Part shown: positions 1 through 64,000 of the stretch, piece after piece
Numbering within the stretch: position 1 is the stretch's first letter
How the letters are laid out: each line of letters opens with the position of its first letter
Source: Trichoplax adhaerens
Taxonomy: Eukaryota; Animalia; Placozoa
DNA: 64,000 nt
Assembly: GCF_000150275.1 (NCBI RefSeq)
Contig: NW_002060966.1
Coordinates: 502,650 to 566,649, forward strand
Reading direction: 5' to 3'
Notes under the pieces: generated by a model
What the model saw: only the letters and a program-made list of their open reading frames with translations
Database searches by the model: none
Told to the model about the DNA's origin: nothing
Translations under genes and position numbers: made by a program

Positions 1-1236
1 GACGAAGGAAAGGAATTGTGGTCATTAAGGTTCACTGTTAGAAAGGAAATCAATTGTGATTCAAAATGACGATAATCAATAGCTGCTAATGCTGACAAGC
101 CGCTTCATTCCAATTTTTTCAAACAACATCTGAACTCTACTTGTGCAGTTGCGAGTATCTAGTCGATAAACTTGAGTCCAGTTTTTCCGACTTGAACTCA
201 GTAACAAATTTGAAGGTGAGTAAATAATAATTAATTTCATTACAGATTGAATCAAGGTCGATTCTTCTTTACTGAACTCATCAACTAAGCATGGCAGTTA
301 TTGGCTATATGCAAGAGCTTTATGATCAATATAGAAAATGCACTATTACGTCAATGACTAAAATTTTAACTCAGTAATTGACTAAATTTTCTAATCGTAT
401 ATACCATACGGTATGTCTGTCATCAAGTTCGAATTAGTAAGTTACGTCTGAGTGACATGCATTAAATTCAATCTAATATGCTAGAAATTGGGTAAGTTAG
501 TGGTTGTTTGAGCATTCTTTACCCTGTAGTCTATAATTTTAAAAGTGAATTTTTTGGTCTTCCATTATTAGTATTCATACTTCATATTTTACTTAATTGC
601 CTGCACTGCAATCACACTAATACTCATAATTATGTTCAGAAGCAGTAATGTGTTAATTTTTATGATTAATAAAGTATCAGGAAGAACTGATCAATTCTTA
701 TCAGAAGAATTATAATTTGCACGATAGGTAGAAGATGTAAAGTTTCACCTTAGCTTAACAATTAGATTATTCTAACAACTTTGAAATATTTCCAATTTCT
801 ACCGTATCATATCTTCAACAGTTACTTTATTAGCAAGGTGAATATTTACCGTTATGGTAACTTGCAGTGTTTTCTACAATTACCAACTATAAGTCGTTAA
901 TGACAAATAATAAAGTTGTCAAATTAGGCAGCTAGCCGTCAGCCTTATATTCACCTTCTGTTCTGTCTCATGGAAGGTTGTCGAGTGGCATATTCTATTT
1001 CCTTCACAGTCATCCATCCTAGATTAATTCTTTATAGCTAACGACAACAGGCTAATCAAGCTATTTCAGTGGAAGTTATAATACATACCTTGACACATTT
1101 AACTAAGTGAGATTTTATTAGATATGTAAGAGATATTTTATTACACGCAAAACTTGACTTTATTTTACTTTGTTTTGCTAACTTTAAATCTTATTGCACT
1201 ATTTCTTCAAAGACTTCAATACTCCAGTAATTGCAA

Positions 1237-1249
1237 ATGGATATAATTG
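1237..1249 (+). CDS. TIR-domain protein, exon 1 (MDII, phase 1 donor GTAAGT)
   Basis: ATG at 1237. ATGGATATAATTG followed by a gtaagt donor. It joins in frame to exon 2, completing the Asp codon of the DVFISF motif. Confidence 0.45.
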
Positions 1250-1397
1250 GTAAGTAAAATTAAATTACACTAAAATGAATCAGTAAATTTCCATCATAAT
1301 AAGCGATAGTTGAGTAAAAAATTTATAAATTAAAATAAATTAAACCTGCTATCATAAATCTTATATGGTCTATACTATGTAATCATTACTGGTGTAG

Positions 1398-1561
1398 ATG
1401 TGTTTATTAGTTTTAACAGCACAAAGTATGATCAAGCAGAGTGTATAAAAGAGATTTTAGAAAATAGATTTCCAAACTTAAAAATAAGAATGCACGAAAA
1501 TCAAGTGCTTTCCGGAGATAATTTGACCCTAGAAAAGGATTATAACATCTGTTCCGCCAAG
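1398..1561 (+). CDS. TIR-domain protein, exon 2 (beta-A DVFISF to ...NICSAK)
   Basis: Translation is DVFISFNSTKYDQAECIKEILENRFPNLKIRMHENQVLSGDNLTLEKDYNICSAK. This is the canonical TIR beta-A/alpha-A/beta-B layout. Acceptor tag at 1395-1397, donor GTACTT. Confidence 0.6.
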
Positions 1562-1784
1562 GTACTTTTAACAATGATTGATTAGAAAACTTGCATTAAT
1601 GATAAAGGTCTGTTAAGATTTCCAATTAACCCTAAAAAGATAACCAAACAGAAGAAAACATAGGTTGATCAGGCTATCTTTTATCATTCTTATCCATATT
1701 TCTATAGCAGTGATATTGAATAACGAATAATGGTTCGAGGTATCGGTGATTCATAAGACTATTTTCTATACTTGATGCTTGTAG

Positions 1785-2072
1785 ATATTCATATGTTGTT
1801 TAAGTCAAGATTATGCAGACTCAGTATGCTGCTGTAAGGAACTGGAGCGGGCATTTGAACTGGCTAAGCCGATTATACCAGTTTTATTGGAAAATTTCGA
1901 TATCGAAAACGGACTAACCAATAATCTGACAAGGCAAAACTTATTCCCATATATCTGTGGCAGAAGATCTTTCAACCTAATTTATAATCAAGGTTTCAAT
2001 AGCTATTCCCTATCTGAAAATATGCTGCATCTTCTAGATTCATTAAAATCATGGGTAAGAATTACGTAATTT
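1785..2072 (+). CDS. TIR-domain protein, exon 3 (beta-C IFICCLS, SQDYADSVCCCKELE motif); ends at TAA 2070-2072, or splices at the TGG|GTAAGA donor after 2054
   Basis: Translation is IFICCLSQDYADSVCCCKELERAFELAKPIIPVLLENFDIENGLTNNLTRQNLFPYICGRRSFNLIYNQGFNSYSLSENMLHLLDSLKSW(VRIT*). It matches the TIR SxNYAxSxWCLxEL block. The acceptor is cttgtag. Confidence 0.55.
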
Positions 2073-5000
2073 ACTAGCCCAATATCAGGTTAAAAGTTTT
2101 TGAAAATTAATTTAGGATATATATCATATAAATAATAATAGAAATGGATATACCATGATTTATGATATATTCAATATGAGTTTATTCATATAATATTCAA
2201 TGTCGTGAGTTTATTCGCATTGCCTAGAAGAAATGTTTAAGAAGGCCAAGTTTATAATCTAGGTTGTAGGAAGTAATGACAGAATTTCAGCCATGAACCA
2301 ACATTCAAGCGCTTCTATTCACGACTCGGGCAATGGTAAATATTGTTTGTGTAAATGAATGAAAAGATATTTTTCCAAAGTAAAAATATTTCAATTTATT
2401 GTAGGATTAATAAGCGTAGGAATGAGCTTATAGTTTGTGCGATCTGGAATGATACAAAAATTTAACTAAATTATTTGATGGATAACTTTTGTTATTAGTA
2501 AATCACATCCAATAAAGTGATTGACGCCTATGTTATGATCGATGATATGAATACGTAAAAATATAATTATTTCAGCTTTTCATGAGCAAAGTAAATCTTC
2601 TAGGATTATTACTAAAAGCAAATACCGTAGATATAATTGTAAACAATTTCATTAAATTGATACAGTTTCACGAGAGATCACAGCATTCTAGCATAAACAT
2701 ACTTTTGGCTCTTAGTATATCAACAATGACATTTATATATTTATGTTTTTGCTGTTTAAATATAATGAACTCAAATGCGTCATCTCAAATACAAGCTTAG
2801 CAACATTTGTTTATTTTCTAATTTCACTTGATCAGACAGTCTGATAGTTTCTTATATATTATTTATCCTCAGCTAAAATAGAAAATTTTAGCTACGGTTT
2901 CTGACCAGCAAAATAAGTGCTTATAAAAAATATTTTTGAAATTGTTGTGATTTATCAAATTTATGAGCTTTAGCTAGTAACTTATTACTAGGTGCGATTT
3001 CATAATTTTAATATCATTTGTATTAGCTGCAACAGTGGAAGTACAGCAAAGCTGTGAGATGGATCCAAGGGCTGATCAAGGTTTGACGAACATACTTTTC
3101 TGCAATGACTACGCTGCATGCAGATTAGGCGTAATGTTTTTATATTAATCGCAAATAAGCTAATGAAAATCTAGATAAGATATAAACTGTTAAAGCAATT
3201 ATATACCATGACAACGTATAATAATGTTCGTTATAAAATAGTAGAATTACATCAGTTCATCAAAATAATGCAGAATTATGCAAGCGATAGAATTTCATGA
3301 TTTAGGTGGATTGGATACTTTTTAATAAATGCGTTTGTCATATATGCTAATGCTATGTGGCGAGGGTTATTTGAAGTTATTTTTAGCTAAAACCAGTTTA
3401 ATTATAGTACAATCCTTTTCAAGGCGTCTTTAAATAAAATTCGTTTAATATCATTGATATTCATATAATTTCAAAAATTCATTTTTATGTATTTAGCCGC
3501 CAATCCGGTCTCCAAGTTATGGTCCAGCCTACTAGACAAAATTAGTCAATTTTTGCCGGGATATTAGGTTGAACCTAACTCAAGAAAATCGGCCTTGCAA
3601 TATGTATCAAACTTTAGCAACAGCTTAGCTTGTAATACTTGATTTTAATCACTGGTCACTTGATGCTTATTAATTCACAATTAGCAGTACTTGCCAGTAC
3701 ACTAAAAAACTATTATTACAATTTGTTACCCTGCTTTAGTCGCAATTTGATAAAATATCGCAAACAAGATCTGATAGTTTTATCTATCATATTTACAGTA
3801 ATGATCATATATTCACCTTCAATGACTAGAAGATTATGTACAACGCATCCATTTTGATCATATTCTATACAATAAAATGGAAATTCCCAATAGTTTTATT
3901 CTTCAAAAATTAAAGCTATTCAAGTATTTTACCGATTGTAACAACTATGCTGATACCCTTTTGACTATTGAAGATTTAATTTATTTCTATGTGAACATCT
4001 TTCATAAAGTACCAGTATCAACGAAATAAATCACCCTAAGCAAGATGTTTTAATAAATATGGATCAATAGTTTACATACATATATTTCTAAACTTGTTGA
4101 TGATAGATAGAAGCGAGTAAAAATTGCTATAAAATCTAGACAAACTATTAGGATAATCATCAAGCATAAGTAATGAGTTATTCTATGCAATAAAACGCTA
4201 ATCGAACAGTCAAAAGCTTCAAATATTATTTTAAGAAACTTTAAGTGTAACTATATTTGGGCTGTGTAGTAAAATTGCACGAAATAGAAGTAAAAGAAAT
4301 CCAATCCCATTACCAGCAGAATTATAGAGGTATTATCTTGAAGCGAAGTTGGTATAACGATGTCATGCTGCGGTAGTGTTTGAAATGTTCAATTTGATTA
4401 GATAAAAGTACGAAAATGTTAATTCCGAAAATGTGATTGTAAATAAATACAAGACCCTCATTGAAAAACTATAATATCATTGCTAGTAAATTTTCCATCT
4501 AAATGAATGGTAATTAACTAATGCACTAAAATGATGGTATACTCTTAATGCAAGAAAATTGAATTACCTTGGTGGTACTGATATGGTTACATAGCGTTAT
4601 ATTTCTACAACAGCTTTGATTCGCGATTTTAGCTGTCTAAAAATTGATATATCGCGCGTTAAATTATTCATTGTTGCCATGCTACTACGCTTATGGCTAA
4701 TGATGAGAAAATTTTATACTTTCTAAATTAGCTGTTGCCATGCTGCATACAATAAACGGCATCCATTAAACATTATAGTTTATGTGCAACACATGCATAT
4801 ATGCACACTTCTTAGCGTAGGGTAGCAGCAAGTATCACTTGTAATGCCATTAAGATGTTATGTAACAAGCTAGTAACTACCGTAGAACAAATCCTATCAC
4901 TGCTGCACTAATAGTCTAACTGACTATGACCTGAAACTGTTAATTAAAAATGTTTAAATAGTTTAGTGCTAATACTTTTCAAAGTTACCTCTTTTTGCGA

Positions 5001-5315
5001 AATACTGGTGGTGAATATAATACACATTAGTGCATAGTAGTGATTATAGTATTTATCACCAAGAAACAATTTAGAGTGCAGCTTCCCTCAACGAGGTCTT
5101 AAATTTCAACTATATCTTTATATAAAATACACTAATCTAATGATTTTTAATTTTACGCAAATTTTATTTTCATTCTAAGTTTTGCGCAAGTTTTGACTAC
5201 GCCGTTATTATTTCATTATAAGAATCGTATTGAATCTTTGATTTGAAATTTTTCATTTTCTAAATAAGATTCGAATGAGGGCAGACCCTAACTCAGGATA
5301 CGCTTCGTACTTAAA

Positions 5316-6160
5316 GTGTACACAGGTAAGGTATCCTGTAGTGTAGAAACAGGCCTTGGTTCGAGAGTCGTGAAGGATTTAACTCGGGACTTGAAGGAGA
5401 GAAATTTTCATTTTTACATGGATAACTTCTTCACGAGTACCGAGTTATTTCTGGAGCGACCATCTAAGGGGGTATATTGCTGCGGAACTGCCAGGCAAAA
5501 CCGTAAAGGTTGGCCTCGAGAATTGCGTGGTAATAGAATCGTGAAGAAGCGAGGTGATAGTAAAAGTTTACAGTGCGGTACACTAGCAGCCTCAATTTGG
5601 TATGATAATAAACAAGTTCGTTCCTTGTTTATTACATGCACGAATCCATAAGCGTCAACGATAAAACTTAAACGCAAATCTGGTGATTCAATTGAGGTCG
5701 CTAGTCCATCAGTTGTACCTCATTATGTAAAGTTTATGGGAGGTGTGGGATAGGACTGATCAACTCAGAGCTGCCTATCCTACCAGGAGAAAGTCCAGAA
5801 AGTGATGGAAGTACCTTTTCTGGTTTTTATTAGATCAATCGATTGTAAATACATTCGTCTGCTTGTTGCAATCTGCTGATCACTGAAGGACAACGAGATC
5901 AGGGAAACACCGAAGGCGAGGACCGAAGCAGTTTCGAACGAAACTAGTGAAGCTACTAATTTCGACTTTCCTAGGGAGTCGAAAGCGTCTTTTTGATTCA
6001 AATAGGTTTGAAGACAATGATATACACTTGGTAGTGCCATCGAAGAAACCTCGTAGATGTCATTGCGGCGCGAAGAAGTTCAAATAAAGAAAGCAAACAA
6101 AATTGGAATGCGACTCGTGCAAGGTAAACTAGGATGAACTCTTCAACGTAACATAACATA
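5316..6160 (+). mobile_element. piggyBac-family transposase pseudogene (DDE_Tnp_1_7 remnant with stops and frameshifts)
   Basis: ORF 5316-5651 carries FYMDNFFTS...GTARQNRKGWP, diagnostic of piggyBac transposases. The YVKFMGGV(D) motif follows at about 5730-5760. A C-terminal CxxC...TxxxCxxC zinc-finger remnant (KPRRCHCGAKKFK*RKQTKLECDSCKV) lies at about 5990-6100. The frame is interrupted by stops, so it is not an intact transposase. No clear terminal inverted repeats were found. Confidence 0.6.
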
Positions 6161-9100
6161 TATATAAGCGATTAATAAATCGTCATCTATTTATCTCTTC
6201 ATCAAATTAGATTGGCTTGTGTGCTGAATGCTTCAAGCCATACCATGAAGAACTGAAGAGGATGCGAATGACTTTAGCTAAAGGCTGTAGCCACTGGGAT
6301 AGTACTAGTTTAATTTAATTTGTGTTAATTGATAATGCCCAGCTACCAAGCTCCTGTTATTGCGTTGCTTAGGTTTTAGGTTATATAAATTTTAGCTGGT
6401 ACTGTTTTTAGTTATAAATTGTGTATATTCAAGTTTCGTTATTGTTTTGAAATTTCTGGCGACAGCCACTGTGCTTCTGTAGTAATTAACGATGAATGTA
6501 GCTTATATAGTTTCCCTAGATAATGCTATTTAAAAATTTACGCTCGCATTGCCTTTTGTGTTAGTAGCTAATATGCTCCTGATAGAAATTATATACGATT
6601 GCCTTTGAGCCAGCTTCAGCTGCTTCCTCATTCCTTGTTATAATTCAGATGTAATAAATTTAAATCTTTACGTATTTCTAACTTGCAGTATGATTGTGAT
6701 ATTTGGGGGATATGCTTAAAAGCGCTGCAGAATAACATAAGCTTAGCTTTATTGATACGAAACTAACTATGCATCGTTTCAAACCTAATCAATCTCTAGG
6801 TTTAAACATTATCAATAGATCAGTTTATTACATTGCAAGTATTATAACATGAAGCTCTTGGTCTCTACATGAGTGACAAGTACAGCAAAGTGAAGGAATG
6901 AGACTAAGTAAACCTGAACAAAAGTTTTGTGTCCATTACGATTTTTTAAATAATATTGAAGATTGCAATAAGCTAAAATGATCTTAACATTTCTTCTATT
7001 ACTTCGCTTTATGCTCGTTGTAGCTTAAAATGTTTCCTGAATCAAGAGTAACATATTTTCTTGAATCATAGGCTTGTATTTTAATTTTTGATTCGATAGT
7101 TACTAACCCTGCATAAATATTAGCTTTGTTCGTTCGATAGATTGTTTATTTAAAACTAGTTAGTGTAACCTCCCAGGGAATTGTTTTTCTATACGAGAAG
7201 ACCTAACGTGTTGCTCACGTATATCTATGTAGTTTCTAAACTTCTTGAAATAATTGTTAGTGAGGATCCTGAAAGGATCCCTACTCTCGCAAGTACACTA
7301 CTTGTAAACTTTTCTATAAGTTCTATAGGGTAGTCCATAGCAATTCCTACTAACGTATAATAATATTGCTAATTTATTCAACAATAAGGGCGATATGTTA
7401 CCGTCGCCAGTGCATTATCAAACATAACTTATAGTCAAAACTTAATTATGATTTCTTCCAATTTGAACTTTTAATACTTATTGGTTAAGGTACCCAAAAA
7501 AATTTACGACTGTGCTCTCCTCTACGAATGGAACTTTATTGCTGAACTAATTTCCAACTAAAAACGATTACATCAAATGAAATTTTACAGAAATAGTATA
7601 GATACCTTACCAATAGCTCTCTACTTTTTGAATGGCGTAATCTTCGCCGAGCAAATGGCTTATAAGGACATTGTTTAAACGTAAGAGATATATGATAAAG
7701 TCAATCCATTAGAGCGGCTGCACGAAATAAAGGGTTAATTACTAAATATTCATTCTAAACTTTTATAGGAAAATGAATACGATAATTAAGAACTGATACC
7801 TCTATTTACATACGTTACTTTACGTAGGCTACTAGAAAGCTGAATTATTTGAAACTTGCATTTTCTAAACTTAAAAAGCTGCCGTGTAAATTGATTCGAT
7901 GTTTGCCTGTAGGATGATCAAATGGAGTATCAATACGAGAACGAGCTCATTTATAAGTTTTATTTGAATTAAACTTGTCGACTAGACTGGTCGAATTTGC
8001 TTTACGATGCACAATTCTATCATTGAAACCAGCAAATCTACCGATAAATAATCCCTAGTTTACACTCAAGGACATAAATTTGTGGTAGTCAGCTTGAAAT
8101 GCCCCCAATATATAAATTTATTAATCGATATTTAGTTGCTTTATCAAAGGAAAATATGTTATTTTAGTAGAAACCTTCTCGCGACATGAATTAAATACCG
8201 CTAATCCAATGATGAAGAAGAAGGTATTAATGCATAGAAGTTATTTAGTGTGACCGTGCGCCAGCAAAACACTGGAAAGATATATAAAGGGTCACGGCCC
8301 AAACACATAGAGAGTTTTTTACAGTTGATCTAGTTAGTGATCTGAGCTGATAAATAATAAAGTAACTCTAAACGCTATCGAATAGTCTCTCACTGAGATT
8401 AAGAAAGTTAGTCTTAGTCTGTACTATTCATCAAGAGTTAGTTTGAAGAATAGTCGGTGACAGTAAGTAGGTTAGTAGTTGCTAGCCTTGATAGTACAAG
8501 TGTCGCAGAGGAGATTTGTGACACATGGTTACATTAGCCAAGAAAGCAGTAAACGCCTGGCTAGAATATTGGAACAAGAAGCGAAAACTTTTGTGAATCT
8601 GGGTAGGTATCAAGATATTTTCACAAGTACAGTAAGTGTAAATTTACAAGATTAGGGGCTACATGAAGAAATTAGGAAATATGTTGGAGATAAATATTAC
8701 AAATTCCGCTAATTTGCCTCCCTGAAAGTATTTTAAAATTAAAAAGAAATAAAGTACGTCAATAGTCATGCTAAATTCACTATTATTTTACTATAGACCA
8801 CAAAAGATGGGTAAATAGATAATAAAATGAGAAAATTGGATCAAGATAGCAGGAATACTTTGAGTAGCCCTTTTATGGCCGCAAAATATATATACTGCCC
8901 TGATTTTTGCTTTAGTTAAGAACTATGGGTTTGACATATTTATACTTCATAATCTTAACGTAAAGTATACTTAACTAGATGTAACCGATCTCTAAATATC
9001 AATAGAGCTTGAAGGCAAATTTATATGCTCATATGCTTGTAGTAAATTATAATTTCCTATCTTTCCATTGCAACGAATTTTTAATCGAAAATTTGTAGCA

Positions 9101-9900
9101 TTACTCACGCAGGAATATTTTACATAAAATATTTTAGTTTTAACTAATATCGAAACATCATAACTACATTTGATAGAGTAAATTTTATATAAACATTTTA
9201 ATTAAAAAGTGATCTAAAGATTAGAATACTGCCGAAATCAGCACGTTACTTGGAATTTACGCTATTGAAGGTACTGGAGGTTTTTCAATTAATTATTTAT
9301 TATAAAATGGAACTGTTGCTAATATATAATCAAAGAAAATTCCACAAGAGTTGTTAGAGATCATTAAAAAGAACTGATTAGTTATCCGACGAAGAATTTT
9401 ATCATCCATTGCAAAATGAAAGTTGCGCTTTAGGTTGCAACTAAACTATAAAAAATTATTAGAACATTTTTTTAATTCATATTATTTCTTGTATAGAGCT
9501 AAACTTTATAAGAATAAAGTGGCATCTAGCAGATTTATTCAAAATTGATGTACTATTTTGATTATTAACGTAAAGTAACACTATAATTATTTTATCCGCT
9601 CCATTAGTGATATGTCGGATTTTTGCCTAGCTTTTTATCTTGATTGATACGAATATACTTCTTCATCGATGGAGTTATATATTCTAAAATATTTCATTGG
9701 AAGTGATGCCAATCGGTAATCCTGCAGTGTGCCGTCTTAAAATATCTGCCATCTATAAATACTTTATTGAGCATGCAGAATACGTCATTTTGTCGTTACC
9801 TAATTCAGCAAGAGTATTTTTAATACATATTACTATCAACTTTTGCTGAAATCATTACAACTTAGTATATAAGCGATTGCATAGCAGCTATCAATATTTT

Positions 9901-9965
9901 GGTAATTTAGTAAATTAGTTGGACAGTTAGTTAGTAGGTTAGTTAGTTAGTTGGTTAGTTAGTTG
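9901..9965. repeat. (GTTA/AGTT)n-type microsatellite
   Basis: agttagttagtaggttagttagttagttggttagttagtt, read directly from the sequence. Confidence 0.7.
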
Positions 9966-10164
9966 AATAATCAATTGGTTGCTTGTTCATAAAGTGAGAG
10001 GACACTTTTGTAAGGATTTCAGAAATTAAGATTTGTAAGCTTGAAACTAGCTGATGAAGTATTTTTTAGAGAATTGATCGGCGAACTATAGCTGAGGAAG
10101 TAATTTATCGACACAGTAGAAAATTTTAAAGTAAGAAGAATGAGATTTTTTCGATTTTGTTGTC

Positions 10165-10500
10165 ACGAAACAGCTTTGCAACAAGATAACGTAATGTATG
10201 ATTTATAAGTCAGTTCCTTGAACCACGTATCAAGCAACGATATCACCACTGTCATGAATACTTTACTCAACTAGCAAACTATACAAAGACTTAGACGCCT
10301 CATATTTTACGTTAAACACTTAGTTTAAGAATTAACTTTATTACCCGATTTACTGCAATTATACACTCTTCCTCAAGAGTTTATGAATCTTAGTTTGTAC
10401 GATTAACTTTGGAATAATTCACTGAATTAGATATTAATTTTAGCTACTGCTCCCTAATACAGACAACAGTATTTACGAATAAAGACATCTGATGACTAAC
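10165..10500. repeat. dispersed roughly 340 bp repeat, copy 1 (partner at 11945-12290)
   Basis: cagctttgcaacaagat(a/g)acgtaatg...gacttagacgcctcatattttacgttaaacac... and ttagctactgctccctaatacagacaacagtatttacgaa... recur at 11945-12290 at about 75-80% identity. Confidence 0.5.
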
Positions 10501-11944
10501 TATTAATTTCATTTTATGTTTATAACATTATTACATTAATATTTGCATACTAACAGATCCAATTTGTAGTGGTAAGTATATTTTATACGTATAAAATAGT
10601 TTACTACTACATCACCCAGACAGACTGTCAGAATTGTTGCTGAAACTACAAATTCAATTGGTTGTATCCCTGTTACGATGAAATTTTCTAAATTTCATCA
10701 TTCATTAGATTTTACACTTTTTATTTCGTCAAAATTCATCCAAAATTTGGTTAGTAAAAGTCATTTTTAATTTCCTATAGCATTTCGCATTGCATTAGTA
10801 TATAACTTACTTGAGCCTGTGTTGAAATAGCAGTTTTTAAATATTTTAAAGTTTTAAAAACTTTGGCATATTATTCTGATCTTTAGCTCCTAATAGCAAG
10901 GTTAAGCTGATTTGGATGGAAATAAGTCGGAATTTACTAAGTTATATTAATAAATAATACATATTTCTCTTATGGATGTACTGTTTGTTGAATTAAATAT
11001 TCACTCCACGTCCTATTAATTCAGTCAGAGTTTAAGAAATTATTTTACTAACCACAAGCACAACATTACTTACAGTTAAAGTAGAGAAATAAATTGCTTT
11101 GCTAGAGCTATAAATGCATCAAAAAGACAATTCTAATTGAAAGCAAGATAGAATGGTGATTTATCAGGTCGATGAGAGAAAAATGCAGTTACTTTTATTC
11201 TCTTCTTCTATCACAATTTCGGTCCTCATAGGCACGAATTCCCCATACAGTTGTTGATCAGCAATAAACCTTCAAGTGTCCGTTATGAGACGATGGATTG
11301 ATGAAATATAAATCTGACTTTGGACAATTTTCTAAATAATAACTGGTACGGTGGAAGGCTTATTTTAGGTTTAATCAAATGAATAAACTAATTATTTGTA
11401 CGTAGCATATTCATGAATTAAATAATTCAGGATTTTATAATTCCTGAAATTATTACAATTAATTAAATTAGCCTCTTATACTGTGAGGTTTATGATACGT
11501 TGAAAGAATACAATTTTTAAAGGGTAATTTATGATTTTAGTCACAGTCAAATAAATACCAAATTATAAAATTGGCATGAAATAGTATTGAGTTATCCTAA
11601 TAAAACTAACAACTAATCACACAACTTTACATAAATACTTCCTTAGGATTCCCTTTCAATTTGAATAATCTACTGTAGCAATCTTATTTTAACCAGATAT
11701 CGTTTTATCAGTATAGCTAATGTATACTATATTATAGAAACTCACTACAACTATTATGGTGATATAGTTAGAAAGTGTTCAATATACAAAGTCAAAAAAA
11801 ATATAGATAAGCAACACTAATAGATTATCTTCGAATAATATCAATACTGTTTACATCATATACATTTACTAGATAATAGCTACTTGATATCCAATATGAG
11901 GTACAGGTATTCAAACTTTTATGCGTGCACAGGTAAGGTAGTGT

Positions 11945-12290
11945 TATAAAACAGCTTTGCAACAAGATGACGTAATGCACGATCAATCAGTCGATTCCCT
12001 GAACCACATATCAGGGAGCAGTATCTACTCTTTCAAGAACTCTTTTTTTATACTAGTAGACTATAAAAAGACTTCTACGCCTCGTATCTTACGTTAAACA
12101 CTACTCATAAGAACTCACTTTATTATGCGATTTATCGCATTTATCGGCTCTTTTACAATAGCAAAGACATCCTAGTTAGTAATATTAACGTTGAAAACTG
12201 ATAATGAATCAAAGGCTAATTTTATCTACTGCTACCTAATGAAGACAATGGTATTTACGAACATAGACATCGAATGACTAATACAAAATT
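11945..12290. repeat. dispersed roughly 340 bp repeat, copy 2
   Basis: Homologous to 10165-10500. The two copies are about 1.78 kb apart. Confidence 0.5.
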
Positions 12291-15066
12291 GTCAGATTAC
12301 AATATGTCCGATCCTGGAACATTTCTGCGATAATCTACAATCTACCATAAGTAAATTATAATTACAGTGATTTGAATTGTAAGAAGATTATTCTCGATTC
12401 TCTAATTAAACAATTAACTTTAGTAGGCTGTATAATCACCATAAAAGCAAGTGCTACATTTAAATGTCTTATATCTAAATTAGAACTCTTCATATAAGTT
12501 TAAATCAACAAAATTATCCTAACATAGATGTTTGTACTATAATCTCGATTTTACAGTGTATAACATTACTACATGTTACAGTGTTATATACTGTAACAGG
12601 TAGTAATTTATTAAGACCGCACTTAGCTCTATGCATCGATAAATCTTCTGGTTACTTATTAATTAATCGATTTGTAAGGTATCATACCTAGTATCGATTA
12701 ATTAATTACACATTGTATTTGGTATGAAATATATTATCACCAACTTTAATCCGATATAAATCATAAAATTATTCATAAGTATATATCAAAGATTTGAATG
12801 AAAATTTTGACCTAGATTAACTTTTCTTAATCATTCCTGTCACAGGCTTACCACTTTTTCACAATTAAATTCATATTACAAAATATAGTTACAATTAAAA
12901 AGTAAATAAAATAGAGTTGGTTAACACCATAGAGAATTACTATTATAAATTTAGAGAATTTCACGAGAAAATAGTTGAGTCTTGACTGAAAAATTAGTTA
13001 GATATACTGTACAATTTACAATGATAAGCAATTACTAAGTAGTTTCTCAATAAAGAGAATCATAAACTAGTAAATATAGCATAAAGAATCTCTATAGCTA
13101 AATCGTCATGAATGTTTTCCAATTATAAATGAACTTTAATTATAATTATTAGAATATACTGATAGCAAACGCATAAGGAGAAATATCTAAATAATTAGAA
13201 ATAATGGGTGTAAAATTTGTACTAAGCAGACATTAGCTATGAAGCATGTAATCAAGAATTGACGGATGCTATAGTGCTTCATAAGCTATACGATTATACT
13301 AACTTTTACTTAAATCTCCGGAAGTAAAGTTACCCCAATAAAATAGTTTTCCCTATAAATTACATCGATCAATTAAATAATTATAAATCTATCAGGAGCA
13401 ACAACAATTAAATTACGGTAATAAACTATTACAATATATGTAGAGAGCATAACACCTGAAGATTTTGTTTAAGCTATGAAAAAATATTAAGCGAAGCAGT
13501 ACAAACTTCACTCAAAACTATTATTATCTATGACAATGTTCGATACATAAATTATCGAACATTTATTTTGTTTCGATAATTTGACAAGCTTAATAATAAG
13601 ATATCTGCTAAAGTTAGAATGAAACTTTGTACAACAGAGAGCTTATTTCATCAACACAATATTCTACGGAAATCATAACAAATACTTTCATCTGTCCGTC
13701 TTATTTCTTATTCCGATCTGTGTCGTAAGAATGCAAATAGTATCTAGGACATTGACATAATATTTATAATTACAAAGCTATATGGTATAGTAAACAGTTG
13801 AGAGTTTTATATTGGGAGGGTTTATGGCTTTTTAGCTATTGTCAGCAGTTTAATTTAATCCATTACCAAATGAGATAGTCAATTATAATGTCACACATAG
13901 CATAATAGGTCAATTATAATTGTGCCTGTAGGCAAATTGAGTACGCATTATAGATCAATTGACAAAACGATTTGGTCATAGTCATCTAAAAAAGAATTTA
14001 TTGTTATTCTGATATACTTATATTTCAGTAGCTGTGAAGCGTTTCTGTATCATTATGATGCAACATGTTTCTCACATTCTTTAGTTATATTATATTATGC
14101 CAAAAATAAAATAGGAAACCGATTAGAAATGGTTATCGAAGAGGCCATAGATAAGATCTATTAATTTGAATGAAATAAGTTCTTTTTAAATCTGCTATAC
14201 TATGCAGCGCTCATGCTGTGGTTTGTAATCCAATACTAGCTTTTATATTACTCAGCTAAGAATGAAGAAACATTTTACTGCCCTATTTGTATAAGTAATT
14301 TGACCTTAATTTATTGCAATCAACCATGTCGTACTGAGCATAAAAGATATTGGCAGGAAATACTTTAGATTGCCGTTTCTAAAAGCATTATACGCGAAAA
14401 TTTCTGTTCGAGACACTTGTTGATATGACTACGTAATAACAGTTTACCCGGTAACTGCAAAATATTTTGATAATTAGGCCATGGTGTATATACATAATCT
14501 CTCATGACCTCTCCAGCCCAAAAGGGCGCTAAAGAGAACGATCTAGATCACCATAGTAACAGATGTAGGCATTTCTATTGCATTTTATTTTTTACGATCA
14601 TTTTATTCTTATAAAATCAAACTGGTAGTAGACTTTTCTTTGGTAGCAATTTGAAATAGTACCGGAATCGTGCCATATTTGTTATGGATTTTACGATAGC
14701 TGATGATTGTTGATAATAAAAGAGCGAATCAAGAAATTAATTGGTTCAGAATATTGACAGTCATGCTTTTATCACCATTTCTTAATCACCAATTGTGATT
14801 TAAGCTTTTTTTGATCGATTAAGTCACATGGTTAATGACGCAAAGCACTGCCTAAGTAAATAATTCCGATGTTAATTCGAAGTCGTACTGACAACGATAT
14901 TCTCCTACTTAATTAAGAATTTAAGTTTGAAATCATAGCAGTTCGTAAACTTCTCATGTATCTGTAAAAACTAAGAGTAACATTCGAAAATTAAAAGGAT
15001 ATCCAACTCACAGGTTTTAAAAAAGTTCATCAACTTCATCAATCAAAAAGTAAGAAGCAACTTACG

Positions 15067-17712
15067 ATGGGTTCTGGTAGCAGTCTACAATCTAGAACGG
15101 TAGACTATAACGCAACGGCAAGAGCAATGATAGCAAAGGGTAAACGACTTCTAGATAAAGGATTATATCAAGAATCGCTTCAAGAATATCAAGATGCTTT
15201 GCAAGAGATGGATACCATTAATTCTACAAATCCTAATAGATCAAGTAACAAATTGGATAACCCCATGCTAGATATTTATCATGGCATGGCGATAGCTCAT
15301 GAGAAACAAAGCGAATGGACAGATGCAGAATCAGTGTATTATAAAATGATTCTATTGCAAGTCCAATTAACCGGAGAGAAGACCGTTCAAGTTGCTGATT
15401 TATATCGCCAAATGGGAAAATTATATTCAAAATTAAGCCAATTCAAAAAAGCTTTAATCATGCTTGAAAAATCCCTTCAAATTCGATTAGAATTATTTGG
15501 GATTGAAAATTTAAAAGTAACGGAAGCTTACGATGACCTCGCGTTGTATTATTGCCGAATGAATCGATTTCATGATGCCCAAAACAATTATGAAAAATCA
15601 TATAATATCCGTTTAAGGGAATTAGGCCAAAATGATATCGAAATCGTCAAATCATATAATAATATAGCAGATGTTCATATGCAGCAATGCCATTATAATG
15701 AGGCTTTGTCCTTCTATCAAAAATCGCTCAATCTTTGTAGACGAATTTATGGCGATAAACATCGTGATGTCGCTCAATCCTATCAACACATAGGTGATGT
15801 TGCTGTTAAACAGTTGCGATATGAAGAAGCGGCGGTCATTTATCAGACATGTTTAAATATGACTTTGGATTTATTTGGCAAAAAGCATGAAGATATTGCT
15901 CTTATATATATTAAAATGGCTGATATGCATATTCAGCAATCGGAATATCACGAAGCCATGAGTTTGTGTAAGAAAGTGCAAAAAATGTATCAGCAAATGG
16001 ATGAAAAAGAAAATCCAAATTCTACAGCACTAACGTTAAAAATAGCTAAAGTCTATCATTTACAGAGAAAATATGATTCTGCTTTAGGATTACTGCGGAG
16101 TCTATTGACAAAATTAACTCAGATATATGGGGATAGGCACGTGGATATCGCTGCTACTATGGAAGCTATATCAGAAGCAGTTTATGAACTTTTTGAATAT
16201 GAAACAGCACAAGACACTTTTGCTAAGACTTTACGTATGCGGTTAGCATTAACTGGCGAAAATAATGTCGATGTTGCGAGGATATATTTTCGCTTAGGTG
16301 ATATTAACTATGCCCGAGGTAATATTCCTGAGAGTATCAAATCTTATCTTCGATCTCTAAAAATTCGTTTAATCGTCTTCGGAGATAGCCATCCATCTGT
16401 TGCTGAAGCCGGAGATAGTATCGCGTTTATTTACATGATTTTTCGTAAGCATCATGAAGCTTTGGATTTATTCGAAAAATCGCTCAAGATCCGCTTACAT
16501 GTGAATGGCGGAATGAGTCCTAATACGGCTGCATCTTATAAAAATGTTGCTGTTATTTACTCCAAAGTTGGAAGACTGGAAGATGCCCTAGAAATGCTTC
16601 AAAAATCTCTTGATATTCGCTTGCATCTAACTGATGGCAAAAATAAAGATGTTGCTGTGTTATACGAAGAAATTGCAACAATCCATGCATTACAATCTAA
16701 ATATGAAGAAGCAATTACCGCGCTAGAGACATCATTAGAGATTCTAATACCCTTAGTGACGGAGGAACACCGGGATGTTGCCAATATTTATCTTCGTATC
16801 GGGGAAATATATAAAGCCCAAAAATTGTATAACAGGGCAGAGTTTTACTATCATAAGTCATTAACAAAGTTAATAGCAGCTATCGGGGATAGCAACTTAG
16901 AGGTATCTGGTCGTTATGAGGAATTAGCTTACGTACAATACTTGAACGAGGATTATGATCAAGCAGAAGTTTTATATGCGAAAGCTTTGGACATTCGTTA
17001 TACTGATCTGCGCCAAATAGACGAAAAAGTTGCAGAGTTGTTCCAGATACTGGGAACTATATACATGAAATTAGAAAATTATAACGACGCTCTTATGGTT
17101 TTAAATAAAGCTGTCGATGTTAGGACTCAGCTTTCAGCTGATCGCAACAGTGATTCTTTTGCCAATTTGTATCAAAATCTAGCTGCAGTTCATACTAGAC
17201 AATCAATGCAATATAATGCACAGCCTCTATTACTTAAAGCTTTAGCAATTCGAATTAAATTACACGGAGATAACAGCATTAATGTTGCTAATACATATGA
17301 GGCTATGGCTCATGATTATCAGCAACGCCAGCGATATCAAGAAGCTCTTACCATGTATCAGAAGGCCTTAAAAATTGCAGATGATCAATTAGGACCTACT
17401 CATATATTTGTTGCTCAATTATATGATTTCATCGGAGATGCCTACAAAGACTTGCATGATAACAAAAATGCAAGAACCATGTATCAGAAATCATTACAAA
17501 TTCAGGCTGATGTATTGAAATTAGAGAATCAAGACGTTTTAGACTTGTACAGTAAGTTAACTGATCTCATTCAGCAGCAAGGAGATTCTGAAGACGCTGC
17601 TTTACTGTTAAAGCAGGCTAAACTTTTGCACCAGAAATTACCAACCTTAACTACAAATAATATTTCACTTAGTAAATTAAAATACATTTTCTGGGAAGGC
17701 AATCGGTCATAA
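15067..17712 (+). CDS. Intronless 881-aa TPR-repeat protein (kinesin-light-chain/NPHP3-type TPR_12/TPR_10 repeats, about 19 units) with an N-terminal MGSGSS myristoylation-like motif
   Basis: A single 2,646 nt ORF with a 42-residue periodicity of A/Y/L-rich repeats (for example ...YEEALxxYQKSLxIRLxxxGxxHxDVAxSYxNIAxVY...). The start MGSGSSLQS has Gly2 and Ser6. No other domain is apparent. Confidence 0.85.
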   Translation: MGSGSSLQSRTVDYNATARAMIAKGKRLLDKGLYQESLQEYQDALQEMDTINSTNPNRSSNKLDNPMLDIYHGMAIAHEKQSEWTDAESVYYKMILLQVQLTGEKTVQVADLYRQMGKLYSKLSQFKKALIMLEKSLQIRLELFGIENLKVTEAYDDLALYYCRMNRFHDAQNNYEKSYNIRLRELGQNDIEIVKSYNNIADVHMQQCHYNEALSFYQKSLNLCRRIYGDKHRDVAQSYQHIGDVAVKQLRYEEAAVIYQTCLNMTLDLFGKKHEDIALIYIKMADMHIQQSEYHEAMSLCKKVQKMYQQMDEKENPNSTALTLKIAKVYHLQRKYDSALGLLRSLLTKLTQIYGDRHVDIAATMEAISEAVYELFEYETAQDTFAKTLRMRLALTGENNVDVARIYFRLGDINYARGNIPESIKSYLRSLKIRLIVFGDSHPSVAEAGDSIAFIYMIFRKHHEALDLFEKSLKIRLHVNGGMSPNTAASYKNVAVIYSKVGRLEDALEMLQKSLDIRLHLTDGKNKDVAVLYEEIATIHALQSKYEEAITALETSLEILIPLVTEEHRDVANIYLRIGEIYKAQKLYNRAEFYYHKSLTKLIAAIGDSNLEVSGRYEELAYVQYLNEDYDQAEVLYAKALDIRYTDLRQIDEKVAELFQILGTIYMKLENYNDALMVLNKAVDVRTQLSADRNSDSFANLYQNLAAVHTRQSMQYNAQPLLLKALAIRIKLHGDNSINVANTYEAMAHDYQQRQRYQEALTMYQKALKIADDQLGPTHIFVAQLYDFIGDAYKDLHDNKNARTMYQKSLQIQADVLKLENQDVLDLYSKLTDLIQQQGDSEDAALLLKQAKLLHQKLPTLTTNNISLSKLKYIFWEGNRS

Positions 17713-18420
17713 CTTTAGCCATTAATTAAATCTTTACAGGTTACTTGTGCATTATTTGTGGCTTATCTTTGGATTTGAAGTAATAATTATATAATTGATC
17801 TAGTTTCGTCTTTAAATACATAAATAGATATGAGAGCTTTGATTTTCCTGTGATTTTCAAAATATTCATTACTAGCCAAGTAGCCTTAATATCAGGATAG
17901 TCAGAAACTAATTTAGTAGCATCACATTGATGAAGCATCGCATTGGAATTAAATGTTTGGTGTAAACGAATGATAAATCATAATATCAATTTTCGAACAG
18001 ATTGGCCACATTTTATAGGGATTAAAATTGTATAACGGGAAATACTTAGCTACAATTTTTATCATATGGTGAACACCTTTAATCACTATTGAAATTGTAG
18101 AAAGAAGACTACGAAACTGCAAGTTCGAAAAATTTTTGTTTAATTGAAATGCCAACTGGACATCTAAGTGAAACATTACAAAAATATATAGTAAATGTAT
18201 ATGATTTTGTATTATTTTTGTCAGGACAGATTGAATTTGAATCAACTACTCGAAAAGTCCAAGACTTTTTACTATAGTTTATAATTCTCTAGAAATTAGT
18301 TACTAAGCCAAAGCACTAGAATTTATTACCTATATCTGTTATAGAAGTAATTTAGAACGCGATGGATATCTGATTGGCTCTACAGGAGTTAAACATAAAT
18401 TGTGTGTGATCTCTAACTGT

Positions 18421-18436
18421 ATATATATATATATAT
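18421..18436. repeat. (TA)n microsatellite
   Basis: tatatatatatatata. Confidence 0.6.
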
Positions 18437-19099
18437 GCTGCAACATTCGCGTTAAATATAAACTTTACTACTTTTTTGCGGTAATATTTAAATTTACCCA
18501 AATAGTATTTTAACAGGATTAAAAAATTTGTCTTGTTATCACGGTCAAGACTTTGTCATGAAATGTATATACTGTCAATTATATCTCGAAGTTAATACTG
18601 TGTACGCTGTGTAGCCATTGTTAACCAGTATACTTTCGTTGATGAATAATTATTATCCTGCAGAAGTAATTTATTAACTTTGACGACGTCTAAGAAAAGT
18701 CTCCTTAGAGGCATTACCCATAAATTTTGATCATTTGATTAGACAGCTTATCCAAGCCTGCCTATTTTATCTTTACCTTAAGTTATGCTATAAATTAAGC
18801 GCAAGAGGTTCATAAAATACATACTGTTTTGTCGTTAGTTTAGACTATAACTCATTCGTTTTAATAAAGTCTTTCATATAATTCAAGCCGTTAGTAGTTT
18901 TGTAAGATGTAGAAAACATTTAGCAATGACTTTAAGCGATTCAAAACTTTATTCTCAAAGATTCAGACAAGCAAAGTTTGATCAATCAATCGGTGAAGCG
19001 ATTTAGTAAGTGTAAAGTAGAATTATAACTATAATTTTTTATTAGTGCAGGGCTAAATTCGTAGCTATAACACCCGCCTACTACGCTAGATGAAAAGTA

Positions 19100-19800
19100 T
19101 GGCATCCAGCTTCAGATATTTATATCCCTCCTCTTGTAAAATAATTGATAGACTCTTTTACTTGGAGTGGAGCTTTTGATAGACATGTTATGTATTCAAT
19201 TATTATGCAGCGTCTGTTTGACTGTAAAAGAATAATTTATAGTTTTGATTTTACTGTTCGTTAGTTATTAGAGTTTCATATAGCAGTAAGTTATTAAACG
19301 TTCAATATTGCCTTATTATAGCAATAAATCTTATTAAAATGTACATATGATCTGAATCATGATGGTTCTACTCCTTCATACTTTCTAAATTTTTTAAGAA
19401 CAGATTCGAATCGTTGTTGTTCTCGAACTTTAGCAATCTATCGCATTGAAATGTTTTATACAGATTTATATCCCTGCTCCTGTAAAACAATTGATAGACT
19501 CTTTTAATTAGAATAGAATTCTTGTAGAAACATTATGCAACCACTTTAATTAACTATCCCTATTAGATTATAAGAGAGTAATTCATAAATTGAGTTTCCC
19601 TGTACAGTAGTGTTCATTACGGCTTGCGGTCAATTTGTATGTAACTATGGATATTCATACTCGTAGTAAAGTTTCATTTAACAGTACCAAATTTTTATTA
19701 GAATGCCGTATGATCTGAATTGTAGTAATACTACACCTTTATACTTTCTAATTATTTTAAGAACAAATTCAAATCCTTGATGTCATCAAACTTTAAATAG
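19100..19800. repeat. local tandem duplication, unit about 350 bp, two copies
   Basis: cagat(a)tttatatccctcctcttgtaaaa(t/c)aattgatagactctttta... at about 19110 recurs at about 19460. ...atgatctgaat...tactttctaa(a)ttttttaagaaca(g/a)attc(g/a)aatc... at about 19340 recurs at about 19700. Confidence 0.5.
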
Positions 19801-19937
19801 AATTACGAATAAATAAGTGGCTAAATACTATTTATTCCAAAATGGATCATATCACAGTATACGAATACTTATGTTCAAGAAGTATTAACGATCTACCAAA
19901 AGAGTAAATAATACTAAATAGAGAGCTTTATAAAGAT

Positions 19938-20073
19938 TCACTTCAATTTATTCGCTGTTAGAAATAACGTTGCATTGGGCGTTAGTCCAGATTCATATAA
20001 CGTTGCATCCATATCCGTATATAGCTTCTTGGGAAAGGAAGAACGAATCTCAAACGGTGGTTCCGAAGACGAC
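19938..20073 (-). CDS. UBXN11: UBXN11-like terminal exon (SSSEPPFEIRSSFPKKLYTDMDATLYESGLTPNATLFLTANKLK*)
   Basis: Acceptor tgttataaag, TGA stop at plus 19938-19940. Matches the UBX C-terminal consensus (human FEIFSTFPPTLYQDDTLTLQAAGLVPKAALLL). Confidence 0.65.
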
Positions 20074-23000
20074 CTTTATAACAAAAGGTAAATTTAATTT
20101 CTTCTAGCCTTCAAATTTGATAGATGATACAGCTGTATTTTTACACTTTACCTTTGGTTACTTATATATTTATATAGATCCTGAATCGTATCATTAAATT
20201 TTAATTTAACGATATATACCTGTATTGTGAAATTAAATAGGTAAAGTTTAACAGCCTTCAGATACATATCCCTTAATCTAGTGTTCGCAAACACCAGAAT
20301 GCCCTACATTATACAAAGTAACGTAGTAATTAATGATTACTTGGCTATTGTCTTCATTCTTAATTCGCAACGTTGTAATATCATGTGGAGTTGCAGGCCT
20401 CTCAGATTCATCAGCGTGTCTAATGATAGAAAACAGCACGAAACCAACGGGAATTTGGTAAATTAAATCGATTAAAAACTTTTAAATGAATGGGTAGTTT
20501 CCTAGTATGCTTAAAATTATATTTATTTACAATCCGGTTGCCTATTAAGCAGATACAATTCGTAAACTAAAAGTATATGCGTAGATATAGCTATCAATAT
20601 GGAACAAGCCTTTATCATAAAATACTGCATTAATTAAATTATGTGATTTTATTACTATATTCTTAATTTAGCCGTCTGATCTTACTTTACTTTCATGTCT
20701 TTCACTTGTTTAGTTTCTACGATCACAACTTTACTTTTCGTAGAATCGCTTGTCTGATAAATTTTAGTTTAAATTTAAAATTTTTAGTAGCCTCTCAATA
20801 ATACATAAGAAGAGGTGCAGTGCTAATAATGGAACTGTGAGTCTTAGCAAAATCTTTGTCAAATCTCGTACAATAGTTTATATATATATTGATTTGATAT
20901 GTAAATAGTTTACCTGAATATTTTCCTTAATATCTGATCGAATATTAACAATTTTTCCATCGCGTATGACAGATTCAGGCAACTTCGATAAAAATTTATC
21001 TACAGTAACTGGTTTTCCTAATCAAGATATTTTCAAGAACTTTGTCTCAATTCAACCCTTGGCTATACATATCTAAGCTATTAAATGATATACCAGCTAA
21101 TTTGCTAGTGACTTTAACTTTATCCCGCCGCGACACCATGTTGCCCGGTGGATTCGACTTTCCGCCCAAAATATTTCCAAGACCAGGAAAATTATCTAAT
21201 CGCTGATTTCGATATTCTGTTTCACGATGATCGTAAATCTATAATCGATAAGAGGATAGAATTCTCAGCAAATGTCTTAATGAAGCATAATCAAGTGGGC
21301 TTGAAATTCAGTTCTAAAGATTTTAATATTTCATTCAGTTTAGGAATAACCTGGAATGGTACGCCGTCTGGATGTCTAGATTGTAATTCTGATGGAAAAT
21401 AACCATCACAAATATCGCGAATAAATTGCTGTATAAGCAATACGAGAATATGCGTACAGAAATGTATTTCAAATCAGTATTTTTAACATAAAGGTTCAAA
21501 GTTTAATCTATAAAACTTCTGTTATGAAATCAGACGCTATTAATTACGTAGATGGTTAGGTAATCGCCTTTATAGGCATACTGATAAAGGCAACATTTGC
21601 TAGTAAATCAGTTTTACCTGTGCATAGGGTTCATCATAATACCTAAATGGACCTTCGTATAAAGCGAAACCATTGCTATAAATCGAGATAGGAATTGCGT
21701 CTGGAATCTGAAATGGTAAGTATTTAAGTACATCAGTTACCAGAGTTTACACATCTAGAAACCAGAGACGAAGGTCATATCCTTTTTAGATATGAATGTT
21801 GAATATTAACTCGTTTATAAACCTGAAAAACAGCTCTTCCTGTTGTCTTGACAATCTTAGGATTATCCGCATTTGCCAATAAATTTAGTTCCTACAAGCA
21901 GTTAATGACAAATGTTAGAGGATTAACTAATACAGAAACCAACACAATCGAATAGTGGCCTTATAGCGTGCATTTTTCTCAGATAAACAGGCATTCGGGC
22001 AACTATTTTGTGCTTATTGGTGGTAGCAAACATTAACATGTGAGAATAAAATTTCTGTCTAACATTTCTAAAAAAAGTCATGCTTTGTTTGATACTGTAT
22101 GAAAACCTTGTAGAAAGATTTTGATAATCACAAATTTCTCTACGTAGTACAATATTAACTTACCTTAATATTTTCAATCACAAGATTAAAATCAATTGCC
22201 GTTGCTGTTGCAAGTGATTGTTCTGATAAATATTAGAATGTAAATTAGATCAATTTCGATCATTCCTATTGCATGCAATAAGCTTATTGATAATGACTGA
22301 TTGATTTTGGGAGAATGATCAAACCTGGTTGCCACATAGTCGTCGATGCAGTATTTTGTTTCTCAGAATTATCTTGTGTACTACTGTCTTCGTCGTCTTC
22401 GCTTTCGTCATCTCCTATCCACACGAGGCCATAATCATTCAAAAATCGCTGCGTAATTTAGAGACAGATACAGAGTAAGAATTTTAGATGAACTTGTATG
22501 GTGTATTATAAAGTTAATACAAATTTGAGATTGTTAGATTTAAGCAATATCCATTCAAAGGCGTGAGAAAATCTTAACCTCCATTTCATGGACTTGTCTT
22601 TGTAATGTAACGCATTTTGCTTTTAGTTCTCTGTAAGATTCTTCGTCATCATTTCTAGCTAAAAGAGATGAATTTAAAAATATGAAATAATGAAAGCAGA
22701 AATGATTTGTGCCTAGTCTTTTACGGGATATTTGTATATAATAGCTAATTTATTATAGAAGATCAAACGAAAGTACATATATACTGATCAGTTTTCTAAG
22801 TATTTTAAGAACAAGTCATATGCAATGCGAATAGAGTTACGTAAGTATTGTAGTCCTATGAGATATCTTAATGATCGACATATTATTCATCTAAAGTCGA
22901 AAATTTTGATCAGTCTTTCGAAATTACAAGTTTATTATATAATAAAATAAGTATTATAACATCAGTGGCGAGGAGTCAAGTGAGCGTATATAAGTTTAGG

Positions 23001-24356
23001 CCATGATTGGAAATTAATTAGAAATTTGATCACTGATGTACACTGAACCCCTACAATATCTTGTCATTAAGGTATGAGATATCGAATTTTCTGCAATACA
23101 ACTATTTAAAACTACAACATTGCGTTATAAGATGGAATAAAGAATAGATTTTCTGCATGGCTGAAGTTAATCCATTCATGACTGTGGTATAGCTTCAGGT
23201 TTATATTTGCACAAATAACATTTTTGCTTGCGAATTTATAGTATCTCATCATATCTGGTAGTCTTACAAAGCAATAGATAGAATTTGTCTTACCATTCTT
23301 TAACTTTAGCTGCTTGACTTGGAACTCTAGGTGCCTAATTCTTTTATCCTAGATTGATTCAATATCACACAGATTTAAGACTGTTGTATTTCATAAGCAG
23401 AATATTACTAGCAATAAGTAGCATAATGTTAAATAGGACCTTTTCAGCTCCATCTTGCTTCGCTAATGCCAATTGCTTCTCAGTTGTGGTTAATCGCTTA
23501 AGCATAACTGACATAAGATCAGCGTCTGCTTCACTATCGCCTGAAATAATAGGCAGTTTAGCTAAGATCATAATTCGAAATAGAATTCGGTAGCTATTAC
23601 AGTTCAAGCCTGAGTGTTGTTCAAGAGGGAACTAACGTAACGGGAAATTATTCTGCTTACCTCTAGGTGACTTTCTTGAGCTTCGATCGTGCTGAATGTC
23701 ATTAACTATTTCCTTCTGTAAGTAATCACTAAATTTCTTATTCATTTCTTGAGCATATAGTTCCTCATCTAATTTCATTTTATAGCAAATTCAATTACAC
23801 TTAAAACTATCTCGCCAATTAGGTTTACAGTTGTGATGAAGTCATTACTAGAATAAATCAAATGAAGATATTGAAGCCGCTACCTGTTCTTTGAACTTGA
23901 GTATTTCGGAATGGAGCGATTCTCTTTTTCCTATTTGATGTAATGATTGAATCATAAAGTAAATTATCGACTAATATGATGCAGAAGACTAGGCATCAAC
24001 GTGTAAAGGAATGCGATCTTGAGTATAGCTTTCTGAGTTGTCTATTAATTTAACACGAAATAATACCGCAAATCTCTGTGAATTACATATCGATAGTATA
24101 AATAGAAGTCATCGTCTATCGCTGCGGAAAGTAGATTACATCATTAAATTATAAGCAAGTCATAACATTCATTCTCCGTGTCTGCCTTTATGACTATAAT
24201 TTGTGTTTATACCATCCTCTACCATTCTAAAACTTACGTTATCTGTTCTTCATTGTCTTCCTGCTTTGGAAGGGAGTATAGATTGCCTTCTTTCTGATTT
24301 GATGGCACTAAAGGCACCCTTTTGGTTTTTTTCAAACTCTGTATCGGTCCACTCAT
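19938..24356 (-). CDS. UBXN11: UBXN11 (socius)-like gene: coiled-coil, SEP domain and UBX domain; multi-exon (gene-level span, ATG 24356 to TGA 19938)
   Basis: Exon translations align with vertebrate UBXN11. Start is MSGPIQSLKKTKRVPLVPSNQ (human MSSPLASLSKTRKVPL). ...LKAKCVTLQRQVHEME and RFLNDYGLVWIGDDESEDDED match human CVQLQRQVREMERFLSDYGLQWVGE. The SEP domain is IYSNGFALYEGPFRYYDEPYAQQFIRDICDGYFPSELQ. Linker FPGLGNILGG, then KFLSKLPESVIRDGKIVNIRSDI. UBX beta1 is TTLRIKNEDNSQ and the C-terminus is FEIRSSFPKKLYTDMDATLYESGLTPNATLFL. Some internal junctions are unresolved. Confidence 0.75.
20290..20440 (-). CDS. UBXN11: UBXN11-like UBX exon E (...RHADESERPATPHDITTLRIKNEDNSQVII...); boundaries unresolved
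   Basis: Open frame on the minus strand with UBX beta1-beta2-like TTLRIKNEDNSQ (human LSMLRIKSENGEQAF). The acceptor and donor phases could not be reconciled, and an extra exon between D and E is likely. Confidence 0.35.
20914..21017 (-). CDS. UBXN11: UBXN11-like exon D (KPVTVDKFLSKLPESVIRDGKIVNIRSDIKENIQ)
   Basis: Acceptor ttgattag and donor CAG|gtaaac. Matches human AEKFLNRLPKFVIRQGEVIDIRGPIRDTLQ. Confidence 0.65.
21094..21238 (-). CDS. UBXN11: UBXN11-like linker exon C (IYDHRETEYRNQRLDNFPGLGNILGGKSNPPGNMVSRRDKVKVTSKLA)
   Basis: Acceptor gattatag and donor G|gtatat (phase 1). This is the only long open frame across a locally GC-richer patch. Confidence 0.5.
21351..21428 (-). CDS. UBXN11: UBXN11-like SEP-domain exon B (QFIRDICDGYFPSELQSRHPDGVPFQ)
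   Basis: Acceptor ttatacag and donor CAG|gttatt. Continues the SEP motif (human RCLRDILDGFFPSELQRLYPNGVPFK). Confidence 0.65.
21618..21707 (-). CDS. UBXN11: UBXN11-like SEP-domain exon A (IPDAIPISIYSNGFALYEGPFRYYDEPYAQ)
   Basis: Acceptor ccatttcag and donor CAG|gtaaaa. Matches the SEP consensus NGFxLxDGPxRxYxDPxNxxFL. Confidence 0.7.
22325..22448 (-). CDS. UBXN11: UBXN11-like exon 6 (RFLNDYGLVWIGDDESEDDEDSSTQDNSEKQNTASTTMWQP)
   Basis: Acceptor ttacgcag and donor CCAG|gtttga. Acidic stretch as in human RFLSDYGLQWVGEPMDQEDSES...KFWKPG. Confidence 0.65.
22580..22655 (-). CDS. UBXN11: UBXN11-like exon 5 (NDDEESYRELKAKCVTLQRQVHEME)
   Basis: Donor GAG|gttaag. Acceptor is ctag or ttag, with the phase unresolved. 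Confidence 0.5.
23369..23540 (-). CDS. UBXN11: UBXN11-like exon 4 (GDSEADADLMSVMLKRLTTTEKQLALAKQDGAEK...). The 3' end is uncertain; an alternative donor lies after 23440.
   Basis: Acceptor ttatttcag. Matches human HDSELMAFMTRKLWDLEQQVKAQTDEILSKDQK. The donor is either AAG|GTCCTA or the downstream GT|GTGATA that gives the phase needed by the next exon. Confidence 0.4.
23661..23768 (-). CDS. UBXN11: UBXN11-like exon 3 (DEELYAQEMNKKFSDYLQKEIVNDIQHDRSSRKSPR)
   Basis: Acceptor aaattag and donor gtaagc. Phase 1-1. Confidence 0.55.
23884..23930 (-). CDS. UBXN11: UBXN11-like exon 2 (small, basic/coiled-coil)
   Basis: Acceptor ...caaatag and donor gtagcg. Phase-consistent with exon 1. Confidence 0.4.
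24238..24356 (-). CDS. UBXN11: UBXN11-like exon 1 (MSGPIQSLKKTKRVPLVPSNQKEGNLYSLPKQEDNEEQI)
   Basis: ATG at 24356 on the minus strand. Donor gtaagt (plus 24231-24237). Confidence 0.65.
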
Positions 24357-25749
24357 ATTAATATCCAATAATGATATTTAGTTACGCACAATTTATTTTC
24401 AACTGTAATGGTAACTTTAAATAATTCCTTATGATTTCTTTTTGTAGCTTCAACTATATAAGGCTTCTTAAACTAATCAGATCAACCTAATCGATTGAAT
24501 AGTGACGGTTTAAAATTCACATTTAACTCTGATTTCATGGATCACTTAGTACCAAGAACTTTATTAATAGATTAACTTTAACGTAGTCATTGTATAACAT
24601 CGATGTCGTTATTTATAAATATAAAATGCGTTGATTACAGCAGTTAATGCTGTACTATCAATACTAGAACAGCATAGGTGCTGTGATTAGCTTAAAGTCT
24701 TGTAGCATACTAAATAATAATAGTTTATGTACTGTATCGGTCATGTTAACGCCTTGTGTAATACGGTAATCATATTAATTATTAGCAGATGCAAACACTG
24801 CATAGTTATCGTTATAAGATTCGAAACAAATCCATATTTGTTCAAGTACAGTAATTTTTCAGAAATATAGTGAATTTATATGGAATGACAGCGAAGAAAC
24901 TGGCTGTAGGTTGGTCATTAATAGCCAATAACGGTCTAAGACTGTTGATGTCTCGGCGACAAGAGTCAACTTTAAATAAAGTAAATATGATTCATAGATT
25001 GTCAAATCTTGCATGGAATAGATGCAATAAACAAATTGTGAATTTGATATGCAATAACTACATTATTGTTTAAAATGTAGAAATTATTCTCCTTTGTATT
25101 CGCTCGAGAATAATGAACTTGTTAAGTGCTCCCCTCGTAATGATACAGTTCGTATAGTTAATTAACTCTAGCTATTTTATCAACTACAGCTAGATTGGAA
25201 ATAGAATAGCCTGCTGAAGTTGTAATAACTTTACAATCTATAACTTAGAGTAAGAGGAATTTATGGCTCTCAAATCCTCATAAACACCTTAAATCAAATG
25301 GAATGCAACTTAATGTTAGCTGTTTTCTGTAGAGACGCCCGATTATTGTTGTTAAAGACAGTTGTGACTACGTGTACACAAGCTGGTCGTGCCATACATT
25401 GAAGTAGTCGTTTCGTTCCCATTTCAGAAATCTAATGGAAAGAGAACATGTGGAGCATTGTTTATCAGCCAATAATTCTAATTAATTATGAAATGGCAAA
25501 TTCTGCAAGGATTTACACTTACCATAACACGTTACACTTCAGAAATAAACGTGCCTACGTCATACTGACCGAATGTATTTCAGAATGAAATTATTATATC
25601 GGTAGGATAAGGGATAATCTATAAGGATGTTCCGCTATAATTAGTACTACGAGAAATATGAATCAATTAAAAGCACAAATGTAGCGTGCTGCTCAGATGA
25701 TTATAACTGATTCAACTCCTATGTAGGAGCTACTGATGAAATGCATTAA

Positions 25750-26300
25750 AAAATCCTACAAGCAGCGACAAGTAGGCCTGATCGATGCTGTACTTATGCA
25801 GACTTTATACTAGATCTCCCAAAATGTACTTATAGCTCTACAACGATACAACATAAAGCAAATTAGGACAACGTTAAAGAAGACAAATAGAGTAAGTATA
25901 ATAACTTCATTAGCCCATGAATGCATAAGAAATAGCAAAGCCAAAGTCTAACTGAACGGATATATTTTTGAACGACATATTTTATGCATAATATGAGGAA
26001 TTGCTGATTATGGAATGTTATAAAGAAATCGTGCAAACTGCGACAAGTAGGTCTGATCGATACAGCACTAATCTAGAGCCATAGTTAGAGCCCTAAAGAT
26101 ACGCTTATAACTCTACAGCGATGCAATATCGAATAAATTAGGATAATGATTAAGAAGACGGATAGTGTAACTATAGTAACTTCATGACCGGTGCATGCGT
26201 AAAAATAAGAGTGATACTTAACTAATACTAACCGAAAGTATTGTCGATCACCAGAATAGTTTCTATAAGGTACGGAATAGGGTATAAGTAGTTTGTGTTT
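25750..26300. repeat. local tandem duplication, unit about 300 bp, two copies, in the UBXN11-CCDC81 intergenic region
   Basis: ...cgacaagtaggcctgatcgatgctgtactt...ctctacaacgatacaacataaagcaaattaggacaacgttaaagaagac(a/g)(a/g)atag(a/t)gtaa... at about 25760-25990 recurs at about 26040-26300. Confidence 0.55.
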
Positions 26301-26364
26301 AATAGACGGCATTTATACTGTATCCCATTTGACACGCAAGCGTAGTTTCGTCATTATTGATGCC

Positions 26365-26378
26365 GTATCCATAGCAAC
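26365..26378. promoter_or_regulatory. X-box-like (RFX-type) palindromic motif GTATCCATAGCAAC, about 175 bp upstream of the CCDC81 ATG
   Basis: The right half AGCAAC fits RGYAAC exactly. The left half GTATCC departs from GTNRCC at one position. It sits between two divergently transcribed cilium-associated genes. Confidence 0.25.
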
Positions 26379-26551
26379 TTAATCAAGCTAAATTGCTGTA
26401 TGGCAATAGTTGACATTAAAAAGATTTCAAGCTATAACATAAGTCAGCGTCACGGAATTGAAATCGGACATGAAATTTTAGCTAGTAATATCCGATTATT
26501 CTTTAATTTAAAAGGTTATTTCGTTGTATCATCATCTTCCTCATTGCCAAG

Positions 26552-26618
26552 ATGAATGGATTAATTGATGAAGCAAAAAAGAATCGTTTCTCAACCATTC
26601 CTGATCTTTCCACCAATG
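26552..26618 (+). CDS. CCDC81: CCDC81 exon 1 (MNGLIDEAKKNRFSTIPDLSTN)
   Basis: ATG at 26552, donor G|gtaagt. Human N-terminus is MLDTIARALQDLGRQVLPTLPSLS. Confidence 0.6.
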
Positions 26619-26794
26619 GTAAGTATAAGATCATAAAATGTGATGATGCTATGGTCGATTGCTTTAACACCAGAGAAAAACTGATCATAATAATCATAAG
26701 CATGTTTCAAATTGATACGGTGATCTATTGATAAGCTATACCCTGTACATTTGAACTTTAAGATTTGATAATTTGTTCTCTTTCATTTTATCAG

Positions 26795-26856
26795 ATGTCC
26801 TTGATATTTGGGACAATATTTCGAGATTTGTCGAACAGCAAATGCTGTTGCAAAAG
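26795..26856 (+). CDS. CCDC81: CCDC81 exon 2 (DVLDIWDNISRFVEQQMLLQK)
   Basis: Acceptor ttttatcag and donor AAG|gtgtgc. Human EEVSIIWGNVSEFVRRQLTLHKG. Confidence 0.7.
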
Positions 26857-26983
26857 GTGTGCTACGCTATATCACTTCATTTATTGACAAAGGATTAGTA
26901 ACTTTCAAAACTTGCTACATTAGCGGAAATAAATGTAAAAGGCTATTTGAATGTCATATTGACGGCATATTTATATTGATTAG

Positions 26984-27140
26984 GGTGTTTCCATACCTGG
27001 CTTGGGGACATTTACTTTCTCTCAAAAGAAACTCGATATGGGTGGCAATAAATATATTCTATTCCAACGTCCTATATTTACGATATCCGAAAAATTCGCC
27101 CAAAGCCACGGCATAGCCTTTACTAAAACTTATACCCCAG
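26984..27140 (+). CDS. CCDC81: CCDC81 exon 3 (GVSIPGLGTFTFSQKKLDMGGNKYILFQRPIFTISEKFAQSHGIAFTKTYTP)
   Basis: Acceptor ttgattag and donor CAG|gtagct. Human GVQIPAFGTFTFIRQKLEVGNNKFILIQRPVF...KVYTPG. Confidence 0.8.
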
Positions 27141-27868
27141 GTAGCTATAACATAGATATATGTACAATATCAAGATGATGTAAAGTGATTCAAATATGGC
27201 ATGTACAAGAACTCGCAGTAGCATTTCTAAAAATTGATAGAAATTAATTTAACTGCAATAAAGTCTATCAAGTAATCATAACAACCTAAACGGAGTGATT
27301 AGAGAACGATTGTACGATGATAATCAGGCGCCATTATCAATCAACAATACACTTTAGTGATTTTGTGTTGCAAATGATAGGGTGGAAAATATCGACGAAG
27401 TTAATGCTTTTCCCTGCTGTTGTACAAATTTTAATTAAATTAGTTCATTGCAGTGAATATATAATTCTTGTAGATCGATCATTATTTTTCTTTTAATCAT
27501 CGGTAACTTTTCGATTAACTATTTATTGAGTATTGTTGTATTAACATTTCCACAGTATAGCAGAAAAAGCACTCATTTCTATTTCTATTTACATATACAT
27601 ATATAAAATTTAAACGAGAAAATGTTGTACCGTAATTAAAATGAGTTAAGCTGCTAGTAAACTTTAATTTTCTTTAAACGAAATTGACAGCTTACTGCAA
27701 GCTTTGCGCCAATAAGTAATATTTAATGGAAAGTAAATTGTGATTATGCCAATGGGGTCTAACGGTAGTTGCAGTTAAGTTAGATTCAACTAGTCTTTCC
27801 AATGGTAGGTACATATTACTTCATAGCAAGGATGTTTCTGATCGGTTTTTACCTATTATAAAAAATAG

Positions 27869-28125
27869 GTGAGATCCCGGTCATATCTTTAAATCTATCG
27901 TATTTATCCAATGAGAGTCCATTTAACCGTGATACTATCGAGGCTTGCGTAAAAGAGGTCCTTATGGCTCTGTCAAAGTCGGTTCGAGCAAATCGTAACA
28001 TAGAGTTTACATTTACGGGCGTCGGTAGACTATGCATTCGTAGCAAAAAGGTCAAAATGAAGTTTTTCAAAGAGTTTATTAATTGTATGGACGGCTCTGG
28101 TCATCTGGCTCAAGCCTTGAGCAAT
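27869..28125 (+). CDS. CCDC81: CCDC81 exon 4 (GEIPVISLNLSYLSNESPFNRDTIEACVKEVLMALSKSVRANRNIEFTFTGVGRLCIRSKKVKMKFFKEFINCMDGSGHLAQALSN)
   Basis: Acceptor aaaaatag and donor AAT|gtaaga. Strong match to the second HU-like domain of human CCDC81 (GEIPIVPLNFVMISLEGPFNRDVVEGCVKETL...VKMRFYKDFLCTMDGSGALAKALAN). Confidence 0.85.
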
Positions 28126-28204
28126 GTAAGATATTTATAATAAAATAAGTTCAAAACATGTGACTGGTTCATGCTAATAACTAATCAACGTTATCCACAA
28201 ACAG

Positions 28205-28278
28205 AGACCTTTTACCGCTGATTCAGTCATTTCACCCACTAAACGCCCTGGAACTGGGAATACAGTTATTTTACCCAG
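28205..28278 (+). CDS. CCDC81: CCDC81 exon 5 (RPFTADSVISPTKRPGTGNTVILP)
   Basis: Acceptor ccacaaacag and donor AG|gtacta. Human RPGTVDSVLSS. Confidence 0.7.
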
Positions 28279-28387
28279 GTACTACTCAGAACATAAACAA
28301 ATCATTGGGATATAAATGGATATTTCATCAATTATGATACAAGCTGAAGTTAACCGTTTATTTCTTATTTCATTTGCTGTAAATTAG

Positions 28388-28478
28388 ATTGAATACACCC
28401 GTAGATAAAGATGCCTTAGCTCCAGAAACTAGCCGACTAACTCCAATTTCCAGGCGTTCAGTTACTTCTTTAGGCCAT
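28388..28478 (+). CDS. CCDC81: CCDC81 exon 6 (...LNTPVDKDALAPETSRLTPISRRSVTSLGH)
   Basis: Acceptor gtaaattag and donor CAT|gtaagt. Phase-consistent. Confidence 0.55.
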
Positions 28479-28642
28479 GTAAGTGATGGTCGAAAAAGTA
28501 TGCCAATTATCCAAGAAGACATGGAGGAATTTAAATTAAACGGTATTGGAGAGAGTACTTTAGGATGAGCCCTTCATTTTCTAGTTGATATCGTTTTTAT
28601 CTGACAGCTTAATAACTTTAACTAGATGAGGAAAATTTAAAG

Positions 28643-29188
28643 CACGATAATAAATCAAACGTTTTGAGGGAAAGCGAGATACACGGAAATTCTGATCAAA
28701 AATTGTCGTTTAAAAACAGTCCAGAAGAAATGATTGAAAATCAATTATCACCTATTAAACGTGATACGCTTCTAACTCCGAATAATTCCAGAGCCCCTTC
28801 ACGGCAGCAGTCATTATCGCCTAGAGAGCAGTTGAGTCCATCAAGACGCACTAGTAATGCAAGCAGGTTATCTGTAGAAAAACCTTCCGGAAGTCGTTCT
28901 CCTTCAACAGCTAGAACTCATGTTGATAATCAGAAACCATCTGAGGATTCAACTGGCAAGCTACAAACCGAGTTTGGAGAAAAGAATGCTGTTGCCGCAG
29001 GTAAGGTTTTACTATGCCCCCATCATGGTCAAGCTGGACAAGAATTATGTTATTTGTGTCACCAGCGGGAAGCAAAGAATGTTCAAATATCTTATGCTAA
29101 AGAGAAAGCTCAAATGGATAGAGATTATGATACAATCTTACAAAAATATCAACAACAACAAGATGCAGAACGTATTACTAAAGAATTG
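28643..29188 (+). CDS. CCDC81: CCDC81 exon 7 (Ser/Pro-rich region and CPHHGQAGQELCYLCHQREAKN Cys motif)
   Basis: A long open exon ending KEL|gtaagc. Contains GQELCYLCHQREAKN (human GQEMCYVCLQRAQRN). The 5' acceptor (aaatttaaag, 28641-28642) is weak, so the start is uncertain. Confidence 0.65.
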
Positions 29189-29387
29189 GTAAGCACTATT
29201 ATGCTTTCGGCATAGTTTATTTCATAAAGAGCCCTCAATATCGATTAGTTCACTGTACTATTTTCAGTCAATTAGTCATTTTCTTTTACCTTGTCGGCAA
29301 ATTAGAAGATTCTATTTCACACTTAAGTTTCGATTGAGGCAGACTTTAGTTTTCTTGATTGCTTTCCTGGTACATTGTGTATTATAG

Positions 29388-29462
29388 GCAAAAGACAAAG
29401 CCTATCGAGACTATATTAAGCAATTATCCGAATACAATTTGAAGGCAGCCGATGTGAAAAAA
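29388..29462 (+). CDS. CCDC81: CCDC81 exon 8 (AKDKAYRDYIKQLSEYNLKAADVKK)
   Basis: Acceptor tattatag and donor gtaagg. Phase 0-0. Confidence 0.65.
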
Positions 29463-29846
29463 GTAAGGGTATAAGAAATTTAAAACGTTGCTAATTTAAC
29501 TATCATTTTAAGGCAATTACAGTAGAACAAAAATTAAAGAATTTACCCTCTCCAAATAGAAAGCACTAAAGGAAAATGCCAGTGGTACTCCGGTAAGCCA
29601 TTCCCCTAAATAAATCGTTAAATAAGTTCTTTACCTAAGTATTAGATTTATGAGATGATTTATAGAGTCTACTTCCTTTCCAAACAATTAGAAAATGATT
29701 TTGAATCGAGCAGTTACCCCGTTACCCTACGAGAAGCAAAAGCAGTATCATTCCATGCTAGATCAACAGGTGCCATAGTGTTGAAACAAAAACAAATTTG
29801 TTTACGAACATTAAAGTTAGTTTTTACCGTCCTGCTTTGCTAATAG

Positions 29847-29932
29847 GTACAAGAAAAGCGTGAAAAAGGTAAAATATTAATGAAGGAGAAGGAATTTTTG
29901 GAAAAGCTGGAGCAGGCTCAACTGGCAGAAGA
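29847..29932 (+). CDS. CCDC81: CCDC81 exon 9 (VQEKREKGKILMKEKEFLEKLEQAQLAE)
   Basis: Acceptor ctaatag and donor GA|gtaaga. Human RELMDRLEQVQLTEE. Confidence 0.7.
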
Positions 29933-30075
29933 GTAAGATCTACAGTTGCAGAAAGTTTACTGTTCTATGTTTATAGCCCAATGATCAGATCTAAATTTCT
30001 AATAACTGATTGTCATTAACGAATTTCGAGGAGAACGCTAATCACTATGTTACGTTACTTTTCAATCCATATCAG

Positions 30076-30154
30076 CATAAAGCGAGAAGAAGAACACAAA
30101 GCAACTCAGCGCAAACAAAATTTAGAAAATTACGCAACTTGTTTGAAAACGCAG
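30076..30154 (+). CDS. CCDC81: CCDC81 exon 10 (DIKREEEHKATQRKQNLENYATCLKTQ)
   Basis: Acceptor ccatatcag and donor CAG|gttact. Phase-consistent. Confidence 0.55.
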
Positions 30155-30576
30155 GTTACTAGCCATTTCATCCTAATTTAAAGTTGTGTAATTCCTTCCA
30201 TAAATAATCTTAATAAAAATCCTTAGTATTTAAGTCCATTTTTTTATTAGCATAAAGATACCATAATATCTTCTCAATTTCTTTATCCATTGCTACTTGT
30301 ATGATAATGTTTCGATTAAGTAACGTAAATTAACTTATCAAGGAAATTTGTACTATTAGAATCACAGCTAATAATACAAGACAGGTTGTATATTGTAATC
30401 TAAATTAACCAAATTTAGATAGTTTGAACTTTGTGACTAGTTTAAATGCATTCGTAAATCATAAACATTGTTATTTTCATCTAACGATATATTTTATCTG
30501 TGTAGATTCATGTTAGTAGTCACAGTAAAATACTTACGGGCACACAATTTAAAGTAATGCATTATTTTCTTGTTAG

Positions 30577-30803
30577 ATGGCGAATAAGAACCCGGAGCTA
30601 CCTGCAAATTATCCAAATTCGCTAACACCAGTGTTTGGAACAGATGCAGAACGTTTAAATCTTGCTGCAAAAAGGCGAAGGCGCGCTCATGAAATTTACA
30701 AGGAGCAATTAGCTTCAATTGAACAAGCTAAAAGGGATAAGATATTGCAAAAATTGCAAAGAGAGAAGGAAGAAATGGACTCTATTCAGAAAGCTAAAGC
30801 TGA
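30577..30803 (+). CDS. CCDC81: CCDC81 exon 11 (MANKNPELPANYPNSLTPVFG...EKEEMDSIQKAKA)
   Basis: Acceptor cttgttag and donor GA|gttagt. Human IKNKPSRLPPFEPDSSEPIFG. Confidence 0.65.
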
Positions 30804-30882
30804 GTTAGTTACTTAATGCCACTAATGATACCCATAACTTTTCGATTTTACACAAATTATTCACAATTTTTTTATCTGGTAG

Positions 30883-31144
30883 TTTAAAAGAGGAGCTAGT
30901 TCACCGCTATATCCATTCGACTGAAGCTCGCGACAGACTCGAGAAAGAATGGCAACAGCAAGCTGCACATAAGAAAATAAACGATCGAGAAGCAACTCGA
31001 ATTCCTAGCCCAGATGAATTACTACTAACACAATGTGATAAATACACACGATGTTTACAATGTCAACGAAAGCCGACCAATAATGGTAAATCCAATTTCT
31101 TCAAGGACACGGTTTTCATGTCGGGTACTCGATACATAGTATAG
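30883..31144 (+). CDS. CCDC81: CCDC81 terminal exon (LKEELVHRYIHSTEARDRLEKEWQQQ...CDKYTRCLQCQRKPTNNGKSNFF...*)
   Basis: Acceptor ttatctggtag, TAG stop at 31142-31144. The C-terminal Cys motif matches human CEKYRRCKQCQRRTSNVGESNLW. Confidence 0.75.
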
Positions 31145-32830
31145 AAATATAGAATAAATTTAATTGAATTAAATCACATTTGAATGGTTATGATTGGTTG
31201 GATCAGAAAGAAGAAATTTTAAATTGCATTAGAATCAGAAAAACCTGAATTTTGTATTTGTTATTGCAATCTTATTTATTATTCATTTATATTTTTAGAA
31301 TAAAAATTTGTATACAGTACTTGTTATAACAAGCGCCAGTTTGATATTATTTCCATTCAACAAAATTCATTTTCATAATAGGTGCATAGCTATAGAAAGA
31401 GGCTAGACTGTAAGGGCAATATTAAAACCTATCTGTACCGATGATATTCTATTTTTTTAAGGATTTGATGAATTTTTGTAATGGACAATTTAATAAACCT
31501 TTGATACTGTGTTAGAAAAGAGTTTTGGTAGATAAATAAAAGAAGTATCGATACAGAATTGATAGAAAGGTGTAGAGAGTAAGTAAGAGCTTTAGAAAAA
31601 TGTAAATTTTATTGTCGTTATTATTTAATTCAATGTTCTAACTTTAACCTGCAATGTCAGAAAATATAAAACATAACAAGAATGACTGCAGATAAATACT
31701 TCATGATCATATTTAGATGGTGTATGATTTTATGAAATGGCTGTTTTCGAATAATTCCTATATAATGCAAGGTTTTGTACTGTATAGTCAATGCTCTTAA
31801 TTTTAGATTGTCCGCTATCACGAATAACTAATAAATATAAACAGATAGTCCTAATCAATAAACCTGATTATGTAATTTAAAATTTAACATTACGTCTCTT
31901 CAGAACAGTTACTCTTGATAAAATTGCCACAGAGCAACTTTCGTGATCGATCCCAAATTCGTCTATCTACTCTATTTGATCTCTGGTTAAACTCCGAGGA
32001 TCCTTGACAAAAGCTAACTTATTCTAGTACTACTGTTACAAGCGTATTGATAGAAATTTAGGTTAAGGATTTTATTTATTTATGGCTAGTTAGTATACGC
32101 CAGTACCAGCGTATTATAAGTTACTCTCAGTGTAACTGAGGAGTAAGTAATAATTAAAATTTTATATAATTTCCCCATATTGAACACGGCTGCCTTAATA
32201 GTAGCCTCTTACAGTATAGTTATATGATAGTATGCCTTATATATGGGGCTATTACAGTCTAGAGCACCAAATTAAAAATAATTGTCGCTAATGAATATTA
32301 ATTAGCAATGACGTATTGTTGTCCAGTCATCAAACACCACGAGATCCCCCTTTATTCTATACAAACCATACTGTAAAATTTAAAAAAATACTAATAGATA
32401 TATAATAATCCAACCCAAGGGCGTTATTAATAGTATTTATTAATTACTATTTGGGGAAAATGTCTACTGCATAACAGTCCTCAATAATCATAATATTTTT
32501 AATTACCCAGTTAAGATTTACTATCAGCCAACAAAGACAGTAACAACAGCAACCGAGCCAGTTAAAATATGCTACTTTCTATAAAAAAGTCAAATTAATT
32601 ATGGATAAAATAAATCAAAATTCAAAAGTTTTCTTTATCATTGTTATAGAAATATTGAATAAAACTGACTTGTAGTAAGACATGTTATCTTACTATAAAT
32701 GATCTATGTTATTGAGTACAGGAATAAATAGATCAGAATATCAAATAGCATTATGTTAATGCGCTATTAAAAAGACATAAAATTAGTCACTATTATTACA
32801 AATCAATTGAACATCAATATTATCGTGATA
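31143..32830. repeat. Segmental repeat copy A (about 1.7 kb, noncoding); homologous to 34258-35390 and partially to 37200-37330
   Basis: Shared blocks: aaatcacatttgaatgg(t/g)tatga(t/c)tgg(t/a)t..., cattt...atatttttagaat(a/g)aaaattt(g)(t/g)atacagtac, caatgttctaactttaa..., gacttg(t/c)(a/t)(g/a)taag..., t(t/c)tgttaatgc(g/a)ctattaaaaag..., and caatattatc(g/a)tgataat(a/g)t. Identity is about 75-80%. Confidence 0.65.
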
Positions 32831-34257
32831 ATATAGCCTAATGTATTTTAATATAAATTAAAAGTCAAGTCAATAAAATTGGTAGGCTGTCAATAAAGCT
32901 TGGATATATCCGTGAAATCTTTTGATGCATTTGGTCATTCCACATCACGCAACCCTTAACTATGAATCGGAAATGGAGTTTTCCTTTTTTGAAAGTTTGA
33001 TTTTAGATTATAATTAGAGCAACAAACTTCATTTCTAGTCTAAAAGCATAGCCCAGACTAGGTGTAAAATATTCAATACTCGCAAGCCTAACTACGGGAA
33101 GGAATATAAAAACTCTACGCCTTGAATTTTCAAATGATCTTAAATGATTATTATATCTAGGCTATCCATGATCAATCACCTTGCTGATTTTTAAAATTCA
33201 AGTCAATAGAATCCCGATATTTTCGGCGATATTCTTAACATTGAGGAACTAAATATGGTGTGGCACTATGGTACTTGGCAGTCACATTAGGTATATTTAA
33301 TCATATTGGATAAATTAAGCGATAAAATAATGATATAATGATAGCCAATTTATTTGTAAAATGACCATAAAAATTCTCATTGGTCTTCTTGAATAATATG
33401 GATATAAAGGTTGGTCAAGTTATGAAATTCTTTGACCTGCGTGATAATTTACGGCCTTATAACAAATGAAATTAAGAAAATAAATCAAAGCGCAAATTCA
33501 TCTGTGTTAATTCTACAAAGATCTAGCCTTGCTATATTGTCAAAGCCGGTATATTTATCGTAGCTGAGTGTTCAATAATATTTGGCAGATTACAGTAGAA
33601 CTGGGCAGATTTACAGAAATTAATATAGTTGAGTTTACTTCAAATTCATGTCAATGATGATTCACGGTAGAATCATAGTTAATCAGCTTATTAGATTAGA
33701 TTCTTAATTGGTAATCGTTACAAGTTGCCAGCTAGACTGGATGTTGTACTTAACAAAACCTAGGCATTATCTAACCAACCAGCAGTTTCTACGGTTGATT
33801 TACGAGTATTTGCAGATTCTAATACATTCTCAAGTAACCCTACTATTAAAATTGAAATTTCCATTTCTAAATTCACTTTTATACTCCAGACTTAGTTTTC
33901 CAGCACTTGTGCAGCTCATAAATACATCTAACCCAATCGGCAGTGTAGAAATATCCAAAGTTTTATGCTTACTGTATTAATTTTCAATTTACTAGTATAA
34001 TTTAGGGCGTTGCGTTAGTGAGGAATCTGTAATATGCAAATATTGTAAATTTGCTGTAATATGGTAGCATGTGCTATATGTTACAAATTTGCGATATGTA
34101 GTATAAAAGTATGTGATTACTAGAAATAAAAGAGAGTTTTTTCGTGGTCAAACAAAAATTGTACTCGTTAATCTTGGTCTTACTCCAGCAATAGAAGAGC
34201 CTCGTGCCTAGTCCGCCCATATAAACTAGCAGATAACATAGTACAGTACATTAGTAT

Positions 34258-35390
34258 TTCAGTTGTATAGAAATACAGAATAAAATTGAACTGAGTTAAA
34301 TCCTATTCTGAGTAGATGTGATTAAATTAAATCACATTTGAATGGGTATGACTGGTTTATCCAGAAAGAAGAAATTTCAAATTTTATCGTAATGAAAAAA
34401 TTTGAATTGGATATTAATTATTGCAATTTTATTTATCGCTCATTTATATTTTTAGAATGAAAATTTGGATACAGTACTCTACTTTTAATAACAAACGCTA
34501 ATTTGATCTTGTCCACAATCAACAAAATTGGCTTTTATAATCAAATAGAGTTATTTTAGAAAAATGCTACACAAGTAAAGCAACATAAAATCCTATCTGC
34601 ACCGATTATTTTTTTATAGCTTTGCAGAATTAATGGACACTTTAATATGCCTTTGGTACTGTATTACAAAGAGTGTTGGTAGGGAAAGTATGGTATCGAT
34701 ACAGAGTTCACTTAAGGTAAATACAGAGTAAATAAGAATTAAAAAAAACATAGCTTTTGTTGTAATTATTCACTTCAATGTTCTAACTTTAATTTACAAT
34801 GCAAGAAAATATAATAACCTAACAATAATGACTGCAGATGAAATACTTTATAATCAATCATATTTAGATGGATTATGATTAAATGAAATGATTATTTACG
34901 AAATATTCCGATATAGAGCAAGGTTTTGTACTGTAAGGTCAACGCTCTTAATATCGGATTATCAATCATCATAACTCATAGTAGTAAATTGATGGTCCAG
35001 GATTAATAAACATGGTTATTCAATTTAAAATTTGACGTAATATCTTTTCAACAGTAACTCTTACTAAAGTCAGCTCTCGAGTTGAAATATTCTACTTTCT
35101 ATAATTAAACCAATTCAGATTAATGCCGATAAAATAATTTAAATTAGATGCTTTCGATTATCTTTTTTGATATATTGGATAAAAACTGACTTGCTATAAG
35201 ATATATTATCTTACTAGAAGACCATCAATGTTATTAATAAGGTATAAATAGAGAAGATATTTCGAGTAATATTCTGTTAATGCACTATTAAAAAGGCACG
35301 AAATCAATCTTTGTTATTATAAATCAATTCAGTATCAATATTATCATGATAATGTGATTGATCTGAATAGGAATATATAAAGTATTATTC
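34258..35390. repeat. Segmental repeat copy B (about 1.1 kb), immediately upstream of the GNAT gene
   Basis: Co-linear with copy A, with internal deletions. Confidence 0.65.
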
Positions 35391-35673
35391 CTGCTATTCT
35401 TGCCAGAAGTCTATTGTTTTCCTCGACAGTAAATGCTAATGACCCATTACGTCGAACAAGATGATAATAGACGCCAATTTGTGCTTAGCTCCGTAATCTC
35501 CATATGCCAACTTATCCATTTCTTGTTGATTGTATCAGCAATAAAAAATCGATAGGTAAATGCTAGAGATTTCATTAAAACAACACTTCAAAGCGATAAA
35601 TCACAATAACCATTAGAATCTAAGTATAGAGAAATTTACGAATTTATGGTACTAATGCTTTAGTTTGGCCATA

Positions 35674-36510
35674 ATGTCACAAGATTCTAACTTTGAAATT
35701 GTAACAGCTACTATCAATCAAATGAAATGGATCATTTCTATGGCTAAAGATGAAGGATGGAATCCCGGAGAAGATGATTTTGTATTTCAGTTAGCGGATC
35801 CCACTGGTTATTTTATTGGGCTATTAAATGGAGAACCAATTTGTTGTATATCTGCGACAAAATACAACATTCAAGCAGAAATGGGGTACTATGTTGTTAA
35901 AAAAGAACACCGTGGTTTAGGCTATGGTAGGGCTATCATGCAACATAGCTTGAAATACTTGAAAGGCTATAATATTTTAATTTATGCCTTACAACATAAA
36001 ATTGGTACGTATGAAACTATAGGGTTTAAAAAACATGAGGCGATGATACGATATGCAGGAATTATAGCGAAAAAAGAGGTTATTAGTGATAATATTTATT
36101 CAGCTAGAGACATTCCTCTGGACAAAATTGTAGAATATGATGCACGTTATTTCGCAGAAGAAAGGAAAAAGTTCTTAAGTGCGTGGTTAATGATTGGAAC
36201 AGCAAACAGTTTCGTATATAAAATAGGAGATAACATTCGAGGTTTGGGGGCAATACGAAAAGCTCAAGATGGCTATCGTATAGGACCTCTATATGCGGAA
36301 ACACCGGATATCGCAATAACTTTATTTCATCGTCTTTGTCAAGACTACGAAAACTGTAAAATCACCGTTGAATGTCCTGCATCCAACGCCGATGCCAAAG
36401 AATTGGTGAAGAAGTTCAAGCTGGACAAAGTCTTTCAAGGTTCAACTATGTATTCGGGAGAGCTGCCTAAAGTTAATTTAAATCACATTTATGGCGTTAT
36501 AACTCATTAA
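35674..36510 (+). CDS. Intronless GNAT-family N-acetyltransferase, bacterial YitH-like architecture (N-terminal GNAT fold plus C-terminal extension), 278 aa
   Basis: Single ORF. The first in-frame ATG (35674) gives MSQDSNFEI.... The acetyl-CoA-binding-like motif VVKKEHRGLGYGRAIMQHSL fits the GNAT Q/RxxGxG/A pattern. The 278-aa length and two-domain layout resemble YitH-type GNATs. The ORF track's upstream TTG start at 35665 is less likely. Confidence 0.7.
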   Translation: MSQDSNFEIVTATINQMKWIISMAKDEGWNPGEDDFVFQLADPTGYFIGLLNGEPICCISATKYNIQAEMGYYVVKKEHRGLGYGRAIMQHSLKYLKGYNILIYALQHKIGTYETIGFKKHEAMIRYAGIIAKKEVISDNIYSARDIPLDKIVEYDARYFAEERKKFLSAWLMIGTANSFVYKIGDNIRGLGAIRKAQDGYRIGPLYAETPDIAITLFHRLCQDYENCKITVECPASNADAKELVKKFKLDKVFQGSTMYSGELPKVNLNHIYGVITH

Positions 36511-37199
36511 AGTCTACTAGTGTCGCTTATTTTGTTTGCAAAAATGTAAAAATATTTCTAGTTATAGCTTTCTATGCCTTCTTAATTCTAGTTAACACTG
36601 TACCCAATGGATGTAATACTTCATCTACATGATAAATAAAGGTTTCAGAATCTTTTTCGATTAGATTTGATTTCATGATATAAGTGTTTTCAAATGGTTC
36701 CAACCAGTAACGATATTGACTATGTGAATATAGTCAATACTGTTGCTATCGGATTGTGAAGCTATTTTGGATAATTTTATTACCGATAATATCTATCAGT
36801 GGGTGATTGATGATTCAGTAAATACGATTGTTTCATTCAAATTTGTTTTACACCTTCATTTTTGATATAAGGACTGAAAACTTACTTTTCAATGTATCAA
36901 TTCAAATCACGGAGACTAGTCACACGTTTTTTTCTAACAACTAGATCGTGCGTAAGTATTCTTGCTATTTTTTAATGCTCATCGTCTTCCATTTTAGTGT
37001 CTATACTAAAATTCAACTGAATTGGAGCTACGTATTACTTGAGTGCAATGCAATATTTCTGTCGTTCTTAACCATTATATCTGTAGTGAGGCTGTTAGGC
37101 AAACTGTTGTTGTCAATTTGTTAAGTAGAATAACTCAGATATAGCTTAAAAACGATACTAAAATCTAAGGCTGTTGACTATAATAGGCATATATAAGTA

Positions 37200-37480
37200 A
37201 TGTTGGTGATAAATCAAGTAGGACTTGCTATGAGATATTGTATCTTACTACAGGACGAGTCATGTGATTAAGTATAGGAAAATACAGATCAGATATATCG
37301 AGTAATATTATGTTAATGAGTTATCCAACAGAAACTCTGGATTGCTCTAAGAATTGAATCCTGGAGTAGACGATATTATAGTTTAGCTACCAGATTCTAC
37401 AGGCTATTTTATTGGGCTATTAAAATAGAGAACCAGTTTATTGTATATTTTGAAAAATTACAGTTTTCAAGCAAAATGGA
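37200..37480 (+). pseudogene. Degraded partial copy of the repeat-plus-GNAT unit (repeat tail 37200-37330, GNAT fragment 37381-37480)
   Basis: 37210-37330 matches the copy B tail (...ctta(c)tac(a)agga(c)...gatatatcgagtaatattatgttaatg...). 37381-37480 (ggctattttattgggctattaaaatagagaaccagtttattgtatat...ttcaagcaaaatgg) is about 80% identical to GNAT nt 35805-35885 but has no open frame. Confidence 0.55.
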
Positions 37481-39019
37481 AGGATGCATATTCCACGTAA
37501 CGAAATACATTTAAAGAAAATTCACAGTTAGATTCACTTGCTACATACGCTTCTTTGATATAATAAAGGCATATCATAAATTTTGTGAAAATTGCATATT
37601 AACGGCTAGAACTGCGATTACAATACTGAACAGAGAGTGTACATTGATCAGTAATAAAACACAATTTAGTATCAATATAATATCCTTGTAACACAACCTG
37701 TTCTACAAACTGTAATTAAAGTGTAGTTCACACAAGTAATTTTAGAATAGCAGATTTTATTACTGGTTCTCTATCGATTGAAATACTGTGTAGATAATAG
37801 TACAACAAGCTCAGACAGACAAGGAAAACTTTCTACAACAGCAGATCTTAGAAAAGAAGGACTAAGAACAACAATGACAGAAAAGTGTAGCTGCTTGTAT
37901 ATGTTATCTAACTTGTTTATAACATGATAATTGCGAAAAACATTAATTCAACACTTACAGAACTTAGTATAAGAATAAAATTATATGATTATGTTCTACG
38001 AAGCTGAAATCAACATACTTGCATTATCACAAACATTACTTATATATATACCTATTATTGTTAACAACCCTAGATTTTGGTATTATTTTATGTCTAATTC
38101 ACTTCTACGTAACATGTTGACAACAATAGCTTGTCTAACAGCTTCTCTGCAATCCTGTGCTAGTTTTAGCCATTAATGCGAGCAAAACTGAATAATAAAT
38201 TATTGTAAATGTCATCGGCAAGATGGTAGATAATGAGCTAATCTAAATTAACAAGGACCTTACGCCAAACTTCTTTTACAAGTCCATTAGTTCTCCAGCG
38301 ATATGTATCAAACTACAAGATCTTTCAAGTTAACCAAATACTTTAAATATACGCTTATATGAAATCATGAATCAAATTCAATTACATCGGTTTCATTTAA
38401 ACAGCGGCAATCGGTAGTATACGTATTGATAAAGTAACGTGTTGCCGCCGATGATAGCAACGGATTTAGCATTTTGTTGAGTAGGGAGAATGTTACCATG
38501 CGGCTGAGCATAGACTAGTCGGGGCAACTTGAAGAAGGCTGAACGTGTATGATCGATGCTTTTCAAAATAAGAAAACAAGTTACTCTAGTTTCTTGCAAA
38601 CTTTATTACATCAATCTCACAATGTAATAAGATACATGTGGAATTATTCTCGTACATTATTGCACTCTTAATCTTAGCTACAGTATATCTGTAACATAAG
38701 TCGACAAGGCGATATTAATAACGCTAGTCGTCGTATACTGTTTCTTAAGATAAGTGGTACAATAATATACATGATAGACGTAGAATAGAGCTACAATGCG
38801 AAAAATCAAGCCATAAAATACCGCAACAAAACAAGTGAAATTTTGTAGAATCTATCCATTTTTGAGGAATTAATTGGTATTGATGGCGTCAGACAAATTT
38901 TATTTCAGTGTAATAGCCTAGTTAGGTAATATTGCACGAGATACAATTTTGGATGCATGGAGCTGTGGAAAAGTTATTTTGAGTTATGACCTTCAATGGC
39001 CGAATAACACGTAGCGTTT

Positions 39020-40140
39020 TATAGTACTGATTTCAAATTTTTAAAATCAGTAAAGCGATCCATCATTTGTAGCCTAGATATATCATAACCCCATTGTTGA
39101 TTTTGAAAGTCCATAACAGCACCTATTCATCTCTAGTATAATCGCATAGTCATCTAAAATCGCACGAGATGTCTAATCTCGGCATTACTGTGGAATAGGC
39201 AGCTTGAGCTAGTACCAGCAATCAGCGATCGAATGAAAGAGTTGGATGACATTGACTCGAACATTCAAAATTAGCAAAGCGATTCATCATTTATGGCCTA
39301 GAGGTGTTATAATCCCTTTGCTGATTTTGAAAGCTCAATTCTATAATAGCACGTATTGATCTCTAGTGTAATCGCATAGTCATGTAATACCATATGAGCA
39401 CCTATTAATTTGTAGCATAATCTCATAGTGATGTAGTATCCTACGAAATAAAATACTGTCTAATCTTGGCATTCCTTAGGAATAGGCAGCTTGAGCTAGT
39501 ACCAGCAATCAATGATCGATTGAATGAGTTGGATGATATTGACTCTAACTTTCAAAATCAGCAAAGTCATTCATCATTTATAACTTAAAGATGTTCTAAC
39601 CCCTTTGCTGATTTTGAAAGCTCAATTGCATAATAGCTGGTATTGGTCTCGAGTGTAATCGCATAGTCATGTCCTGTAATAGTATAGGAGATAAAATACT
39701 GTCTAATCTGTGCATTACTGTGGAATGGTTAGCTTGAGCTAGTACCAGCATTCAGCGATCAACTGAAAGAGTTGGATGATATATATTGACTCTAACGTTG
39801 AAAATCAGTAATTTATATATTATATATCAGTATATAAGGCATTACCAGCAATCAGCGATCATCTGAAAGAGTTGGATGATATTGACTGTAACTTTTAAAA
39901 TCAGCATAGCCCACAGATGTTTTAACCCCTTTTACTGATTTTGGAAGCTCAATTGCTTAATAGCTCGTATTGATCTAGATCTAGTGTAATCGCATAGTTT
40001 TATACTACCATCAGAGATAAAATACTGTCTAATCTCGGCGTTACTGTGGCATAGGCAGCTTAAGCTAGTACCAGCATTGAACAATCAACTGAAAGAGTTG
40101 GATGATGTTGATTCTAGCGTTCAAAATCAGTAATTTCTAT
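39020..40140. repeat. Satellite array A, unit about 250 bp, about 4.5 copies
   Basis: Repeating unit ...cctttgctgattttgaaagctcaatt...agtgtaatcgcatagtcatg...ataaaatactgtctaatct(c/t)ggcatt...agcttgagctagtaccagca...gagttggatgat(a/g)ttgactc.... Copies start near 39020, 39270, 39520, 39775 and 40010. Confidence 0.75.
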
Positions 40141-40251
40141 ATTATATCTGCGTATATATATATATAGATATATATCATATAGAGAGAGATATAAATAGAT
40201 ATGTATATTACATATAATATATTATTATTATATATGAGTATATACATATAC

Positions 40252-40283
<32 letters not shown>

Positions 40284-40290
40284 GGATAAA
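40140..40290. repeat. (TA)n/(GA)n/(ATA)n compound microsatellite
   Basis: tatatatatatagatatatatcatatagagagagatataaatagat...agagagagagagagg. Confidence 0.8.
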
Positions 40291-41060
40291 TATTTATTAT
40301 AGAACCGAACCGTTAGCAAGTCTAGTTGTAGGCATTTTGCCGATTTTGAAAGTTGCATTGCGCCAGAGGCTGCAGTCATCTGGAGTGTAATCGTCGAGCC
40401 ATGAAGTACTGTATGAGATAGAATACTGTCCCATGAATAGCAAGCTGTCCAAAAGACGAGCGTTGCTTAGGTCAATCAGAAATTTCCATATTATATCTTA
40501 GCATATATATATAGATATATATCTATATAAATCGATATATATCATGTTAGCAAGTCTAGTTGTAGGCATTTTGCTGATTTTGAAAGTTGGATGACACCAG
40601 AGGCTGCAGTCATCTCCAGTGTAATCGTCGAGCCATGCAGTACTGTATGAGATAGAATACTGTCCCATGAATAGCAAGCTGTCCAAAAGACGAGCGTTGC
40701 TTAGGTCAATCAGAAATTTCTATATTATATCTTAGCATATCTATAGAGATATATATCTATATAAATCGATATATATCATATAGAGAGAGATGTAAATAGA
40801 TATGTATATATATTATATATGAGTATATATACATATATATATATATAGAGAGAGAGAGAAAGAGAGGATAAATTTCTATTATAGAACCGAACCGTTAGCA
40901 AGTCTAGTTGTTGGCACTTTGCTGATTTTGAAAATTGGATGGCACCAGAGGCTGCAGTCATCTCCAGTGTAATCGTTGAGCCATGCAGAGATAGAATAGG
41001 AGATAGAATATGAGTAGCAAGCTGTCCAAAAAGACGAGCGTTGCTCAGGTCAAATCCAAT
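40290..41060. repeat. Satellite array B, unit about 250-330 bp, three copies with interspersed TA/GA microsatellite; related to array A through a shared t(t)gc(t/c)gattttgaaag core
   Basis: aaccgaaccgttagcaagtctagttgt(a/t)ggca(t/c)tttgc(c/t)gattttgaaa(g/a)ttg...ccagaggctgcagtcatct(g/c)(g/c)agtgtaatcgt(c/t)gagccatg...caagctgtccaaaagacgagcgttgct(t/c)aggtcaa recurs at 40299, 40546 and 40880. Confidence 0.75.
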
Positions 41061-41656
41061 CATAGCTTATTCACTGATAGGATTTGACTGGAAAATAGAG
41101 TCATGTATACTACAGTAGATAGTCATTTGGAGGAGGATCGAGCCTCGCGTAGGCCAAATCCAGTACTTTCAAGATCTGATAGTAAACACTATAGCACGTT
41201 CCATACTATACTTGAATGTCTATAGACAATCCAGTCGACACCAGTCAGTCCATTCAAATCCACACCAGCCGCTGTCGTCTAGCCAATCAGAGATCAGCTG
41301 CCAATCTGCTGTCTGACGATCGACTAGTATGTATCAAACATCGACGTGGTTGCATACACATTCCAGTTAAATTAGGCCACAAAAATAAGCTTGTATAAAA
41401 ATCTCCAAATGATCCATTGATCGCACTAGACTGCTAACGAAAATCTTCTCCATTAGCGGCCTTGGCAGGCGTTCTTCTTGCTCATTTTCACTTCATTTGT
41501 GGCATTTTTGCCTTGTTTTACTTATTGTAGGAGAGCGATACAATCCGATTGGTATTAAGAAAGCATTGAGTCATCTTTTTCAACTCATTTGGACTCTATG
41601 TACCCTGTAGGATTGAGTTGATTGAGAAGTGAAGAGGAAATTAACCCTTGAAAGGC

Positions 41657-41679
41657 AACAACAACAACAACAACAACCT
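41657..41679. repeat. (CAA)7 microsatellite in the presumptive CDK8 5' UTR
   Basis: caacaacaacaacaacaacaacc. Confidence 0.7.
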
Positions 41680-41708
41680 TCGACATCGGCAAGCGTTGTA
41701 GGTTGAAA

Positions 41709-41836
41709 ATGGATCCTGAATTTAAGAATCGTCTTGAAAAGAAACGCCGTAAAGTCCAAGATACCTTTGAATTTGAAGGATGTAAAGTTGGACGGGGTAC
41801 TTATGGCCATGTTTATAAGGCCAAGATGAAAAGCAG
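41709..41836 (+). CDS. CDK8: CDK8/CDK19 exon 1 ([42 protein letters not shown])
   Basis: ATG at 41709, donor AG|gtaaac. Near-identical to the human CDK8 N-terminus ([41 protein letters not shown]). Confidence 0.85.
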
Positions 41837-42179
41837 GTAAACATGAAGACGATGCAATCGTCCTATCCTATAGCCAACCAATTTTCCTTCCATGGCTACT
41901 TTCTCCGTTCATAGTCGATACATTCCGTCAATAATAAATAATAATAATAATAATAATTAAAAAAGAGCGCTTAAAAAAAGGACGGTCGATAGCATGATTT
42001 TAAAGTGTATCCATCTACCGTGCTTATTCCATCGGTATGATGCCAACAAAAGAGTCTTTTTCTTGCTGACAAGGAAGGAGTTTTTTCCAACGAGTTGCAC
42101 AGTGTTGAAGATCCAATCGCTTGACATTGATAGCATGTTGTGACCAATAAATGTAATTTCTTTTTTATCGGATGGATAG

Positions 42180-42249
42180 TGGCAAGGAATATGCCTTGAA
42201 ATTAATCGAAGGAAGTGGTATTTCCATGTCGGCCTGCCGTGAAATTGCT
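42180..42249 (+). CDS. CDK8: CDK8 exon 2 ([23 protein letters not shown])
   Basis: Acceptor ggatggatag and donor GCT|gtaagt. Human [21 protein letters not shown]. Confidence 0.8.
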
Positions 42250-42391
42250 GTAAGTCATGACAACGTTGAATCATACTTTGAAAACCGACCGTAGTCAATT
42301 TAATTTGTATTAGTAATGCATGACTTCAAGCATGATGCTGTTAACCAAGTTGTCATCTCGACTATTTCTTCCTTTTCTATTACATCCTTAG

Positions 42392-42502
42392 TTATTGCGA
42401 GAAGTCCATCATCCCAACGTCATCTCATTACAAGGAGTATTTCTAACTCATACCAATCGAAAAGTTTGGTTACTATTCGATTTTGCCGAGCATGATTTAT
42501 GG
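42392..42502 (+). CDS. CDK8: CDK8 exon 3 ([37 protein letters not shown])
   Basis: Acceptor catccttag and donor TGG|gtaaga. Human [37 protein letters not shown]. Confidence 0.85.
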
Positions 42503-43542
42503 GTAAGACAGGATGAACTAATCGAGTAGAGCCCAGGATAGCATAGCTCTTTCTACGATCATGTAATCGTTCTAGTTTGTCAAGAGCCATCTACGAAGGC
42601 CCAACGACAGTGCCTGCATGCAAATTTCGACTCGTTCTAGTCTAAAATACCCCAGATAAATACTTAACCATAATCTAGAATTCACTAGTCGAATCCACAA
42701 GCAATTTTATGCATGACCTACATTCATCGCAAACAAATATTATGCCTGACCAAGACAGTCATGATCTTTTGCTAATTTTTCATCCTATCTTTGACGTCCT
42801 GTTGCAATCCATCTTGCCACTGTCATTTATCATCTTCCTCATGAATATTCCGTTAATGCTTGTAATAGTATTTGTTATCATTGACAGCGACCAAAGTATC
42901 CCTTTTTCGTTACATTCCTCGCTTCTAGTCATACCAAAAGTTTTCCATCGCTTTATTTGCTTCTAGGAATGCCCAGCTTTCCTTGACTAAATTGTAACAA
43001 ATGAAGTAAAGAATACCAAACGTTGCTTCCCTTATTTTATAGGATTCTAAAAACTCGATCAATTGTGACTACATTCCAAACAGGAACTCATTTTATTACC
43101 ATCATTAAATCAGCTGCAATAGCAATAACTGCTCACCTTGTCCTTGAATTAGTTCGGGCGCCATTTAATAACCAAGATTGTGACCACGTTACGTTCCACA
43201 TAGTCAGTGATTGCATCCATCAAAGACCTACAGAGGCAATTAACGTCCTTAGTCGTATCATCCATTTCATTTGGAAATGAAATGGATGAATCTTCAAGTT
43301 CACAAACTAATCCTTGTGTCATGACATTCCATGAGTAAGCATACTTGTTAACTAGTAACTTGCACAGTTGTTGCAAAAGTATCTTAGCATAATAGATGCT
43401 GTAATCGTTGTTGATGAACGCTCTAGTAAAAATGCCTTAATTCGGTTAGACGCTAATCTCCAAAGAAATGTGTAGAAATGGATTATCTTCTCCACTGAAT
43501 ATTGTATTAATATTACTTGTCTTTATTTGTCATGATGTATAG

Positions 43543-43680
43543 CACATCATCAAATATCATCGATCGAAAGCAGGTGATAAAGCAATCTCTCTCGATTCCA
43601 AAATGGTCAAATCTTTACTAAAGCAGATTTTAGAAGGGATACACTATTTACATGCCAATTGGATTTTACATCGTGATTTG
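43543..43680 (+). CDS. CDK8: CDK8 exon 4 ([46 protein letters not shown])
   Basis: Acceptor gatgtatag and donor TTG|gtaagt. Contains the HRDL catalytic loop. Confidence 0.85.
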
Positions 43681-43768
43681 GTAAGTTTGCTATAGTACGG
43701 CATAGGAAATCAATTCGTTCACAACGATGCTCTTTCTGTAACATAATATTCGATTGCATTGAAATAAG

Positions 43769-43826
43769 AAACCGGCCAATATTCTCGTCATGGGCGAAGG
43801 ACCAGAAAGAGGAAGAGTCAAAATTG
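43769..43826 (+). CDS. CDK8: CDK8 exon 5 (KPANILVMGEGPERGRVKI)
   Basis: Acceptor gaaataag and donor G|gtaata. Identical to the human KPANILVMGEGPERGRVKI. Confidence 0.85.
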
Positions 43827-43918
43827 GTAATAAAGTGGAACTTATCAAGTACTTTGTACCAGTAAATTGTCTTTCTCAGCCTTGTTTTAATAACTACTGT
43901 CCGTATTGATCATAACAG

Positions 43919-44050
43919 CCGACATGGGATTTGCAAGACATTACTGGTCGCCTTTGAAACCCCTTGCCGAGCTAGATCCAGTCGTAGTGACATCTTGGTA
44001 TCGAGCTCCTGAATTACTCCTGGGTGCAAGGCATTATACTAAAGCAATCG
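43919..44050 (+). CDS. CDK8: CDK8 exon 6 ([44 protein letters not shown])
   Basis: Acceptor cataacag and donor G|gtaaat. Contains the DMG and APE motifs. Confidence 0.85.
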
Positions 44051-44283
44051 GTAAATTGATATAGCAGGTTTTGAGCTCTCTAATTATAATCAGTAACTAG
44101 CTATTCATTAAAAGTTGATAATTGCATCGTAATACTGCTCACGCTACTCATCATAAATTGATTTCATAATCTGTTGTTCATTTTCTTCAACGACTGCAAC
44201 CACTGTTAATGCGCTTACCTTTGAAATAGTTCTTATCGATTGCTTCCAATATCATTCACTTCCATTATCATATTCTTTTGTAG

Positions 44284-44427
44284 ACATTTGGGCTATAGGC
44301 TGTATTTTTGCTGAATTGCTTACTTCAGAGCCGATTTTTCATTGTCGACAAGAGGATTTTAAAACGAGCAACCCTTATCATCGCGATCAATTGGAAAGAA
44401 TCTTTATGGTCATGGGATATCCGCATG
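44284..44427 (+). CDS. CDK8: CDK8 exon 7 ([48 protein letters not shown])
   Basis: Acceptor tcttttgtag and donor G|gtataa. Near-identical to human. Confidence 0.85.
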
Positions 44428-44524
44428 GTATAACTTTTAAAATTGTTCTGAATTAAAATCAAAACAAATTTGCCATGTAGCTATGTTTTTGAGTTGTGCT
44501 TATCCATGCATTAAATAACTATAG

Positions 44525-44594
44525 AAAAGGATTGGGAAGATATAAAAAAGACACCAAACTATGCTAAATTAGCGTCTGACTTTAGAAAAATTTC
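44525..44594 (+). CDS. CDK8: CDK8 exon 8 ([23 protein letters not shown]...); donor position uncertain
   Basis: Acceptor aactatag. The only usable donor is TC|gtatgt at 44595. Human has [25 protein letters not shown]. Confidence 0.6.
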
Positions 44595-44702
44595 GTATGT
44601 CTAAAATCGATAGAATTCGAAATGAATAATTGTTGATATTGATTCTATGGTCCTTCTAATGCCTATTGCTATTTTCAAATTAAGGACGTACACAAATTGT
44701 AG

Positions 44703-44760
44703 TTTGGCAAAATACATGGATAAATTTAAGATTAAGCAAGACAGTAAAGAATTTATACTG
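44703..44760 (+). CDS. CDK8: CDK8 exon 9 (LAKYMDKFKIKQDSKEFIL)
   Basis: Acceptor caaattgtag and donor CTG|gttagt. Human [20 protein letters not shown]. Confidence 0.7.
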
Positions 44761-44842
44761 GTTAGTTCATCCTATTCTATATTTTGTTTAGCCATATCTG
44801 GCTGATTATGAGATGTTTTGTCAACAATTTTCTCTCCCATAG

Positions 44843-44940
44843 CTTCAAAAATGCCTAACAATTGATCCAAATAAGAGAATATCGTCTGAACAAGCCATTG
44901 ATGATGCATACTTTCGCGAAGAACCACTACCAACGGAAGA
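44843..44940 (+). CDS. CDK8: CDK8 exon 10 ([32 protein letters not shown])
   Basis: Acceptor ctcccatag and donor GA|gtaagt. Human [33 protein letters not shown]. Confidence 0.8.
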
Positions 44941-45010
44941 GTAAGTATAGTGACTAATTGGTAAATTTCTACTGCGTTCAAAACAGTTGATGTTGTCGAA
45001 TTGGCTATAG

Positions 45011-45095
45011 CGTATTTGATCACAAAACAATTCCATATCCGAAAAGAGAATTCCTAAATGAGGATGACAATGAAGACAAGGGTGATAAGCATAAG
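45011..45095 (+). CDS. CDK8: CDK8 exon 11 ([29 protein letters not shown])
   Basis: Acceptor ttggctatag and donor AAG|gtatat. Human [27 protein letters not shown]. Confidence 0.8.
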
Positions 45096-45284
45096 GTATA
45101 TTGCGATGGCGTAGATTATATATATTAAACACTTTATGACATATCAGCGGTTGGTTGTGAAATAGAAATGATTTGTTATACAAGCATAAGGATGTCTTTA
45201 TTACTGTGACTTAAAGTTAATTTTATGGAAATGTAATATCCTATTCCCAGATAATCTTCATTATACGTTCCTGTTTATTCATAG

Positions 45285-45480
45285 AATAAAAAGATGGAAG
45301 CTACCACTACTCATAATGTTAACATGGATAACATGATCCATAACAGGTCGCATCAACAACAACGAATGAATAACGCCTATTCTGCAAAGCGTGCGCTGCC
45401 AACAAATCCAGTGGCAAATTACCAGCGGCAGCAAGCAACTCATATGGCTGTTACCGCTAATAAAGGGAATTATAGTTCAG
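45285..45480 (+). CDS. CDK8: CDK8 exon 12, partial (NKKMEATTTHNVNMDNMIHNRSHQQQRMNNAYSAKRALPTNPVANYQRQQATHMAVTANKGNYSS...); 3' end not resolved
   Basis: Acceptor ttattcatag. A low-complexity Q/N/T-rich tail like the human CDK8 C-terminus. A possible donor G|gtagca lies after 45480. Beyond it the open frame turns hydrophobic and non-protein-like. Confidence 0.5.
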
Positions 45481-47029
45481 GTAGCAGTTTACTTCAACTG
45501 TTATTAGCATCAAATTACTATAAGTTCTTAAGTGTCAATCACTTATTACTCACCTTGACCCGTGATATTATCGGACTTATTTTCATGTCTAGTTTAATTT
45601 ACTTTTTCATTTTTCCTATATGGATACTTATACTAAAGATAAATATAACGTCATTGTAATTGACTTGGTAGTGAATAATATCATTTCTTATTCGAGCGTG
45701 GTATTGTGCAGTAATTAGAAATTGTAAACAATTTTTTAATTATAGCTAACAAAAATAACAAGATGTTTAATGACTGCAAAAAGATGAAGGGGTATGCGAA
45801 ATAACATCCATGTCGAACTAATTTCAATCGAACGCGTAAAAGACACTTTATTCTATGACATAACTTTATTGGAGCTCTGCTTCAAGTTGTGTATACTACT
45901 ATTTCGAGTAGTTGTAATTTTGATGTAAATGCAAGGCATAGTTGCTCCGGATTGCCTTTACAGTAACAAGATTAATCAGAAATTCTGCCTCGTATAGAAT
46001 AAGCTATCCAATTTTTCAGGTCCTCAATAACATTGTATAAATTTACTGAATCTGCAATCCAATATGTTATAAATGGACTATAAGCTTTGTGTACAAATAG
46101 TCGTTTACCTTTTAGTATTAGCAAAACGATATTATGAATGACAAGGTAAGCGTAGTTGCGCCAAGGATAAACCTGTGAATACGGTGTAAATGGATTATGA
46201 GACCTCTTTGATAGCAAAATTAGGATCCCTCATTTATTGTATTATAAGTAATCTGTCTGGTATATATGTAATAATACTGTCTAATTGGCGCTCCTAAATA
46301 TGTCATGTGTTTAAAGTATTCCAATAAGCGATACGAAATGAGTCAGTATCGTATTTCGTATTGTAAGCGAACAACTGCAATACTTTGTGCTCAATATCGA
46401 CTGGTCATTGGCGGATATCCTGCAATACCTTAATCAAAATTATAATGGTAGACATGACTGACATTAGCCAACTGCACTGATCATGTTAGATTGCCTTCTC
46501 TATAATTTTAATGAAGTCAGTGTCGTTAGTTTGTAAATATTTGCTGTTAAATGATGCTTTATTGCGTTGGTACGTATCAAGCAAACGGTACATGCACAGT
46601 TTTAGGAATTCTCTACTAGAATCCTGATGGTGTTAATATTCTTCATCCTTAGCCTCATTGAAAAATATCCTATACACCTTTGACTGAAATAAAATTATAA
46701 TTGCGAATTGAATTGCTATTTGCTGTAATGCAAGATGTGTGTTTAGGTCGCACATATCGGCTAAATTATCATCGTTTATTCTTTATTGGATAATTAGCTG
46801 TGCAATCTAATTTCTAAAGATAGCAAAATCTTTTTAGCAATGATAGTTGGCAGAGTAGAAAAACTTGACCTAATCAATAACTCGTTACTTATGGTTACGG
46901 TAGATATAGATCGAAAGAGTACTTTAATTTGAAGATTGATCGTTTACTTCAGTATTAATAAAAAACATCTCGATTCAAACGAAAATAACGTTACGATATA
47001 TAGTTTCATTGCGAGTAACGTAATCGCAA

Positions 47030-47780
47030 ATATGAAATAGTCTAAATTGTTAGCCAATACCATCTGCTTAGAGGCTTAAGTAAATCTATACAATGTACTT
47101 TTAAAGCAATAAGAAGAATCTTAAAATCCAACCGCAAGTTGTATATGTAATTTAATAAATGAGGTATATGAGATACTTGTACTCTAATTGTAACAAATGC
47201 TATCTAATGGATAGAGATAACGTATGCTTTGTATTTAAAGCTAAACATTATTAAACATATTCCGGGTAAAATTGCGCATTATTAATTAACTATAAATTCT
47301 AAATGGTCTACGGCTGTATCACGTTAAATTAGCAAGATGTGCGATGGCCTTACAGCGTAATATTGTTATGACGGAGTTTTAGCAGTATTCGAATTAATGG
47401 CATAGTCTTATAAATACTGTTAGCCAATACTATATGCTTAGGGGACTAAGCTCATTGGTGCAGTGCACTTTCAATGGCATTGAAAGAATCCCCAAAGTCA
47501 ATGCCAAATTGTATATCTTACTAGCTATCAAATAATTATCGAATGTTTGTGAGTAAAATCTAAATGCTAATTATATGAGACACTTGTACTCCAACTATAG
47601 CAATACGATGGAAAGCAAAGTAGCGATAGCGCATGATTTTACTTAAAGCTAACGTTATGAATTTTACTCGAGGTCAAATTGTATATTAGTCATTCTAAAT
47701 TCTAAAAAGCCTACAGCTGCAGTACATGAAAACCAGCACGAGATACTGTGCGGTATAATAACATTACAACTAAATATTGC
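47030..47780. repeat. local tandem duplication, unit about 370 bp, two copies
   Basis: ttagccaataccatctgcttagaggcttaag... at 47040 recurs as ttagccaatactatatgcttaggggactaag... at 47401. atgag(g/a)(t/c)a(t/c)(a/t)tgtactc(t/c)aa(t/c)t(g/a)ta(a/g)caa... and the ctacggctgtatcac/ctacagctgcagtac blocks are also shared. Confidence 0.55.
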
Positions 47781-48044
47781 CATGACGTAATTTTAAACAG
47801 AGTCCTAATTAATGACCTAAATAATTCCATATGTTTTCCTGGACAGTTTTGATATTGGACGCCTTCTATTATATATGGTAAGTCAACTCAATCCGTAGTC
47901 GGCAGTAATACAGGTTTTAAAAGTCGTTCTACAGATAGTATATATATATAGTCTTTCCACTTAGCAAGAGAGAGTCATTTTATTCCTTCATTAAGCTCCA
48001 TTTTAACGAAATAATACAAGTCCACTCGTTATTATTATATTAAA

Positions 48045-48123
48045 ATGAATTCAAAGGCAGTCAGTATGAGTATAACATTAACAATCTTTCTAACAGGAAC
48101 TTTTTGTTTCCCTACAGCAATAG
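48045..48123 (+). CDS. CUB-TM gene 1, exon 1 (signal peptide MNSKAVSMSITLTIFLTGTFCFPTAI)
   Basis: ATG at 48045, hydrophobic core, donor G|gtgaga, phase 1. Confidence 0.65.
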
Positions 48124-48244
48124 GTGAGAATGAGAATTCAGTAATCCTGTAGAAATACGCTATCCAAATTGGAATGCTGTTAAGAATGCCATATAAGGTT
48201 GATAATGACGACGCATTAATAATCTGCTTGGAATTTCTTTTTAG

Positions 48245-48589
48245 CTCAATGCGATATCGCATTAAATTTCACCAAAGGAGAATTTCACTCCATTGATTAT
48301 CCTCAACATTATCCTGCTAAAAAATGTTCTTATACTATTCAAGCTCCTTCCGGTTATCATATTATATTGAATTGGCAAAGTTTTCACGTAGGATTGCCGA
48401 AGCAAAATGATCGCTGCCCCAGCGATGAAGTTGCAGTTTATAATGGCCGAATTAGTTTACACCAAGGCCGAGTAACAATGTGCGGCTATGATGGAGAAAG
48501 TGTTACATCAAGTGGAAATATTTTAACAGTGGTTTTATCTGGCTACAGCAATCGAAGGTATACAGGATTTCTGGCTAAATATTTCATAG
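48245..48589 (+). CDS. CUB-TM gene 1, exon 2 (CUB domain 1)
   Basis: AQCDIALNFTKGEFHSIDYPQHYPAKKCSYTIQAPSGYHIILNWQSFHVGLPKQNDRCPSDEVAVYNGR...CGYDGESVTSSGNILTVVLSGYSNRRYTGFLAKYFI. Shows the CUB hallmarks: four Cys, Y-P-x-x-Y-P, the GF...Y ending, and a 345-nt phase 1-1 exon. Confidence 0.8.
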
Positions 48590-49735
48590 GTAAGTTATTT
48601 TAATCCTCATAACGATATACACACTTGTAAGTATTTGGCCTTTCATTTCGTTTTGGAAGCATTGATGATTGCTTTGAAACAAAGACTGAGTATATTTAAG
48701 TTCATTTACATTTAATATTTCTAATATACGTATCAATGCAGAAGGGTGTGGGGTTTTTCGTATGGATTTTCTGTATTGTGAGCTGTACCCCTCTCGTTTT
48801 ACAAGATACTGGAAATTTAACAAATCAGATATATTTTATAAAACGGCTATTCTATAAGCTACACATACTGGTATATACGACTACAGAATTTTTAGAGTTA
48901 CATCACATAAATTGATGAACAATTTTGCGAAATGTAGCCATAATTAGCTAGAAACTGTGAGAATTACATTAATTCAAATTGTTCGACTTTCTAATGGTTG
49001 TTGTTATAGTCAATGAACCAAATATAAGGCCATTGAATATGTGATAGCTATCAGTACTTGATCTGAACCTTAATAGCAATGGCAATCCTTTCAGTATAAC
49101 AGTCTCTATTTATCCATTTATGAATGATTTTTAAGTTACTATTTAATTATCTTCTCTGACAAATTAACAAGAGCTTCATGAACAAATTCCAGAAATGATT
49201 TCGGCCATGCTCTATAGTAAATCCGGCCTTCAGTAAAATGATATTACTAATCTTCTTAGTATGCAATTTCTAAGAAGATTCAGCTTAACTTTTCCCTTAA
49301 ACATAACCACAATTGAAATAGTATTGCATAGATAGATAATAATTATTAGACTGCATTACATAGTTTAAATCGGTAACAATAAAGCGGATAATGCCGATCT
49401 GGTCTATTATGACTATCCCTTGCTTCACTGCTTTGGGTTATTTACACAGAGTAGTTTATAAATAATAATTGAGATTTACAGAGCCTCGTACATAATTGAA
49501 ATATTTGTAATGAAGCGTCGGTTCGTTATATATTACAGGTACCGTAATCTCCTAATTAACAGTATTTACTATAGCAATATACGGTAGCAATTTAGGCGTA
49601 ATAATTTCAGTATTTGCTAAACTGCATATCAACTTAATTCGGGTTTCAGTTAGCCTAAGCAAGATTTAGTACAAATTCGAGGATAATACAAATACTGTAC
49701 TAAATTTCGAATTGTTTTTTTTAACTTTATTTCAG

Positions 49736-50083
49736 AACGCATTAAATGTGCTAGTATGACCATAACAACAGATATTGGAATGCTTTCTGGCCCGCTAGCT
49801 TATCCTTGGGATTGCCTATATACGATACAGCTGGCTTCAAATCGAAATGTTAACTTTGAGTTATTGCATCATAACGTTTCATTGCGATCTAGCCAGTCCG
49901 CCTGCCTATCTTACGTTGCACTATACATTAACAATTTCACACCCAAGAACGAAATCTATCAGTTTTGCTTTGATCATATGTTTCCTCCTATGTATTCTTC
50001 GAGTTCCAATATCGCATTTGTACGATTTCGTAGTAAGGAGCAGCAAAATCCATTCTACGGGCTAACGGTTTTATATCGTTCAC
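49736..50083 (+). CDS. CUB-TM gene 1, exon 3 (CUB domain 2, divergent)
   Basis: ERIKCASMTITTDIGMLSGPLAYPWDCLYTIQLASNRNVNFELLHH...CFDHMFPPMYSSSSNIAFVRFRSKEQQNPFYGLTVLYRS. Phase 1-1, 348 nt. Acceptor tttatttcag, donor C|gtaagt. Confidence 0.7.
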
Positions 50084-50413
50084 GTAAGTTGAAAGTTCAA
50101 TTGCAGCAAAAGGTGCCATATTTACTCTCTAGTATTGTACGTATATAATATGCATAATTTTGAAGTTATAACTACAGGAATTTTTCAATAATTCAATTTC
50201 ATTGGCTATTAAATGAGATATAGAATAAAGTATAAAAGTAAAATTCTGATACATTTGTACAAGCAAAACCTCACAGCTATAGAAATTTAGTACAGTGTAT
50301 TTTATTGAATTATTTATTTAAAGCTCAAAATGACATTTTCTTGTGCGTTGCTATTATTACTAGCTCTACACTTTGATAGCATAATCCACTAATTATTGCT
50401 ATTGCTTTTGTAG

Positions 50414-50604
50414 ATTTTGTTACTCATTCTTCTCCTACAAAAAAAACATCGGTGCCAGAACATAACATAGCTGTTAGAATTGTCTTAATCATAGCTATAG
50501 CATCAGTAGCATTGACCGCTATTTGCTGCTCTGGATATCATGGGCGAAAATACTACAACAGACGTATTGAAAATCCTGAAGAAGTAGAGCCACTACAGCA
50601 ATGA
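50414..50604 (+). CDS. CUB-TM gene 1, exon 4 (stalk, TM helix VRIVLIIAIASVALTAICC, short cytoplasmic tail, stop)
   Basis: Acceptor gcttttgtag. A 19-residue hydrophobic helix is followed by basic GYHGRKYYNRR. TGA at 50602-50604. Confidence 0.65.
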
Positions 50605-52942
50605 GTGACAATAGCTATAGCTCTAGAGATGCGAGAAATTTTAACAATAAAGAAAGGCATATCAAAAATTTCTATCGACGAACTTATGGCAATATATCAT
50701 GATTCGGAAATTGACTAATGAGTAAAAATTTTTCATATAATAATGGCATATCACTTATGATGGTTTGCCGATCGAACTGATGGAGATTATACTCTATAAA
50801 ACAATACGGGTTTGCCTTCATTATCTTTATAATATCATTTTTGGTTTGGTAGTAATCATGTAAATGCTACCGTTAATTACTGACAGATTGAGTCGCTTGC
50901 TGCACTTCACGATAGGCCCATTTGGAAATATTTAAATTCTAGATTTAATAAAACTAGACTACTATATGCATACTAAATAGTAAGCTTATTAGTAATACAA
51001 GTACTAATCTTGGTACTATTTGAGCTGTATATGTAGTTTATAACAAGAATTATAGGCATGAGATTTTTCCCCAAACATAATAATTTATAAAATTATGGCT
51101 GAATTATATTATCCGAACACAATTAAGTTAAGATATCTAGTACTTATTAAAAGATATGAAAACCCTTTAGACTGTCATCAATTACTATGCCGGGTCTGAA
51201 AGTACAATAATATTGCGAATTTTTTTGTCTATCAACGGTAATTAAACTCGGCAAGTAGATGATACTAAATTTTGCTAGCATATTGTAATACTACTTACGG
51301 ATAATTCTATAAATTTAAACTTATAGTACTCTTTAAAATTTTCGACGGTAATTTTTAAACATGCAGATAAAGTAATATCATATTATAGAAAATAATTAAT
51401 ATCTAATATTTACCAGAATGCTTATATATGCACCTTATTTATTTATCTTATAAAACTAATCGTTGATGAAACATATAATAAATTAATCTAAAGTAAAAGC
51501 ACCTGGGTTATTCCAGAAGAACTAATAGACAAATTATATACTAAATTTTAAAGAAATCTTTATTATAGGATTAGAATAGTATGCCTTTAAGCATTATGTT
51601 AGATATTAATTACAGTTTTTATTCGACAATGTATAGATTAGTATAACTACGCTTTAATTTATAGCATTTATAATACTGTAGTTTCTTAATTGTGTTATTT
51701 ATAAACTCACTACTATATATTCTTATAGAGGGCAGATTGATAACTTGGAACACCAAAATTTATACTAGCTCTATACAAAATACATATAAAAATTTTTAAG
51801 AGCACTCATTCTCGTTTTACTACTGTTATACCTTAACATTGATAGTGATACATAAAATTTATTCGTAATTTTTATATGTAAAAATATTGACCAAATAGAA
51901 TCGAATAATTGCAATAGTAACTCATAGTGAGATAGCTCAATATTTTGCATAACCTGTTACTTCAGTGATGTCATAGAGTGAACTATTTATAACTTTACAT
52001 TCGTATTGTTTGTTTGCATACCTTTATTAAATCCAATAAAAGCTTTGAAAAAATTAAAATATATCGGCATGACAACGTTGAACGTAATCTGCGTTACTTG
52101 TATCCTATTAATTCAGGTCGAAAGAATGTGTTATATATCTGCTACTTATATTCAAGGAGGCCTTTTTCCTTCCTTTACCTTAAGGTGAGTTAATTCTGTT
52201 TGGGATTACGTTACTTCTGGACGTGCATGCGCATTCATTTCCGGTTCCTAGCTATATTATAATAATGCCGTATCATACCTATAGCAGCCTATAACTAACT
52301 AAAGTTTGTAACGAAAAAACTAAAACTGCGAGCTTACTAGTAATGATATTCAACTACTTTCAATCCACTATCATTAGAGGGCTGCAGTACCTGCACATCT
52401 CCCTTTTACTATTAGCTAATCAACGAAAGTAGATTAAATACCAAGCAGTCTATTGCCACATGAATATCAATTAAGATTGCGTACGTAACGTTACAAACAG
52501 ATACACTTATGTCATAAAAATATCTATTTAATACTCTAAAAATATAATAATTAACATTAAATTTCTAGTTGTCAAGTGATAATTATGTTACTGCTAGTTA
52601 GCGCAAGTTACACCTTAGGACAGAAATAAATATTATCTCACTTTGTCGACATAACTTTATGTCGCTTTTTAAAGGTTGCTTAAATTGCTTTAATTACATG
52701 TACTGCATTTAGAAAACTCTGTATCAGATTTTTTACCCTATTAGCTTAATCTTTACCTATCACCTATTCATTCACTACGGTACCCTTTTCTGCTTTTGAA
52801 TTTAATTTTGAAGACATGAGAATGATTTAAAATACTAAGATCAGATGAAAGTAGCTTATAAATTTTCTGATGCTGCAATATAATTACATTTCCTAACACT
52901 AATTAGGCGATTTTATTTATGTTTTAGAAGCAGATATCGAAA

Positions 52943-53000
52943 ATGAAGGTTGTCTTATTAACATTATTGTTCTTTATTACCATTGCCACGACCGTTCAGG
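52943..53000 (+). CDS. CUB-TM gene 2, exon 1 (signal peptide MKVVLLTLLFFITIATTVQ)
   Basis: ATG at 52943, donor G|gtgagt, phase 1. Confidence 0.65.
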
Positions 53001-53212
53001 GTGAGTTTTATAATTAAATAATCTCAATTAACCATTTTCTTTATTTTATTCTCAGTTACTCTAAGTTACAACTAATTAAAGACCGACAACCTTTGTATAG
53101 CGTTAGGACTAGCGTCATTTATTTATGGACTTTTCTCTCAGTCCGTTGTAGCTATGTTCTGTTTAATTTAATCATCGGTGTTTGAGTAACCTTTTATTTC
53201 AATTCTTAATAG

Positions 53213-53557
53213 CAAGTTGCAATATCACACTAACATCAAGGAGTGGCAGTTTTAAAAGCCCATATTATCCTCAAATGTATAATCGCACATATTGTTACTA
53301 CTCCATTTTCGTTCCCAGTGGCTACATAATTCGATTACATTGGCAGACATTTGATGTTGGCACACCTCAGACTTTCAGCAAATGTCATGGCGATAAAGTA
53401 ACAGTTTATAATGGATACAAAAGACCAGGTACTAAGAAAGTGGAGCTGTGTGGTCAAAAGAAAAAGTCTTTTTCTTCAACATCCAATCGTCTTACGGTTG
53501 TGTTCGATGGACGCACTAGTCGCAAATATCGAGGCTTCTATGCAGTTTATGATACAA
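53213..53557 (+). CDS. CUB-TM gene 2, exon 2 (CUB domain)
   Basis: ASCNITLTSRSGSFKSPYYPQMYNRTYCYYSIFVPSGYIIRLHWQTFDVG...CHGDKVTVYNG...CGQKKKSFSSTSNRLTVVFDGRTSRKYRGFYAVYDTS. 345 nt, phase 1-1. Acceptor ttcttaatag, donor A|gtaagt. Confidence 0.8.
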
Positions 53558-54429
53558 GTAAGTCTTCCTCTCTTCATCATCAACAAAATTAATAGAAATT
53601 ATACTTAACAATTTTAATTAAAACAAGGTAACACAAATTATACTATTTGTTCTGTCCTTGTAGTAACCCCTATCGTAATGAGCAGCTACTAATTAAACTT
53701 ATTCCAACAATTTAACTATATAGCTGTTATTTAGAATTTGACTTTCTTTGCAAGTAAAACTTTTTGGTATGATATTCGGCTTGGATTTTAATTGTAATAG
53801 AATTAATGCGTACTTTAGATACCCCGATGGCACGGTATGATTTTAAAATGATAGATTATTTTTTAAATTAGCAGCCAACCAATTTACTATATATTGGCCA
53901 ACTGCAGCAGGACAAATTCATTATTAACTACCGTACCTACGCAAAGATTTCATTGAAGCACAAATCTAACAGCACGTATTAATTTCGATGGATCTTAATC
54001 TCAAAGAGCAAATACAATTGATCGTTCTTGGACCATCTTTAGAGAACGACATTGCATCTAATACCTGATAGTAACAATTAAATTGATGCCTTACTTTCCT
54101 ATTTGATAGATTAATATCAAACTATAAAATCTTCCTGCTAACGACTGAGGGTCGACATTAAAGCCGAGTATTAAATAACAGTAACTTGCAATTATGGCTA
54201 AATTTTAAGATCGATGTCTAGCTTGTACTTATGTAGTAGGATAGATAGAATAACAAGGTAGCTTCCATTAATAATAATATAGAAATGCTAAGTTGTAATA
54301 GCATTTGCTTATATTACACAAACTAGATTTATATGGCTGCAATGCATGCTGAACTTGTTGATTGAATAGACAGAAATAGCTAAACTCTTAATTATTATCC
54401 GGCTAAAGAATTTTATCGCTTATATTAAG

Positions 54430-54606
54430 CTTTACCATCAATCACCGGCACTCCGAAGAGACCTGTTACTCCTTCTCGTGTGAGTACCTCCTCTTATATC
54501 TCCAAGACAGTAATTTTCAAAAATTCAACTTGTACCCGCTATCAATGGTACCATAATACACCACAAGGAAAAGTCCCCTACAAAACAACGATTACTTGTA
54601 CGAAAG
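54430..54606 (+). CDS. CUB-TM gene 2, exon 3 (S/T/P-rich stalk plus small 2-Cys module IFKNSTCTRYQWYHNTPQGKVPYKTTITC); 5' boundary uncertain
   Basis: Open frame TLPSITGTPKRPVTPSRVSTSSYISKTVIFKNSTCTRYQWYHNTPQGKVPYKTTITCTK. Donor G|gtaaat. Paralogous to gene 3 exon 5 (IFKNATCEAIEWYYNTPFGKVISRTSFSC). The acceptor is a best guess by phase. Confidence 0.5.
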
Positions 54607-55129
54607 GTAAATTTTATTCTTTGCTTCTTAACTTAGTCAATCACAAGGACGCATTCAATTGCTATTCAAAGATACAATTCTGCAGTGACTACAGGATTAA
54701 AATTGGCTAAAATTTCCTGGTACTGTTACGGTTAATTGGATTAAATTATAAATTCTAGTTTTTCAAAATCAATTTTCTCAGTATACTTATAATCAAGCTT
54801 ACTCAGTTAGTAAAAACTTTTAAATGTTACGTATAGCTACAGGATAAGCAATTAGTACCTTTGATAAACTTGAATAACATTCAGACCGATGATATTTCAA
54901 TCAGAATATGGACGATTTAAAGTAATAACAGTCATCGTACGATATAGTTGCACCCTTTACAACGTTTTGTTCGTCGTTTTAAGTACAAATTTGTTACCTG
55001 CGCGAGTTGCATCTTCAGCAAATTTCCATACAAAGCAAAACTATACTCAGATTCTACTGGTTGCGATATTAGTGTTAACGCTTTCTTACTATTTGTAATT
55101 ATTTTTGTGCTACATGATTTCTATTATAG

Positions 55130-55245
55130 GTGTGAGCGTGGTTACCATTATTGCTGTATCGGTTAGTATTTTCATTTGTGCAATAATTGCAGGAATTTTT
55201 TACACTATTAAAAGACGACGAGGACCTCATTTTGTTAGGCTATAA
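55130..55245 (+). CDS. CUB-TM gene 2, exon 4 (TM helix VSVVTIIAVSVSIFICAIIAGIF plus tail YTIKRRRGPHFVRL*)
   Basis: Acceptor tctattatag. TAA at 55243-55245. Confidence 0.65.
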
Positions 55246-55539
55246 AGCGAGTGGACCACATCAGCACATAAAATTTGCTGGAATACACAACATCCTTATA
55301 TACAGTTGTTTCCAATTAGCGGTAACAATTACGAATATGATTATGTTATTAGTGCAAAAGATGCGCCGGTTTTAGTGTCGTAGGAAACTACAGCGATCGC
55401 AGCATTTCGTTCTTATTCGGAGTCTTGTTAATTAATAATAGATGTTATTCGTAATTCTCGTTTACAATCTTCGGCTTCTACAGTATACATACTAAGAATA
55501 TAAGTATTGAAAGCAATGTAATAGCGATTGTCTATTAAC

Positions 55540-57010
55540 TTGAAGTACTAGTCTGCATTTGGGTAGGTTTTAGATAATGAAAATTCAGAAATTACTGTAT
55601 CCCGTAGAATTTCGTTCTAATGAGTTTACTAAGTTTAGTAAGTGGATCGATGTTATTCATAACTATTAATTGCGATCTTTGGATTTGTAAACAAAGTTAG
55701 AATACAAGTAGTTAAAACAAGACAATTCGCAACAGCAGAGATTTATGTTAACGAAAACCATGCAATAAACTATTTTATTCCAAATCGTCTGTGATTAGAA
55801 TTTGTTGGAGAATTCCAAAAAAGCAGATTTATTACAACATATTTGATAAATATCGATAGCAATATGTTTTATATCTCCAAAATTAGCGTAGAACTATGCA
55901 AACCGAAGCGTACACGTAGTTAAAGTAATGCAAGAGAGGTTTTTGTGAGCGAAAAACCAATAATAAACTGCTTGCATTCAGTATCGTTAGTGATTAAAAT
56001 TTGTTGAAGAATGCAAAAGAAGCAGATTTATGGCTCCTTATTTAGACAATATCAATAGCAATAGTAATCATAACCTCAAAATCAGTCTAGAACATTGTGA
56101 ACTTAAGGGATACAAATAGTTAAAGCAACGCAACAGATATTATCTTCTTTGTAGTGGAGATTATAACCTGCTGTTAGTGATGTTTGTTTACGATAGACTT
56201 GAAAATACAGTAACCACAGAATTTCCGTCTTATACTTAGTCTAGTACGTGAATCGATGTTGATCATAACTTTTATATGTGATTTGCAGCTTTTAAACAAG
56301 GTAAGTAGATGACCAGTTATAGCAACGCTGCAGAAATTGTCCCCTTGCATTTGATAGTCTGCAACTGGAGAAGTTTATATTAACGAGAATCCCGTAATAA
56401 ACCATTTATTTCGAATTATTTGTGATTTCAATTTGTTGGAGATTCCAAAGAAGCACATTCATAACACCTCGTTTAGGCAATATAAACAGCTATATGCTTA
56501 ACATCATAATAATCAGTCTTGAACATTGTAAGTATTAAGAATTGCTCCTTGGCGAGTAATATGCATTAATACATGTACTTCTCAACTCTCATGTGAAGAC
56601 AAGAAGTGATTTTACTGAAGTTGTACCCGACTTTATATAACATATCTACGCATACCATAGCCGTATGATACTCCCACATTGTACAGTAATCTATTCCATA
56701 AAGATAAATGCATCATAAACATCATAAAGTCATATTACAATTTCAACGATTGCTGGTAACATAGCTTTATTGCTTGTTACTCTACACATTTTACAACTAC
56801 TGACGTAACAGCAAGTGAAAGCAAATAAGTAATTAAAGCGACAAAATAGAGATTGTCTTCTTTGTGCTTGGAATGATAGTCTGCAAATGGAAAGGTTCTT
56901 GTCAACAAGTAGGCTGTAACAAAGTGTTTTATTCTGAATTGTTTGCGATTAGAATTTGTTGAAAAATTCCGAAGAAGCAGATTTACATTGCCCCATTTGG
57001 TTAATACTAA
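55540..57010. repeat. Intergenic satellite-like tandem repeat array (units about 200-430 bp, at least 4 copies) between CUB genes 2 and 3
   Basis: A recurring core t(g/c)(t/c)gatt(a/t)(g/a)aatttgttg(g/a)a(g/a)a(a/t)t(t/g)c(c/a)aa(a)agaagca(g/c)attta(t/c) appears near 55790, 55990, 56430 and 56950. Longer blocks (ttcgttctaatgagtttactaagtttagtaagtggatcgatgtt... versus ttccgtcttatacttagtctagtacgtgaatcgatgtt...) are shared between 55600 and 56220. Confidence 0.6.
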
Positions 57011-57889
57011 TAGTAATGTGTTTCATAGCTTTTTCTCTCCCAAATTTTGAATAATCTCAAACAAGTGTATCACTTATAGTAACGTAACCGAACAATAATA
57101 GTAGCCCATTAATTTGCTTATCTACATTAATGCCCATGCCATTCGATAAAATGAATTATACAAGCTCCAGAGTATGATTACAATTAACGCGGCTATCACA
57201 GATATACAACTTTCATCTTGCAGTAGTCAGCAATCCATCAAGAATGATATATGCACAAATGCATGCATGAATGGAATGATCGCTGCTATTTCACAGGCAT
57301 GCAACTATTAAAGTATTAGTTAAACAATCCATAACCATCATCAAATAGAGCTTCCTTGGAATGATAACAATTCTATCCCCAATAATTATGACAAGCATGA
57401 TGAATTGATGATGTCAGTGAGAGAATGCGCAGAATAATCTTTTCATCAAATAGAAAAAATAAATCTGTGGTTGGCATTCTAGTGGATATATGATCTTTGT
57501 TAAAGAGCTCAACAGGACTTAATTTTAGCGATTCATATGTTAATTAATGCTTGCCACATTGATCAGTAACGTCGTTATTATTACCCTATTGACAGTTATT
57601 AACGAAGGCTATACAGTAGATTCATTAAAGGAAAAGAAAAATTGCCGTCATTCTATTCAAGAAGCTCTCTATTAAGGCTAGGAAGGATAGTTAACGGAAC
57701 TTTTTATCTAAGTTATCAGGAAATTTCGTGATAGACATACGATTTGGTAAGTTGAAATTCTCTTACTCGGTTTACGGATTCCTTCTCAGTTATCATGATG
57801 CAACAATGAATAGTGGAAGATATTGTCCACGGCAACGATTGTGCCTTTGCTTATCAATTCGAGCAGTATCTTTAATCATTGAGCATAAC

Positions 57890-58210
57890 TTTTAGCGCTC
57901 TTTGGGAAAGTAAAAATTATTTTTAAGTCACAATTGAAACAATATCTTTCAAAATCTTCCTTAGCTACTTAAAGTAAGATCATGATGTAGTTTACTAACT
58001 AGTAAGGCTATCCTAGTAAAAGATAGAGTCCTTAGGATCGAACATGCTGGATGCTTGTCAACTCTAGTATCTTTAATTAGGCATTGAATATAAAACTTTA
58101 GCACTCCTTTAGGAAAGTGAAGTTTATTTTCAACTCAAGCTAAAAATATCATCTTTCAGTGTCGTTCTTAGCTACTAAAAATAAGACCATAAAGCAGTTC
58201 ACTATCTCAT
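57890..58210. repeat. local tandem duplication, unit about 210 bp, about 1.5 copies
   Basis: tagc(g/a)ctc(t)ttgggaaagt(a/g)aa(a/g)(a)ttatttt(t/c)aa(g/c)tca...atc(t)ttc(a)a(a/g)(a)t(c/g)t(t/c)c(c)ttagctact(t/a)aa(g/a)(t)aaga(t/c)cat(g/a)a is present twice. Confidence 0.5.
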
Positions 58211-59152
58211 GAAGCTATCAGATTTTAGTCTGGCAAATGATTTCTAAAATTTTAATGTATAGGTTACGGTTAATATACGTAAGTTTTTTAGGTGTAGAAT
58301 ATCATGGACAGAAGTCAACAGGTCGCTCGCTTTACATCATCCTTCGTCTAATTACTTGCCATATACGTCTAATAGACTGTAATTTCCACCATAAAATTAG
58401 TTTATTGCAATGAGTTAAGTCTTAATCATGACAACAAATTAACTTTCGTATCAAACTTACTGATCACTGCCAATTTCTATAGGTTTTTTATGAAAGAATC
58501 GTAGATTTAAACCAATCAAGGAGACAGCTTCGCTTATATTTCACAGCTAGTAAAATCTTATCAGGTTCCTTTACCATTAGTCATTCTACGTCAAACGATG
58601 CCTTAAATGATATATTACTTTGAAGAAGGTTTACAAAGGTTCATAAGTACACCTTTTAGGCTGTAATTTAAGACAAAGATAGATAGTGTCCTCAAATATA
58701 ACCTTTACAGTTTCTATTGCAAAGGATTCTGATGGATGGCAAGTCAAATTTTGAGAAAAATATGTTCGAAATGGCATCTTATAATGCCTTTTCTCATACT
58801 CAGTAAAAGCATATATGCATATGCTTAAACATCTTATACTTAGAGGCTCAGCAAGATACAACTTAAGATAGTAAAAGTAGATATCGATAACAGTAGCGCA
58901 AATTGTATCAGAAATAGTTTGTGGCTAGTATGCCGATTTTGACTGATTATGATAGGCTTAATAAATATCCATAAACTTCTCACTATACCAGTAATAACGT
59001 AATAAGCAAAGAAAGAACTAAAAAAAGACGCTATATTTTTATTTACTCTTATTCCTTCCATACCATTTTATCGATATCGAACTTAAAATCAAATTGTTTC
59101 TCTAAGAGTTGGATTCTAACTTTTCCCTAGAATACAAAAAACCCTTTCCGCC

Positions 59153-59207
59153 ATGAAATTAATTTCAATTGCTATCATAACTGCCATCATGATGGCCTGT
59201 GTCGACG
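59153..59207 (+). CDS. CUB-TM gene 3, exon 1 (signal peptide MKLISIAIITAIMMACVD)
   Basis: ATG at 59153, donor G|gtaaga, phase 1. Confidence 0.65.
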
Positions 59208-59350
59208 GTAAGAAGTTAATTACAAGAAATAATGCTCTTATTACATTGCAATACTTAATTTTATTTTTAGTCTATAGGATGATAAACTGAAATTATGGCT
59301 TACAATCGTTATAATACACTATCTATTTTTTATTTGATTGATGATGGTAG

Positions 59351-59695
59351 CTAGTTGCAATTTCAAGTTGACATCGAACTCCGGATCCTTCCATAGCCCA
59401 AATTATCCAAATAATTATGCTAGTGGAAAGTGTGAATATAAAATTACAGTTCCTAAAGGTAAAGCGGTCCAGTTAACCTGGAAAACTTTCAATGTTGGTC
59501 CTTCCAAGGTGAATAAGAAGTGTCCTGGAGATACAGTTTCGGTCTATGATGGCACTAAGGACAAAAATAATGGCATTGACATTCTGTGTGGGCAAGAAAT
59601 TCAATCAATTACATCGAGTGGCGGTAACCTGACTATCATTTTAGATAGTAAAAGCGACAAAAAATATAAAGGTTTTTCAGCTTCCTATACTACAA
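59351..59695 (+). CDS. CUB-TM gene 3, exon 2 (CUB domain 1)
   Basis: ASCNFKLTSNSGSFHSPNYPNNYASGKCEYKITVPKGKAVQLTWKTFNVGPSKVNKKCPGDTVSVYDG...CGQEIQSITSSGGNLTIILDSKSDKKYKGFSASYTTS. 345 nt, phase 1-1. Acceptor atgatggtag, donor A|gtacgt. Confidence 0.8.
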
Positions 59696-59998
59696 GTACG
59701 TGAATTCTTCTAATATTTATATATATAGATTAAAACCTACTAACAGATATAATTTAATTCTCAAGCCTTGTAAAACTTCTACATAACATGTATAATGCAT
59801 ACATATACCGCACATATTTATTGCAAATACAGTATATGGTACATTGCCTATAAAGTAACGTATGACATATACAGTTTATACCTAAATTTTTCTAATATTA
59901 TATTGATAGAAACCTACTAATACGTATAATTTCATTAAAAACCTTATATGCAGCGTAAATCGGCGACTGAATTTCTTTTATTCTCTTTAAAATCACAG

Positions 59999-60361
59999 TT
60001 GACGTAGCCTGTAATGGTATGACTTTATCGACCGATTCAGGATATATTGCCTCTCCCAATTATCCTAACCCATATCCAATTAATTCAAATTGTTTGTATA
60101 AAATACAACTGCCACCTAGGAAAGTTATAGCTATTGGCTGGTTAGGCTTTGATATTCCTTTTGGCCAACCATCAAATTGTCAAGACTACGTGGAAGTTTA
60201 TGATAAAGAACCCACAGAAAGCAGTAAAGTTTATCGCTATTGTGACCCTGGATATTATCCACCCCAATTTACCTCTAGCAGCAATGTAGCCTATATAAAA
60301 TTTGTTAGTTCCAGTACCAAAAACAAGAATCACAAAGGTTTTATTGCTTATTATCGATCAG
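59999..60361 (+). CDS. CUB-TM gene 3, exon 3 (CUB domain 2)
   Basis: IDVACNGMTLSTDSGYIASPNYPNPYPINSNCLYKIQLPPRKVIAIGWLGFDIP...CQDYVEVYD...YRYCDPGYYPPQFTSSSNVAYIKFVSSSTKNKNHKGFIAYYRS. 363 nt, phase 1-1. Acceptor aaatcacag, donor G|gtgtgt. Confidence 0.75.
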
Positions 60362-60532
60362 GTGTGTTAAGCAAACACAGTGCCTATATTCATAATAGTT
60401 AGTCTTTCGAAGTATATCAGGCGTGATTGCTCATTAAAAGCTAATGGAAAAGAAATTTAGCTGATGTATAGATAATTGCAAATATACTCGTTTTATTTAA
60501 TAACCTTGTAATCTACCGTCTATTAAAATTAG

Positions 60533-60889
60533 GTACCAGACAAACCTGCAATATCAATTATGGTACTGCGACAGGAGTCGTTACAGTTCCTAATGTACCA
60601 TCACTAGTTGGTCAAAATTTGGACTGTAAAATTAACATCAACGCGAAATTGTCTGATATAATTAATTTTAAATGGATGGAATTTGGCTCTGATTTATTCT
60701 CTAAGCCCGACTCTTGTCAAAATTTTATCGAAATTTACGGTGGTGACATGACTGCATCTAATTTAGTCTCGAAGAAATGTAATTCTAAAACAGGTTCTAG
60801 CGTCAGCATGAATGGTACAACGGCTATTGTGCATTATAAAATCAAAAATTATAACACCAAAAAAAACTTTCGCTTAGTTTATCAAGGAG
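60533..60889 (+). CDS. CUB-TM gene 3, exon 4 (CUB domain 3)
   Basis: GTRQTCNINYGTATGVVTVPNVPSLVGQNLDCKININAKLSDIINFKWMEFGSDLFSKPDSCQNFIEIYGGDMT...CNSKTGSSVSMNGTTAIVHYKIKNYNTKKNFRLVYQG. 357 nt, phase 1-1. Acceptor aaaattag, donor G|gttagc. Confidence 0.7.
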
Positions 60890-61309
60890 GTTAGCCATAT
60901 TATTTATACGTAAATAATAAATATTAATTAAATATAATTGGCCTCCAGTGTATATTTTTAAAATAATGGAAAGCACTTGATTAATATTTATTAATTTACT
61001 AAATTTATAATATATCAAGTGTTATGTCTATGATATTTTAAGATGATTCACTTAAATCTATTACTAACCAGATTGTAAATAATAAAATCTATTTCATATA
61101 TGAATCGTGCGTGGAATTCTTAAACGACTCGATTCTGTAGAAACTTGCTCTGATATTGTATAATTCAGATTAATTAAATCATTTTTTTAGTGCTAGATAA
61201 TACTATTAAATCCCATTCAATTGCTATACTGTCCCTTTTAGTAATACTCAGTTATTAGTATATTAGCAAATTGCTTGCTTATGATTACTTGGTTTTCTTC
61301 TTCTTTTAG

Positions 61310-61432
61310 TAACAACTGGAGTTTTACATAAAGAAATTATATTCAAAAATGCTACATGTGAAGCTATTGAATGGTATTACAATACACCATTTGGCAAAGT
61401 TATTTCTAGAACTTCGTTCTCTTGCAGCTCAG
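61310..61432 (+). CDS. CUB-TM gene 3, exon 5 (2-Cys module VTTGVLHKEIIFKNATCEAIEWYYNTPFGKVISRTSFSCSS)
   Basis: Acceptor ttcttcttttag and donor G|gtaatt. Paralogous to gene 2 exon 3. Confidence 0.65.
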
Positions 61433-62115
61433 GTAATTTTATTAGCATTTATAGTAGCATTTCAATTAATTTAAGAATGATATTTGATCATATTTCACCT
61501 AAATCACTTATTCAAAGGATAATCGTAACTAGGCATGCTATCTAGGGTTTTAGTAATCGATTAATTAGTAATTGCAAAACTAATATAACATCCTCGATAT
61601 TATAGATTTAATTAATTAAAATCAAATCTTTATTCTATTACAGCTACATAAGATAATTATTTAAAAATTTACTTTACTACTTAGATCGAAATAAATTACA
61701 TCTTTATTATTTATACTAAAATAAAGAGCATACCATCGTACGGTAACAACGTTAAATATTGCTGAAACACATGGTTTATAATTTACTACTTCTTCGAGTA
61801 AACGGATATAGACCAATCTCACTATTTTATTATTGCATAGAAAGCTAATATATCCATTTGAACTTCTTATCTTATATTGATATCAATATCATTTGCAGAT
61901 TAATACACTCGTACTGTTGTTATTTCGATATATCGCAATACGATTCCTTTATAAAACATACTCATGATATGGCGATCGAAATTGCAATAGCAAATTTACA
62001 ATAGCTTAGAATTCATTTATATGATAGCAGCAACTGATTGTTTACGGATGGTATATTGTAAATGAATTTATGTTTAATTCAGCATGTATTTACTAACGAC
62101 TTATTGTCATATTAG

Positions 62116-62267
62116 GGCATGGCATCAAAGGTACTCTACCACTTTGGGCCTTTGTCCTAATTATTATCGGTAGCTGTGCTGTACTGATAGGACTTTCCAT
62201 TGGCGTGGGATGTTGCATCTATAAGGCTGTCAAAAGAAGACGAAGTACACCATACAGACAAATATAA
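62116..62267 (+). CDS. CUB-TM gene 3, exon 6 (TM helix LPLWAFVLIIIGSCAVLIGLSIGVGCCI plus tail YKAVKRRRSTPYRQI*)
   Basis: Acceptor gtcatattag. TAA at 62265-62267. Confidence 0.65.
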
Positions 62268-64000
62268 TTGCATAACGCCTAACTTACAAGTTAATTGGTT
62301 TGGTTTGTTCATCTGAGACACACATAAAATACTAAAATTTAACAACTAAGTACATTCTTCATACTTGCTTTAACAATCGGCAAATGGATAGAGAATAATG
62401 TTCATTTGAGTTGCACTATTTTAGTGCCTCAAACATTATTTACTTTAAAGAATTATTCAACTATTTTAAAGCAGCGTCATAGACATTGGTATCAATGTTT
62501 CAACATGATTAACTAAGATAAAGCTCAATTAATTTTACTCAAAATTTAACCATATTTTTTATACTATCTTAAAATAGTAATACCAGTAGGACATCTGTAT
62601 ATTTCTTGGATTTAATGAATAAATTTGAAAAATGTACACATATATGTAGTGAAGCTCCAAATAAGCTTAAGACTGAAATTAAGGAATAATGCGAAAATCG
62701 ATAAATTGTACGCTAGGTTGTAAGACTACATAAGTTTCTAATTGTGGAAGATGTTTACGGAATGTATTGTAGTAATTGTGTAGAGATGTTTATATTAAGA
62801 TTCCGAGATAATAATAGATAGCGCTAATTATGTTAGTACTGTGAGATTTGTATTGTAACGCTTTAATTAGAAGCGCGAATTATGAACTGATAGCGTGATG
62901 GTAAATTTAGAGGCGAACTTGTAACTCAATTGGCAAGATATGATTGTGCTTGAAAGAAAATTATTGTGTAACTAATTGTATACAAATTTTGAATATTGCT
63001 GCGATAATTTAGAAAGTCCTTGGTAGATACGAGACAAACCTAATCTTATGTAATAAAGTGAAGTTTACAAAATCTGTAGTTCGTGTTGTATTTTTGAGAA
63101 GATACTTAATCACAATGTACAATAAACTTAGTTAATCATAAGGCACGGCAATATTTGCGCAAAATTTTGTACGAACAGTGCAAATGAAGAAGATATAGTC
63201 GCTACTTCATATTAATTTATTTCACTTAATATTTTGTACGCTTATTTGTAGTTCTAGCGTTATTTGACAGATAAAACATTTTAAATTTATTTTATTGTAA
63301 GAAATTGTACTCTGTGAATTATAGTATCTTATCGAAAGAGGTAGAAGAAAGTGTGATATAGACTCCATTCACTGATATCTTATTCTTGTTTTAGAATTAT
63401 TGAAGAACATATGCAATCAATATGATGTGGAATATTCAAATTTAGCAAATGAGATTAATTTTAATCTCGATTAATCATTTAAATTTTATAGCTTCATCCA
63501 CAGTAATTATGACTGCAAATTATTTCATGAAAGATTCAATAGATGACTTTTGCTGATTTCATCCTATCATAACAAAATAATGTATTTAGATACGTTATTC
63601 GCAAATTAGCAAAAGCAAATAATTTTGAGCATAAATTACTTCTTTATGTGATTGATTGCTACCGGCCTATGGCAACTCTTGGAGTAGATGTTATCAATAT
63701 TTATAAGATCTTATTGTGCTACAAACACGATAGTAGAATACCGTTATGTTGTAAATATAAGATATATTACATATATACGTATATAGATACTCTCATAATT
63801 GCAATTGAAATAGCATCTATCACACCCCAAACTAAAAAAAAATTTAATAGAATGCACTGTGTCTGATTTAAAGAAACAATAATTGCGATGAAGAAGCTGA
63901 AAAGAACGCCAATATCCTAAATAACGCTTAATCACTTTTCGTATGATAATTAAAATACAAGTCATGTATTCTATACCGTTTACACCATATATTATAAATT

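Follow-up and report, generated by a model that had tools for sequence, protein, structure and literature searches.

Three short exons near the start of the window analysed here, i.e., the whole stretch of 64,000 nt from Trichoplax adhaerens, raise the question of whether they encode a complete protein made of a TIR domain only and, if so, whether this protein acts as an NAD+-consuming enzyme or as a module of TIR-TIR assembly. Judged from its sequence, the locus is a real and intact three-exon gene for a single TIR domain of about 150 residues, of which we infer the expression, the first exon, and the 3' end.

Gene structure and public records

The gene comprises the following elements:

1237..1249, + strand: exon 1, ATGGATATAATTG followed by gtaagt; start codon plus 10 nt, encoding M-D-I-I and the first base of Asp5
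1250..1397, + strand: intron 1, 148 nt, GT..AG, 22% G+C
1398..1561, + strand: exon 2, AT...CCAAG, between ...ggtgtag and gtac; βA, αA, βB, BB loop (Gly44), and start of αB
1562..1784, + strand: intron 2, 223 nt, GT..AG; found in both public models
1785..2054, + strand: exon 3, ATA...TGG, between ...cttgtag and gtaaga
2055..2069, + strand: possible read-through tail, VRIT and the stop codon TAA (2067-2069); 3' end of the H2 model TrispH2_009718

Joined, the three exons give 447 nt in frame and a product of 149 aa (MDIIDVFISF...SQDYADSVCCCKELE...SLKSW). Exon 2 contains strand βA (DVFISF), the codon of Ser9 (1409-1411), and that of Met36 (1490-1492), which is the start annotated in databases. If the transcript were read through at the 2054 donor of exon 3 instead of being spliced there, the product would be extended to 153 aa. 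The chance of 149 stop-free codons, estimated from base composition in this DNA of 31% G+C, is about 6e-6, and the open frame is evidently not a product of chance. Canonical splice sites and the open frame confirm the three exons at the positions proposed in the initial annotation; its span of 1237-2072 starts correctly and ends about 3 nt too far, as the TAA occupies 2067-2069.

The start codon of exon 1 lies in a Kozak-like context (ttgcaaATGG, with A at -3 and G at +4), and the donor of this exon (TTG/GTAAGT) agrees with the consensus at 7 of 9 positions, vs. at most 5 for the others among the 8 phase-compatible ATG exons in the 1.4 kb upstream. As the reading frame contains no ATG from the stop at 1355 down to Met36, exon 1 is needed, and 1237-1249 is best read as the only good candidate first exon within 1.4 kb upstream. 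Its sequence is unchanged in the corresponding contig of Trichoplax sp. H2.

The gene as such is already known, being catalogued in GenBank and UniProt as that of a TIR-domain protein, under TRIADDRAFT_61590 (UniProt B3SBE8, "TIR domain-containing protein") and TrispH2_009718. The encoded protein is 100% identical to RDD38350.1 and clusters with XP_002117531.1 / B3SBE8. Both public models begin at Met36 and lack exon 1, strand βA, and helix αA; the 13-nt exon 1 put forward in the initial annotation repairs, according to our prediction, this missing N-terminus. A protein expressed from the public models could not fold, since βA and αA are missing. The value of the result is mostly one of curation: the gene model is corrected, and the 149-aa version is the right construct to express. 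A full-text literature search for TRIADDRAFT_61590 returned no paper, and B3SBE8 does not appear among the listed rows of the tables of a 2026 preprint on animal TIRs (bioRxiv 10.64898/2026.04.20.719644).

Assignment of the TIR domain

The assignment of a TIR domain in the initial annotation is borne out by a Pfam search, in which the 149-aa product exceeds both relevant thresholds. It scores 50.6 bits against TIR_2 (PF13676; cut-off 28, E = 3.3e-13) and 22.2 bits, i.e., only just above the cut-off of 21.3, against TIR (PF01582). Exon 3 by itself scores 26.8 bits in the Pfam TIR scan. The public models from Met36 reach 38.0 bits against TIR_2; therefore, the 35 N-terminal residues contribute 12.6 bits, and they match profile positions 1-32. 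The features that characterize the TIR core, namely box 1 in βA, a Ser/Thr ending βC, an aromatic residue in the CC loop, and a hydrophobic βD (PMC7075850), are all found, as DVFISF (residues 5-10), IFICCLS66 with the Ser at the end of βC, Y69, and PIIPVLL, respectively. Neither a signal peptide, nor a transmembrane segment, nor any other Pfam domain is found in the 149-aa protein, which is predicted to be cytosolic.

The structure was predicted for the 118-aa truncated public protein only (AlphaFold, 112-row alignment). The resulting model is of moderate confidence (pLDDT 70.3, vs. 53.8 with a 9-row alignment) and comprises alternating β/α elements, as expected. Its top matches in a Foldseek search of the PDB are all TIR domains (SPARTA TIR-APAZ, RPS4, RPP1, SNC1, and AbTir), and they are weak (E of 0.02 or worse, TM of at most 0.66, none with E < 0.001). 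The predicted structure is, thus, consistent with a TIR fold of the protein and does not prove it.

Relatives of the protein and signs of constraint

Sequence comparisons place the protein in the animal TIR_2 subfamily with the signature SYQW...Y-x-x-S-x-x-C-x-x-E...KPIIPLLLE, as a divergent offshoot specific to its lineage. Its nearest relatives are the tandem TIRs of large proteins with a Death-TIR-TIR architecture found in molluscs, annelids, nemerteans, and rotifers; the top matches, with a Death domain and two TIR_2 domains, come from Dimorphilus, Mercenaria, Rotaria, Tubulanus, Mytilus, Haliotis, and others. All family-invariant residues are kept (S9, G44, D45, L47, D52, C64, Y69, S72, C75, E78, and P91), and several other conserved or near-invariant ones are lost (QMGGG, WPP, Trp12, Asp37, Asn74, and Arg76). 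Since all the invariants are kept at only ~25% identity to any relative, the gene appears to have been under purifying selection over most of its history. Given its introns, host-like base composition, and animal relatives, the gene is not a recent transfer.

The loss of QMGGG, Asn74, Arg76, and WPP would also fit a silent or decaying relic, i.e., a lone TIR left over from a multi-domain gene, its frame still open but its expression and use lost. Apart from the two models from genome annotation, a collection of 15 billion proteins contains no transcript-derived protein of this kind, both annotation pipelines lack a full-length model, the searches yielded no ortholog in any other placozoan genus, and a relic of piggyBac type lies nearby. 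We nevertheless consider this explanation improbable, as the frame stays open for 149 codons, the three splice junctions are intact and canonical, and every family-invariant and fold-critical residue is retained despite the low identity to the relatives.

The comparison with Trichoplax sp. H2 adds to both sides of this question. The window is 99.64% identical to the H2 contig (overall difference density of 0.36%). Two differences between T. adhaerens (H1) and H2 are located in intron 1, at 1256 and 1318, and none in 1319-2098, where 7.5 are predicted from the local density. The TIR exons contain none (P = 0.013 by local density), while each of the doubtful tail exons described below has one nonsynonymous change, which speaks against a relic. 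By overall density, however, 1.6 differences would be expected in the coding sequence, and with P(0) of ~0.2 the two genomes are too close for a proof of constraint. Moreover, the divergence is patchy (33 differences in 1-4200 vs. 4 in 4201-10381), and the difference-free gap also spans 346 nt of intron and flank; the lack of differences in the TIR exons is, therefore, a weak argument for constraint.

Probable stand-alone architecture

A TIR-only protein is the best reading of the locus, because nothing else that encodes a domain lies in the 3.6 kb upstream or the 13 kb downstream; the public models, too, are both TIR-only. The stand-alone character claimed in the initial annotation appears to hold, given the sole good ATG first exon upstream and no second TIR, Death, or other domain ORF nearby. 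The window contains no second TIR, and a tblastn search for Death or further TIR exons with a full-length Death-TIR-TIR relative matched exon 3 only.

That the exons belong to a longer multi-domain gene, e.g., one encoding a TPR-TIR protein together with a 1876-aa TPR gene upstream or an 881-aa TPR ORF downstream, is highly improbable. Proteins of the TPR-TIR kind are common in other invertebrates, and the TIR cluster to which several of the closest tested TIRs belong is rich in them; both neighbours encode TPR proteins on the same strand. The upstream gene, however, ends with a stop codon 3.6 kb before exon 1, which provides a well-placed ATG of its own, and no + strand ORF of at least 60 aa occurs between that stop codon and exon 2. 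The downstream ORF starts with an ATG of its own, 75 nt past an in-frame stop, and is without a usable acceptor, the only candidates being purine-rich; the 13 kb in between contain no domain-coding ORF. In the longest open segments downstream, no Pfam domain was found except that of the piggyBac-type relic, 3.2 kb downstream. The C-terminus of the upstream gene product was also considered as a death-fold or CARD domain that would mimic a Death-TIR arrangement; this was rejected, being unsupported by Pfam and PDB searches.

A longer gene would also be in line with the donor of exon 3, which is a good phase-0 site from which the T. adhaerens model splices onward. Three downstream segments are relevant here:

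2263..2335, + strand: Ser-rich open segment of the initial annotation, VVGSNDRISAMNQHSSASIHDSGN; phase-compatible with the exon 3 donor, unsupported
3027..3080, + strand: LQQWKYSKAVRWIQGLIK, a tail exon in the T. adhaerens model, doubtful and domain-free; H1 and H2 differ nonsynonymously (V to A)
3497..3535, + strand: PPIRSPSYGPAY and stop codon, the final exon in the T. adhaerens model, likewise doubtful; H1 and H2 differ nonsynonymously (I to T)

The two tail exons contribute no more than 30 aa to the H1 model, and their lack of any domain, together with the nonsynonymous differences between H1 and H2, argues against a longer multi-domain gene. The Ser-rich segment, suggested earlier as a possible additional domain exon, has no Pfam match and nothing in its support; it contains one H1/H2 difference, a synonymous one at 2319.

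Glu78 and the putative catalytic site

The conserved Glu that the initial annotation placed at the catalytic position is Glu78, and the alignment agrees: it is aligned with SARM1 E642 and with the catalytic Glu of each tested TIR in the alignment. In the predicted model of the truncated protein, in which it is Glu43, it would lie within helix αC (model residues 38-49). The description of this residue as a retained WCxxEL-type glutamate is right about the Glu and wrong about the Trp. The motif is C74-C75-C76-K77-E78-L79, with Cys74 at the position four before the Glu, where WxxxE has its aromatic residue. Ser9 and the BB-loop Gly44 align with S567 and G601 of SARM1. A mutation of SARM1 E642 or G601 lowers NAD+ hydrolase activity (PMC8266388), and the SARM1 Ser, 2.6 Å from the Glu, has been reported as required for activity (10.1101/2025.04.09.647920). 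However, more than 70% of all TIRs, non-catalytic ones included, retain the αC Glu (PMC7075850). The Glu alone is uninformative, and Glu78, the Ser, and the BB-loop Gly taken together are weak evidence for catalysis.

A rule by which activity requires an aromatic residue at -4 as well as an Asp ending βB was considered and discarded. It is refuted by the active TIRs of Latimeria (N-C-K-K-E), Clupea, and Adineta (both S-C-x-x-E), which are without the -4 aromatic, and by active TLR4, which has a His ending βB (Table S4 in bioRxiv 10.64898/2026.04.20.719644). Therefore, Cys74 and His37 do not exclude activity.

In the same preprint, 12 of 61 Glu-bearing animal TIRs made cyclic ADP-ribose (cADPR) or depleted NAD+, and the remaining 49 were inactive. 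The catalytic Glu is kept in many animal TIRs outside the TLRs, some of which make cADPR; certain active proteins have no domain besides the TIR. The seven tested TIRs that are most similar to the Trichoplax protein are all inactive, including the best match, that of Rhizoclosmatium (42.5 bits). Two TIR clusters with Trichoplax members were sampled via other species in that study, and both tested members were negative. The "inactive" calls are soft, because the heterologous assay missed 5 of 14 control TIRs listed as known catalytic (AaTIR, type II ThsB, RUN1, RPS4, and RPP1). TIR-only proteins are also not unusual in animals: they occur in this screen as well as among the 16 TIR proteins of Trichoplax sp. 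H2 described by Kamm et al. 2019, who propose placozoan TIR-only proteins as alternative adaptors.

Adaptor or enzyme

We favour, with considerable reservation, a role of the protein in TIR-TIR assembly, as an adaptor or regulator. The protein might self-associate or dock via its BB-loop surface onto other placozoan TIR proteins, such as the MyD88-like CARD-TIR and other TIR-domain proteins, and would thereby take part in innate-immune or cell-death signalling, either as an adaptor or as a regulator. This role is preferred over an enzymatic one because the Glu is uninformative, most of the tested TIRs (49/61) and all seven nearest ones are inactive, and adaptors are what Kamm et al. propose. 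For the same low yield of active TIRs (12/61) and the inactivity of the nearest ones, the suggestion that the retained Glu points to a possible enzymatic rather than scaffolding function is not supported.

Certain observations count against an adaptor. The family profile, which was built without SARM1, finds Cat1, AbTIR, and other bacterial TIRs as its best matches in the PDB, followed by SARM1, with TLRs far below; its best solved matches are, thus, enzymes. The Ser-Glu pair and the BB-loop Gly are kept, though many other family residues are lost. In bacteria and plants, a single-domain TIR without an output domain is typically an enzyme.

A function of the protein as a TIR-only NAD+-consuming enzyme is accordingly a serious alternative, which we consider rather unlikely. 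Two TIRs would self-associate to form a composite site, in which Glu78 and Ser9 would cleave NAD+ to yield a cADPR-type signal or NAD+ depletion; this course of events is possible and somewhat doubtful. Matches of Glu78, Ser9, and Gly44 to E642, S567, and G601 of SARM1 speak for it, as do the TIR_2 class of the domain, the closeness of the family profile to Cat1, AbTIR, bacterial TIRs, and SARM1 rather than to TLRs, the existence of active animal TIRs without any other domain, and that of active TIRs with no -4 aromatic or with His ending βB. As the Ser9-Glu78 pair and Gly44 are kept, NAD+ cleavage or cADPR formation upon assembly is conceivable. Against it stand the presence of the Glu in non-catalytic TIRs, the activity of only a minority of Glu-bearing animal TIRs, and the inactivity of the seven closest ones, Rhizoclosmatium included. 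In addition, the protein has neither the SARM1-specific loop insertion nor a counterpart of Trp638, both of which have a role in SARM1 (PMC8266388), and the predicted model of the truncated protein is of moderate confidence only.

A minimal self-sufficient TIR enzyme with the Ser9-Glu78 pair in an unusual Cys-rich αC motif (C-C-C-K-E) is, thus, a tentative proposal. If it is true, placozoan TIR-only proteins would be effectors in the bacterial and plant manner, and not MyD88-like adaptors, and an animal without nerves or dedicated immune cells would possess such an enzyme, as a counterpart of the active animal TIR-only proteins found in 2026. Activity would also provide a placozoan data point for catalysis as the ancestral TIR function, which would be incremental rather than surprising.

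Comparison with known TIR proteins

The Death-TIR-TIR proteins (Dimorphilus gyrociliatus A0A7I8WDS4 and those of Mytilus, Haliotis, and Rotaria) share with the Trichoplax protein the Pfam TIR_2 domain, an identity of 37-42% over the stretch between the BB loop and βD inclusive (E values as low as 1.5e-14), and the common pattern of S9, G44-D45, Y69-x-x-S72-x-x-C75-x-x-E78, and KPIIP(V/L)LLE. Overall, however, the identity is only 24-29%, and these proteins are of ~900-1570 aa, vs. ~150 aa here. The Trichoplax protein is without the Death domain, the long N-terminal region, the second TIR, and the CaaX-like C-terminal end, and also without QMGGGD, Asn at -4, the WPP motif, and Trp12.

The likeness to SARM1 concerns the predicted TIR fold and the equivalents of S567, G601, and E642; the family profile built without SARM1 matches it with 29.7 bits (E = 4e-6), while a direct phmmer comparison gives only 2.6 bits, at ~20% identity. 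The ARM and SAM domains and the SARM1-specific loop (a gap opposite 622-635) are missing in the Trichoplax protein, in which Trp638 is replaced by Cys, Asp594 by His, and Tyr568 by Phe. With the TLR, IL-1R, and MyD88-type TIRs (PF01582), the protein has in common the predicted TIR fold, box 1, and the His ending βB (as in TLR2 and TLR4), but it scores far higher on TIR_2 and is devoid of LRR, Ig, Death, and transmembrane parts.

TIR-only NADases of plants and bacteria (BdTIR, RBA1, AbTIR, and ThsB) resemble it in the αC Glu and, if it is indeed TIR-only, in being stand-alone or nearly stand-alone TIRs; they are distant in sequence (3.5 bits directly for AbTIR) and have an aromatic residue at -4. 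The active short TIR_2 proteins (Hurieva et al. 2026) of Latimeria (H2ZXV5, 296 aa) and Clupea (A0A6P8EVF3, 236 aa) show a direct similarity of only 6-7 bits and, unlike the Trichoplax protein, keep SYQW and WMD and have a measured activity. Nevertheless, they too are short, with an N-terminal TIR_2-type domain (residues 3-140 and 4-138, respectively), and their αC motif, S-x-(N/S)-C-K-K-E-L, is without Trp and close to the S-V-C-C-C-K-E-L of Trichoplax.

Gene structure and corrected N-terminus

The window is AT-rich eukaryotic DNA (28-37% G+C), and the TIR gene on its forward strand comprises three segments within 1237-2054, which are separated by canonical GT..AG introns and joined in an open frame of 447 nt:

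1237-1249, forward strand, exon 1, ATGGATATAATTG, then the donor gtaagt
1398-1561, forward strand, exon 2
1785-2054, forward strand, exon 3, ending in TGG, then the donor gtaaga

The 149 aa product, MDIIDVFISFNSTKYDQAECIKEILENRFPNLKIRMHENQVLSGDNLTLEKDYNICSAKIFICCLSQDYADSVCCCKELERAFELAKPIIPVLLENFDIENGLTNNLTRQNLFPYICGRRSFNLIYNQGFNSYSLSENMLHLLDSLKSW, passes both Pfam TIR models (TIR_2, 50.6 bits, E=3.3e-13, cut-off 28; TIR, 22.2 bits, cut-off 21.3), in agreement with the three-exon TIR domain recognized in the initial annotation. The exons proposed there are correct, while the end at 2072 is not: when the exon 3 donor is read through, the stop codon occupies 2067-2069. The expression of this gene, as well as its 5' and 3' ends, is predicted.

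The last 114 residues of the TIR protein are 100% identical to RDD38350.1 (hypothetical protein TrispH2_009718) of Trichoplax sp. H2, and the protein clusters with the T. adhaerens (H1) 'TIR domain-containing protein' (XP_002117531.1, TRIADDRAFT_61590, UniProt B3SBE8), the tail exons of which are exactly matched in the window. The gene is already annotated as encoding a TIR-domain protein, and TIR-only proteins of Trichoplax are already in the literature (Kamm et al. 2019); it would not surprise a specialist, and it makes no long-standing question newly testable. The sole practical outcome is the corrected N-terminus. In both public models the protein starts at Met36 (1490-1492); strand βA and helix αA are missing, and the TIR_2 score is only 38.0 bits. 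The reading frame extends upstream of Met36 as far as a stop at 1355 without containing another ATG, and hence a 5' exon is required. The 1.4 kb upstream was scanned for ATG exons in a compatible phase; of the eight candidates, 1237-1249 alone combines a good donor with a favourable start context. It is identical in H2, and the 13-nt first exon proposed earlier is therefore a real improvement over both database models. Since these models, without βA and αA, would not fold, the 149 aa sequence would be the one to express.

Three 3' ends have been proposed:

H2 model: read-through to VRIT*
H1 model: splicing to 3027-3080 and 3497-3535
Initial annotation: 2263-2335, suggested as a source of a further domain

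None of them adds a domain.

Genomic neighbourhood

Apart from a transposase relic, no domain-coding sequence neighbours the TIR gene over 3.6 kb upstream and 13 kb downstream, and within the limits of sequence analysis it is probably a TIR-only gene, as initially suggested. The stop codon of the upstream gene, which encodes a 1876 aa TPR protein on the forward strand, lies 3.6 kb before exon 1, with no forward-strand ORF of at least 60 aa between them. The window contains no second TIR, and exon 3 is its sole tblastn match to a full-length Death-TIR-TIR relative. Downstream, one open segment alone within 13 kb matches a Pfam model: a relic of a piggyBac-type transposase at 5292-5648. The downstream TPR ORF (15067-17712, forward strand, 881 aa) lacks a pyrimidine-rich acceptor and has its own ATG, which follows an in-frame stop by 75 nt. 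That the TIR exons are part of a longer gene appears very improbable.

The transposase relic (forward strand, perhaps also 5887-6084) is located 3.2 kb downstream of the TIR gene, matches only positions 186-277 of the DDE_Tnp_1_7 profile (66.8 bits) and has no gene call in the H2 locus. TPR genes flank the TIR gene on both sides, on the same strand. The 881 aa ORF is uninterrupted and consists entirely of TPR repeats (TPR_12, 359 bits; nephrocystin-3-type TPR, 180 bits); its MGSGSS start resembles an N-myristoylation motif. The upstream TPR gene (1-6154 of the H2 locus L001, outside the window) includes an 833 aa Ser/Asn/Gln-rich ORF with no Pfam match, and its 130 aa C-terminal ORF, which by eye resembled a death-fold, was not supported as such by Pfam and PDB sequence searches. 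Other features of the window are as follows:

35665-36510, forward strand, 281 aa ORF without introns and of host-like base composition, encoding a GNAT-type acetyltransferase (Acetyltransf_18, 101 bits; Acetyltransf_1, 44 bits)
48367-60894, forward strand, at least six separate ORFs with one CUB domain each (up to 82 bits), which would fit one or more multi-CUB genes in which each exon encodes a single domain
40137-40379 and 40776-41063, reverse strand, two similar ORFs (MTAASGA.Q.SKSAKC.QLDLLTVRFYN...), each followed by a TA-rich tract translating as YIYIYI; a repeated element in two copies ~640 nt apart

Relatives and conservation

The public 118 aa protein, used as the query of an exhaustive HMMER search, matched 131 proteins at E <= 1e-3. 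The best relatives (37-42% identity between the BB loop and βD) are large proteins found in an annelid, a nemertean, bivalves, gastropods and rotifers. The source was looked up for twenty top or sampled relatives, and none is placozoan. A profile search added many subfamily members of 100-260 aa, some from complete genomes (Haliotis, Branchiostoma 'tirA-like'), while many are from very short contigs and probably represent fragments. The consensus of the family reads SYQW..Q...W.DI.QMGGGDSL..KID.G.R..KV..SCVT.KY..S.NC.REV.L...L.KPIIPLLLE...WPP.GP. With only 24-29% identity to any relative, the Trichoplax protein still keeps all invariant columns (S9, G44, D45, L47, D52, C64, Y69, S72, C75, E78, P91) and has lost QMGGG, Trp12, Asp37, Asn74, Arg76 and WPP, and we therefore read it as a long-diverged, long-constrained, lineage-specific offshoot. 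Residues 63-76 (1794-1835) contain five cysteines in 14 residues around αC, CCLSQDYADSVCCC; only C64 and C75 are family-conserved, and the triple Cys directly before Lys-Glu78 is peculiar to the Trichoplax protein.

The window is 99.64% identical to H2 contig NOWV01000181.1 and most probably represents T. adhaerens H1 or a strain nearly identical to it. In a comparison of 1-10381 with L001 8513-18892, the window and H2 differ at 33 positions in 1-4200 and at none in 1319-2098 (exon 2, intron 2 and exon 3), where 7.5 differences are expected at the local density (P=5e-4; for the 447-nt CDS, 4.3 expected, P=0.013). Each H1 tail exon carries one nonsynonymous difference, and the TIR exons carry none. 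This favours constraint weakly, since divergence is patchy (4201-10381 has only 4 differences), 346 nt of the difference-free stretch are intron and flank, and at the overall density P of no difference in the CDS is ~0.2. No transcript-derived protein for the gene was found in the protein collection searched; that it is silent or decaying seems rather improbable to us. H2 also has an additional copy of 4038-4370 (L001 18913-19245), adjoining a duplicated stretch of ~197 nt.

Catalytic residues and possible function

Glu78 (GAA, 1839-1841) was correctly placed initially: it aligns with SARM1 E642, and in the truncated protein as modelled by AlphaFold (pLDDT 70.3 with a 112-row alignment) it lies in helix 38-49, which is αC. 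The motif described as WCxxEL retains the Glu and not the Trp, reading C-C-C-K-E-L. When 34 TIRs tested in the 2026 screen (Hurieva et al., bioRxiv 10.64898/2026.04.20.719644) are aligned with the protein by MAFFT, all of them have Glu in this column.

The suggestion that this Glu indicates an enzyme is weak, because, as one survey concluded, Glu frequency does not follow enzymatic activity (PMC7075850), most non-TLR animal TIRs retain the Glu and only 12 of 61 Glu-bearing animal TIRs were active in the screen, and, among 34 tested or control TIRs compared with the Trichoplax domain (from Table S4 of the screen; TIR_2-like ones with a few TLR-type and control domains), the seven most similar are all inactive: Rhizoclosmatium (42.5 bits), then Lepisosteus, Branchiostoma #150, Echinococcus, Phallusia, Dictyostelium Q54HT1 and Chlamydomonas #149. 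The eighth, Adineta, is active. Two clusters of the screen with T. adhaerens entries (B3S268_2, a representative, and B3S2N0_3, a member) were sampled via other species; each of the two members tested was negative.

An NADase or cADPR synthase activated by assembly is an unlikely, although serious, candidate. No sequence feature of the protein excludes activity: N or S occurs at -4 in the active TIRs of Latimeria, Clupea and Adineta, and TLR4 is active despite His at the βB end. The family profile, built without SARM1, matched Cat1, AbTIR, other bacterial TIRs and SARM1 structures ahead of TLRs. Of 14 control TIRs that are listed as known catalytic domains, 5 went undetected in the E. coli assay, and its negatives are therefore soft. 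We tentatively prefer a TIR assembly module without catalytic activity, which as an adaptor or regulator would dock on other placozoan TIR proteins; an adaptor role has been proposed for placozoan TIR-only proteins (Kamm et al. 2019).

Non-TLR animal TIRs with the conserved Glu, sometimes catalytic and sometimes single-domain, were described as a class in 2026 (bioRxiv 10.64898/2026.04.20.719644). In SARM1, S567, which is 2.6 Å away from the Glu and reportedly needed for activity (10.1101/2025.04.09.647920), aligns with Ser9 of the Trichoplax protein, and the BB-loop G601 aligns with Gly44. While the best relatives comprise Death and two TIR_2 domains, the Trichoplax protein has one TIR.

What the first reader, a model, noticed from the sequence alone, without database searches (positions are those of the whole stretch)
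15067..17712. Intronless 881-aa all-TPR protein with an N-myristoylation-type start (MGSGSS)
It is a 2.6 kb single-exon gene in an otherwise intron-rich locus. It encodes about 19 kinesin-light-chain-type TPRs and nothing else, preceded by a Gly2/Ser6 motif that would target it to membranes. This TPR subtype is the sensor/scaffold part of NB-ARC/NACHT-TPR immune proteins in many invertebrates and bacteria. A domain-less, lipid-anchored version could be a lineage-specific expanded family or a decoy or adaptor. It lies in a gene-poor stretch about 13 kb downstream of the TIR-only gene.
Basis: partly seen in the sequence, partly recalled or inferred. Interest (0 to 1): 0.5.

Follow-up and report, generated by a model that had tools for sequence, protein, structure and literature searches.

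The report
Lipid-tagged all-TPR scaffold gene in Trichoplax
This is a real, intact, intron-free gene of the placozoan Trichoplax that encodes nothing but 20 kinesin-light-chain-type TPR repeats behind a start (MGSGSS) that fits the signal for attachment of a myristoyl lipid; it is a divergent member of a common repeat-protein family, already called as a gene in a sister genome, and is only mildly unusual.

Summary
Window 15067-17712 (+) is an 881-codon open frame, about 1e-27 by chance. It encodes 20 units of 42 residues in near-perfect register, and Pfam finds only TPR families. It starts with MGSGSS, and a stop lies 24 codons upstream.

The window is Trichoplax, 99.4-99.7% identical to Trichoplax sp. 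H2 contig NOWV01000181.1. H2 carries the same single-exon 881-aa gene call. The two copies differ by 6 synonymous and 3 non-synonymous changes and no indel (pN/pS 0.13, p=0.004), so the gene is maintained by selection.

I found no NTPase or other domain on the same strand in the 9 kb upstream or the 2.2 kb downstream. The nearest Trichoplax relatives (27-34% identity, named "Nephrocystin-3") are not NB-ARC/NACHT proteins. They are TPR-Roc-COR(-Death) proteins with the TPR array at the N-terminus, plus other TPR-only proteins.

Most likely it is an N-myristoylated TPR superhelix that acts as a membrane-tetherable scaffold. Its N-terminus also fits the UNC119 high-affinity cargo motif. Its first six residues are those of cystin, and residues 5-7 (SSL) match NPHP3. 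Ciliary delivery is therefore a testable but speculative idea. Verdict: ordinary member of a known kind, low-to-moderate interest.

The parts
15067..17712 (+). Complete single-exon coding sequence, 881 codons plus TAA stop
   Evidence: ORF list. Identical gene call (881 aa, 2646 bp, one exon) in Trichoplax sp. H2 locus L002 16640-19285. 9 nt differences from H2, 6 synonymous and 3 non-synonymous, no indel, pN/pS 0.13, p=0.0036. Host-like codon usage, r=0.95, GC3 0.288.
15067..15087 (+). Start codon in context ACGATGG, and codons for MGSGSSL: N-myristoylation-type motif (Gly2, Ser6, non-Pro7) with small residues at positions 3-5
   Evidence: Sequence. MGxxxS rule (PMC6678300). UNC119 high-affinity 'USC' motif needs small or medium residues at positions 3-5 (PMC8246649). 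Cystin starts n-MGSGSS and NPHP3 starts n-MGTASSL (PMC4049891; PMC11240719). Residues 1-12 are disordered in the model. The modification itself was not tested.
15106..17670 (+). Array of 20 kinesin-light-chain-type TPR units (42-residue period), residues about 14-868; consensus Y..iAdiy..Q..Y.eAl.ly.KsL.Irl.l.Gd.n.dVA.l
   Evidence: Offset-42 self-similarity and register layout. Pfam TPR_12/TPR_10/TPR_NPHP3. KLC TPR is the best PDB sequence match. AlphaFold2 with alignment gives pLDDT 82.8, pTM 0.75 and 40 helices. Foldseek finds long TPR solenoids.
14992..14994 (+). In-frame stop codon 24 codons upstream of the ATG; it limits any N-terminal extension without splicing
   Evidence: Translation of 14767-15120. 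The stop-to-stop segment begins at 14995.
6100..15066 (+). Upstream intergenic stretch with no detectable protein domain on the gene's strand
   Evidence: Pfam scan of all + strand open segments of 28 aa or more gave nothing. tblastn of 120 TPR homologues, including NB-ARC, NACHT-like, Roc-COR, Death, CHAT and ART carriers, gave nothing below E=0.06 outside the ORF. No gene is called in H2 between window 10185 and the ATG.
17713..19900 (+). Downstream spacer reaching the 3' end of the convergent UBXN11 gene; no Roc, COR, Death or other domain
   Evidence: Pfam scan of + strand open segments. tblastn. UBXN11 on the minus strand at about 19.9-23.8 kb.

Best explanation
A genuine Trichoplax protein-coding gene, maintained by selection, made of one exon. 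Its product is an all-alpha TPR superhelix of 20 kinesin-light-chain-type repeats (about 2.5 superhelical turns) with a short flexible N-terminal tail.

Proposed mechanism:
1. Translation starts at the ATG at 15067, in a good context (A at -3, G at +4).
2. The initiator Met is removed and N-myristoyltransferase acylates Gly2 (inferred from MGSGSS).
3. There is no nearby cysteine (the first Cys is at residue 163) and only a weak basic patch. The single lipid would therefore give reversible membrane binding, or binding dependent on a lipid-binding carrier protein.
4. The concave face of the TPR solenoid binds peptide segments of partner proteins, as in kinesin light chain. The protein would thus recruit or scaffold partners at a membrane.

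By descent it is a divergent, enzyme-less member of the placozoan 'Nephrocystin-3-like' TPR group. Other members of that group are TPR-only or carry Roc-COR(-Death) after the N-terminal TPR array.

Shown: the gene, the repeat architecture, the fold, the absence of other domains and purifying selection. Inferred: myristoylation, membrane tethering and the scaffold role.
For: - Intact 881-codon ORF, far beyond chance.
- Same single-exon call in the evidence-based H2 annotation (annotation method in PMC6057997).
- pN/pS 0.13 with no indel, against 9 gap openings in the 24-kb locus alignment.
- Host-like codon usage.
- Only TPR families in Pfam, and 20 in-register 42-residue units.
- KLC TPR as nearest solved sequence.
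- Confident all-helical solenoid model with a disordered N-terminal 12 residues, and structural neighbours that are all TPR scaffolds.
- No other domain upstream or downstream.
- N-terminal motif fits the MGxxxS rule.
- Trichoplax relatives P0024, P0105 and P0228 are TPR-Roc-COR(-Death). P0262 and P0070 are TPR-only.
Against: - Myristoylation is predicted from seven residues only. About 2% of the TPR homologues collected fit the same pattern at their N-terminus (6 of 264), so chance is not negligible.
- None of the five Trichoplax relatives inspected starts with MG.
- I could not examine expression data, so the 5' end and the use of this ATG rest on the H2 gene call and sequence context.
- No partner or localisation is known.
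- Conservation was tested only against a 99.7% identical sister lineage.
- The C-terminal third of the model is of lower confidence.
Confidence: 0.6

Rival explanations
1. Ciliary cargo reading (a refinement of the main explanation). The myristoylated N-terminus is a high-affinity ligand of the lipid-binding carrier protein UNC119. It is released by ARL3-GTP in the cilium. The protein would then be a ciliary or periciliary TPR scaffold of the densely ciliated placozoan epithelium: an NPHP3-like protein without the NTPase.
For: - Positions 3-5 are Ser-Gly-Ser, meeting the published UNC119 'USC' requirement for small or medium residues (PMC8246649).
- The first six residues equal those of cystin (MGSGSS), and 8 of the first 10 match human cystin MGSGSSRSSR.
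- Residues 5-7 (SSL) match NPHP3, MGTASSL. Both are myristoylated ciliary proteins.
- NPHP3 also has KLC-type TPRs, and the query scores 180 bits on Pfam TPR_NPHP3.
Against: - The match is a short low-complexity string.
- Cystin and NPHP3 need further ciliary targeting elements (AxEGG; coiled coil 96-201). I did not look for an AxEGG motif here. The model shows TPR helix pairs from residue 14, not an NPHP3-type coiled coil.
- The presence of UNC119, ARL3 and ARL13B in Trichoplax was not tested here.
- The TPR_NPHP3 hit is fragmentary (7 stretches) and is shared by all KLC-type TPR proteins.
Confidence: 0.15
2. Sensor-only or decoy/adaptor of a STAND-like or ROCO-like immune or death pathway. 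The TPR array is the ligand-binding module of the TPR-Roc-COR-Death proteins. It is expressed on its own to titrate ligands or to bridge them to signalling partners.
For: - Nearest Trichoplax relatives include TPR-Roc-COR and TPR-Roc-COR-Death proteins.
- Many distant homologues are NB-ARC-, CHAT-, caspase- or TIR-linked TPR proteins.
- A TIR-domain gene lies upstream on the same strand.
Against: - Identity to the ROCO paralogues is only 27-34% and is not higher than to unrelated bacterial TPR proteins.
- N-terminal 72-residue and C-terminal 62-residue searches show no specific kinship.
- The low pN/pS gives no sign of diversifying selection, though it rests on only 9 differences.
- There is no clustering with other TPR, NLR or ROCO genes in 64 kb.
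Confidence: 0.15
3. The ORF is one large exon of a bigger multi-domain gene (TIR-, NB-ARC- or Roc-COR-containing) whose other exons were missed.
For: - The upstream TIR exon ends at a strong splice donor (tgg|gtaaga), so that gene may continue 3'.
- An AG preceded by a weak pyrimidine run lies at 15012-15013, inside the 24 open codons before the ATG.
Against: - The H2 evidence-based annotation calls a stand-alone single-exon 881-aa gene, with no gene in the 4.9 kb upstream.
- There is no domain in any + strand open segment in the 9 kb upstream or the 2.2 kb downstream.
- tblastn found nothing.
- The ORF ends in a stop, followed by a convergent gene.
- The ATG has a good initiation context.
Confidence: 0.05
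4. Bacterial origin: contamination from, or recent horizontal transfer out of, a Trichoplax symbiont or other bacterium. This would explain the absence of introns and the many bacterial or metagenomic top hits.
For: - It is intronless.
- Of the top hits whose source names I looked up, most are from metagenome collections (JGI/IMG, ENA), and several hits begin with signal-peptide-like N-termini, as in bacterial proteins.
- Intracellular bacteria are rich in TPR proteins (PMC3641634).
Against: - The gene is embedded between intron-containing animal genes in two independent assemblies.
- Codon usage and GC3 are indistinguishable from the neighbours.
- Identity to bacterial proteins (36% or less) is no higher than to Trichoplax paralogues (34%).
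- No NCBIfam bacterial family reaches its cutoff.
- An ancient transfer cannot be excluded or shown, because TPR repeats converge on a consensus.
Confidence: 0.05

Closest known systems
Trichoplax 'Nephrocystin-3'-annotated TPR proteins: RDD36934.1 (P0228), RDD40856.1 (P0024), RDD45494.1 (P0105), RDD40857.1 (P0070), TRIADDRAFT_60705 (P0262)
   Same: Same organism and same KLC-type 42-residue TPR units. The TPR array starts within about 15-30 residues of the N-terminus. P0262 (1011 aa) and P0070 (533 aa) are likewise TPR-only.
   Different: Only 27-34% identical. Three of the five carry Roc-COR (one also Death) after the TPRs. None starts with Met-Gly.
Nephrocystin-3 (NPHP3)
   Same: N-terminal Gly2 myristoylation motif with small residues at positions 3-5 and the same Ser-Ser-Leu at 5-7 (MGTASSL against MGSGSSL). 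KLC-type TPRs, with Pfam TPR_NPHP3 at 180 bits.
   Different: NPHP3 has coiled coils and, from my own knowledge of the family rather than a test here, a central P-loop NTPase region before 8-11 C-terminal TPRs. Here the TPRs begin at residue 14, there are 20 of them, and no other domain is present. It is not an orthologue.
Kinesin light chain TPR domain
   Same: Closest solved structures by sequence (E 7e-17) and local fold (TM to target 0.62-0.75). 42-residue TPR period. The groove binds cargo peptides, which is the model for how this protein would bind partners.
   Different: KLC has 6 TPRs preceded by a heptad-repeat region that binds kinesin heavy chain, and no lipid anchor. Here there are 20 TPRs, no coiled coil, and a myristoylation motif.
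Rapsyn (43K receptor-associated protein of the synapse); comparison from established knowledge, not tested here
   Same: An N-myristoylated protein whose body is a TPR array and which scaffolds partners at a membrane. It is the best functional analogy.
   Different: Rapsyn has 7 TPRs followed by a coiled coil and a RING-H2 domain. No RING or other domain is present here.
Cystin (CYS1)
   Same: Identical first six residues MGSGSS, and 8 of the first 10 (MGSGSSRSSR against MGSGSSLQSR). Cystin is myristoylated at Gly2 and is ciliary.
   Different: Cystin is a 145-aa disordered protein with an AxEGG ciliary motif and no TPRs. The resemblance is confined to the lipidation tag.

Membership tests
TPR superfamily, KLC-type (Pfam TPR_12 / TPR_10) | Tandem helix-turn-helix repeats with the TPR_12 signature and a 42-residue period | tested here: met
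   TPR_12 at 359 bits against a cutoff of 30.1, in 14 stretches. Offset-42 self-similarity and 20 units in register. 40 helices in the model.
NLR / STAND (NB-ARC- or NACHT-TPR) | Central NB-ARC or NACHT P-loop NTPase domain in the same protein | tested here: not met
   No NTPase domain in the protein, nor in + strand open segments 9 kb upstream or 2.2 kb downstream. tblastn with NB-ARC- and NACHT-like-containing homologues was negative.
ROCO proteins | Roc GTPase followed by a COR domain | tested here: not met
   Present in paralogues P0024, P0105 and P0228, but absent from this protein and its flanks.
Nephrocystin-3 orthologues | N-terminal myristoylation motif | tested here: met
   MGSGSSL against MGTASSL. 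This is a match of motif only.
Nephrocystin-3 orthologues | Coiled-coil region needed for basal-body targeting, and a central NTPase region before the TPRs | tested here: not met
   TPR helices start at residue 14, and no other Pfam domain is present.
Kinesin light chains | N-terminal heptad-repeat region that binds kinesin heavy chain, followed by 6 TPRs | tested here: not met
   Only the TPR part aligns, over 160-230 residues. The N-terminus is a 12-residue tail followed directly by TPRs.
N-myristoyltransferase substrates | Gly2, an uncharged non-bulky residue at 3, Ser/Thr/Ala/Gly/Cys/Asn at 6, and no Pro at 7 (PROSITE PS00008 / MGxxxS) | tested here: met
   G2 S3 G4 S5 S6 L7, by the rule cited in PMC6678300. 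The tail is predicted to be disordered.
N-myristoyltransferase substrates | Covalent myristate on Gly2 in vivo | not testable with these tools
   This needs metabolic labelling or mass spectrometry.
UNC119 high-affinity cargo (USC motif) | Myristoyl-Gly2 followed by small or medium residues at positions 3, 4 and 5 | tested here: met
   Ser-Gly-Ser at positions 3-5. The motif is defined in PMC8246649.
UNC119 high-affinity cargo (USC motif) | Nanomolar binding to UNC119 and release specific to ARL3; UNC119 and ARL3 present in the organism | not tested

The most novel reading that the evidence does not exclude
A placozoan protein combines the lipid tag of vertebrate ciliary UNC119 cargo (cystin/NPHP3-type MGSGSS(L)) with a 20-repeat TPR solenoid and no enzymatic domain. 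It would be a ciliary-membrane scaffold delivered by an ancient UNC119-ARL3 shuttle. This would show that this lipid-tag code for ciliary targeting predates bilaterians, and that an 'NPHP3 without NTPase' design exists.
Probability: 0.12. Interest if true: 0.45.

Novelty: new member of a known kind. Interest (0 to 1): 0.25.

Why it matters
On its own it matters little. KLC-type TPR proteins are extremely common: 86,078 cluster representatives matched at E<=0.001. The gene is also already called in the Trichoplax sp. H2 annotation.

Three modest points of value remain:
- It corrects the expectation that such TPR arrays in Trichoplax belong to NB-ARC/NACHT receptors. The local relatives are ROCO-type or TPR-only.
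- It gives a clean, short and testable candidate for N-myristoylation, and possibly for UNC119-dependent sorting, in an early-branching ciliated animal.
- It shows that the 'gene-poor' gap next to the gene is partly a lineage-specific 5.8-kb insertion.

Tried and rejected
- **Exact-sequence look-ups.** Look-ups of the 881-aa protein and of a 276-aa version of the GNAT found nothing. The window differs from H2 by three residues in the TPR protein.
- **'Unannotated gene' reading, withdrawn.** I first read the lack of any hit above 36% identity as meaning the gene is unannotated. This was wrong. The H2 locus carries the 881-aa call, but that protein is simply not in the searchable collection. Those searches therefore say nothing about annotation, or about orthologues in H1 or H2.
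- **Single-sequence AlphaFold2.** The model was useless (pLDDT 39) and was replaced by the alignment-based model.
- **Searches with the termini alone.** The N-terminal 72 and C-terminal 62 residues, searched against all collected homologues, gave no specific relatives. A 'shared placozoan N-terminal cap' could therefore not be established, even though the full-length alignment to P0105 is collinear from residue 18-19.
- **NCBIfam.** All hits were far below the curated cutoffs.
- **DNA repeat search.** There are no recent tandem duplications inside the gene and no terminal repeats flanking it, so there is no sign of a mobile-element origin.
- **Insertion ends.** No target-site duplication or inverted repeat was found at the ends of the 5.8-kb insertion.
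- **Neighbouring locus tags.** A search for the presumed neighbouring locus tags in the immunity-gene supplement of PMC6321704 found no match.
- **Papers held.** Wright et al. 2011 (PMC3222901) is not held. No paper links Trichoplax with UNC119.
Full report
**1. Observation**

An in-frame stop at 14992-14994 lies 24 codons upstream. The window has about 31% G+C and a per-codon stop probability of 0.077. An open stretch of 905 codons is therefore expected about 3e-27 times in the whole window.

Pfam finds nothing but TPR families: TPR_12 at 1e-109 in 14 stretches, TPR_10, and TPR_NPHP3 at 180 bits. Self-comparison has a single sharp maximum at an offset of 42 residues. The sequence can be written as 20 consecutive 42-residue units with one 1-residue slip. 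The unit consensus is Y..iAdiy..Q..Y.eAl.ly.KsL.Irl.l.Gd.n.dVA.l.

The nearest solved structures by sequence are kinesin light chain TPR domains. At the DNA level the repeats are old and diverged, with no recent tandem duplication.

**2. Organism and annotation**

- The single-exon GNAT gene at 35.7 kb is 100% identical to TrispH2_009722 of Trichoplax sp. H2.
- Window 25.7-46.2 kb and window 10.2-34.4 kb align to H2 contig NOWV01000181.1 at 99.4-99.7%. Published H1/H2 genome identity is 99.1% (PMC6057997). The window is therefore Trichoplax, probably T. adhaerens H1.
- In the H2 record a gene is called at the orthologous place, with the same ATG and stop: one exon, 2646 bp, 881 residues.
- H2 gene models came from an evidence-based MAKER run with RNA-seq.

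My earlier impression that the gene is unannotated was wrong. It rested on no hit above 36% identity in either large protein search. The H2 protein is simply not in the searchable collection.

**3. Is it a functional gene?**

- Window and H2 copies differ at 9 of 2646 positions, 6 synonymous and 3 non-synonymous (T85R, H288N, I353V), with no indel.
- With 544 synonymous and 2099 non-synonymous sites, pN/pS is 0.13. The excess of synonymous changes has binomial p=0.0036.
- The surrounding 24 kb shows 99 mismatches and 9 gap openings.
- Codon usage correlates at r=0.95 with the neighbouring animal genes. GC3 is 0.288, within the neighbours' range.

So the gene is maintained and is compositionally native.

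**4. Is it part of a larger gene?**

- Every + strand open segment of 28 aa or more between 6100 and 15066 was scanned against Pfam, with no hit. The same holds for the segments of 40 aa or more listed between 17713 and 20104.
- tblastn of 120 homologues found nothing outside the ORF below E=0.06. These homologues include carriers of NB-ARC, NACHT-like, Roc-COR, Death, CHAT, ART, TIR and kinase domains.
- There is no second TPR copy in the window.
- H2 has no gene call between window 10185 and the ATG.
- Downstream, the ORF is followed after 2.2 kb by the 3' end of a convergent UBXN11 gene.
- The ATG sits in the context ACGATGG.
- A weak acceptor-like AG at 15012-15013 lies in the open 24 codons. 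The upstream TIR exon ends at a good donor. A spliced extension therefore cannot be formally excluded without transcript data, but nothing supports it.

**5. Relatives**

An exhaustive HMMER pass over 1.84 billion cluster representatives gives 86,078 matches at E<=0.001. None is above 36% identity. This is a huge, consensus-like repeat family.

The hits whose source names I looked up are largely metagenomic (JGI/IMG, ENA) TPR proteins, some of them giant; one is from the alga Mallomonas. Several hits begin with signal-peptide-like N-termini. No NCBIfam family reaches its cutoff.

The Trichoplax relatives (27-34% identity) are annotated 'Nephrocystin-3':

| Protein | Length | Architecture |
|---|---|---|
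| P0024 | 1404 aa | TPR-Roc-COR |
| P0228 | 1050 aa | TPR-Roc-COR |
| P0105 | 1247 aa | TPR-Roc-COR-Death |
| P0262 (TRIADDRAFT_60705) | 1011 aa | TPR only |
| P0070 | 533 aa | TPR only |

In all of them the TPR array starts near the N-terminus, and any enzymatic module follows it. The query aligns collinearly with P0105 from residue 19. The termini alone show no specific kinship.

By contrast, only 4 of the 42 NACHT/NB-ARC genes of Trichoplax sp. H2 have TPRs. Most are Apaf-1-like WD40 proteins (PMC6321704 text and supplement). The better comparison is the ROCO-type and TPR-only group.

**6. Structure**

Without an alignment, AlphaFold2 failed (pLDDT 39). With a 46-sequence alignment it gave pLDDT 82.8 and pTM 0.75. 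Confidence is above 90 for most of residues 70-600 and lower for the C-terminal third.

The model has 40 helices, that is 20 helix pairs, and a disordered tail at residues 1-12. Foldseek against the PDB returns only long TPR scaffolds: CTR9, the IFT-A subunit TTC21B, APPBP2, SKI3, the OGT TPR domain, APC/C subunits and KLC1. The protein is a continuous TPR superhelix with a free N-terminal tail.

**7. The N-terminus**

- MGSGSSL satisfies the MGxxxS / PS00008 rule for N-myristoyltransferase. The tail is predicted to be flexible.
- There is no cysteine before residue 163, so dual acylation is unlikely. A single myristate gives weak, reversible membrane binding.
- Positions 3-5 (Ser-Gly-Ser) meet the published requirement for high-affinity UNC119 cargo, which is small or medium residues at positions 3, 4 and 5 (PMC8246649).
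- The first six residues are those of cystin, n-MGSGSS. Human cystin is MGSGSSRSSR, an 8 of 10 match.
- Residues 5-7 (SSL) are those of NPHP3, Myr-GTASSLVSP. Both proteins are myristoylated and ciliary.

This is a short low-complexity match. Six of the 264 collected TPR homologues also fit PS00008 at their start, and none of the five Trichoplax relatives does. I therefore treat myristoylation as likely (about 0.6) and ciliary sorting as a speculative but cheap-to-test idea (about 0.12-0.15).

**8. Mechanism proposed**

1. Translation starts at 15067.
2. The initiator Met is removed and Gly2 is myristoylated (inferred).
3. The TPR solenoid presents a long concave groove for peptide segments of partners. 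This is inferred from KLC and other TPR scaffolds.
4. The lipid gives reversible tethering to a membrane, or hand-over by a lipid-binding carrier protein.

Functionally the closest analogies are rapsyn (a myristoylated TPR scaffold) and the N-terminal tag plus TPR part of NPHP3. It is a member of neither family. It lacks the RING domain of rapsyn, and the coiled coil and NTPase of NPHP3.

Rival readings are listed with their tests: a decoy or adaptor of ROCO/NLR signalling, an exon of a larger gene, a bacterial origin. Contamination is excluded by the flanking animal genes in two assemblies. Recent transfer is made unlikely by the native codon usage.

**9. Context**

The 13-kb 'gene-poor' gap to the TIR exons is partly lineage-specific. 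Window 4371-10184 is absent from H2. That stretch includes a piggyBac-type transposase remnant at 5292-5648 (Pfam DDE_Tnp_1_7). In H2 the two genes are therefore about 7 kb apart. Nothing links them functionally.

**10. Verdict**

- Observation: confirmed.
- Novelty: new member of a known kind. It is a divergent, TPR-only, myristoylation-motif member of the placozoan KLC-type TPR group, and it is already present as a gene call in H2.
- Interest: 0.25. The only mildly surprising element is the cystin/NPHP3-like lipid tag on a pure TPR solenoid in an early-branching ciliated animal.

Noticed in passing
window 4371-10184: A stretch of about 5.8 kb is present in the window but absent from Trichoplax sp. 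H2. The H2 sequence joins window 4370 directly to 10185. The stretch contains a piggyBac-type transposase remnant at 5292-5648 (Pfam DDE_Tnp_1_7, 2e-18). No target-site duplication or terminal inverted repeat was seen at the junctions.
   Followed up: partly
window 35680-36510 (+): An intronless GNAT acetyltransferase gene (Acetyltransf_18), 100% identical to TrispH2_009722. It has at least three T. adhaerens paralogues at 39-45% identity. Apart from a few unnamed Logan/ENA contigs at 47-49% identity, the remaining hits that carry names are bacterial, at 30-38% (Kiloniella, Streptomyces, Pseudoalteromonas). This pattern would fit an old bacterial acquisition followed by duplication.
   Followed up: partly
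window 40125-41053: A block of tandemly repeated DNA just upstream of the CDK8-like kinase gene. Copies are 82-95% alike in the window-versus-H2 BLAST pieces, which are about 165-430 bp long. The overlapping alignments indicate a different copy number in the window and in H2.
   Followed up: no
window 1237-2054 (+): The TIR-domain gene (TIR_2, 1e-9) has a last visible exon that ends at a strong splice donor (tgg|gtaaga at 2054/2055). It may therefore have further 3' exons and not be 'TIR-only'. The locus tags I guessed for this neighbourhood (TrispH2_00971x and 00972x) do not appear in the innate-immunity gene lists of PMC6321704.
   Followed up: partly
window 19900-23800 (-) and 26550-31150 (+): The immediate neighbours are UBXN11 (SEP+UBX, convergent with the TPR gene) and CCDC81 (two HU domains). 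UBXN11 homologues turn up in many animals, a green alga (Chlamydomonas eustigma) and other unicellular eukaryotes. CCDC81 is, from general knowledge, a centrosome- or cilium-associated protein. This is a coincidence worth remembering if the ciliary idea is tested, but it is not evidence.
   Followed up: no
window 10104-10190 and 11942-12000 (+): Two similar short open segments, ...CCHETALQQDNVMYDL... and ...CYKTALQQDDVMHDQ..., indicate a dispersed repeat. One copy abuts the right end of the 5.8-kb insertion.
   Followed up: no
window 48200-61600 (+): A run of CUB-domain exons (for example 59338-59700, CUB 5e-23) belonging to one or more multi-CUB genes. It is unrelated to the finding.
   Followed up: no

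Follow-up and report, generated by a model that had tools for sequence, protein, structure and literature searches.

An intronless tandem-GNAT acetyltransferase gene of Trichoplax adhaerens, most likely acquired from bacteria and later multiplied

Introduction

The YitH-like GNATs of the Acetyltransf_18 family (PF18014) are bacterial proteins of about 280 amino acids. The Trichoplax adhaerens protein described here (278 aa) shares their length and domain order, matches the full Acetyltransf_18 model, and has in common with them the R-G-x-G-x-G acetyl-CoA loop and the family-invariant residues. Unlike the bacterial members, its gene lies in an animal nuclear genome between eukaryote-type flanks. 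It also belongs to a divergent, placozoan-only clade no more than 40% identical to any of them; the likeness to YitH is one of family. The C-terminus differs too: bacterial proteins end in ...TTFELG, whereas one placozoan subfamily ends in ...T-x-H. A literature search on PF18014 and YitH returned nothing relevant. From its InterPro name, we take Acetyltransf_18 to be linked to the HolE/HlmA holothin N-acyltransferases.

Two further sets of proteins are comparable in structure. PDB entry 3DDD, a putative acetyltransferase of Pyrococcus horikoshii from structural genomics, has the same full-length fold (TM 0.83, rmsd 2.8 A; 279 aligned columns, profile E=6e-22), but is archaeal and only 22% identical in sequence. 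The tandem GNATs MshD (mycothiol synthase), Eis, Legionella VipF, and N-myristoyltransferase (NMT) likewise consist of two fused GNAT folds. In these enzymes, as predicted for the Trichoplax protein, the acyl-CoA site belongs to one domain, while its partner contributes to the acceptor site. The likeness is one of architecture only, with TM scores of 0.52-0.69 and identities of 9-17%.

Bacterial-like GNAT transfers in Trichoplax have already been published, and the gene itself is already annotated. Driscoll et al. 2013 (PMC3641634) describe GNAT_1 and GNAT_2, two intronless lateral-transfer candidates in T. adhaerens. They are GCN5-related N-acetyltransferases, non-rickettsial, and located on large eukaryote-like scaffolds; intracellular bacteria group near them in the authors' trees. 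These neighbours fit the Parachlamydiaceae, Legionella, and Coxiellaceae matches reported below, and by description the two genes resemble the one studied here, TRIADDRAFT_61594. Their list has two genes, compared with the five or more paralogs found here. No paper on TRIADDRAFT_61594 was found in the literature.

Results and Discussion

A host-integrated gene between multi-exon neighbours

The window analysed is a stretch of 64,000 nucleotides of the T. adhaerens genome, and all positions refer to it. The gene and its candidate 3' signal are as follows:

35674-36510, + strand: intronless CDS of the 278-aa tandem-GNAT acetyltransferase, TRIADDRAFT_61594 (T. adhaerens) / TrispH2_009722 (Trichoplax sp. 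H2)
36635-36640, + strand: AATAAA poly(A)-signal-like hexamer, 125 nt past the GNAT stop; sequence match only

We consider it probable that this interval encodes a tandem-GNAT, acetyl-CoA-dependent N-acyltransferase of the Acetyltransf_18 (YitH-like) family, and that the gene, functional and integrated in the host genome, passed from a bacterium to placozoans long ago and was then duplicated. The open reading frame is uninterrupted from an ATG at 35674 to a stop ending at 36510 on the + strand, as originally predicted, with an alternative TTG start at 35665. Its product is identical (100%) to XP_002117534 of T. adhaerens and RDD38349 of Trichoplax sp. H2. TATA-like sites, also sequence matches only, occur 5' of the CDS at 35243, 35318, and 35374. 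Matches to bacterial promoters and terminators are not enriched around the gene.

The other conserved genes of the window had been described as multi-exonic. This is true of both flanking genes: CCDC81 spans 4.6 kb for a product of 724 aa, and a kinase gene spans 4.1 kb for one of 454 aa. No ncRNA or tRNA was found in the 11-kb intergenic region. The window matches a contig of Trichoplax sp. H2 at 99.6-99.7% DNA identity with the same repeat layout. As this contig is independent, the layout is not an assembly artefact. Continuity of the flanks had been proposed as a check for contamination, and the same locus is indeed found on large eukaryotic scaffolds in both assemblies (160 kb and 753 kb, the latter from T. 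adhaerens). The two CDSs show no differences where about two were expected, which is too few for a test of selection between H1 and H2.

Local duplication of the repeat and the gene

The intergenic region contains three copies of a repeat, a decayed part of the GNAT gene, and a dispersed element:

31139-32832, + strand: non-coding repeat copy A, beginning at the end of CCDC81, on its TAG stop (31142-31144) and AATAAA
34265-35353, + strand: repeat copy B, 74-76% identical to copy A
37081-37220, + strand: partial dispersed repeat of ~470 bp (first 140 nt), directly abutting copy C
37222-37318, + strand: partial repeat copy C, 79% identical to copy B 35188-35282
37349-37479, + strand: decayed GNAT fragment (pseudogene), corresponding to codons 27-70 of the intact GNAT gene (78% identity)
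37687-38151, - strand: full copy of the dispersed ~470 bp element, 87.6% identical to L004 11095-11565

Copies A and B align in two blocks, 31152-31922 with 34310-35068 (74% over 790 nt, E=8e-131) and 32560-32832 with 35080-35353 (76%, E=7e-43). Between them, copy A has about 637 extra bases (31923-32559) that are absent from copy B. The match reaches back to 31139 = 34265 and takes in the CCDC81 stop codon. The predicted arrangement, with copy A starting at that codon and copy B preceding the GNAT gene, is therefore correct, and the matches are far above chance. Copy B ends 320 nt 5' of the GNAT ATG and thus probably provides the promoter region or borders on it.

A third partial repeat followed by a non-coding GNAT fragment had also been proposed, and these correspond to copy C and the pseudogene listed above. 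The fragment carries in-frame stops and 1-nt indels, and weaker gapped similarity to the gene may continue to about 37584. Relative to unit B, about 470 bp are missing at copy C, comprising the promoter-proximal region and codons 1-26. The dispersed element that abuts copy C is found again 236 bp 3' of the paralog TRIADDRAFT_61616; the full copy at 37687-38151 is inverted relative to the partial one.

The original prediction that the repeat and the GNAT gene were duplicated as a unit holds for the step from B to C, but not for copy A. No GNAT remnant follows copy A (Smith-Waterman score 17 versus a shuffled mean of 16.1; noise only in tblastn), so that this copy consists of the repeat and nothing more. 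The local history has two stages. In the first, duplication affected a block from the 3' flank of CCDC81; in the second, more recent one, a stretch comprising part of the upstream repeat and the 5' portion of the GNAT gene was copied about 1.6 kb downstream, where it is now decaying.

Domains, fold, and predicted activity

The expected two-domain GNAT layout was recovered, with both domains above their Pfam gathering cut-offs. Acetyltransf_1 covers residues 16-118 (E=3e-11, 44.0 bits, cut-off 20.7) and is matched in all seven placozoan-type members checked. Acetyltransf_18 covers residues 152-274 and model positions 1-124 of 124 (E=4e-29, 101.2 bits, cut-off 22.7). An AlphaFold2 model with a mean pLDDT of 95.9 shows two fused GNAT folds; the top solved match is 3DDD, followed by VipF, MshD, Eis, and NMT.

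The Trichoplax protein keeps every family-invariant residue. These include R80, G81, G83, G85, Y113, G117, and F118, which are invariant or nearly so over 61 sequences. We assign R80-G81-G83-G85 and Y113-G117-F118, presumably, to GNAT motifs A and B; they agree with the patterns R/Q-x-x-G-x-G/A of the loop that binds the acetyl-CoA pyrophosphate and Y...GF of motif B. The N-terminal, presumably catalytic domain would bind acetyl-CoA through the R80-G-x-G83-x-G85 loop, together with the motif B residues Y113, G117, and F118. Its C-terminal, GNAT-like partner would pack on it and form an acceptor pocket, which may be lined by the family-invariant G28-W-N-P-G32, D35, D42-P43, Y155-D156, R195, and P205. 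A small-molecule amine is the probable acceptor. A search for a characterised close homolog found none.

A placozoan family of intronless paralogs

The gene has company in its own genome. At least five intronless Trichoplax paralogs, the fifth being TRIADDRAFT_62132, are 39-47% identical. These five and eight sequences found on AT-rich contigs of environmental origin form one clade with 98-99.5% bootstrap in neighbour-joining (NJ) trees; all trees were built by NJ only and were midpoint-rooted or unrooted. Profile scores separate the clade clearly, with at least 359 bits inside it and at most 275 bits outside. The family contains two subfamilies, and none of the placozoan-type members has an intron. 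We infer that the environmental contigs are of placozoan origin; when the flanks of four of them (L001, L002, L005, L009) were compared with Trichoplax DNA, the CDS alone matched.

Since the gene belongs to this family, the transfer predates the expansion to five or more paralogs. This agrees with the earlier claim that any transfer would be old, as the paralogs are merely 39-47% identical and their synonymous sites are saturated. Intact reading frames, retained invariant residues, and pN values well below pS (0.17-0.35 versus 0.56-0.75 between members) support the view, drawn from sequence comparison, that the paralogs are kept under purifying selection.

Composition is less informative. The gene is host-like, as had been claimed (GC3 0.29), but its nearest homologs in bacteria are AT-rich to the same degree (GC3 0.26-0.31). 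Composition therefore cannot tell donor from host, and codon usage was rejected as evidence on the donor.

Relatives outside the placozoans

An exhaustive search gave 2647 matches. Below the clusters of placozoan type, the highest-ranking matches that carry a name are to Burkholderiales, Neisseriales, Parachlamydiaceae, Chlamydiales, and Roseibium, all at 40% identity or less; Legionella and Coxiellaceae are also among the family matches. Nearly all remaining relatives that could be named or placed are bacterial. The source was looked up for 30 of the 150 best cluster representatives, one of which has a eukaryotic source, being a transcript assigned to the protist Paraphysomonas. Other animals were absent from the matches listed, IMG/VR contained no viral relatives, and JGI metagenomes yielded bacterial-grade matches only (36% identity or less). 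The closest homologs are hence intronless placozoan paralogs, then bacterial proteins, rather than widespread intron-bearing metazoan genes.

Among prokaryotes, the family is present in at least 595 species of many phyla. A bacterial gene context was confirmed for three matches, for example between mraZ-rsmH-ftsL-ftsI and greA. No neighbour gene is conserved across the 80 bacterial genomes compared. A neighbour cluster of 22 loci appears, by the coordinates of its example ORF, to be an opposite-strand ORF overlapping the GNAT gene, and other clusters are confined to the Roseibium/Labrenzia/Stappia group. A phage-defence or toxin GNAT was also considered, and was rejected for want of a PADLOC match or viral relatives.

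Origin of the gene

The most likely history is an old gene transfer from bacteria, with later multiplication. A single bacterial copy would have entered a placozoan ancestor long ago and then duplicated into the five or more Trichoplax paralogs under purifying selection. The original prediction of horizontal transfer is supported on two counts: the nearest relatives outside placozoans are bacterial, and the locus lies on eukaryotic scaffolds. Bacterial or symbiont DNA mis-assembled into the contig would be another source, and Driscoll et al. (PMC3641634) report that Trichoplax harbours bacterial endosymbionts and that its assemblies include bacterial scaffolds. This explanation is effectively refuted by the recurrence of locus, flanks, and repeats in two independent assemblies, by the multi-exon animal genes on either side, by the local duplication of flanking non-coding DNA with the gene fragment, and by bacterial matches that never exceed 40% identity. 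Origin as a processed retrocopy, from a placozoan parent gene with introns, would account for an intronless gene in a large intergenic region beside dispersed repeats. It is very improbable: none of the five paralogs is an intron-bearing parent, no A-run or poly(A) remnant was found 3' of the gene, and the upstream non-coding repeat was copied along with the CDS fragment, which points to duplication at the DNA level.

The remaining alternatives concern the few eukaryotic relatives. The gene could be an ancient eukaryotic or metazoan one, inherited vertically and lost in most lineages, with placozoans, nematodes, and some protists as survivors and the bacterial likeness reflecting slow evolution of the universal GNAT family. 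In its favour, the sequence nearest to the placozoan clade, though weakly so, is the Paraphysomonas transcript. One paralog is also annotated in H2 under the name of C. elegans F36G3.2, which is expressed in worms; a nematode homolog is implied by that name only. With these two candidates the family is not wholly missing from other eukaryotes, and an older, patchy distribution among them is conceivable. We nevertheless regard vertical descent as unlikely. It requires very many independent losses, the placozoan members all lack introns, and a single one of the 30 top representatives looked up has a eukaryotic source. The nematode protein is absent from the profile matches at E<=1e-30, where many bacterial proteins are present. 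In addition, MMETSP transcriptomes can contain bacterial contaminants. The same transcript bears on whether the donor was instead eukaryotic, for example a prey organism or a bacteria-eating protist, which had itself received the gene from bacteria. Paraphysomonas P0037 is the best and most frequent single sister of the placozoan clade in the NJ trees (52 of 200 bootstrap replicates). This support amounts to 26%, however, its identity of 36% is no higher than that of bacterial matches, and the transcript is putatively eukaryotic; a eukaryotic donor is decidedly improbable. Direct transfer from a bacterium is accordingly preferred.

Implications for placozoan biology

A further reading, conceivable if rather doubtful, is that a bacterial N-acyltransferase was domesticated early in placozoan history and grew into a family of two subfamilies peculiar to the phylum, five or more of whose genes are in Trichoplax. 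Its enzymes would neutralise amine-containing metabolites of bacteria or algae encountered in biofilm grazing, or modify metabolites exchanged with the intracellular symbionts. If so, the intact gene beside its decaying copy would represent birth-and-death turnover that is still under way, with diet or symbionts as its driver. The locus represents no new kind of system; what is added is detail, namely the family of at least five paralogs, the single placozoan clade, and the local decaying copy. Few well-supported transfers from bacteria to animals have remained functional and subsequently expanded. As placozoans are early-branching and have intracellular symbionts, each solid case helps to show how animals recruit bacterial enzymes.

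Genomic context of the acetyltransferase gene

The window contains an uninterrupted reading frame on the plus strand, running from the ATG at 35674 to a stop codon ending at 36510, that encodes a 278-residue protein. As the original prediction held, this intronless gene combines two GNAT domains. Pfam Acetyltransf_1 matches residues 16-118 (44 bits) and Acetyltransf_18 matches residues 152-274 (101 bits, E=4e-29, all 124 model positions), both well over the curated cut-offs; no specific model for the protein was found in NCBIfam. An AATAAA is located 125 nt past the stop codon and TATA-like matches occur 5' of the gene. No poly(A) remnant was found nearby, and matches to bacterial promoters and terminators around the gene were at background level only.

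The protein is identical to T. adhaerens XP_002117534 (TRIADDRAFT_61594), placed on a 753-kb scaffold, and to RDD38349 of Trichoplax sp. H2. As the window matches H2 contig NOWV01000181.1 with 99.6-99.7% identity (difference of 0.3-0.4% between window 25680-46154 and L003, the aligned H2 contig), it is distinct from the H2 assembly and probably represents the allele of T. adhaerens H1. All repeat copies and the GNAT fragment described below are common to both, and the coding sequences show no differences. The annotated neighbours, CCDC81 and a protein kinase, are both multi-exon genes. This shared layout between multi-exon animal genes places the gene in a genuine animal locus and effectively excludes contamination as its source. 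Apart from it, no gene is called in the 10.9-kb gap between its neighbours (31145-42064), where it lies amid repeats. The Trichoplax genome is compact and this intergenic stretch seems unusually long; it resembles a region shaped by local duplication and the turnover of repeats.

Features of the locus and of L004 (H2 contig NOWV01000215.1); window coordinates unless stated
31139-32832, repeat copy A, starting on the CCDC81 TAG stop
34265-35353, repeat copy B, pairing with copy A
35674-36510, plus strand, GNAT coding sequence (reading frame with both Pfam domains)
37081-37220, plus strand, 140-nt partial copy of a dispersed ~470-bp element
37222-37318, repeat copy C, partial, 79% identical to 35188-35282
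37349-37479, decayed GNAT fragment, 78% identical to GNAT codons 27-70
37687-38151, minus strand, full copy of the dispersed non-coding ~470-bp element
39033-39980 and 40125-41053, satellite-like tandem arrays
L004 10001-10858 (plus), 13892-14743 (plus) and 17699-18538 (minus), intronless two-domain GNAT paralogs
L004 11095-11565, dispersed ~470-bp element near another GNAT paralog

Local duplication and decay

Copies A and B align as two paired blocks with 74% (E=8e-131) and 76% (E=7e-43) identity. Because copy A opens on the CCDC81 stop codon (31142-31144) and also carries the CCDC81 AATAAA, the duplicated block is the 3' flank of that gene. Approximately 637 bp of copy A (31923-32559) have no counterpart in copy B, reflecting either an insertion in the former or a deletion in the latter; within the window this segment occurs only once, and a 4-bp indel lies inside it, at 32142, in the H2 allele. 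The GNAT fragment follows copy C and is interrupted by stops and 1-nt indels. This third unit is short by ~470 bp, with the start codon among the lost part. The predicted repeats, including a copy A beginning at the CCDC81 stop and a third partial copy followed by a GNAT fragment, are all present. The further proposal, that repeat and gene were duplicated as a unit of which one copy is decaying, is borne out where B gave rise to C but not for copy A: no trace of a GNAT remnant was found after copy A, so co-duplication is demonstrated for the B to C step only.

Other elements occur near the locus. The decayed fragment is bracketed by the full, inverted copy and the partial copy of the dispersed ~470-bp element, possibly a non-autonomous transposon of small size or the scar of a rearrangement; identity is 87.6% between the copies that lie beside two different paralogs of the GNAT family. 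In the satellite-like arrays, the repeat units measure ~287 and ~243 bp at 39.0-40.0 kb; a 234-bp unit is present twice at 40312-40779, and (TA)n tracts occupy 40153-40268 and 40737-40847. Differences and indels between H1 and H2 are densest here (9.8 per kb versus 2-4 per kb elsewhere). A short inverted-repeat match (76-81%) between 33152-33214 and both 39036-39082 and 39531-39592 ties the spacer after copy A to the array 6 kb downstream.

A placozoan gene family

Three intronless paralogs of the same architecture are clustered within 8.5 kb on L004, about 21 genes from the GNAT gene on the same H1 scaffold. Two of them are TRIADDRAFT_61616 and TRIADDRAFT_61617; the third is annotated in H2 as 'Uncharacterized protein F36G3.2'. 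A fifth family gene, TRIADDRAFT_62132, is on a different scaffold. The paralogs share 39-47% identity with the window protein. Eight more sequences of this type, one of them 70% identical to the F36G3.2-like paralog, come from short, gene-poor, AT-rich environmental contigs (31-35% GC). These probably derive from other placozoans; flank homology that would back this origin was not found. Every member has an intact reading frame and retains all family-invariant residues. Low pN between members (0.17-0.35) against saturated pS (0.56-0.75) indicates purifying selection and old divergences.

Relatives in bacteria and eukaryotes

When 1.84 billion cluster representatives were searched exhaustively with phmmer, 2647 matches were obtained. 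The best outside the placozoan-type clusters have 34-39% identity, and those named are from Burkholderiales/Neisseriales, Parachlamydiaceae, Chlamydiales and Roseibium/Labrenzia, three of them in clearly bacterial gene context. A scan of one genome per species detected the family in at least 595 prokaryotic species of many phyla, with none above 38-40% identity to the window protein. JGI metagenome matches were all at or below 36%, and no relatives were found in the viral contigs searched. The predicted bacterial-type affinity is consistent with these results, as the best named outside matches are bacterial, at no more than 40% identity.

A profile built from the placozoan-type sequences separates them sharply from all others (at least 359 bits versus at most 275), and neighbour-joining trees of 163-178 sequences recover them as a single clade with 98-99.5% bootstrap. 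This clade comprises two subfamilies, the GNAT gene belonging to the one with T-x-H protein ends. Its commonest single sister (26% bootstrap) is a Paraphysomonas transcript from MMETSP1103. This 289-residue family member from a marine chrysophyte transcriptome, a weak nearest neighbour, may be a genuine eukaryotic gene, acquired in a second eukaryotic event, or else stem from bacteria contaminating the transcriptome. From the name that the H2 annotation gives one paralog, a nematode homolog can also be deduced, C. elegans F36G3.2; it is expressed in worms and would qualify placozoan exclusivity among animals. Many bacterial proteins are among the profile matches at E<=1e-30 but the nematode protein is not, and it is thus not the closest relative.

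Predicted structure and function

The AlphaFold2 model, of high confidence, comprises two fused GNAT folds (pLDDT 95.9). The closest solved structure, 3DDD, an uncharacterised P. horikoshii protein, shares this fold (TM 0.83). Other tandem GNATs, among them VipF, MshD, Eis and NMT, come next (TM 0.52-0.69). By analogy with GNAT enzymes in general, motif B would comprise Y113 and G117-F118, and R80-G-x-G83-x-G85 would form the acetyl-CoA loop; hence, the N-terminal domain is likely to be catalytic. The acceptor site would owe its shape to the conserved G28-W-N-P-G32, D35, D42-P43, Y155-D156, R195 and P205. No conserved neighbour gene was found among bacterial homologs, and no defence-system model matched the protein. 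A small-molecule amine is our working guess for the acceptor.

Origin of the family

Host-like codon usage had been taken to signify an old transfer. The GC3 of 0.29 does look host-like, but the nearest bacterial homologs are just as AT-rich, so composition is no guide to origin; the age is instead in line with the old divergences. Most likely, the family arose by an ancient transfer from a bacterium to a placozoan, grew to five genes or more and, more recently, underwent a local partial duplication, now decaying, at the GNAT locus. The gene's proposed status as a horizontal-transfer candidate is supported, with the corrections that it belongs to a family of at least five genes and that copy A lacks a GNAT sequence.

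On large scaffolds of T. adhaerens, Driscoll et al. 2013 (PMC3641634) reported 12 genes resembling those of bacteria, including GNAT_1 and GNAT_2, two intronless GCN5-related N-acetyltransferases that are non-rickettsial and have intracellular bacteria nearby in the authors' trees. Compared by description, these fit the placozoan GNAT family, and the GNAT gene is likely identical with one of them. The case is solid, though largely known already.

What the first reader, a model, noticed from the sequence alone, without database searches (positions are those of the whole stretch)
48045..62267. Same-strand array of three paralogous CUB-domain type-I membrane protein genes with 2, 1 and 3 CUB domains
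Three genes share one design: a signal-peptide exon, CUB domains each on a single phase 1-1 exon (345-363 nt), a stalk or small 2-Cys module, a TM helix and a short basic tail. Genes 2 and 3 share an extra 40-residue module (IFKN(S/A)TC...W(Y)(H/Y)NTP(Q/F)GKV...C) absent from the common domain catalogs I know of. The differing CUB counts fit gene duplication followed by exon shuffling of phase-1 CUB exons. The satellite arrays in the intergenic gaps may have promoted unequal crossing-over.
Basis: partly seen in the sequence, partly recalled or inferred. Interest (0 to 1): 0.6.

Follow-up and report, generated by a model that had tools for sequence, protein, structure and literature searches.

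The report
Placozoan tandem CUB membrane-protein gene family
Three neighbouring Trichoplax genes, plus a fourth just past the window, encode small single-pass surface proteins with 1-3 CUB domains; this is a real but ordinary lineage-specific gene family that public annotations already hold as uncharacterised, misnamed models.

Summary
The window is Trichoplax adhaerens. Region 48045-62267 (+) holds three separate genes. Each has a signal-peptide exon, CUB domains on single phase 1-1 exons (345/348, 345, 345/363/357 nt), one TM helix and a short basic tail. All six CUBs pass Pfam's threshold.

The Trichoplax sp. H2 annotation calls the same three genes. Its first model is identical to mine. 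A fourth paralog, TRIADDRAFT_61598, has the same exon plan as gene 3 and lies about 4.6 kb downstream, outside the window.

The 2-Cys module shared by genes 2 and 3 is real. It matches nothing in Pfam or PDB. An exhaustive search of 1.84 billion proteins found it only in this placozoan family.

CUB domains group mostly by position (A/B/C) rather than by gene. The differing counts therefore reflect loss of symmetric exons from an A-B-C-module-TM ancestor, not shuffling or gain. "Satellite arrays" are overstated: only the gene 2-3 gap holds decayed ~200-bp repeats.

Function is inferred, not shown. I favour ligand-binding surface receptors sorted through the endocytic pathway, because gene 3, its H2 variant, gene 4 and a metagenomic ortholog all end in YxxPhi-COOH. 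The public names (cubilin, DMBT1, CUZD1) are not supported. Interest is low to moderate.

The parts
48045..50604 (+). Gene 1 (320 aa): signal peptide, CUB-A, CUB-B (degenerate), short S/T/P stalk, TM, tail GYHGRKYYNRRIENPEEVEPLQQ. Exons 48045-48123, 48245-48589, 49736-50083, 50414-50604.
   Evidence: Model. It is identical to Trichoplax sp. H2 RDD38347.1. Pfam CUB scores 59.6 and 25.7 bits. The TM peak is 2.64. H1 and H2 differ at 3 sites in the CDS and the proteins are identical.
52943..55245 (+). Gene 2 (231 aa): signal peptide, CUB-A, S/T/P-rich stalk + 2-Cys module (exon 54430-54606), TM, tail KRRRGPHFVRL. Exons 52943-53000, 53213-53557, 54430-54606, 55130-55245.
   Evidence: Model. H2 protein P0024 contains it with one substitution, plus a 53-aa N-terminal extension. 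The H1 model TRIADDRAFT_64360 is mis-spliced at both ends. Pfam CUB scores 68.2 bits.
59153..62267 (+). Gene 3 (464 aa): signal peptide, CUB-A, CUB-B, CUB-C, 2-Cys module (exon 61310-61432), TM, tail KAVKRRRSTPYRQI. Exons 59153-59207, 59351-59695, 59999-60361, 60533-60889, 61310-61432, 62116-62267.
   Evidence: Model. TRIADDRAFT_61597 is 100% identical over 87% of the model but lacks the TM exon and the first 12 residues. H2 RDD35969.1 (P0028) joins CUB-C, the module and this TM exon exactly as modelled. Differences from the H2 contig are 3 per 1243 exon nt against 33 per 1037 intron nt, Fisher p = 5e-9.
54481..54606 (+). 2-Cys membrane-proximal module of gene 2 (SKTVIFKNSTCTRYQWYHNTPQGKVPYKTTITCTKG), with a conserved N-x-S/T sequon just before the first Cys.
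   Evidence: Alignment. No Pfam hit at E<=10. No PDB sequence hit better than E 0.95. Only placozoan hits among 1.84e9 representative proteins.
61310..61432 (+). 2-Cys module exon of gene 3 (123 nt, phase 1-1): VTTGVLHKEIIFKNATCEAIEWYYNTPFGKVISRTSFSCSSG.
   Evidence: Same calls as the gene 2 module. AlphaFold2 predicts three beta strands (residues 125-157 of the modelled fragment) at pLDDT about 64-69, which is low confidence.
55627..58219 (.). Decayed ~200-bp direct repeats in the g2-g3 intergenic gap. Detectable copies lie at about 55627-57030 and 57848-58219, with 71-76% identity.
   Evidence: TRF does not detect them. They occur nowhere else in the window.
56756..56760 (.). Site where the H2 contig carries a 587-bp insertion (5-bp duplication GTAAC, 6-bp inverted ends TGTCAC/GTGACA). 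From this point its identity to the window falls from 99.68% to 97.6%.
61569..61569 (.). Breakpoint in gene 3 intron 5. Beyond it the main H2 contig is unrelated to the window and supplies a different TM/tail exon (ATVTLPTWAIVMIGIG...LGYRKM).
   Evidence: The H1-like 3' end exists in H2 on a separate 4.6-kb contig, 99.56% identical to window 60565-64000.

Best explanation
This is part of a placozoan-specific tandem family of at least four same-strand genes. Three are in the window. The fourth, TRIADDRAFT_61598, starts about 2.9 kb beyond its end. All encode small N-glycosylated type-I membrane proteins whose ectodomains are built from CUB domains.

Origin (inferred from the domain tree). The ancestor had signal peptide, CUB-A, CUB-B, CUB-C, a 2-Cys module, a TM helix and a short tail. 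Each unit sat on its own phase 1-1 exon. Whole-gene tandem duplication produced the copies. Gene 2 then lost the B and C exons. Gene 1 lost C and the module. Exon symmetry kept the reading frame intact in each case.

Shown here: the gene structures, the domain content, the topology signals, the restriction of the module to placozoans, and purifying selection on the exons.

Function (inferred). The proteins are cell-surface ligand-binding receptors or co-receptors. The CUB domains lack the complete Ca2+-site triad of C1s-type CUBs, so ligand binding probably does not follow the Ca2+-dependent acidic-triad mode of C1s and MASP. The 3-CUB members are probably sorted by adaptor complexes into the endocytic or lysosomal route. 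Gene 3 (PYRQI), its H2 variant (GYRKM), gene 4 (RYQNL) and a metagenomic ortholog (RYQHL) all end in a tyrosine-based YxxPhi motif at the exact C-terminus of a 10-15-residue tail. This arrangement is known from LAMP and CD63-type proteins. Juxtamembrane Cys pairs (ICC, GCC, FCCFC) may be palmitoylated.

My confidence is about 0.9 in the gene-family and evolutionary part and about 0.35 in the endocytic-receptor mechanism.
For: - Gene structures and splice phases.
- CUB HMM hits.
- Hydropathy, Cys counts and sequons.
- Organism and public models. H2 annotates three separate genes, and RDD38347.1 is identical to my g1.
- Kamm et al. 2018 (PMC6057997) mention transcriptomes given as evidence for the gene predictions.
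- Fourth paralog with the same 6-exon plan.
- Position-specific grouping of CUB domains: (C clade 100%, g3_B+g4_B 100%, A clade 68%) and the tblastn ranking.
- Module found only in placozoan proteins among 1.84e9 representatives. No Pfam or PDB match.
- A divergent relative (ENA metagenome scaffold L002, 53-69% aa identity to g4) conserves the CUB-C, module and TM exons.
- Exons far less diverged than introns between haplotypes (3/1243 against 33/1037, p = 5e-9).
- C-terminal YxxPhi in 4 of 6 tails.
- Incomplete Glu45/Asp53/Asp98 triad in all six CUBs: with residue roles from PMC4222235.
Against: - I found no expression, localisation or ligand data. The gene IDs occur in no searchable paper or in the held supplements of two placozoan cell-atlas papers.
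- The YxxPhi argument rests on a 4-residue motif in related sequences. Genes 1 and 2 lack it; g2 ends in FVRL.
- The placement of g1 CUB-B in the B clade has weak bootstrap support (22.5%). The A clade has only 68%.
- The structural model is low confidence (pLDDT 59.6), so the fold of the module is not established.
- SignalP and TMHMM were not available. Topology rests on hydropathy and the -3/-1 rule.
Confidence: 0.6

Rival explanations
1. They are auxiliary subunits of ion channels, working like NETO1/2, C. elegans SOL-1, SOL-2 and LEV-10, or the CUB-domain Nav-beta subunits of Lymnaea. These are single-pass proteins whose CUB ectodomains clamp onto a channel's extracellular domains and tune its gating and trafficking.
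For: - The architecture CUB(s) + small Cys module + TM is the NETO plan.
- The best Foldseek PDB matches of the g3 CUB-C/module/TM model are Neto2 chains in GluK2-Neto2 complexes (E 1.5e-5, 223-233 aligned columns).
- Lineage-restricted CUB single-pass auxiliary subunits are documented in PMC6259924.
- Placozoans have many iGluRs (PMC12226733).
Against: - The module is not an LDLa domain. Pfam gives no hit at E<=10, and it has 2 Cys rather than 6.
- The tails are 10-23 residues, against about 150 in NETO.
- The Foldseek match has rmsd 16-17 A on a pLDDT 59.6 model, so it reflects only domain order.
- No sequence orthology to NETO was found.
- There is no co-expression or linkage with any channel gene in the window.
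Confidence: 0.15
2. They are polymorphic recognition or adhesion molecules for innate immunity, allorecognition or microbe binding. On this reading the tandem expansion and haplotype differences reflect diversifying selection.
For: - The family is tandemly expanded and lineage-specific.
- The two haplotype versions of gene 3 carry different TM/tail exons.
- CUB domains are common in innate immune proteins such as C1r, C1s, MASP and DMBT1 (own knowledge).
Against: - Between haplotypes the g3 exons are strongly conserved. There are 3 differences in 1243 nt, giving 2 amino-acid changes up to the end of the module exon. That is the opposite of diversifying selection on the ectodomain.
- g1 is identical at protein level in H1 and H2.
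- The alternative exon changes the membrane anchor, not the ligand-binding part.
Confidence: 0.1
3. The three units are exons of one long gene or transcript, or some of them are decaying pseudogene copies.
For: - All units lie on the same strand with short gaps of 2.3-3.9 kb.
- Gene 1's CUB-B is degenerate (25.7 bits).
- Public g2 models add upstream in-frame exons at 52069-52182 and 52567-52596.
Against: - Each unit starts with its own Met and signal peptide and ends with a TM, a basic tail and a stop codon.
- Two independent annotations call separate genes.
- All ORFs are intact.
- g3 exons are under clear constraint relative to introns (p = 5e-9). Pooled over the three genes the contrast is p = 6e-4, although g1 and g2 alone carry too few differences to show it.
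Confidence: 0.03
4. They are orthologs of the proteins whose names they carry in the H2 annotation: CUZD1 (g1), DMBT1 (g2) and cubilin (g3).
For: The names were given by the source. Best non-placozoan hits include proteins named cubilin, DMBT1-like and CDCP2, at 25-34% identity restricted to the CUB domains.
Against: Pfam finds only CUB in all three proteins: no ZP, SRCR or EGF domain. Cubilin has no TM (own knowledge), whereas these proteins have one. The similarity is domain-level only.
Confidence: 0.02

Closest known systems
NETO1/NETO2 (and C. elegans SOL-2/Neto, SOL-1, LEV-10)
   Same: Type-I single-pass proteins whose ectodomain is CUB domain(s) followed by a small Cys-containing module just above the membrane. 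Neto2 is the best structural match in PDB for CUB-C/module/TM.
   Different: The NETO module is an LDLa domain with 6 Cys and a Ca2+ site. Here it is a 2-Cys, roughly 35-residue, predicted beta module with no Pfam match. NETO tails are long, while these are 10-23 residues. No sequence orthology was found, and channel association is untested.
Lymnaea CUB-domain Nav-beta subunits (Fux et al., reviewed in PMC6259924)
   Same: Small CUB-domain proteins in a lineage-restricted family.
   Different: Those are described as Ca2+-binding CUBs bound to Nav1. These CUBs lack the full Ca2+ triad. No relation was shown, and I had no sequences to compare.
CUZD1, DMBT1, cubilin (the names used in the Trichoplax sp. 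H2 annotation)
   Same: They contain CUB domains. CUZD1 is also a type-I protein with two CUBs and a short tail (own knowledge).
   Different: No ZP, SRCR or EGF domains are present. Cubilin has 27 CUBs and no TM (own knowledge). The names are best-hit transfers, not orthology.
LAMP-1/LAMP-2/CD63-type cargo with a C-terminal GYxxPhi signal
   Same: A short cytoplasmic tail ending exactly in YxxPhi (YRQI, YQNL, YQHL, GYRKM), as in LAMP-1 GYQTI and CD63 GYEVM (own knowledge).
   Different: The ectodomains are unrelated. The Tyr sits about 7-11 residues from the membrane. Adaptor binding is untested, and genes 1 and 2 lack the motif.
Neuropilins, Kremen
   Same: CUB-containing single-pass co-receptors. 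Their CUB domains are among the top structural matches.
   Different: They carry additional F5/8-C, MAM, kringle or WSC domains that are absent here.

Membership tests
CUB domain (Pfam PF00431) | HMM score above the Pfam gathering threshold (21.4 bits) | tested here: met
   All six exons pass, at 59.6, 25.7, 68.2, 81.9, 75.7 and 30.8 bits. The spliced proteins give 2, 1 and 3 stretches. g1 CUB-B and g3 CUB-C are only just above threshold.
CUB domain (Pfam PF00431) | Four conserved cysteines forming two disulfides | tested here: met
   There are four Cys per domain at aligned positions. The disulfide pairing itself was not tested.
CUB domain (Pfam PF00431) | Beta-sandwich fold matching solved CUB structures | tested here: inconclusive
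   Only g3 CUB-C was modelled, at overall pLDDT 59.6. Foldseek still returns almost only CUB structures (Neto2, neuropilin, Kremen, PCPE-1, MASP, TSG-6) at probability about 1.0, but TM-scores are modest.
Ca2+-binding CUB subset (C1s/MASP/cubilin type) | Acidic triad equivalent to C1s Glu45, Asp53 and Asp98 | tested here: not met
   In alignment A2, the Glu45 column reads G/G/G/S/P/D, the Asp53 column D/D/D/S/D/N and the Asp98 column S/D/D/K/S/K. No domain has all three. The reference numbering was checked on C1s P0015 and the residue roles come from PMC4222235. The alignment is uncertain near Asp98.
Type-I single-pass membrane protein | Cleavable N-terminal signal peptide, one C-terminal TM helix and a positively charged cytoplasmic flank | tested here: met
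   Hydropathy peaks of 2.64-2.83 mark one C-terminal segment per protein. g2 and g3 also pass the 1.6 cut-off at the N-terminus; g1's N-terminal hydrophobic stretch does not and was judged by eye. Small residues at -3/-1 and R/K-rich tails are present in all three. SignalP and TMHMM were not available.
Tandem paralog array | Same strand, shared exon/phase plan and significant pairwise similarity between units | tested here: met
   Searches cover the window genes. Searches cover the fourth member.
Cubilin | N-terminal EGF repeats, about 27 CUB domains and no TM segment | tested here: not met
   g3 has 3 CUBs, no EGF hit and a TM helix.
DMBT1 | SRCR domains and a ZP domain | tested here: not met
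   g2 has only one CUB hit.
CUZD1 | A zona pellucida domain after the two CUBs | tested here: not met
   In g1 only about 20 residues separate CUB-B from the TM, and there is no ZP hit.
NETO / SOL-2 | An LDLa domain between CUB2 and the TM | tested here: not met
   The module gives no Pfam hit at E<=10 and has 2 Cys, not 6.
NETO / SOL-1 / LEV-10 auxiliary subunits | Physical and functional association with a ligand-gated channel | not testable with these tools
   This needs co-expression electrophysiology or co-immunoprecipitation.
YxxPhi-sorted membrane cargo | A tyrosine-based YxxPhi motif in the cytoplasmic tail | tested here: met
   g3 has YRQI-COOH, the H2 variant GYRKM-COOH, g4 YQNL-COOH and L002 YQHL-COOH. 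g1 and g2 lack it. Binding to the adaptor mu subunit is not testable here.

The most novel reading that the evidence does not exclude
The membrane-proximal 2-Cys module ([IV]-F-[KS]-N-x-[ST]-C-x4-W-Y-x3-P-x-G-x-V-x7-C) is a previously undescribed extracellular domain restricted to placozoans. The family would then form a placozoan-specific set of endocytic nutrient receptors or channel auxiliary subunits. Its 3' end would be structurally polymorphic between the two deeply divergent haplotypes that Trichoplax H1 and H2 carry, giving alternative TM/tail exons that both keep a C-terminal YxxPhi.
Probability: 0.15. Interest if true: 0.45.

Novelty: new member of a known kind. Interest (0 to 1): 0.25.

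Why it matters
Practical value is the main result.

- **Corrected models.** Gene 3 gains its full signal peptide and its TM exon. Gene 2 gains its correct start and C-terminus. Gene 1 appears to have no H1 model in the cluster I read.
- **Misleading names.** The names cubilin, DMBT1 and CUZD1 in the H2 annotation are not supported by domain content.
- **A clean evolutionary example.** In an early-branching animal, symmetric phase 1-1 module exons allowed paralogs to lose domains without breaking the reading frame.
- **Leads for experiment.** The placozoan-only 2-Cys module and the conserved C-terminal YxxPhi are cheap to test. Small CUB receptors could bear on how an animal with external digestion and epithelial endocytosis takes up material, or on how its channels are regulated.

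None of this overturns current knowledge.

Tried and rejected
1. **Expression evidence.** The IDs TRIADDRAFT_61597 and 64360 occur in no searchable paper. "61597", "64360" and "61598" are absent from the held supplements of Najle 2023 and Mayorova 2024. The Sebe-Pedros 2018 atlas is not held under the id I guessed, and one search failed on syntax.
2. **Third word-indexed protein search.** The query was the g3 module plus the H2 alternative tail. It returned no candidates at all, not even the known proteins, so it says nothing about where the alternative exon came from.
3. **The look-up of encoding contigs for the H1 protein P0001.** Not on record, so I could not read the H1 scaffold beyond the window. 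The region was tiled from three small H2 contigs instead.
4. **Structure of the module.** The accepted run gave pLDDT 59.6. I therefore draw no fold assignment for the module and use the Foldseek hits only to indicate a CUB-like fold and the domain order.
5. **Repeat-number polymorphism.** I checked whether the H1/H2 length difference inside the ~200-bp repeat tract was a change in copy number, which would have supported unequal crossing-over. It is not. It is a unique 587-bp insertion with a target-site duplication.
6. **dN/dS between paralogs or with the metagenomic ortholog.** I did not attempt this. At 40-55% aa identity, synonymous sites are saturated. I used the exon-versus-intron divergence between haplotypes instead.
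7. **Rejected readings.** One long gene, pseudogenes, and orthology to cubilin, DMBT1 or CUZD1 (see the rival explanations).

Full report
**What the window is.** The sequence is AT-rich (about 29-37% GC) and eukaryotic. A protein search with my gene 3 model returned TRIADDRAFT_61597 of Trichoplax adhaerens at 100% identity, on a 752,879-bp scaffold. Gene 2 returned TRIADDRAFT_64360 on the same scaffold and a Trichoplax sp. H2 protein. At the one residue where H1 and H2 differ in gene 2 (YKTTITC against YKITITC), the window carries the H1 form. The window is therefore the T. adhaerens (H1) reference.

**Checking the observation.** Stop-free stretches on the + strand between 47.5 and 63 kb and the raw sequence gave three gene models. 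Every junction is AG|...|GT.
- g1: 48045-48123, 48245-48589, 49736-50083, 50414-50604.
- g2: 52943-53000, 53213-53557, 54430-54606, 55130-55245.
- g3: 59153-59207, 59351-59695, 59999-60361, 60533-60889, 61310-61432, 62116-62267.

First exons are 79, 58 and 55 nt, so each ends in phase 1. All internal exons are multiples of three. The six CUB exons are 345, 348, 345, 345, 363 and 357 nt.

Pfam CUB (gathering score 21.4) scores 59.6, 25.7, 68.2, 81.9, 75.7 and 30.8 bits on the six exons. On the spliced proteins it gives 2, 1 and 3 stretches and no other credible family. tblastn with each exon finds no further CUB in the 64-kb window.

Hydropathy gives one C-terminal TM segment per protein, followed by R/K-rich tails. 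g2 and g3 also pass the hydropathy cut-off at the N-terminus; g1's N-terminal stretch does not, and I read it as a signal peptide from its sequence. All three N-termini end in AIA|Q, VQA|S or VDA|S. Each protein has three N-x-S/T sequons.

**Are they three genes?** Each unit has its own Met and signal peptide and its own stop after the TM and tail. The Trichoplax sp. H2 assembly (GCA_003344405.1, contig NOWV01000181.1, fetched as L001) annotates three separate + strand CUB genes of 320, 284 and 460 aa, downstream of a protein-kinase gene. Kamm et al. mention transcriptomes given as evidence for those gene predictions (PMC6057997).

- The 320-aa product (RDD38347.1) is identical to my g1 model.
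- P0024 contains g2 with one substitution, plus a 53-aa N-terminal extension. That extension comes from upstream exons at 52069-52182 and 52567-52596. It has no counterpart in the paralogs and would bury the signal peptide. I regard it as a probable 5'-UTR read as coding, but this is unverified.
- The H1 model of g3 (404 aa) starts at an internal Met and ends "SCSSAT*" by splicing to a cryptic acceptor at about 61644, so it lacks the TM exon.
- A separate H2 protein, RDD35969.1 (P0028), joins CUB-C, the module and the TM exon exactly as I modelled them.

**Selection.** L001 is colinear with window 42069-61569. In g3 the two sequences differ at 3 of 1243 exon positions and 33 of 1037 intron positions (Fisher p = 5e-9). 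The three differences in the g1 CDS leave the protein unchanged. These are constrained, functional genes.

**The array is larger than the finding.** I ran an exhaustive HMMER search of 1.84 billion representative proteins with the g2/g3 module alignment. It returned five proteins at E<=0.001: g2, g3, one spurious repeat protein, and two others.
- P0029 belongs to a cluster containing TRIADDRAFT_61598 (EDV19948.1). That is the accession immediately after g3's EDV19947.1 on the same scaffold.
- P0030 is a 75-aa fragment from an ENA metagenome scaffold.

Three small H2 contigs tile the region. L003 equals window 60565-64000 plus 1163 bp, at 99.56% identity. L004 overlaps window 63074-64000. L005 overlaps L004 by 158 bp. 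Gene 4 starts at L004 3809, which corresponds to about 2.9 kb beyond the window end and 4.6 kb after g3's stop, on the same strand. Its six exons are 55, 348, 363, 366, 120 and 143 nt, all internal ones phase 1-1. That is the same plan as g3 (55/345/363/357/123/152).

The metagenomic scaffold L002 carries a gene 4-like ortholog at 53-69% aa identity. Its CUB-C, module and TM exons are laid out the same way.

**How the copies relate.** CUB domains group mostly by position, not by gene. The A domains of g1-g4 are 31-46% identical to each other, the B domains 28-39% and the C domains 40-54%. Between positions the figure is 15-35%. In the NJ tree the C clade and g3_B+g4_B each have 100% bootstrap, the A clade 68%, and the attachment of g1_B only 22.5% (tblastn ranking).

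The simplest history is an A-B-C-module-TM ancestor, whole-gene tandem duplication, then deletion of symmetric exons. Gene 2 lost B and C. Gene 1 lost C and the module. The direction, however, is loss rather than gain or shuffling.

The "satellite arrays" are weak. TRF finds nothing in 48-62 kb, and the g1-g2 and g3-downstream gaps have no internal repeats. The g2-g3 gap has four or more decayed ~200-bp units at 71-76% identity. I found no link between them and rearrangement.

**The 2-Cys module.** Across g2, g3, g4 and L002 the invariant positions are F, N, C, W, Y, P, G, V and C. The pattern is [IV]-F-[KS]-N-x-[ST]-C-x4-W-Y-x3-P-x-G-x-V-x7-C, and it includes a conserved N-glycosylation sequon directly before the first Cys. 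It has no Pfam match at E<=10 and no PDB sequence match better than E 0.95. It occurs only in this family. AlphaFold2 on g3 CUB-C/module/TM with a four-row alignment gave pLDDT 59.6. The module came out as three consecutive beta strands at pLDDT about 64-69. That is too weak for a fold assignment.

**What the proteins may do (inference).** Compared with C1s CUB1, none of the six CUBs has the full Glu45/Asp53/Asp98 Ca2+-site and lysine-binding triad (residue roles from PMC4222235). They are therefore not canonical Ca2+-binding CUBs.

The tails are short. Four of six end precisely in YxxPhi: g3 PYRQI, the H2 alternative GYRKM, g4 RYQNL and L002 RYQHL. This holds although the TM and tail sequences are otherwise only about 35% identical. 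From established knowledge of tyrosine-based sorting signals (LAMP-1 GYQTI, CD63 GYEVM; own knowledge), this points to adaptor-mediated endocytosis or lysosomal delivery. I therefore favour ligand-binding receptors that cycle through the endocytic pathway, which is plausible in an animal that feeds by external digestion and epithelial uptake. My confidence in that mechanism is about 0.35.

The main rival is a NETO, SOL-1 or Nav-beta-like channel auxiliary subunit. Foldseek's best PDB matches are Neto2 in GluK2 complexes, followed by neuropilin, Kremen, PCPE-1 and MASP CUBs. The Neto2 match reflects domain order on a poor model (rmsd 16-17 A), and the module is not LDLa. Precedents for lineage-restricted CUB auxiliary subunits are reviewed in PMC6259924.

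**Comparison with known families.** The public names are best-hit transfers: "CUB and zona pellucida-like domain-containing protein 1", "Deleted in malignant brain tumors 1 protein" and "Cubilin". No ZP, SRCR or EGF domain is present, and cubilin has no TM (own knowledge). Membership in those families fails. Membership in the CUB superfamily and in the general class of CUB-bearing type-I receptors is met.

**An unexplained side observation.** At window 56756-56760 the H2 contig carries a unique 587-bp insertion with a 5-bp duplication (GTAAC) and 6-bp inverted ends. From there its identity to H1 drops from 99.68% to 97.6%. At window 61569, 137 nt into g3 intron 5, homology ends completely. The last 988 bp of the H2 contig supply a different phase-1 TM/tail exon that is absent from the window and from L003-L005. 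H2 also keeps the H1-like 3' end on contig 697.

Kamm et al. report that both assemblies are unphased consensus sequences of two divergent alleles, and that H1 and H2 usually share one allele. The likeliest reading is therefore a second, divergent haplotype whose gene 3 has a replaced 3' end. A join to an unseen fifth paralog cannot be excluded.

**Verdict.** This is a real, correctly described, lineage-specific tandem family of small CUB-domain membrane proteins. It is already present in databases as uncharacterised and partly mis-modelled genes. The new points are modest:
- the array has at least four members;
- the domain-count differences arose by exon loss;
- the 2-Cys module is restricted to placozoans;
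- the 3-CUB members share a conserved C-terminal YxxPhi;
- gene 3's 3' end may differ structurally between haplotypes.

Function remains untested.

Noticed in passing
beyond the window end (window-equivalent ~66,880-70,860); L004 3809-5403 plus L005: A fourth same-strand paralog, TRIADDRAFT_61598 (H2 RDD36006.1 plus RDD35854.1). It has a signal peptide, 3 CUBs, the 2-Cys module, a TM helix and a tail ending RYQNL, on exons of 55/348/363/366/120/143 nt. The finding's 'three-gene array' is truncated by the window.
   Followed up: yes
window 61569 onward; L001 20094-21081: The main H2 contig loses all homology to H1 137 nt into gene 3 intron 5. It encodes a different TM/tail exon (ATVTLPTWAIVMIGIG...LGYRKM). 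The H1-like version exists in H2 on a separate 4.6-kb contig (L003). This is either a divergent haplotype with a replaced 3' end or an assembly join to another paralog.
   Followed up: partly
window 56756-56760; L001 14694-15280: A 587-bp insertion is present in H2 and absent in H1. It is flanked by a 5-bp duplication (GTAAC) and has 6-bp inverted ends (TGTCAC/GTGACA), so it looks like a small non-autonomous transposon. H1/H2 identity drops from 99.68% to 97.6% from this point.
   Followed up: partly
window 52069-52182 and 52567-52596: Both public gene 2 models start at an upstream ATG in these two small exons, adding 53 aa in frame. The extension has no counterpart in the paralogs and would bury the signal peptide. 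It is probably spliced 5' UTR rather than coding sequence.
   Followed up: partly
L002 (ENA ERZ23499115, scaffold_5759, 3843 bp): A metagenome scaffold carries a gene 4-like ortholog at 53-69% aa identity, with the same CUB-C/module/TM exon layout. It is presumably DNA of another placozoan lineage present in an environmental or host-associated sample.
   Followed up: partly
window 40153-40847: A 234-bp unit is repeated twice at 95% identity (40312-40779) and is flanked by (TA)n/(AT)n tracts.
   Followed up: no
window 5316-5651 (+): An ORF fragment matches the piggyBac-type transposase domain DDE_Tnp_1_7 (66.8 bits). It is probably a decayed or domesticated transposase remnant.
   Followed up: no
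window 15067-17712 (+): An intronless 881-aa ORF made almost entirely of TPR repeats (TPR_12 359 bits, with NPHP3-type TPR similarity).
   Followed up: no
window 35665-36510 (+): A single-exon 281-aa GNAT acetyltransferase ORF (Acetyltransf_18 101 bits plus Acetyltransf_1).
   Followed up: no
window ~42069-45800 (+); L001 1-3736: The gene immediately upstream of the CUB array is annotated in H2 as a 454-aa protein kinase (Pkinase/PK_Tyr_Ser-Thr). No functional link to the array is evident.
   Followed up: no
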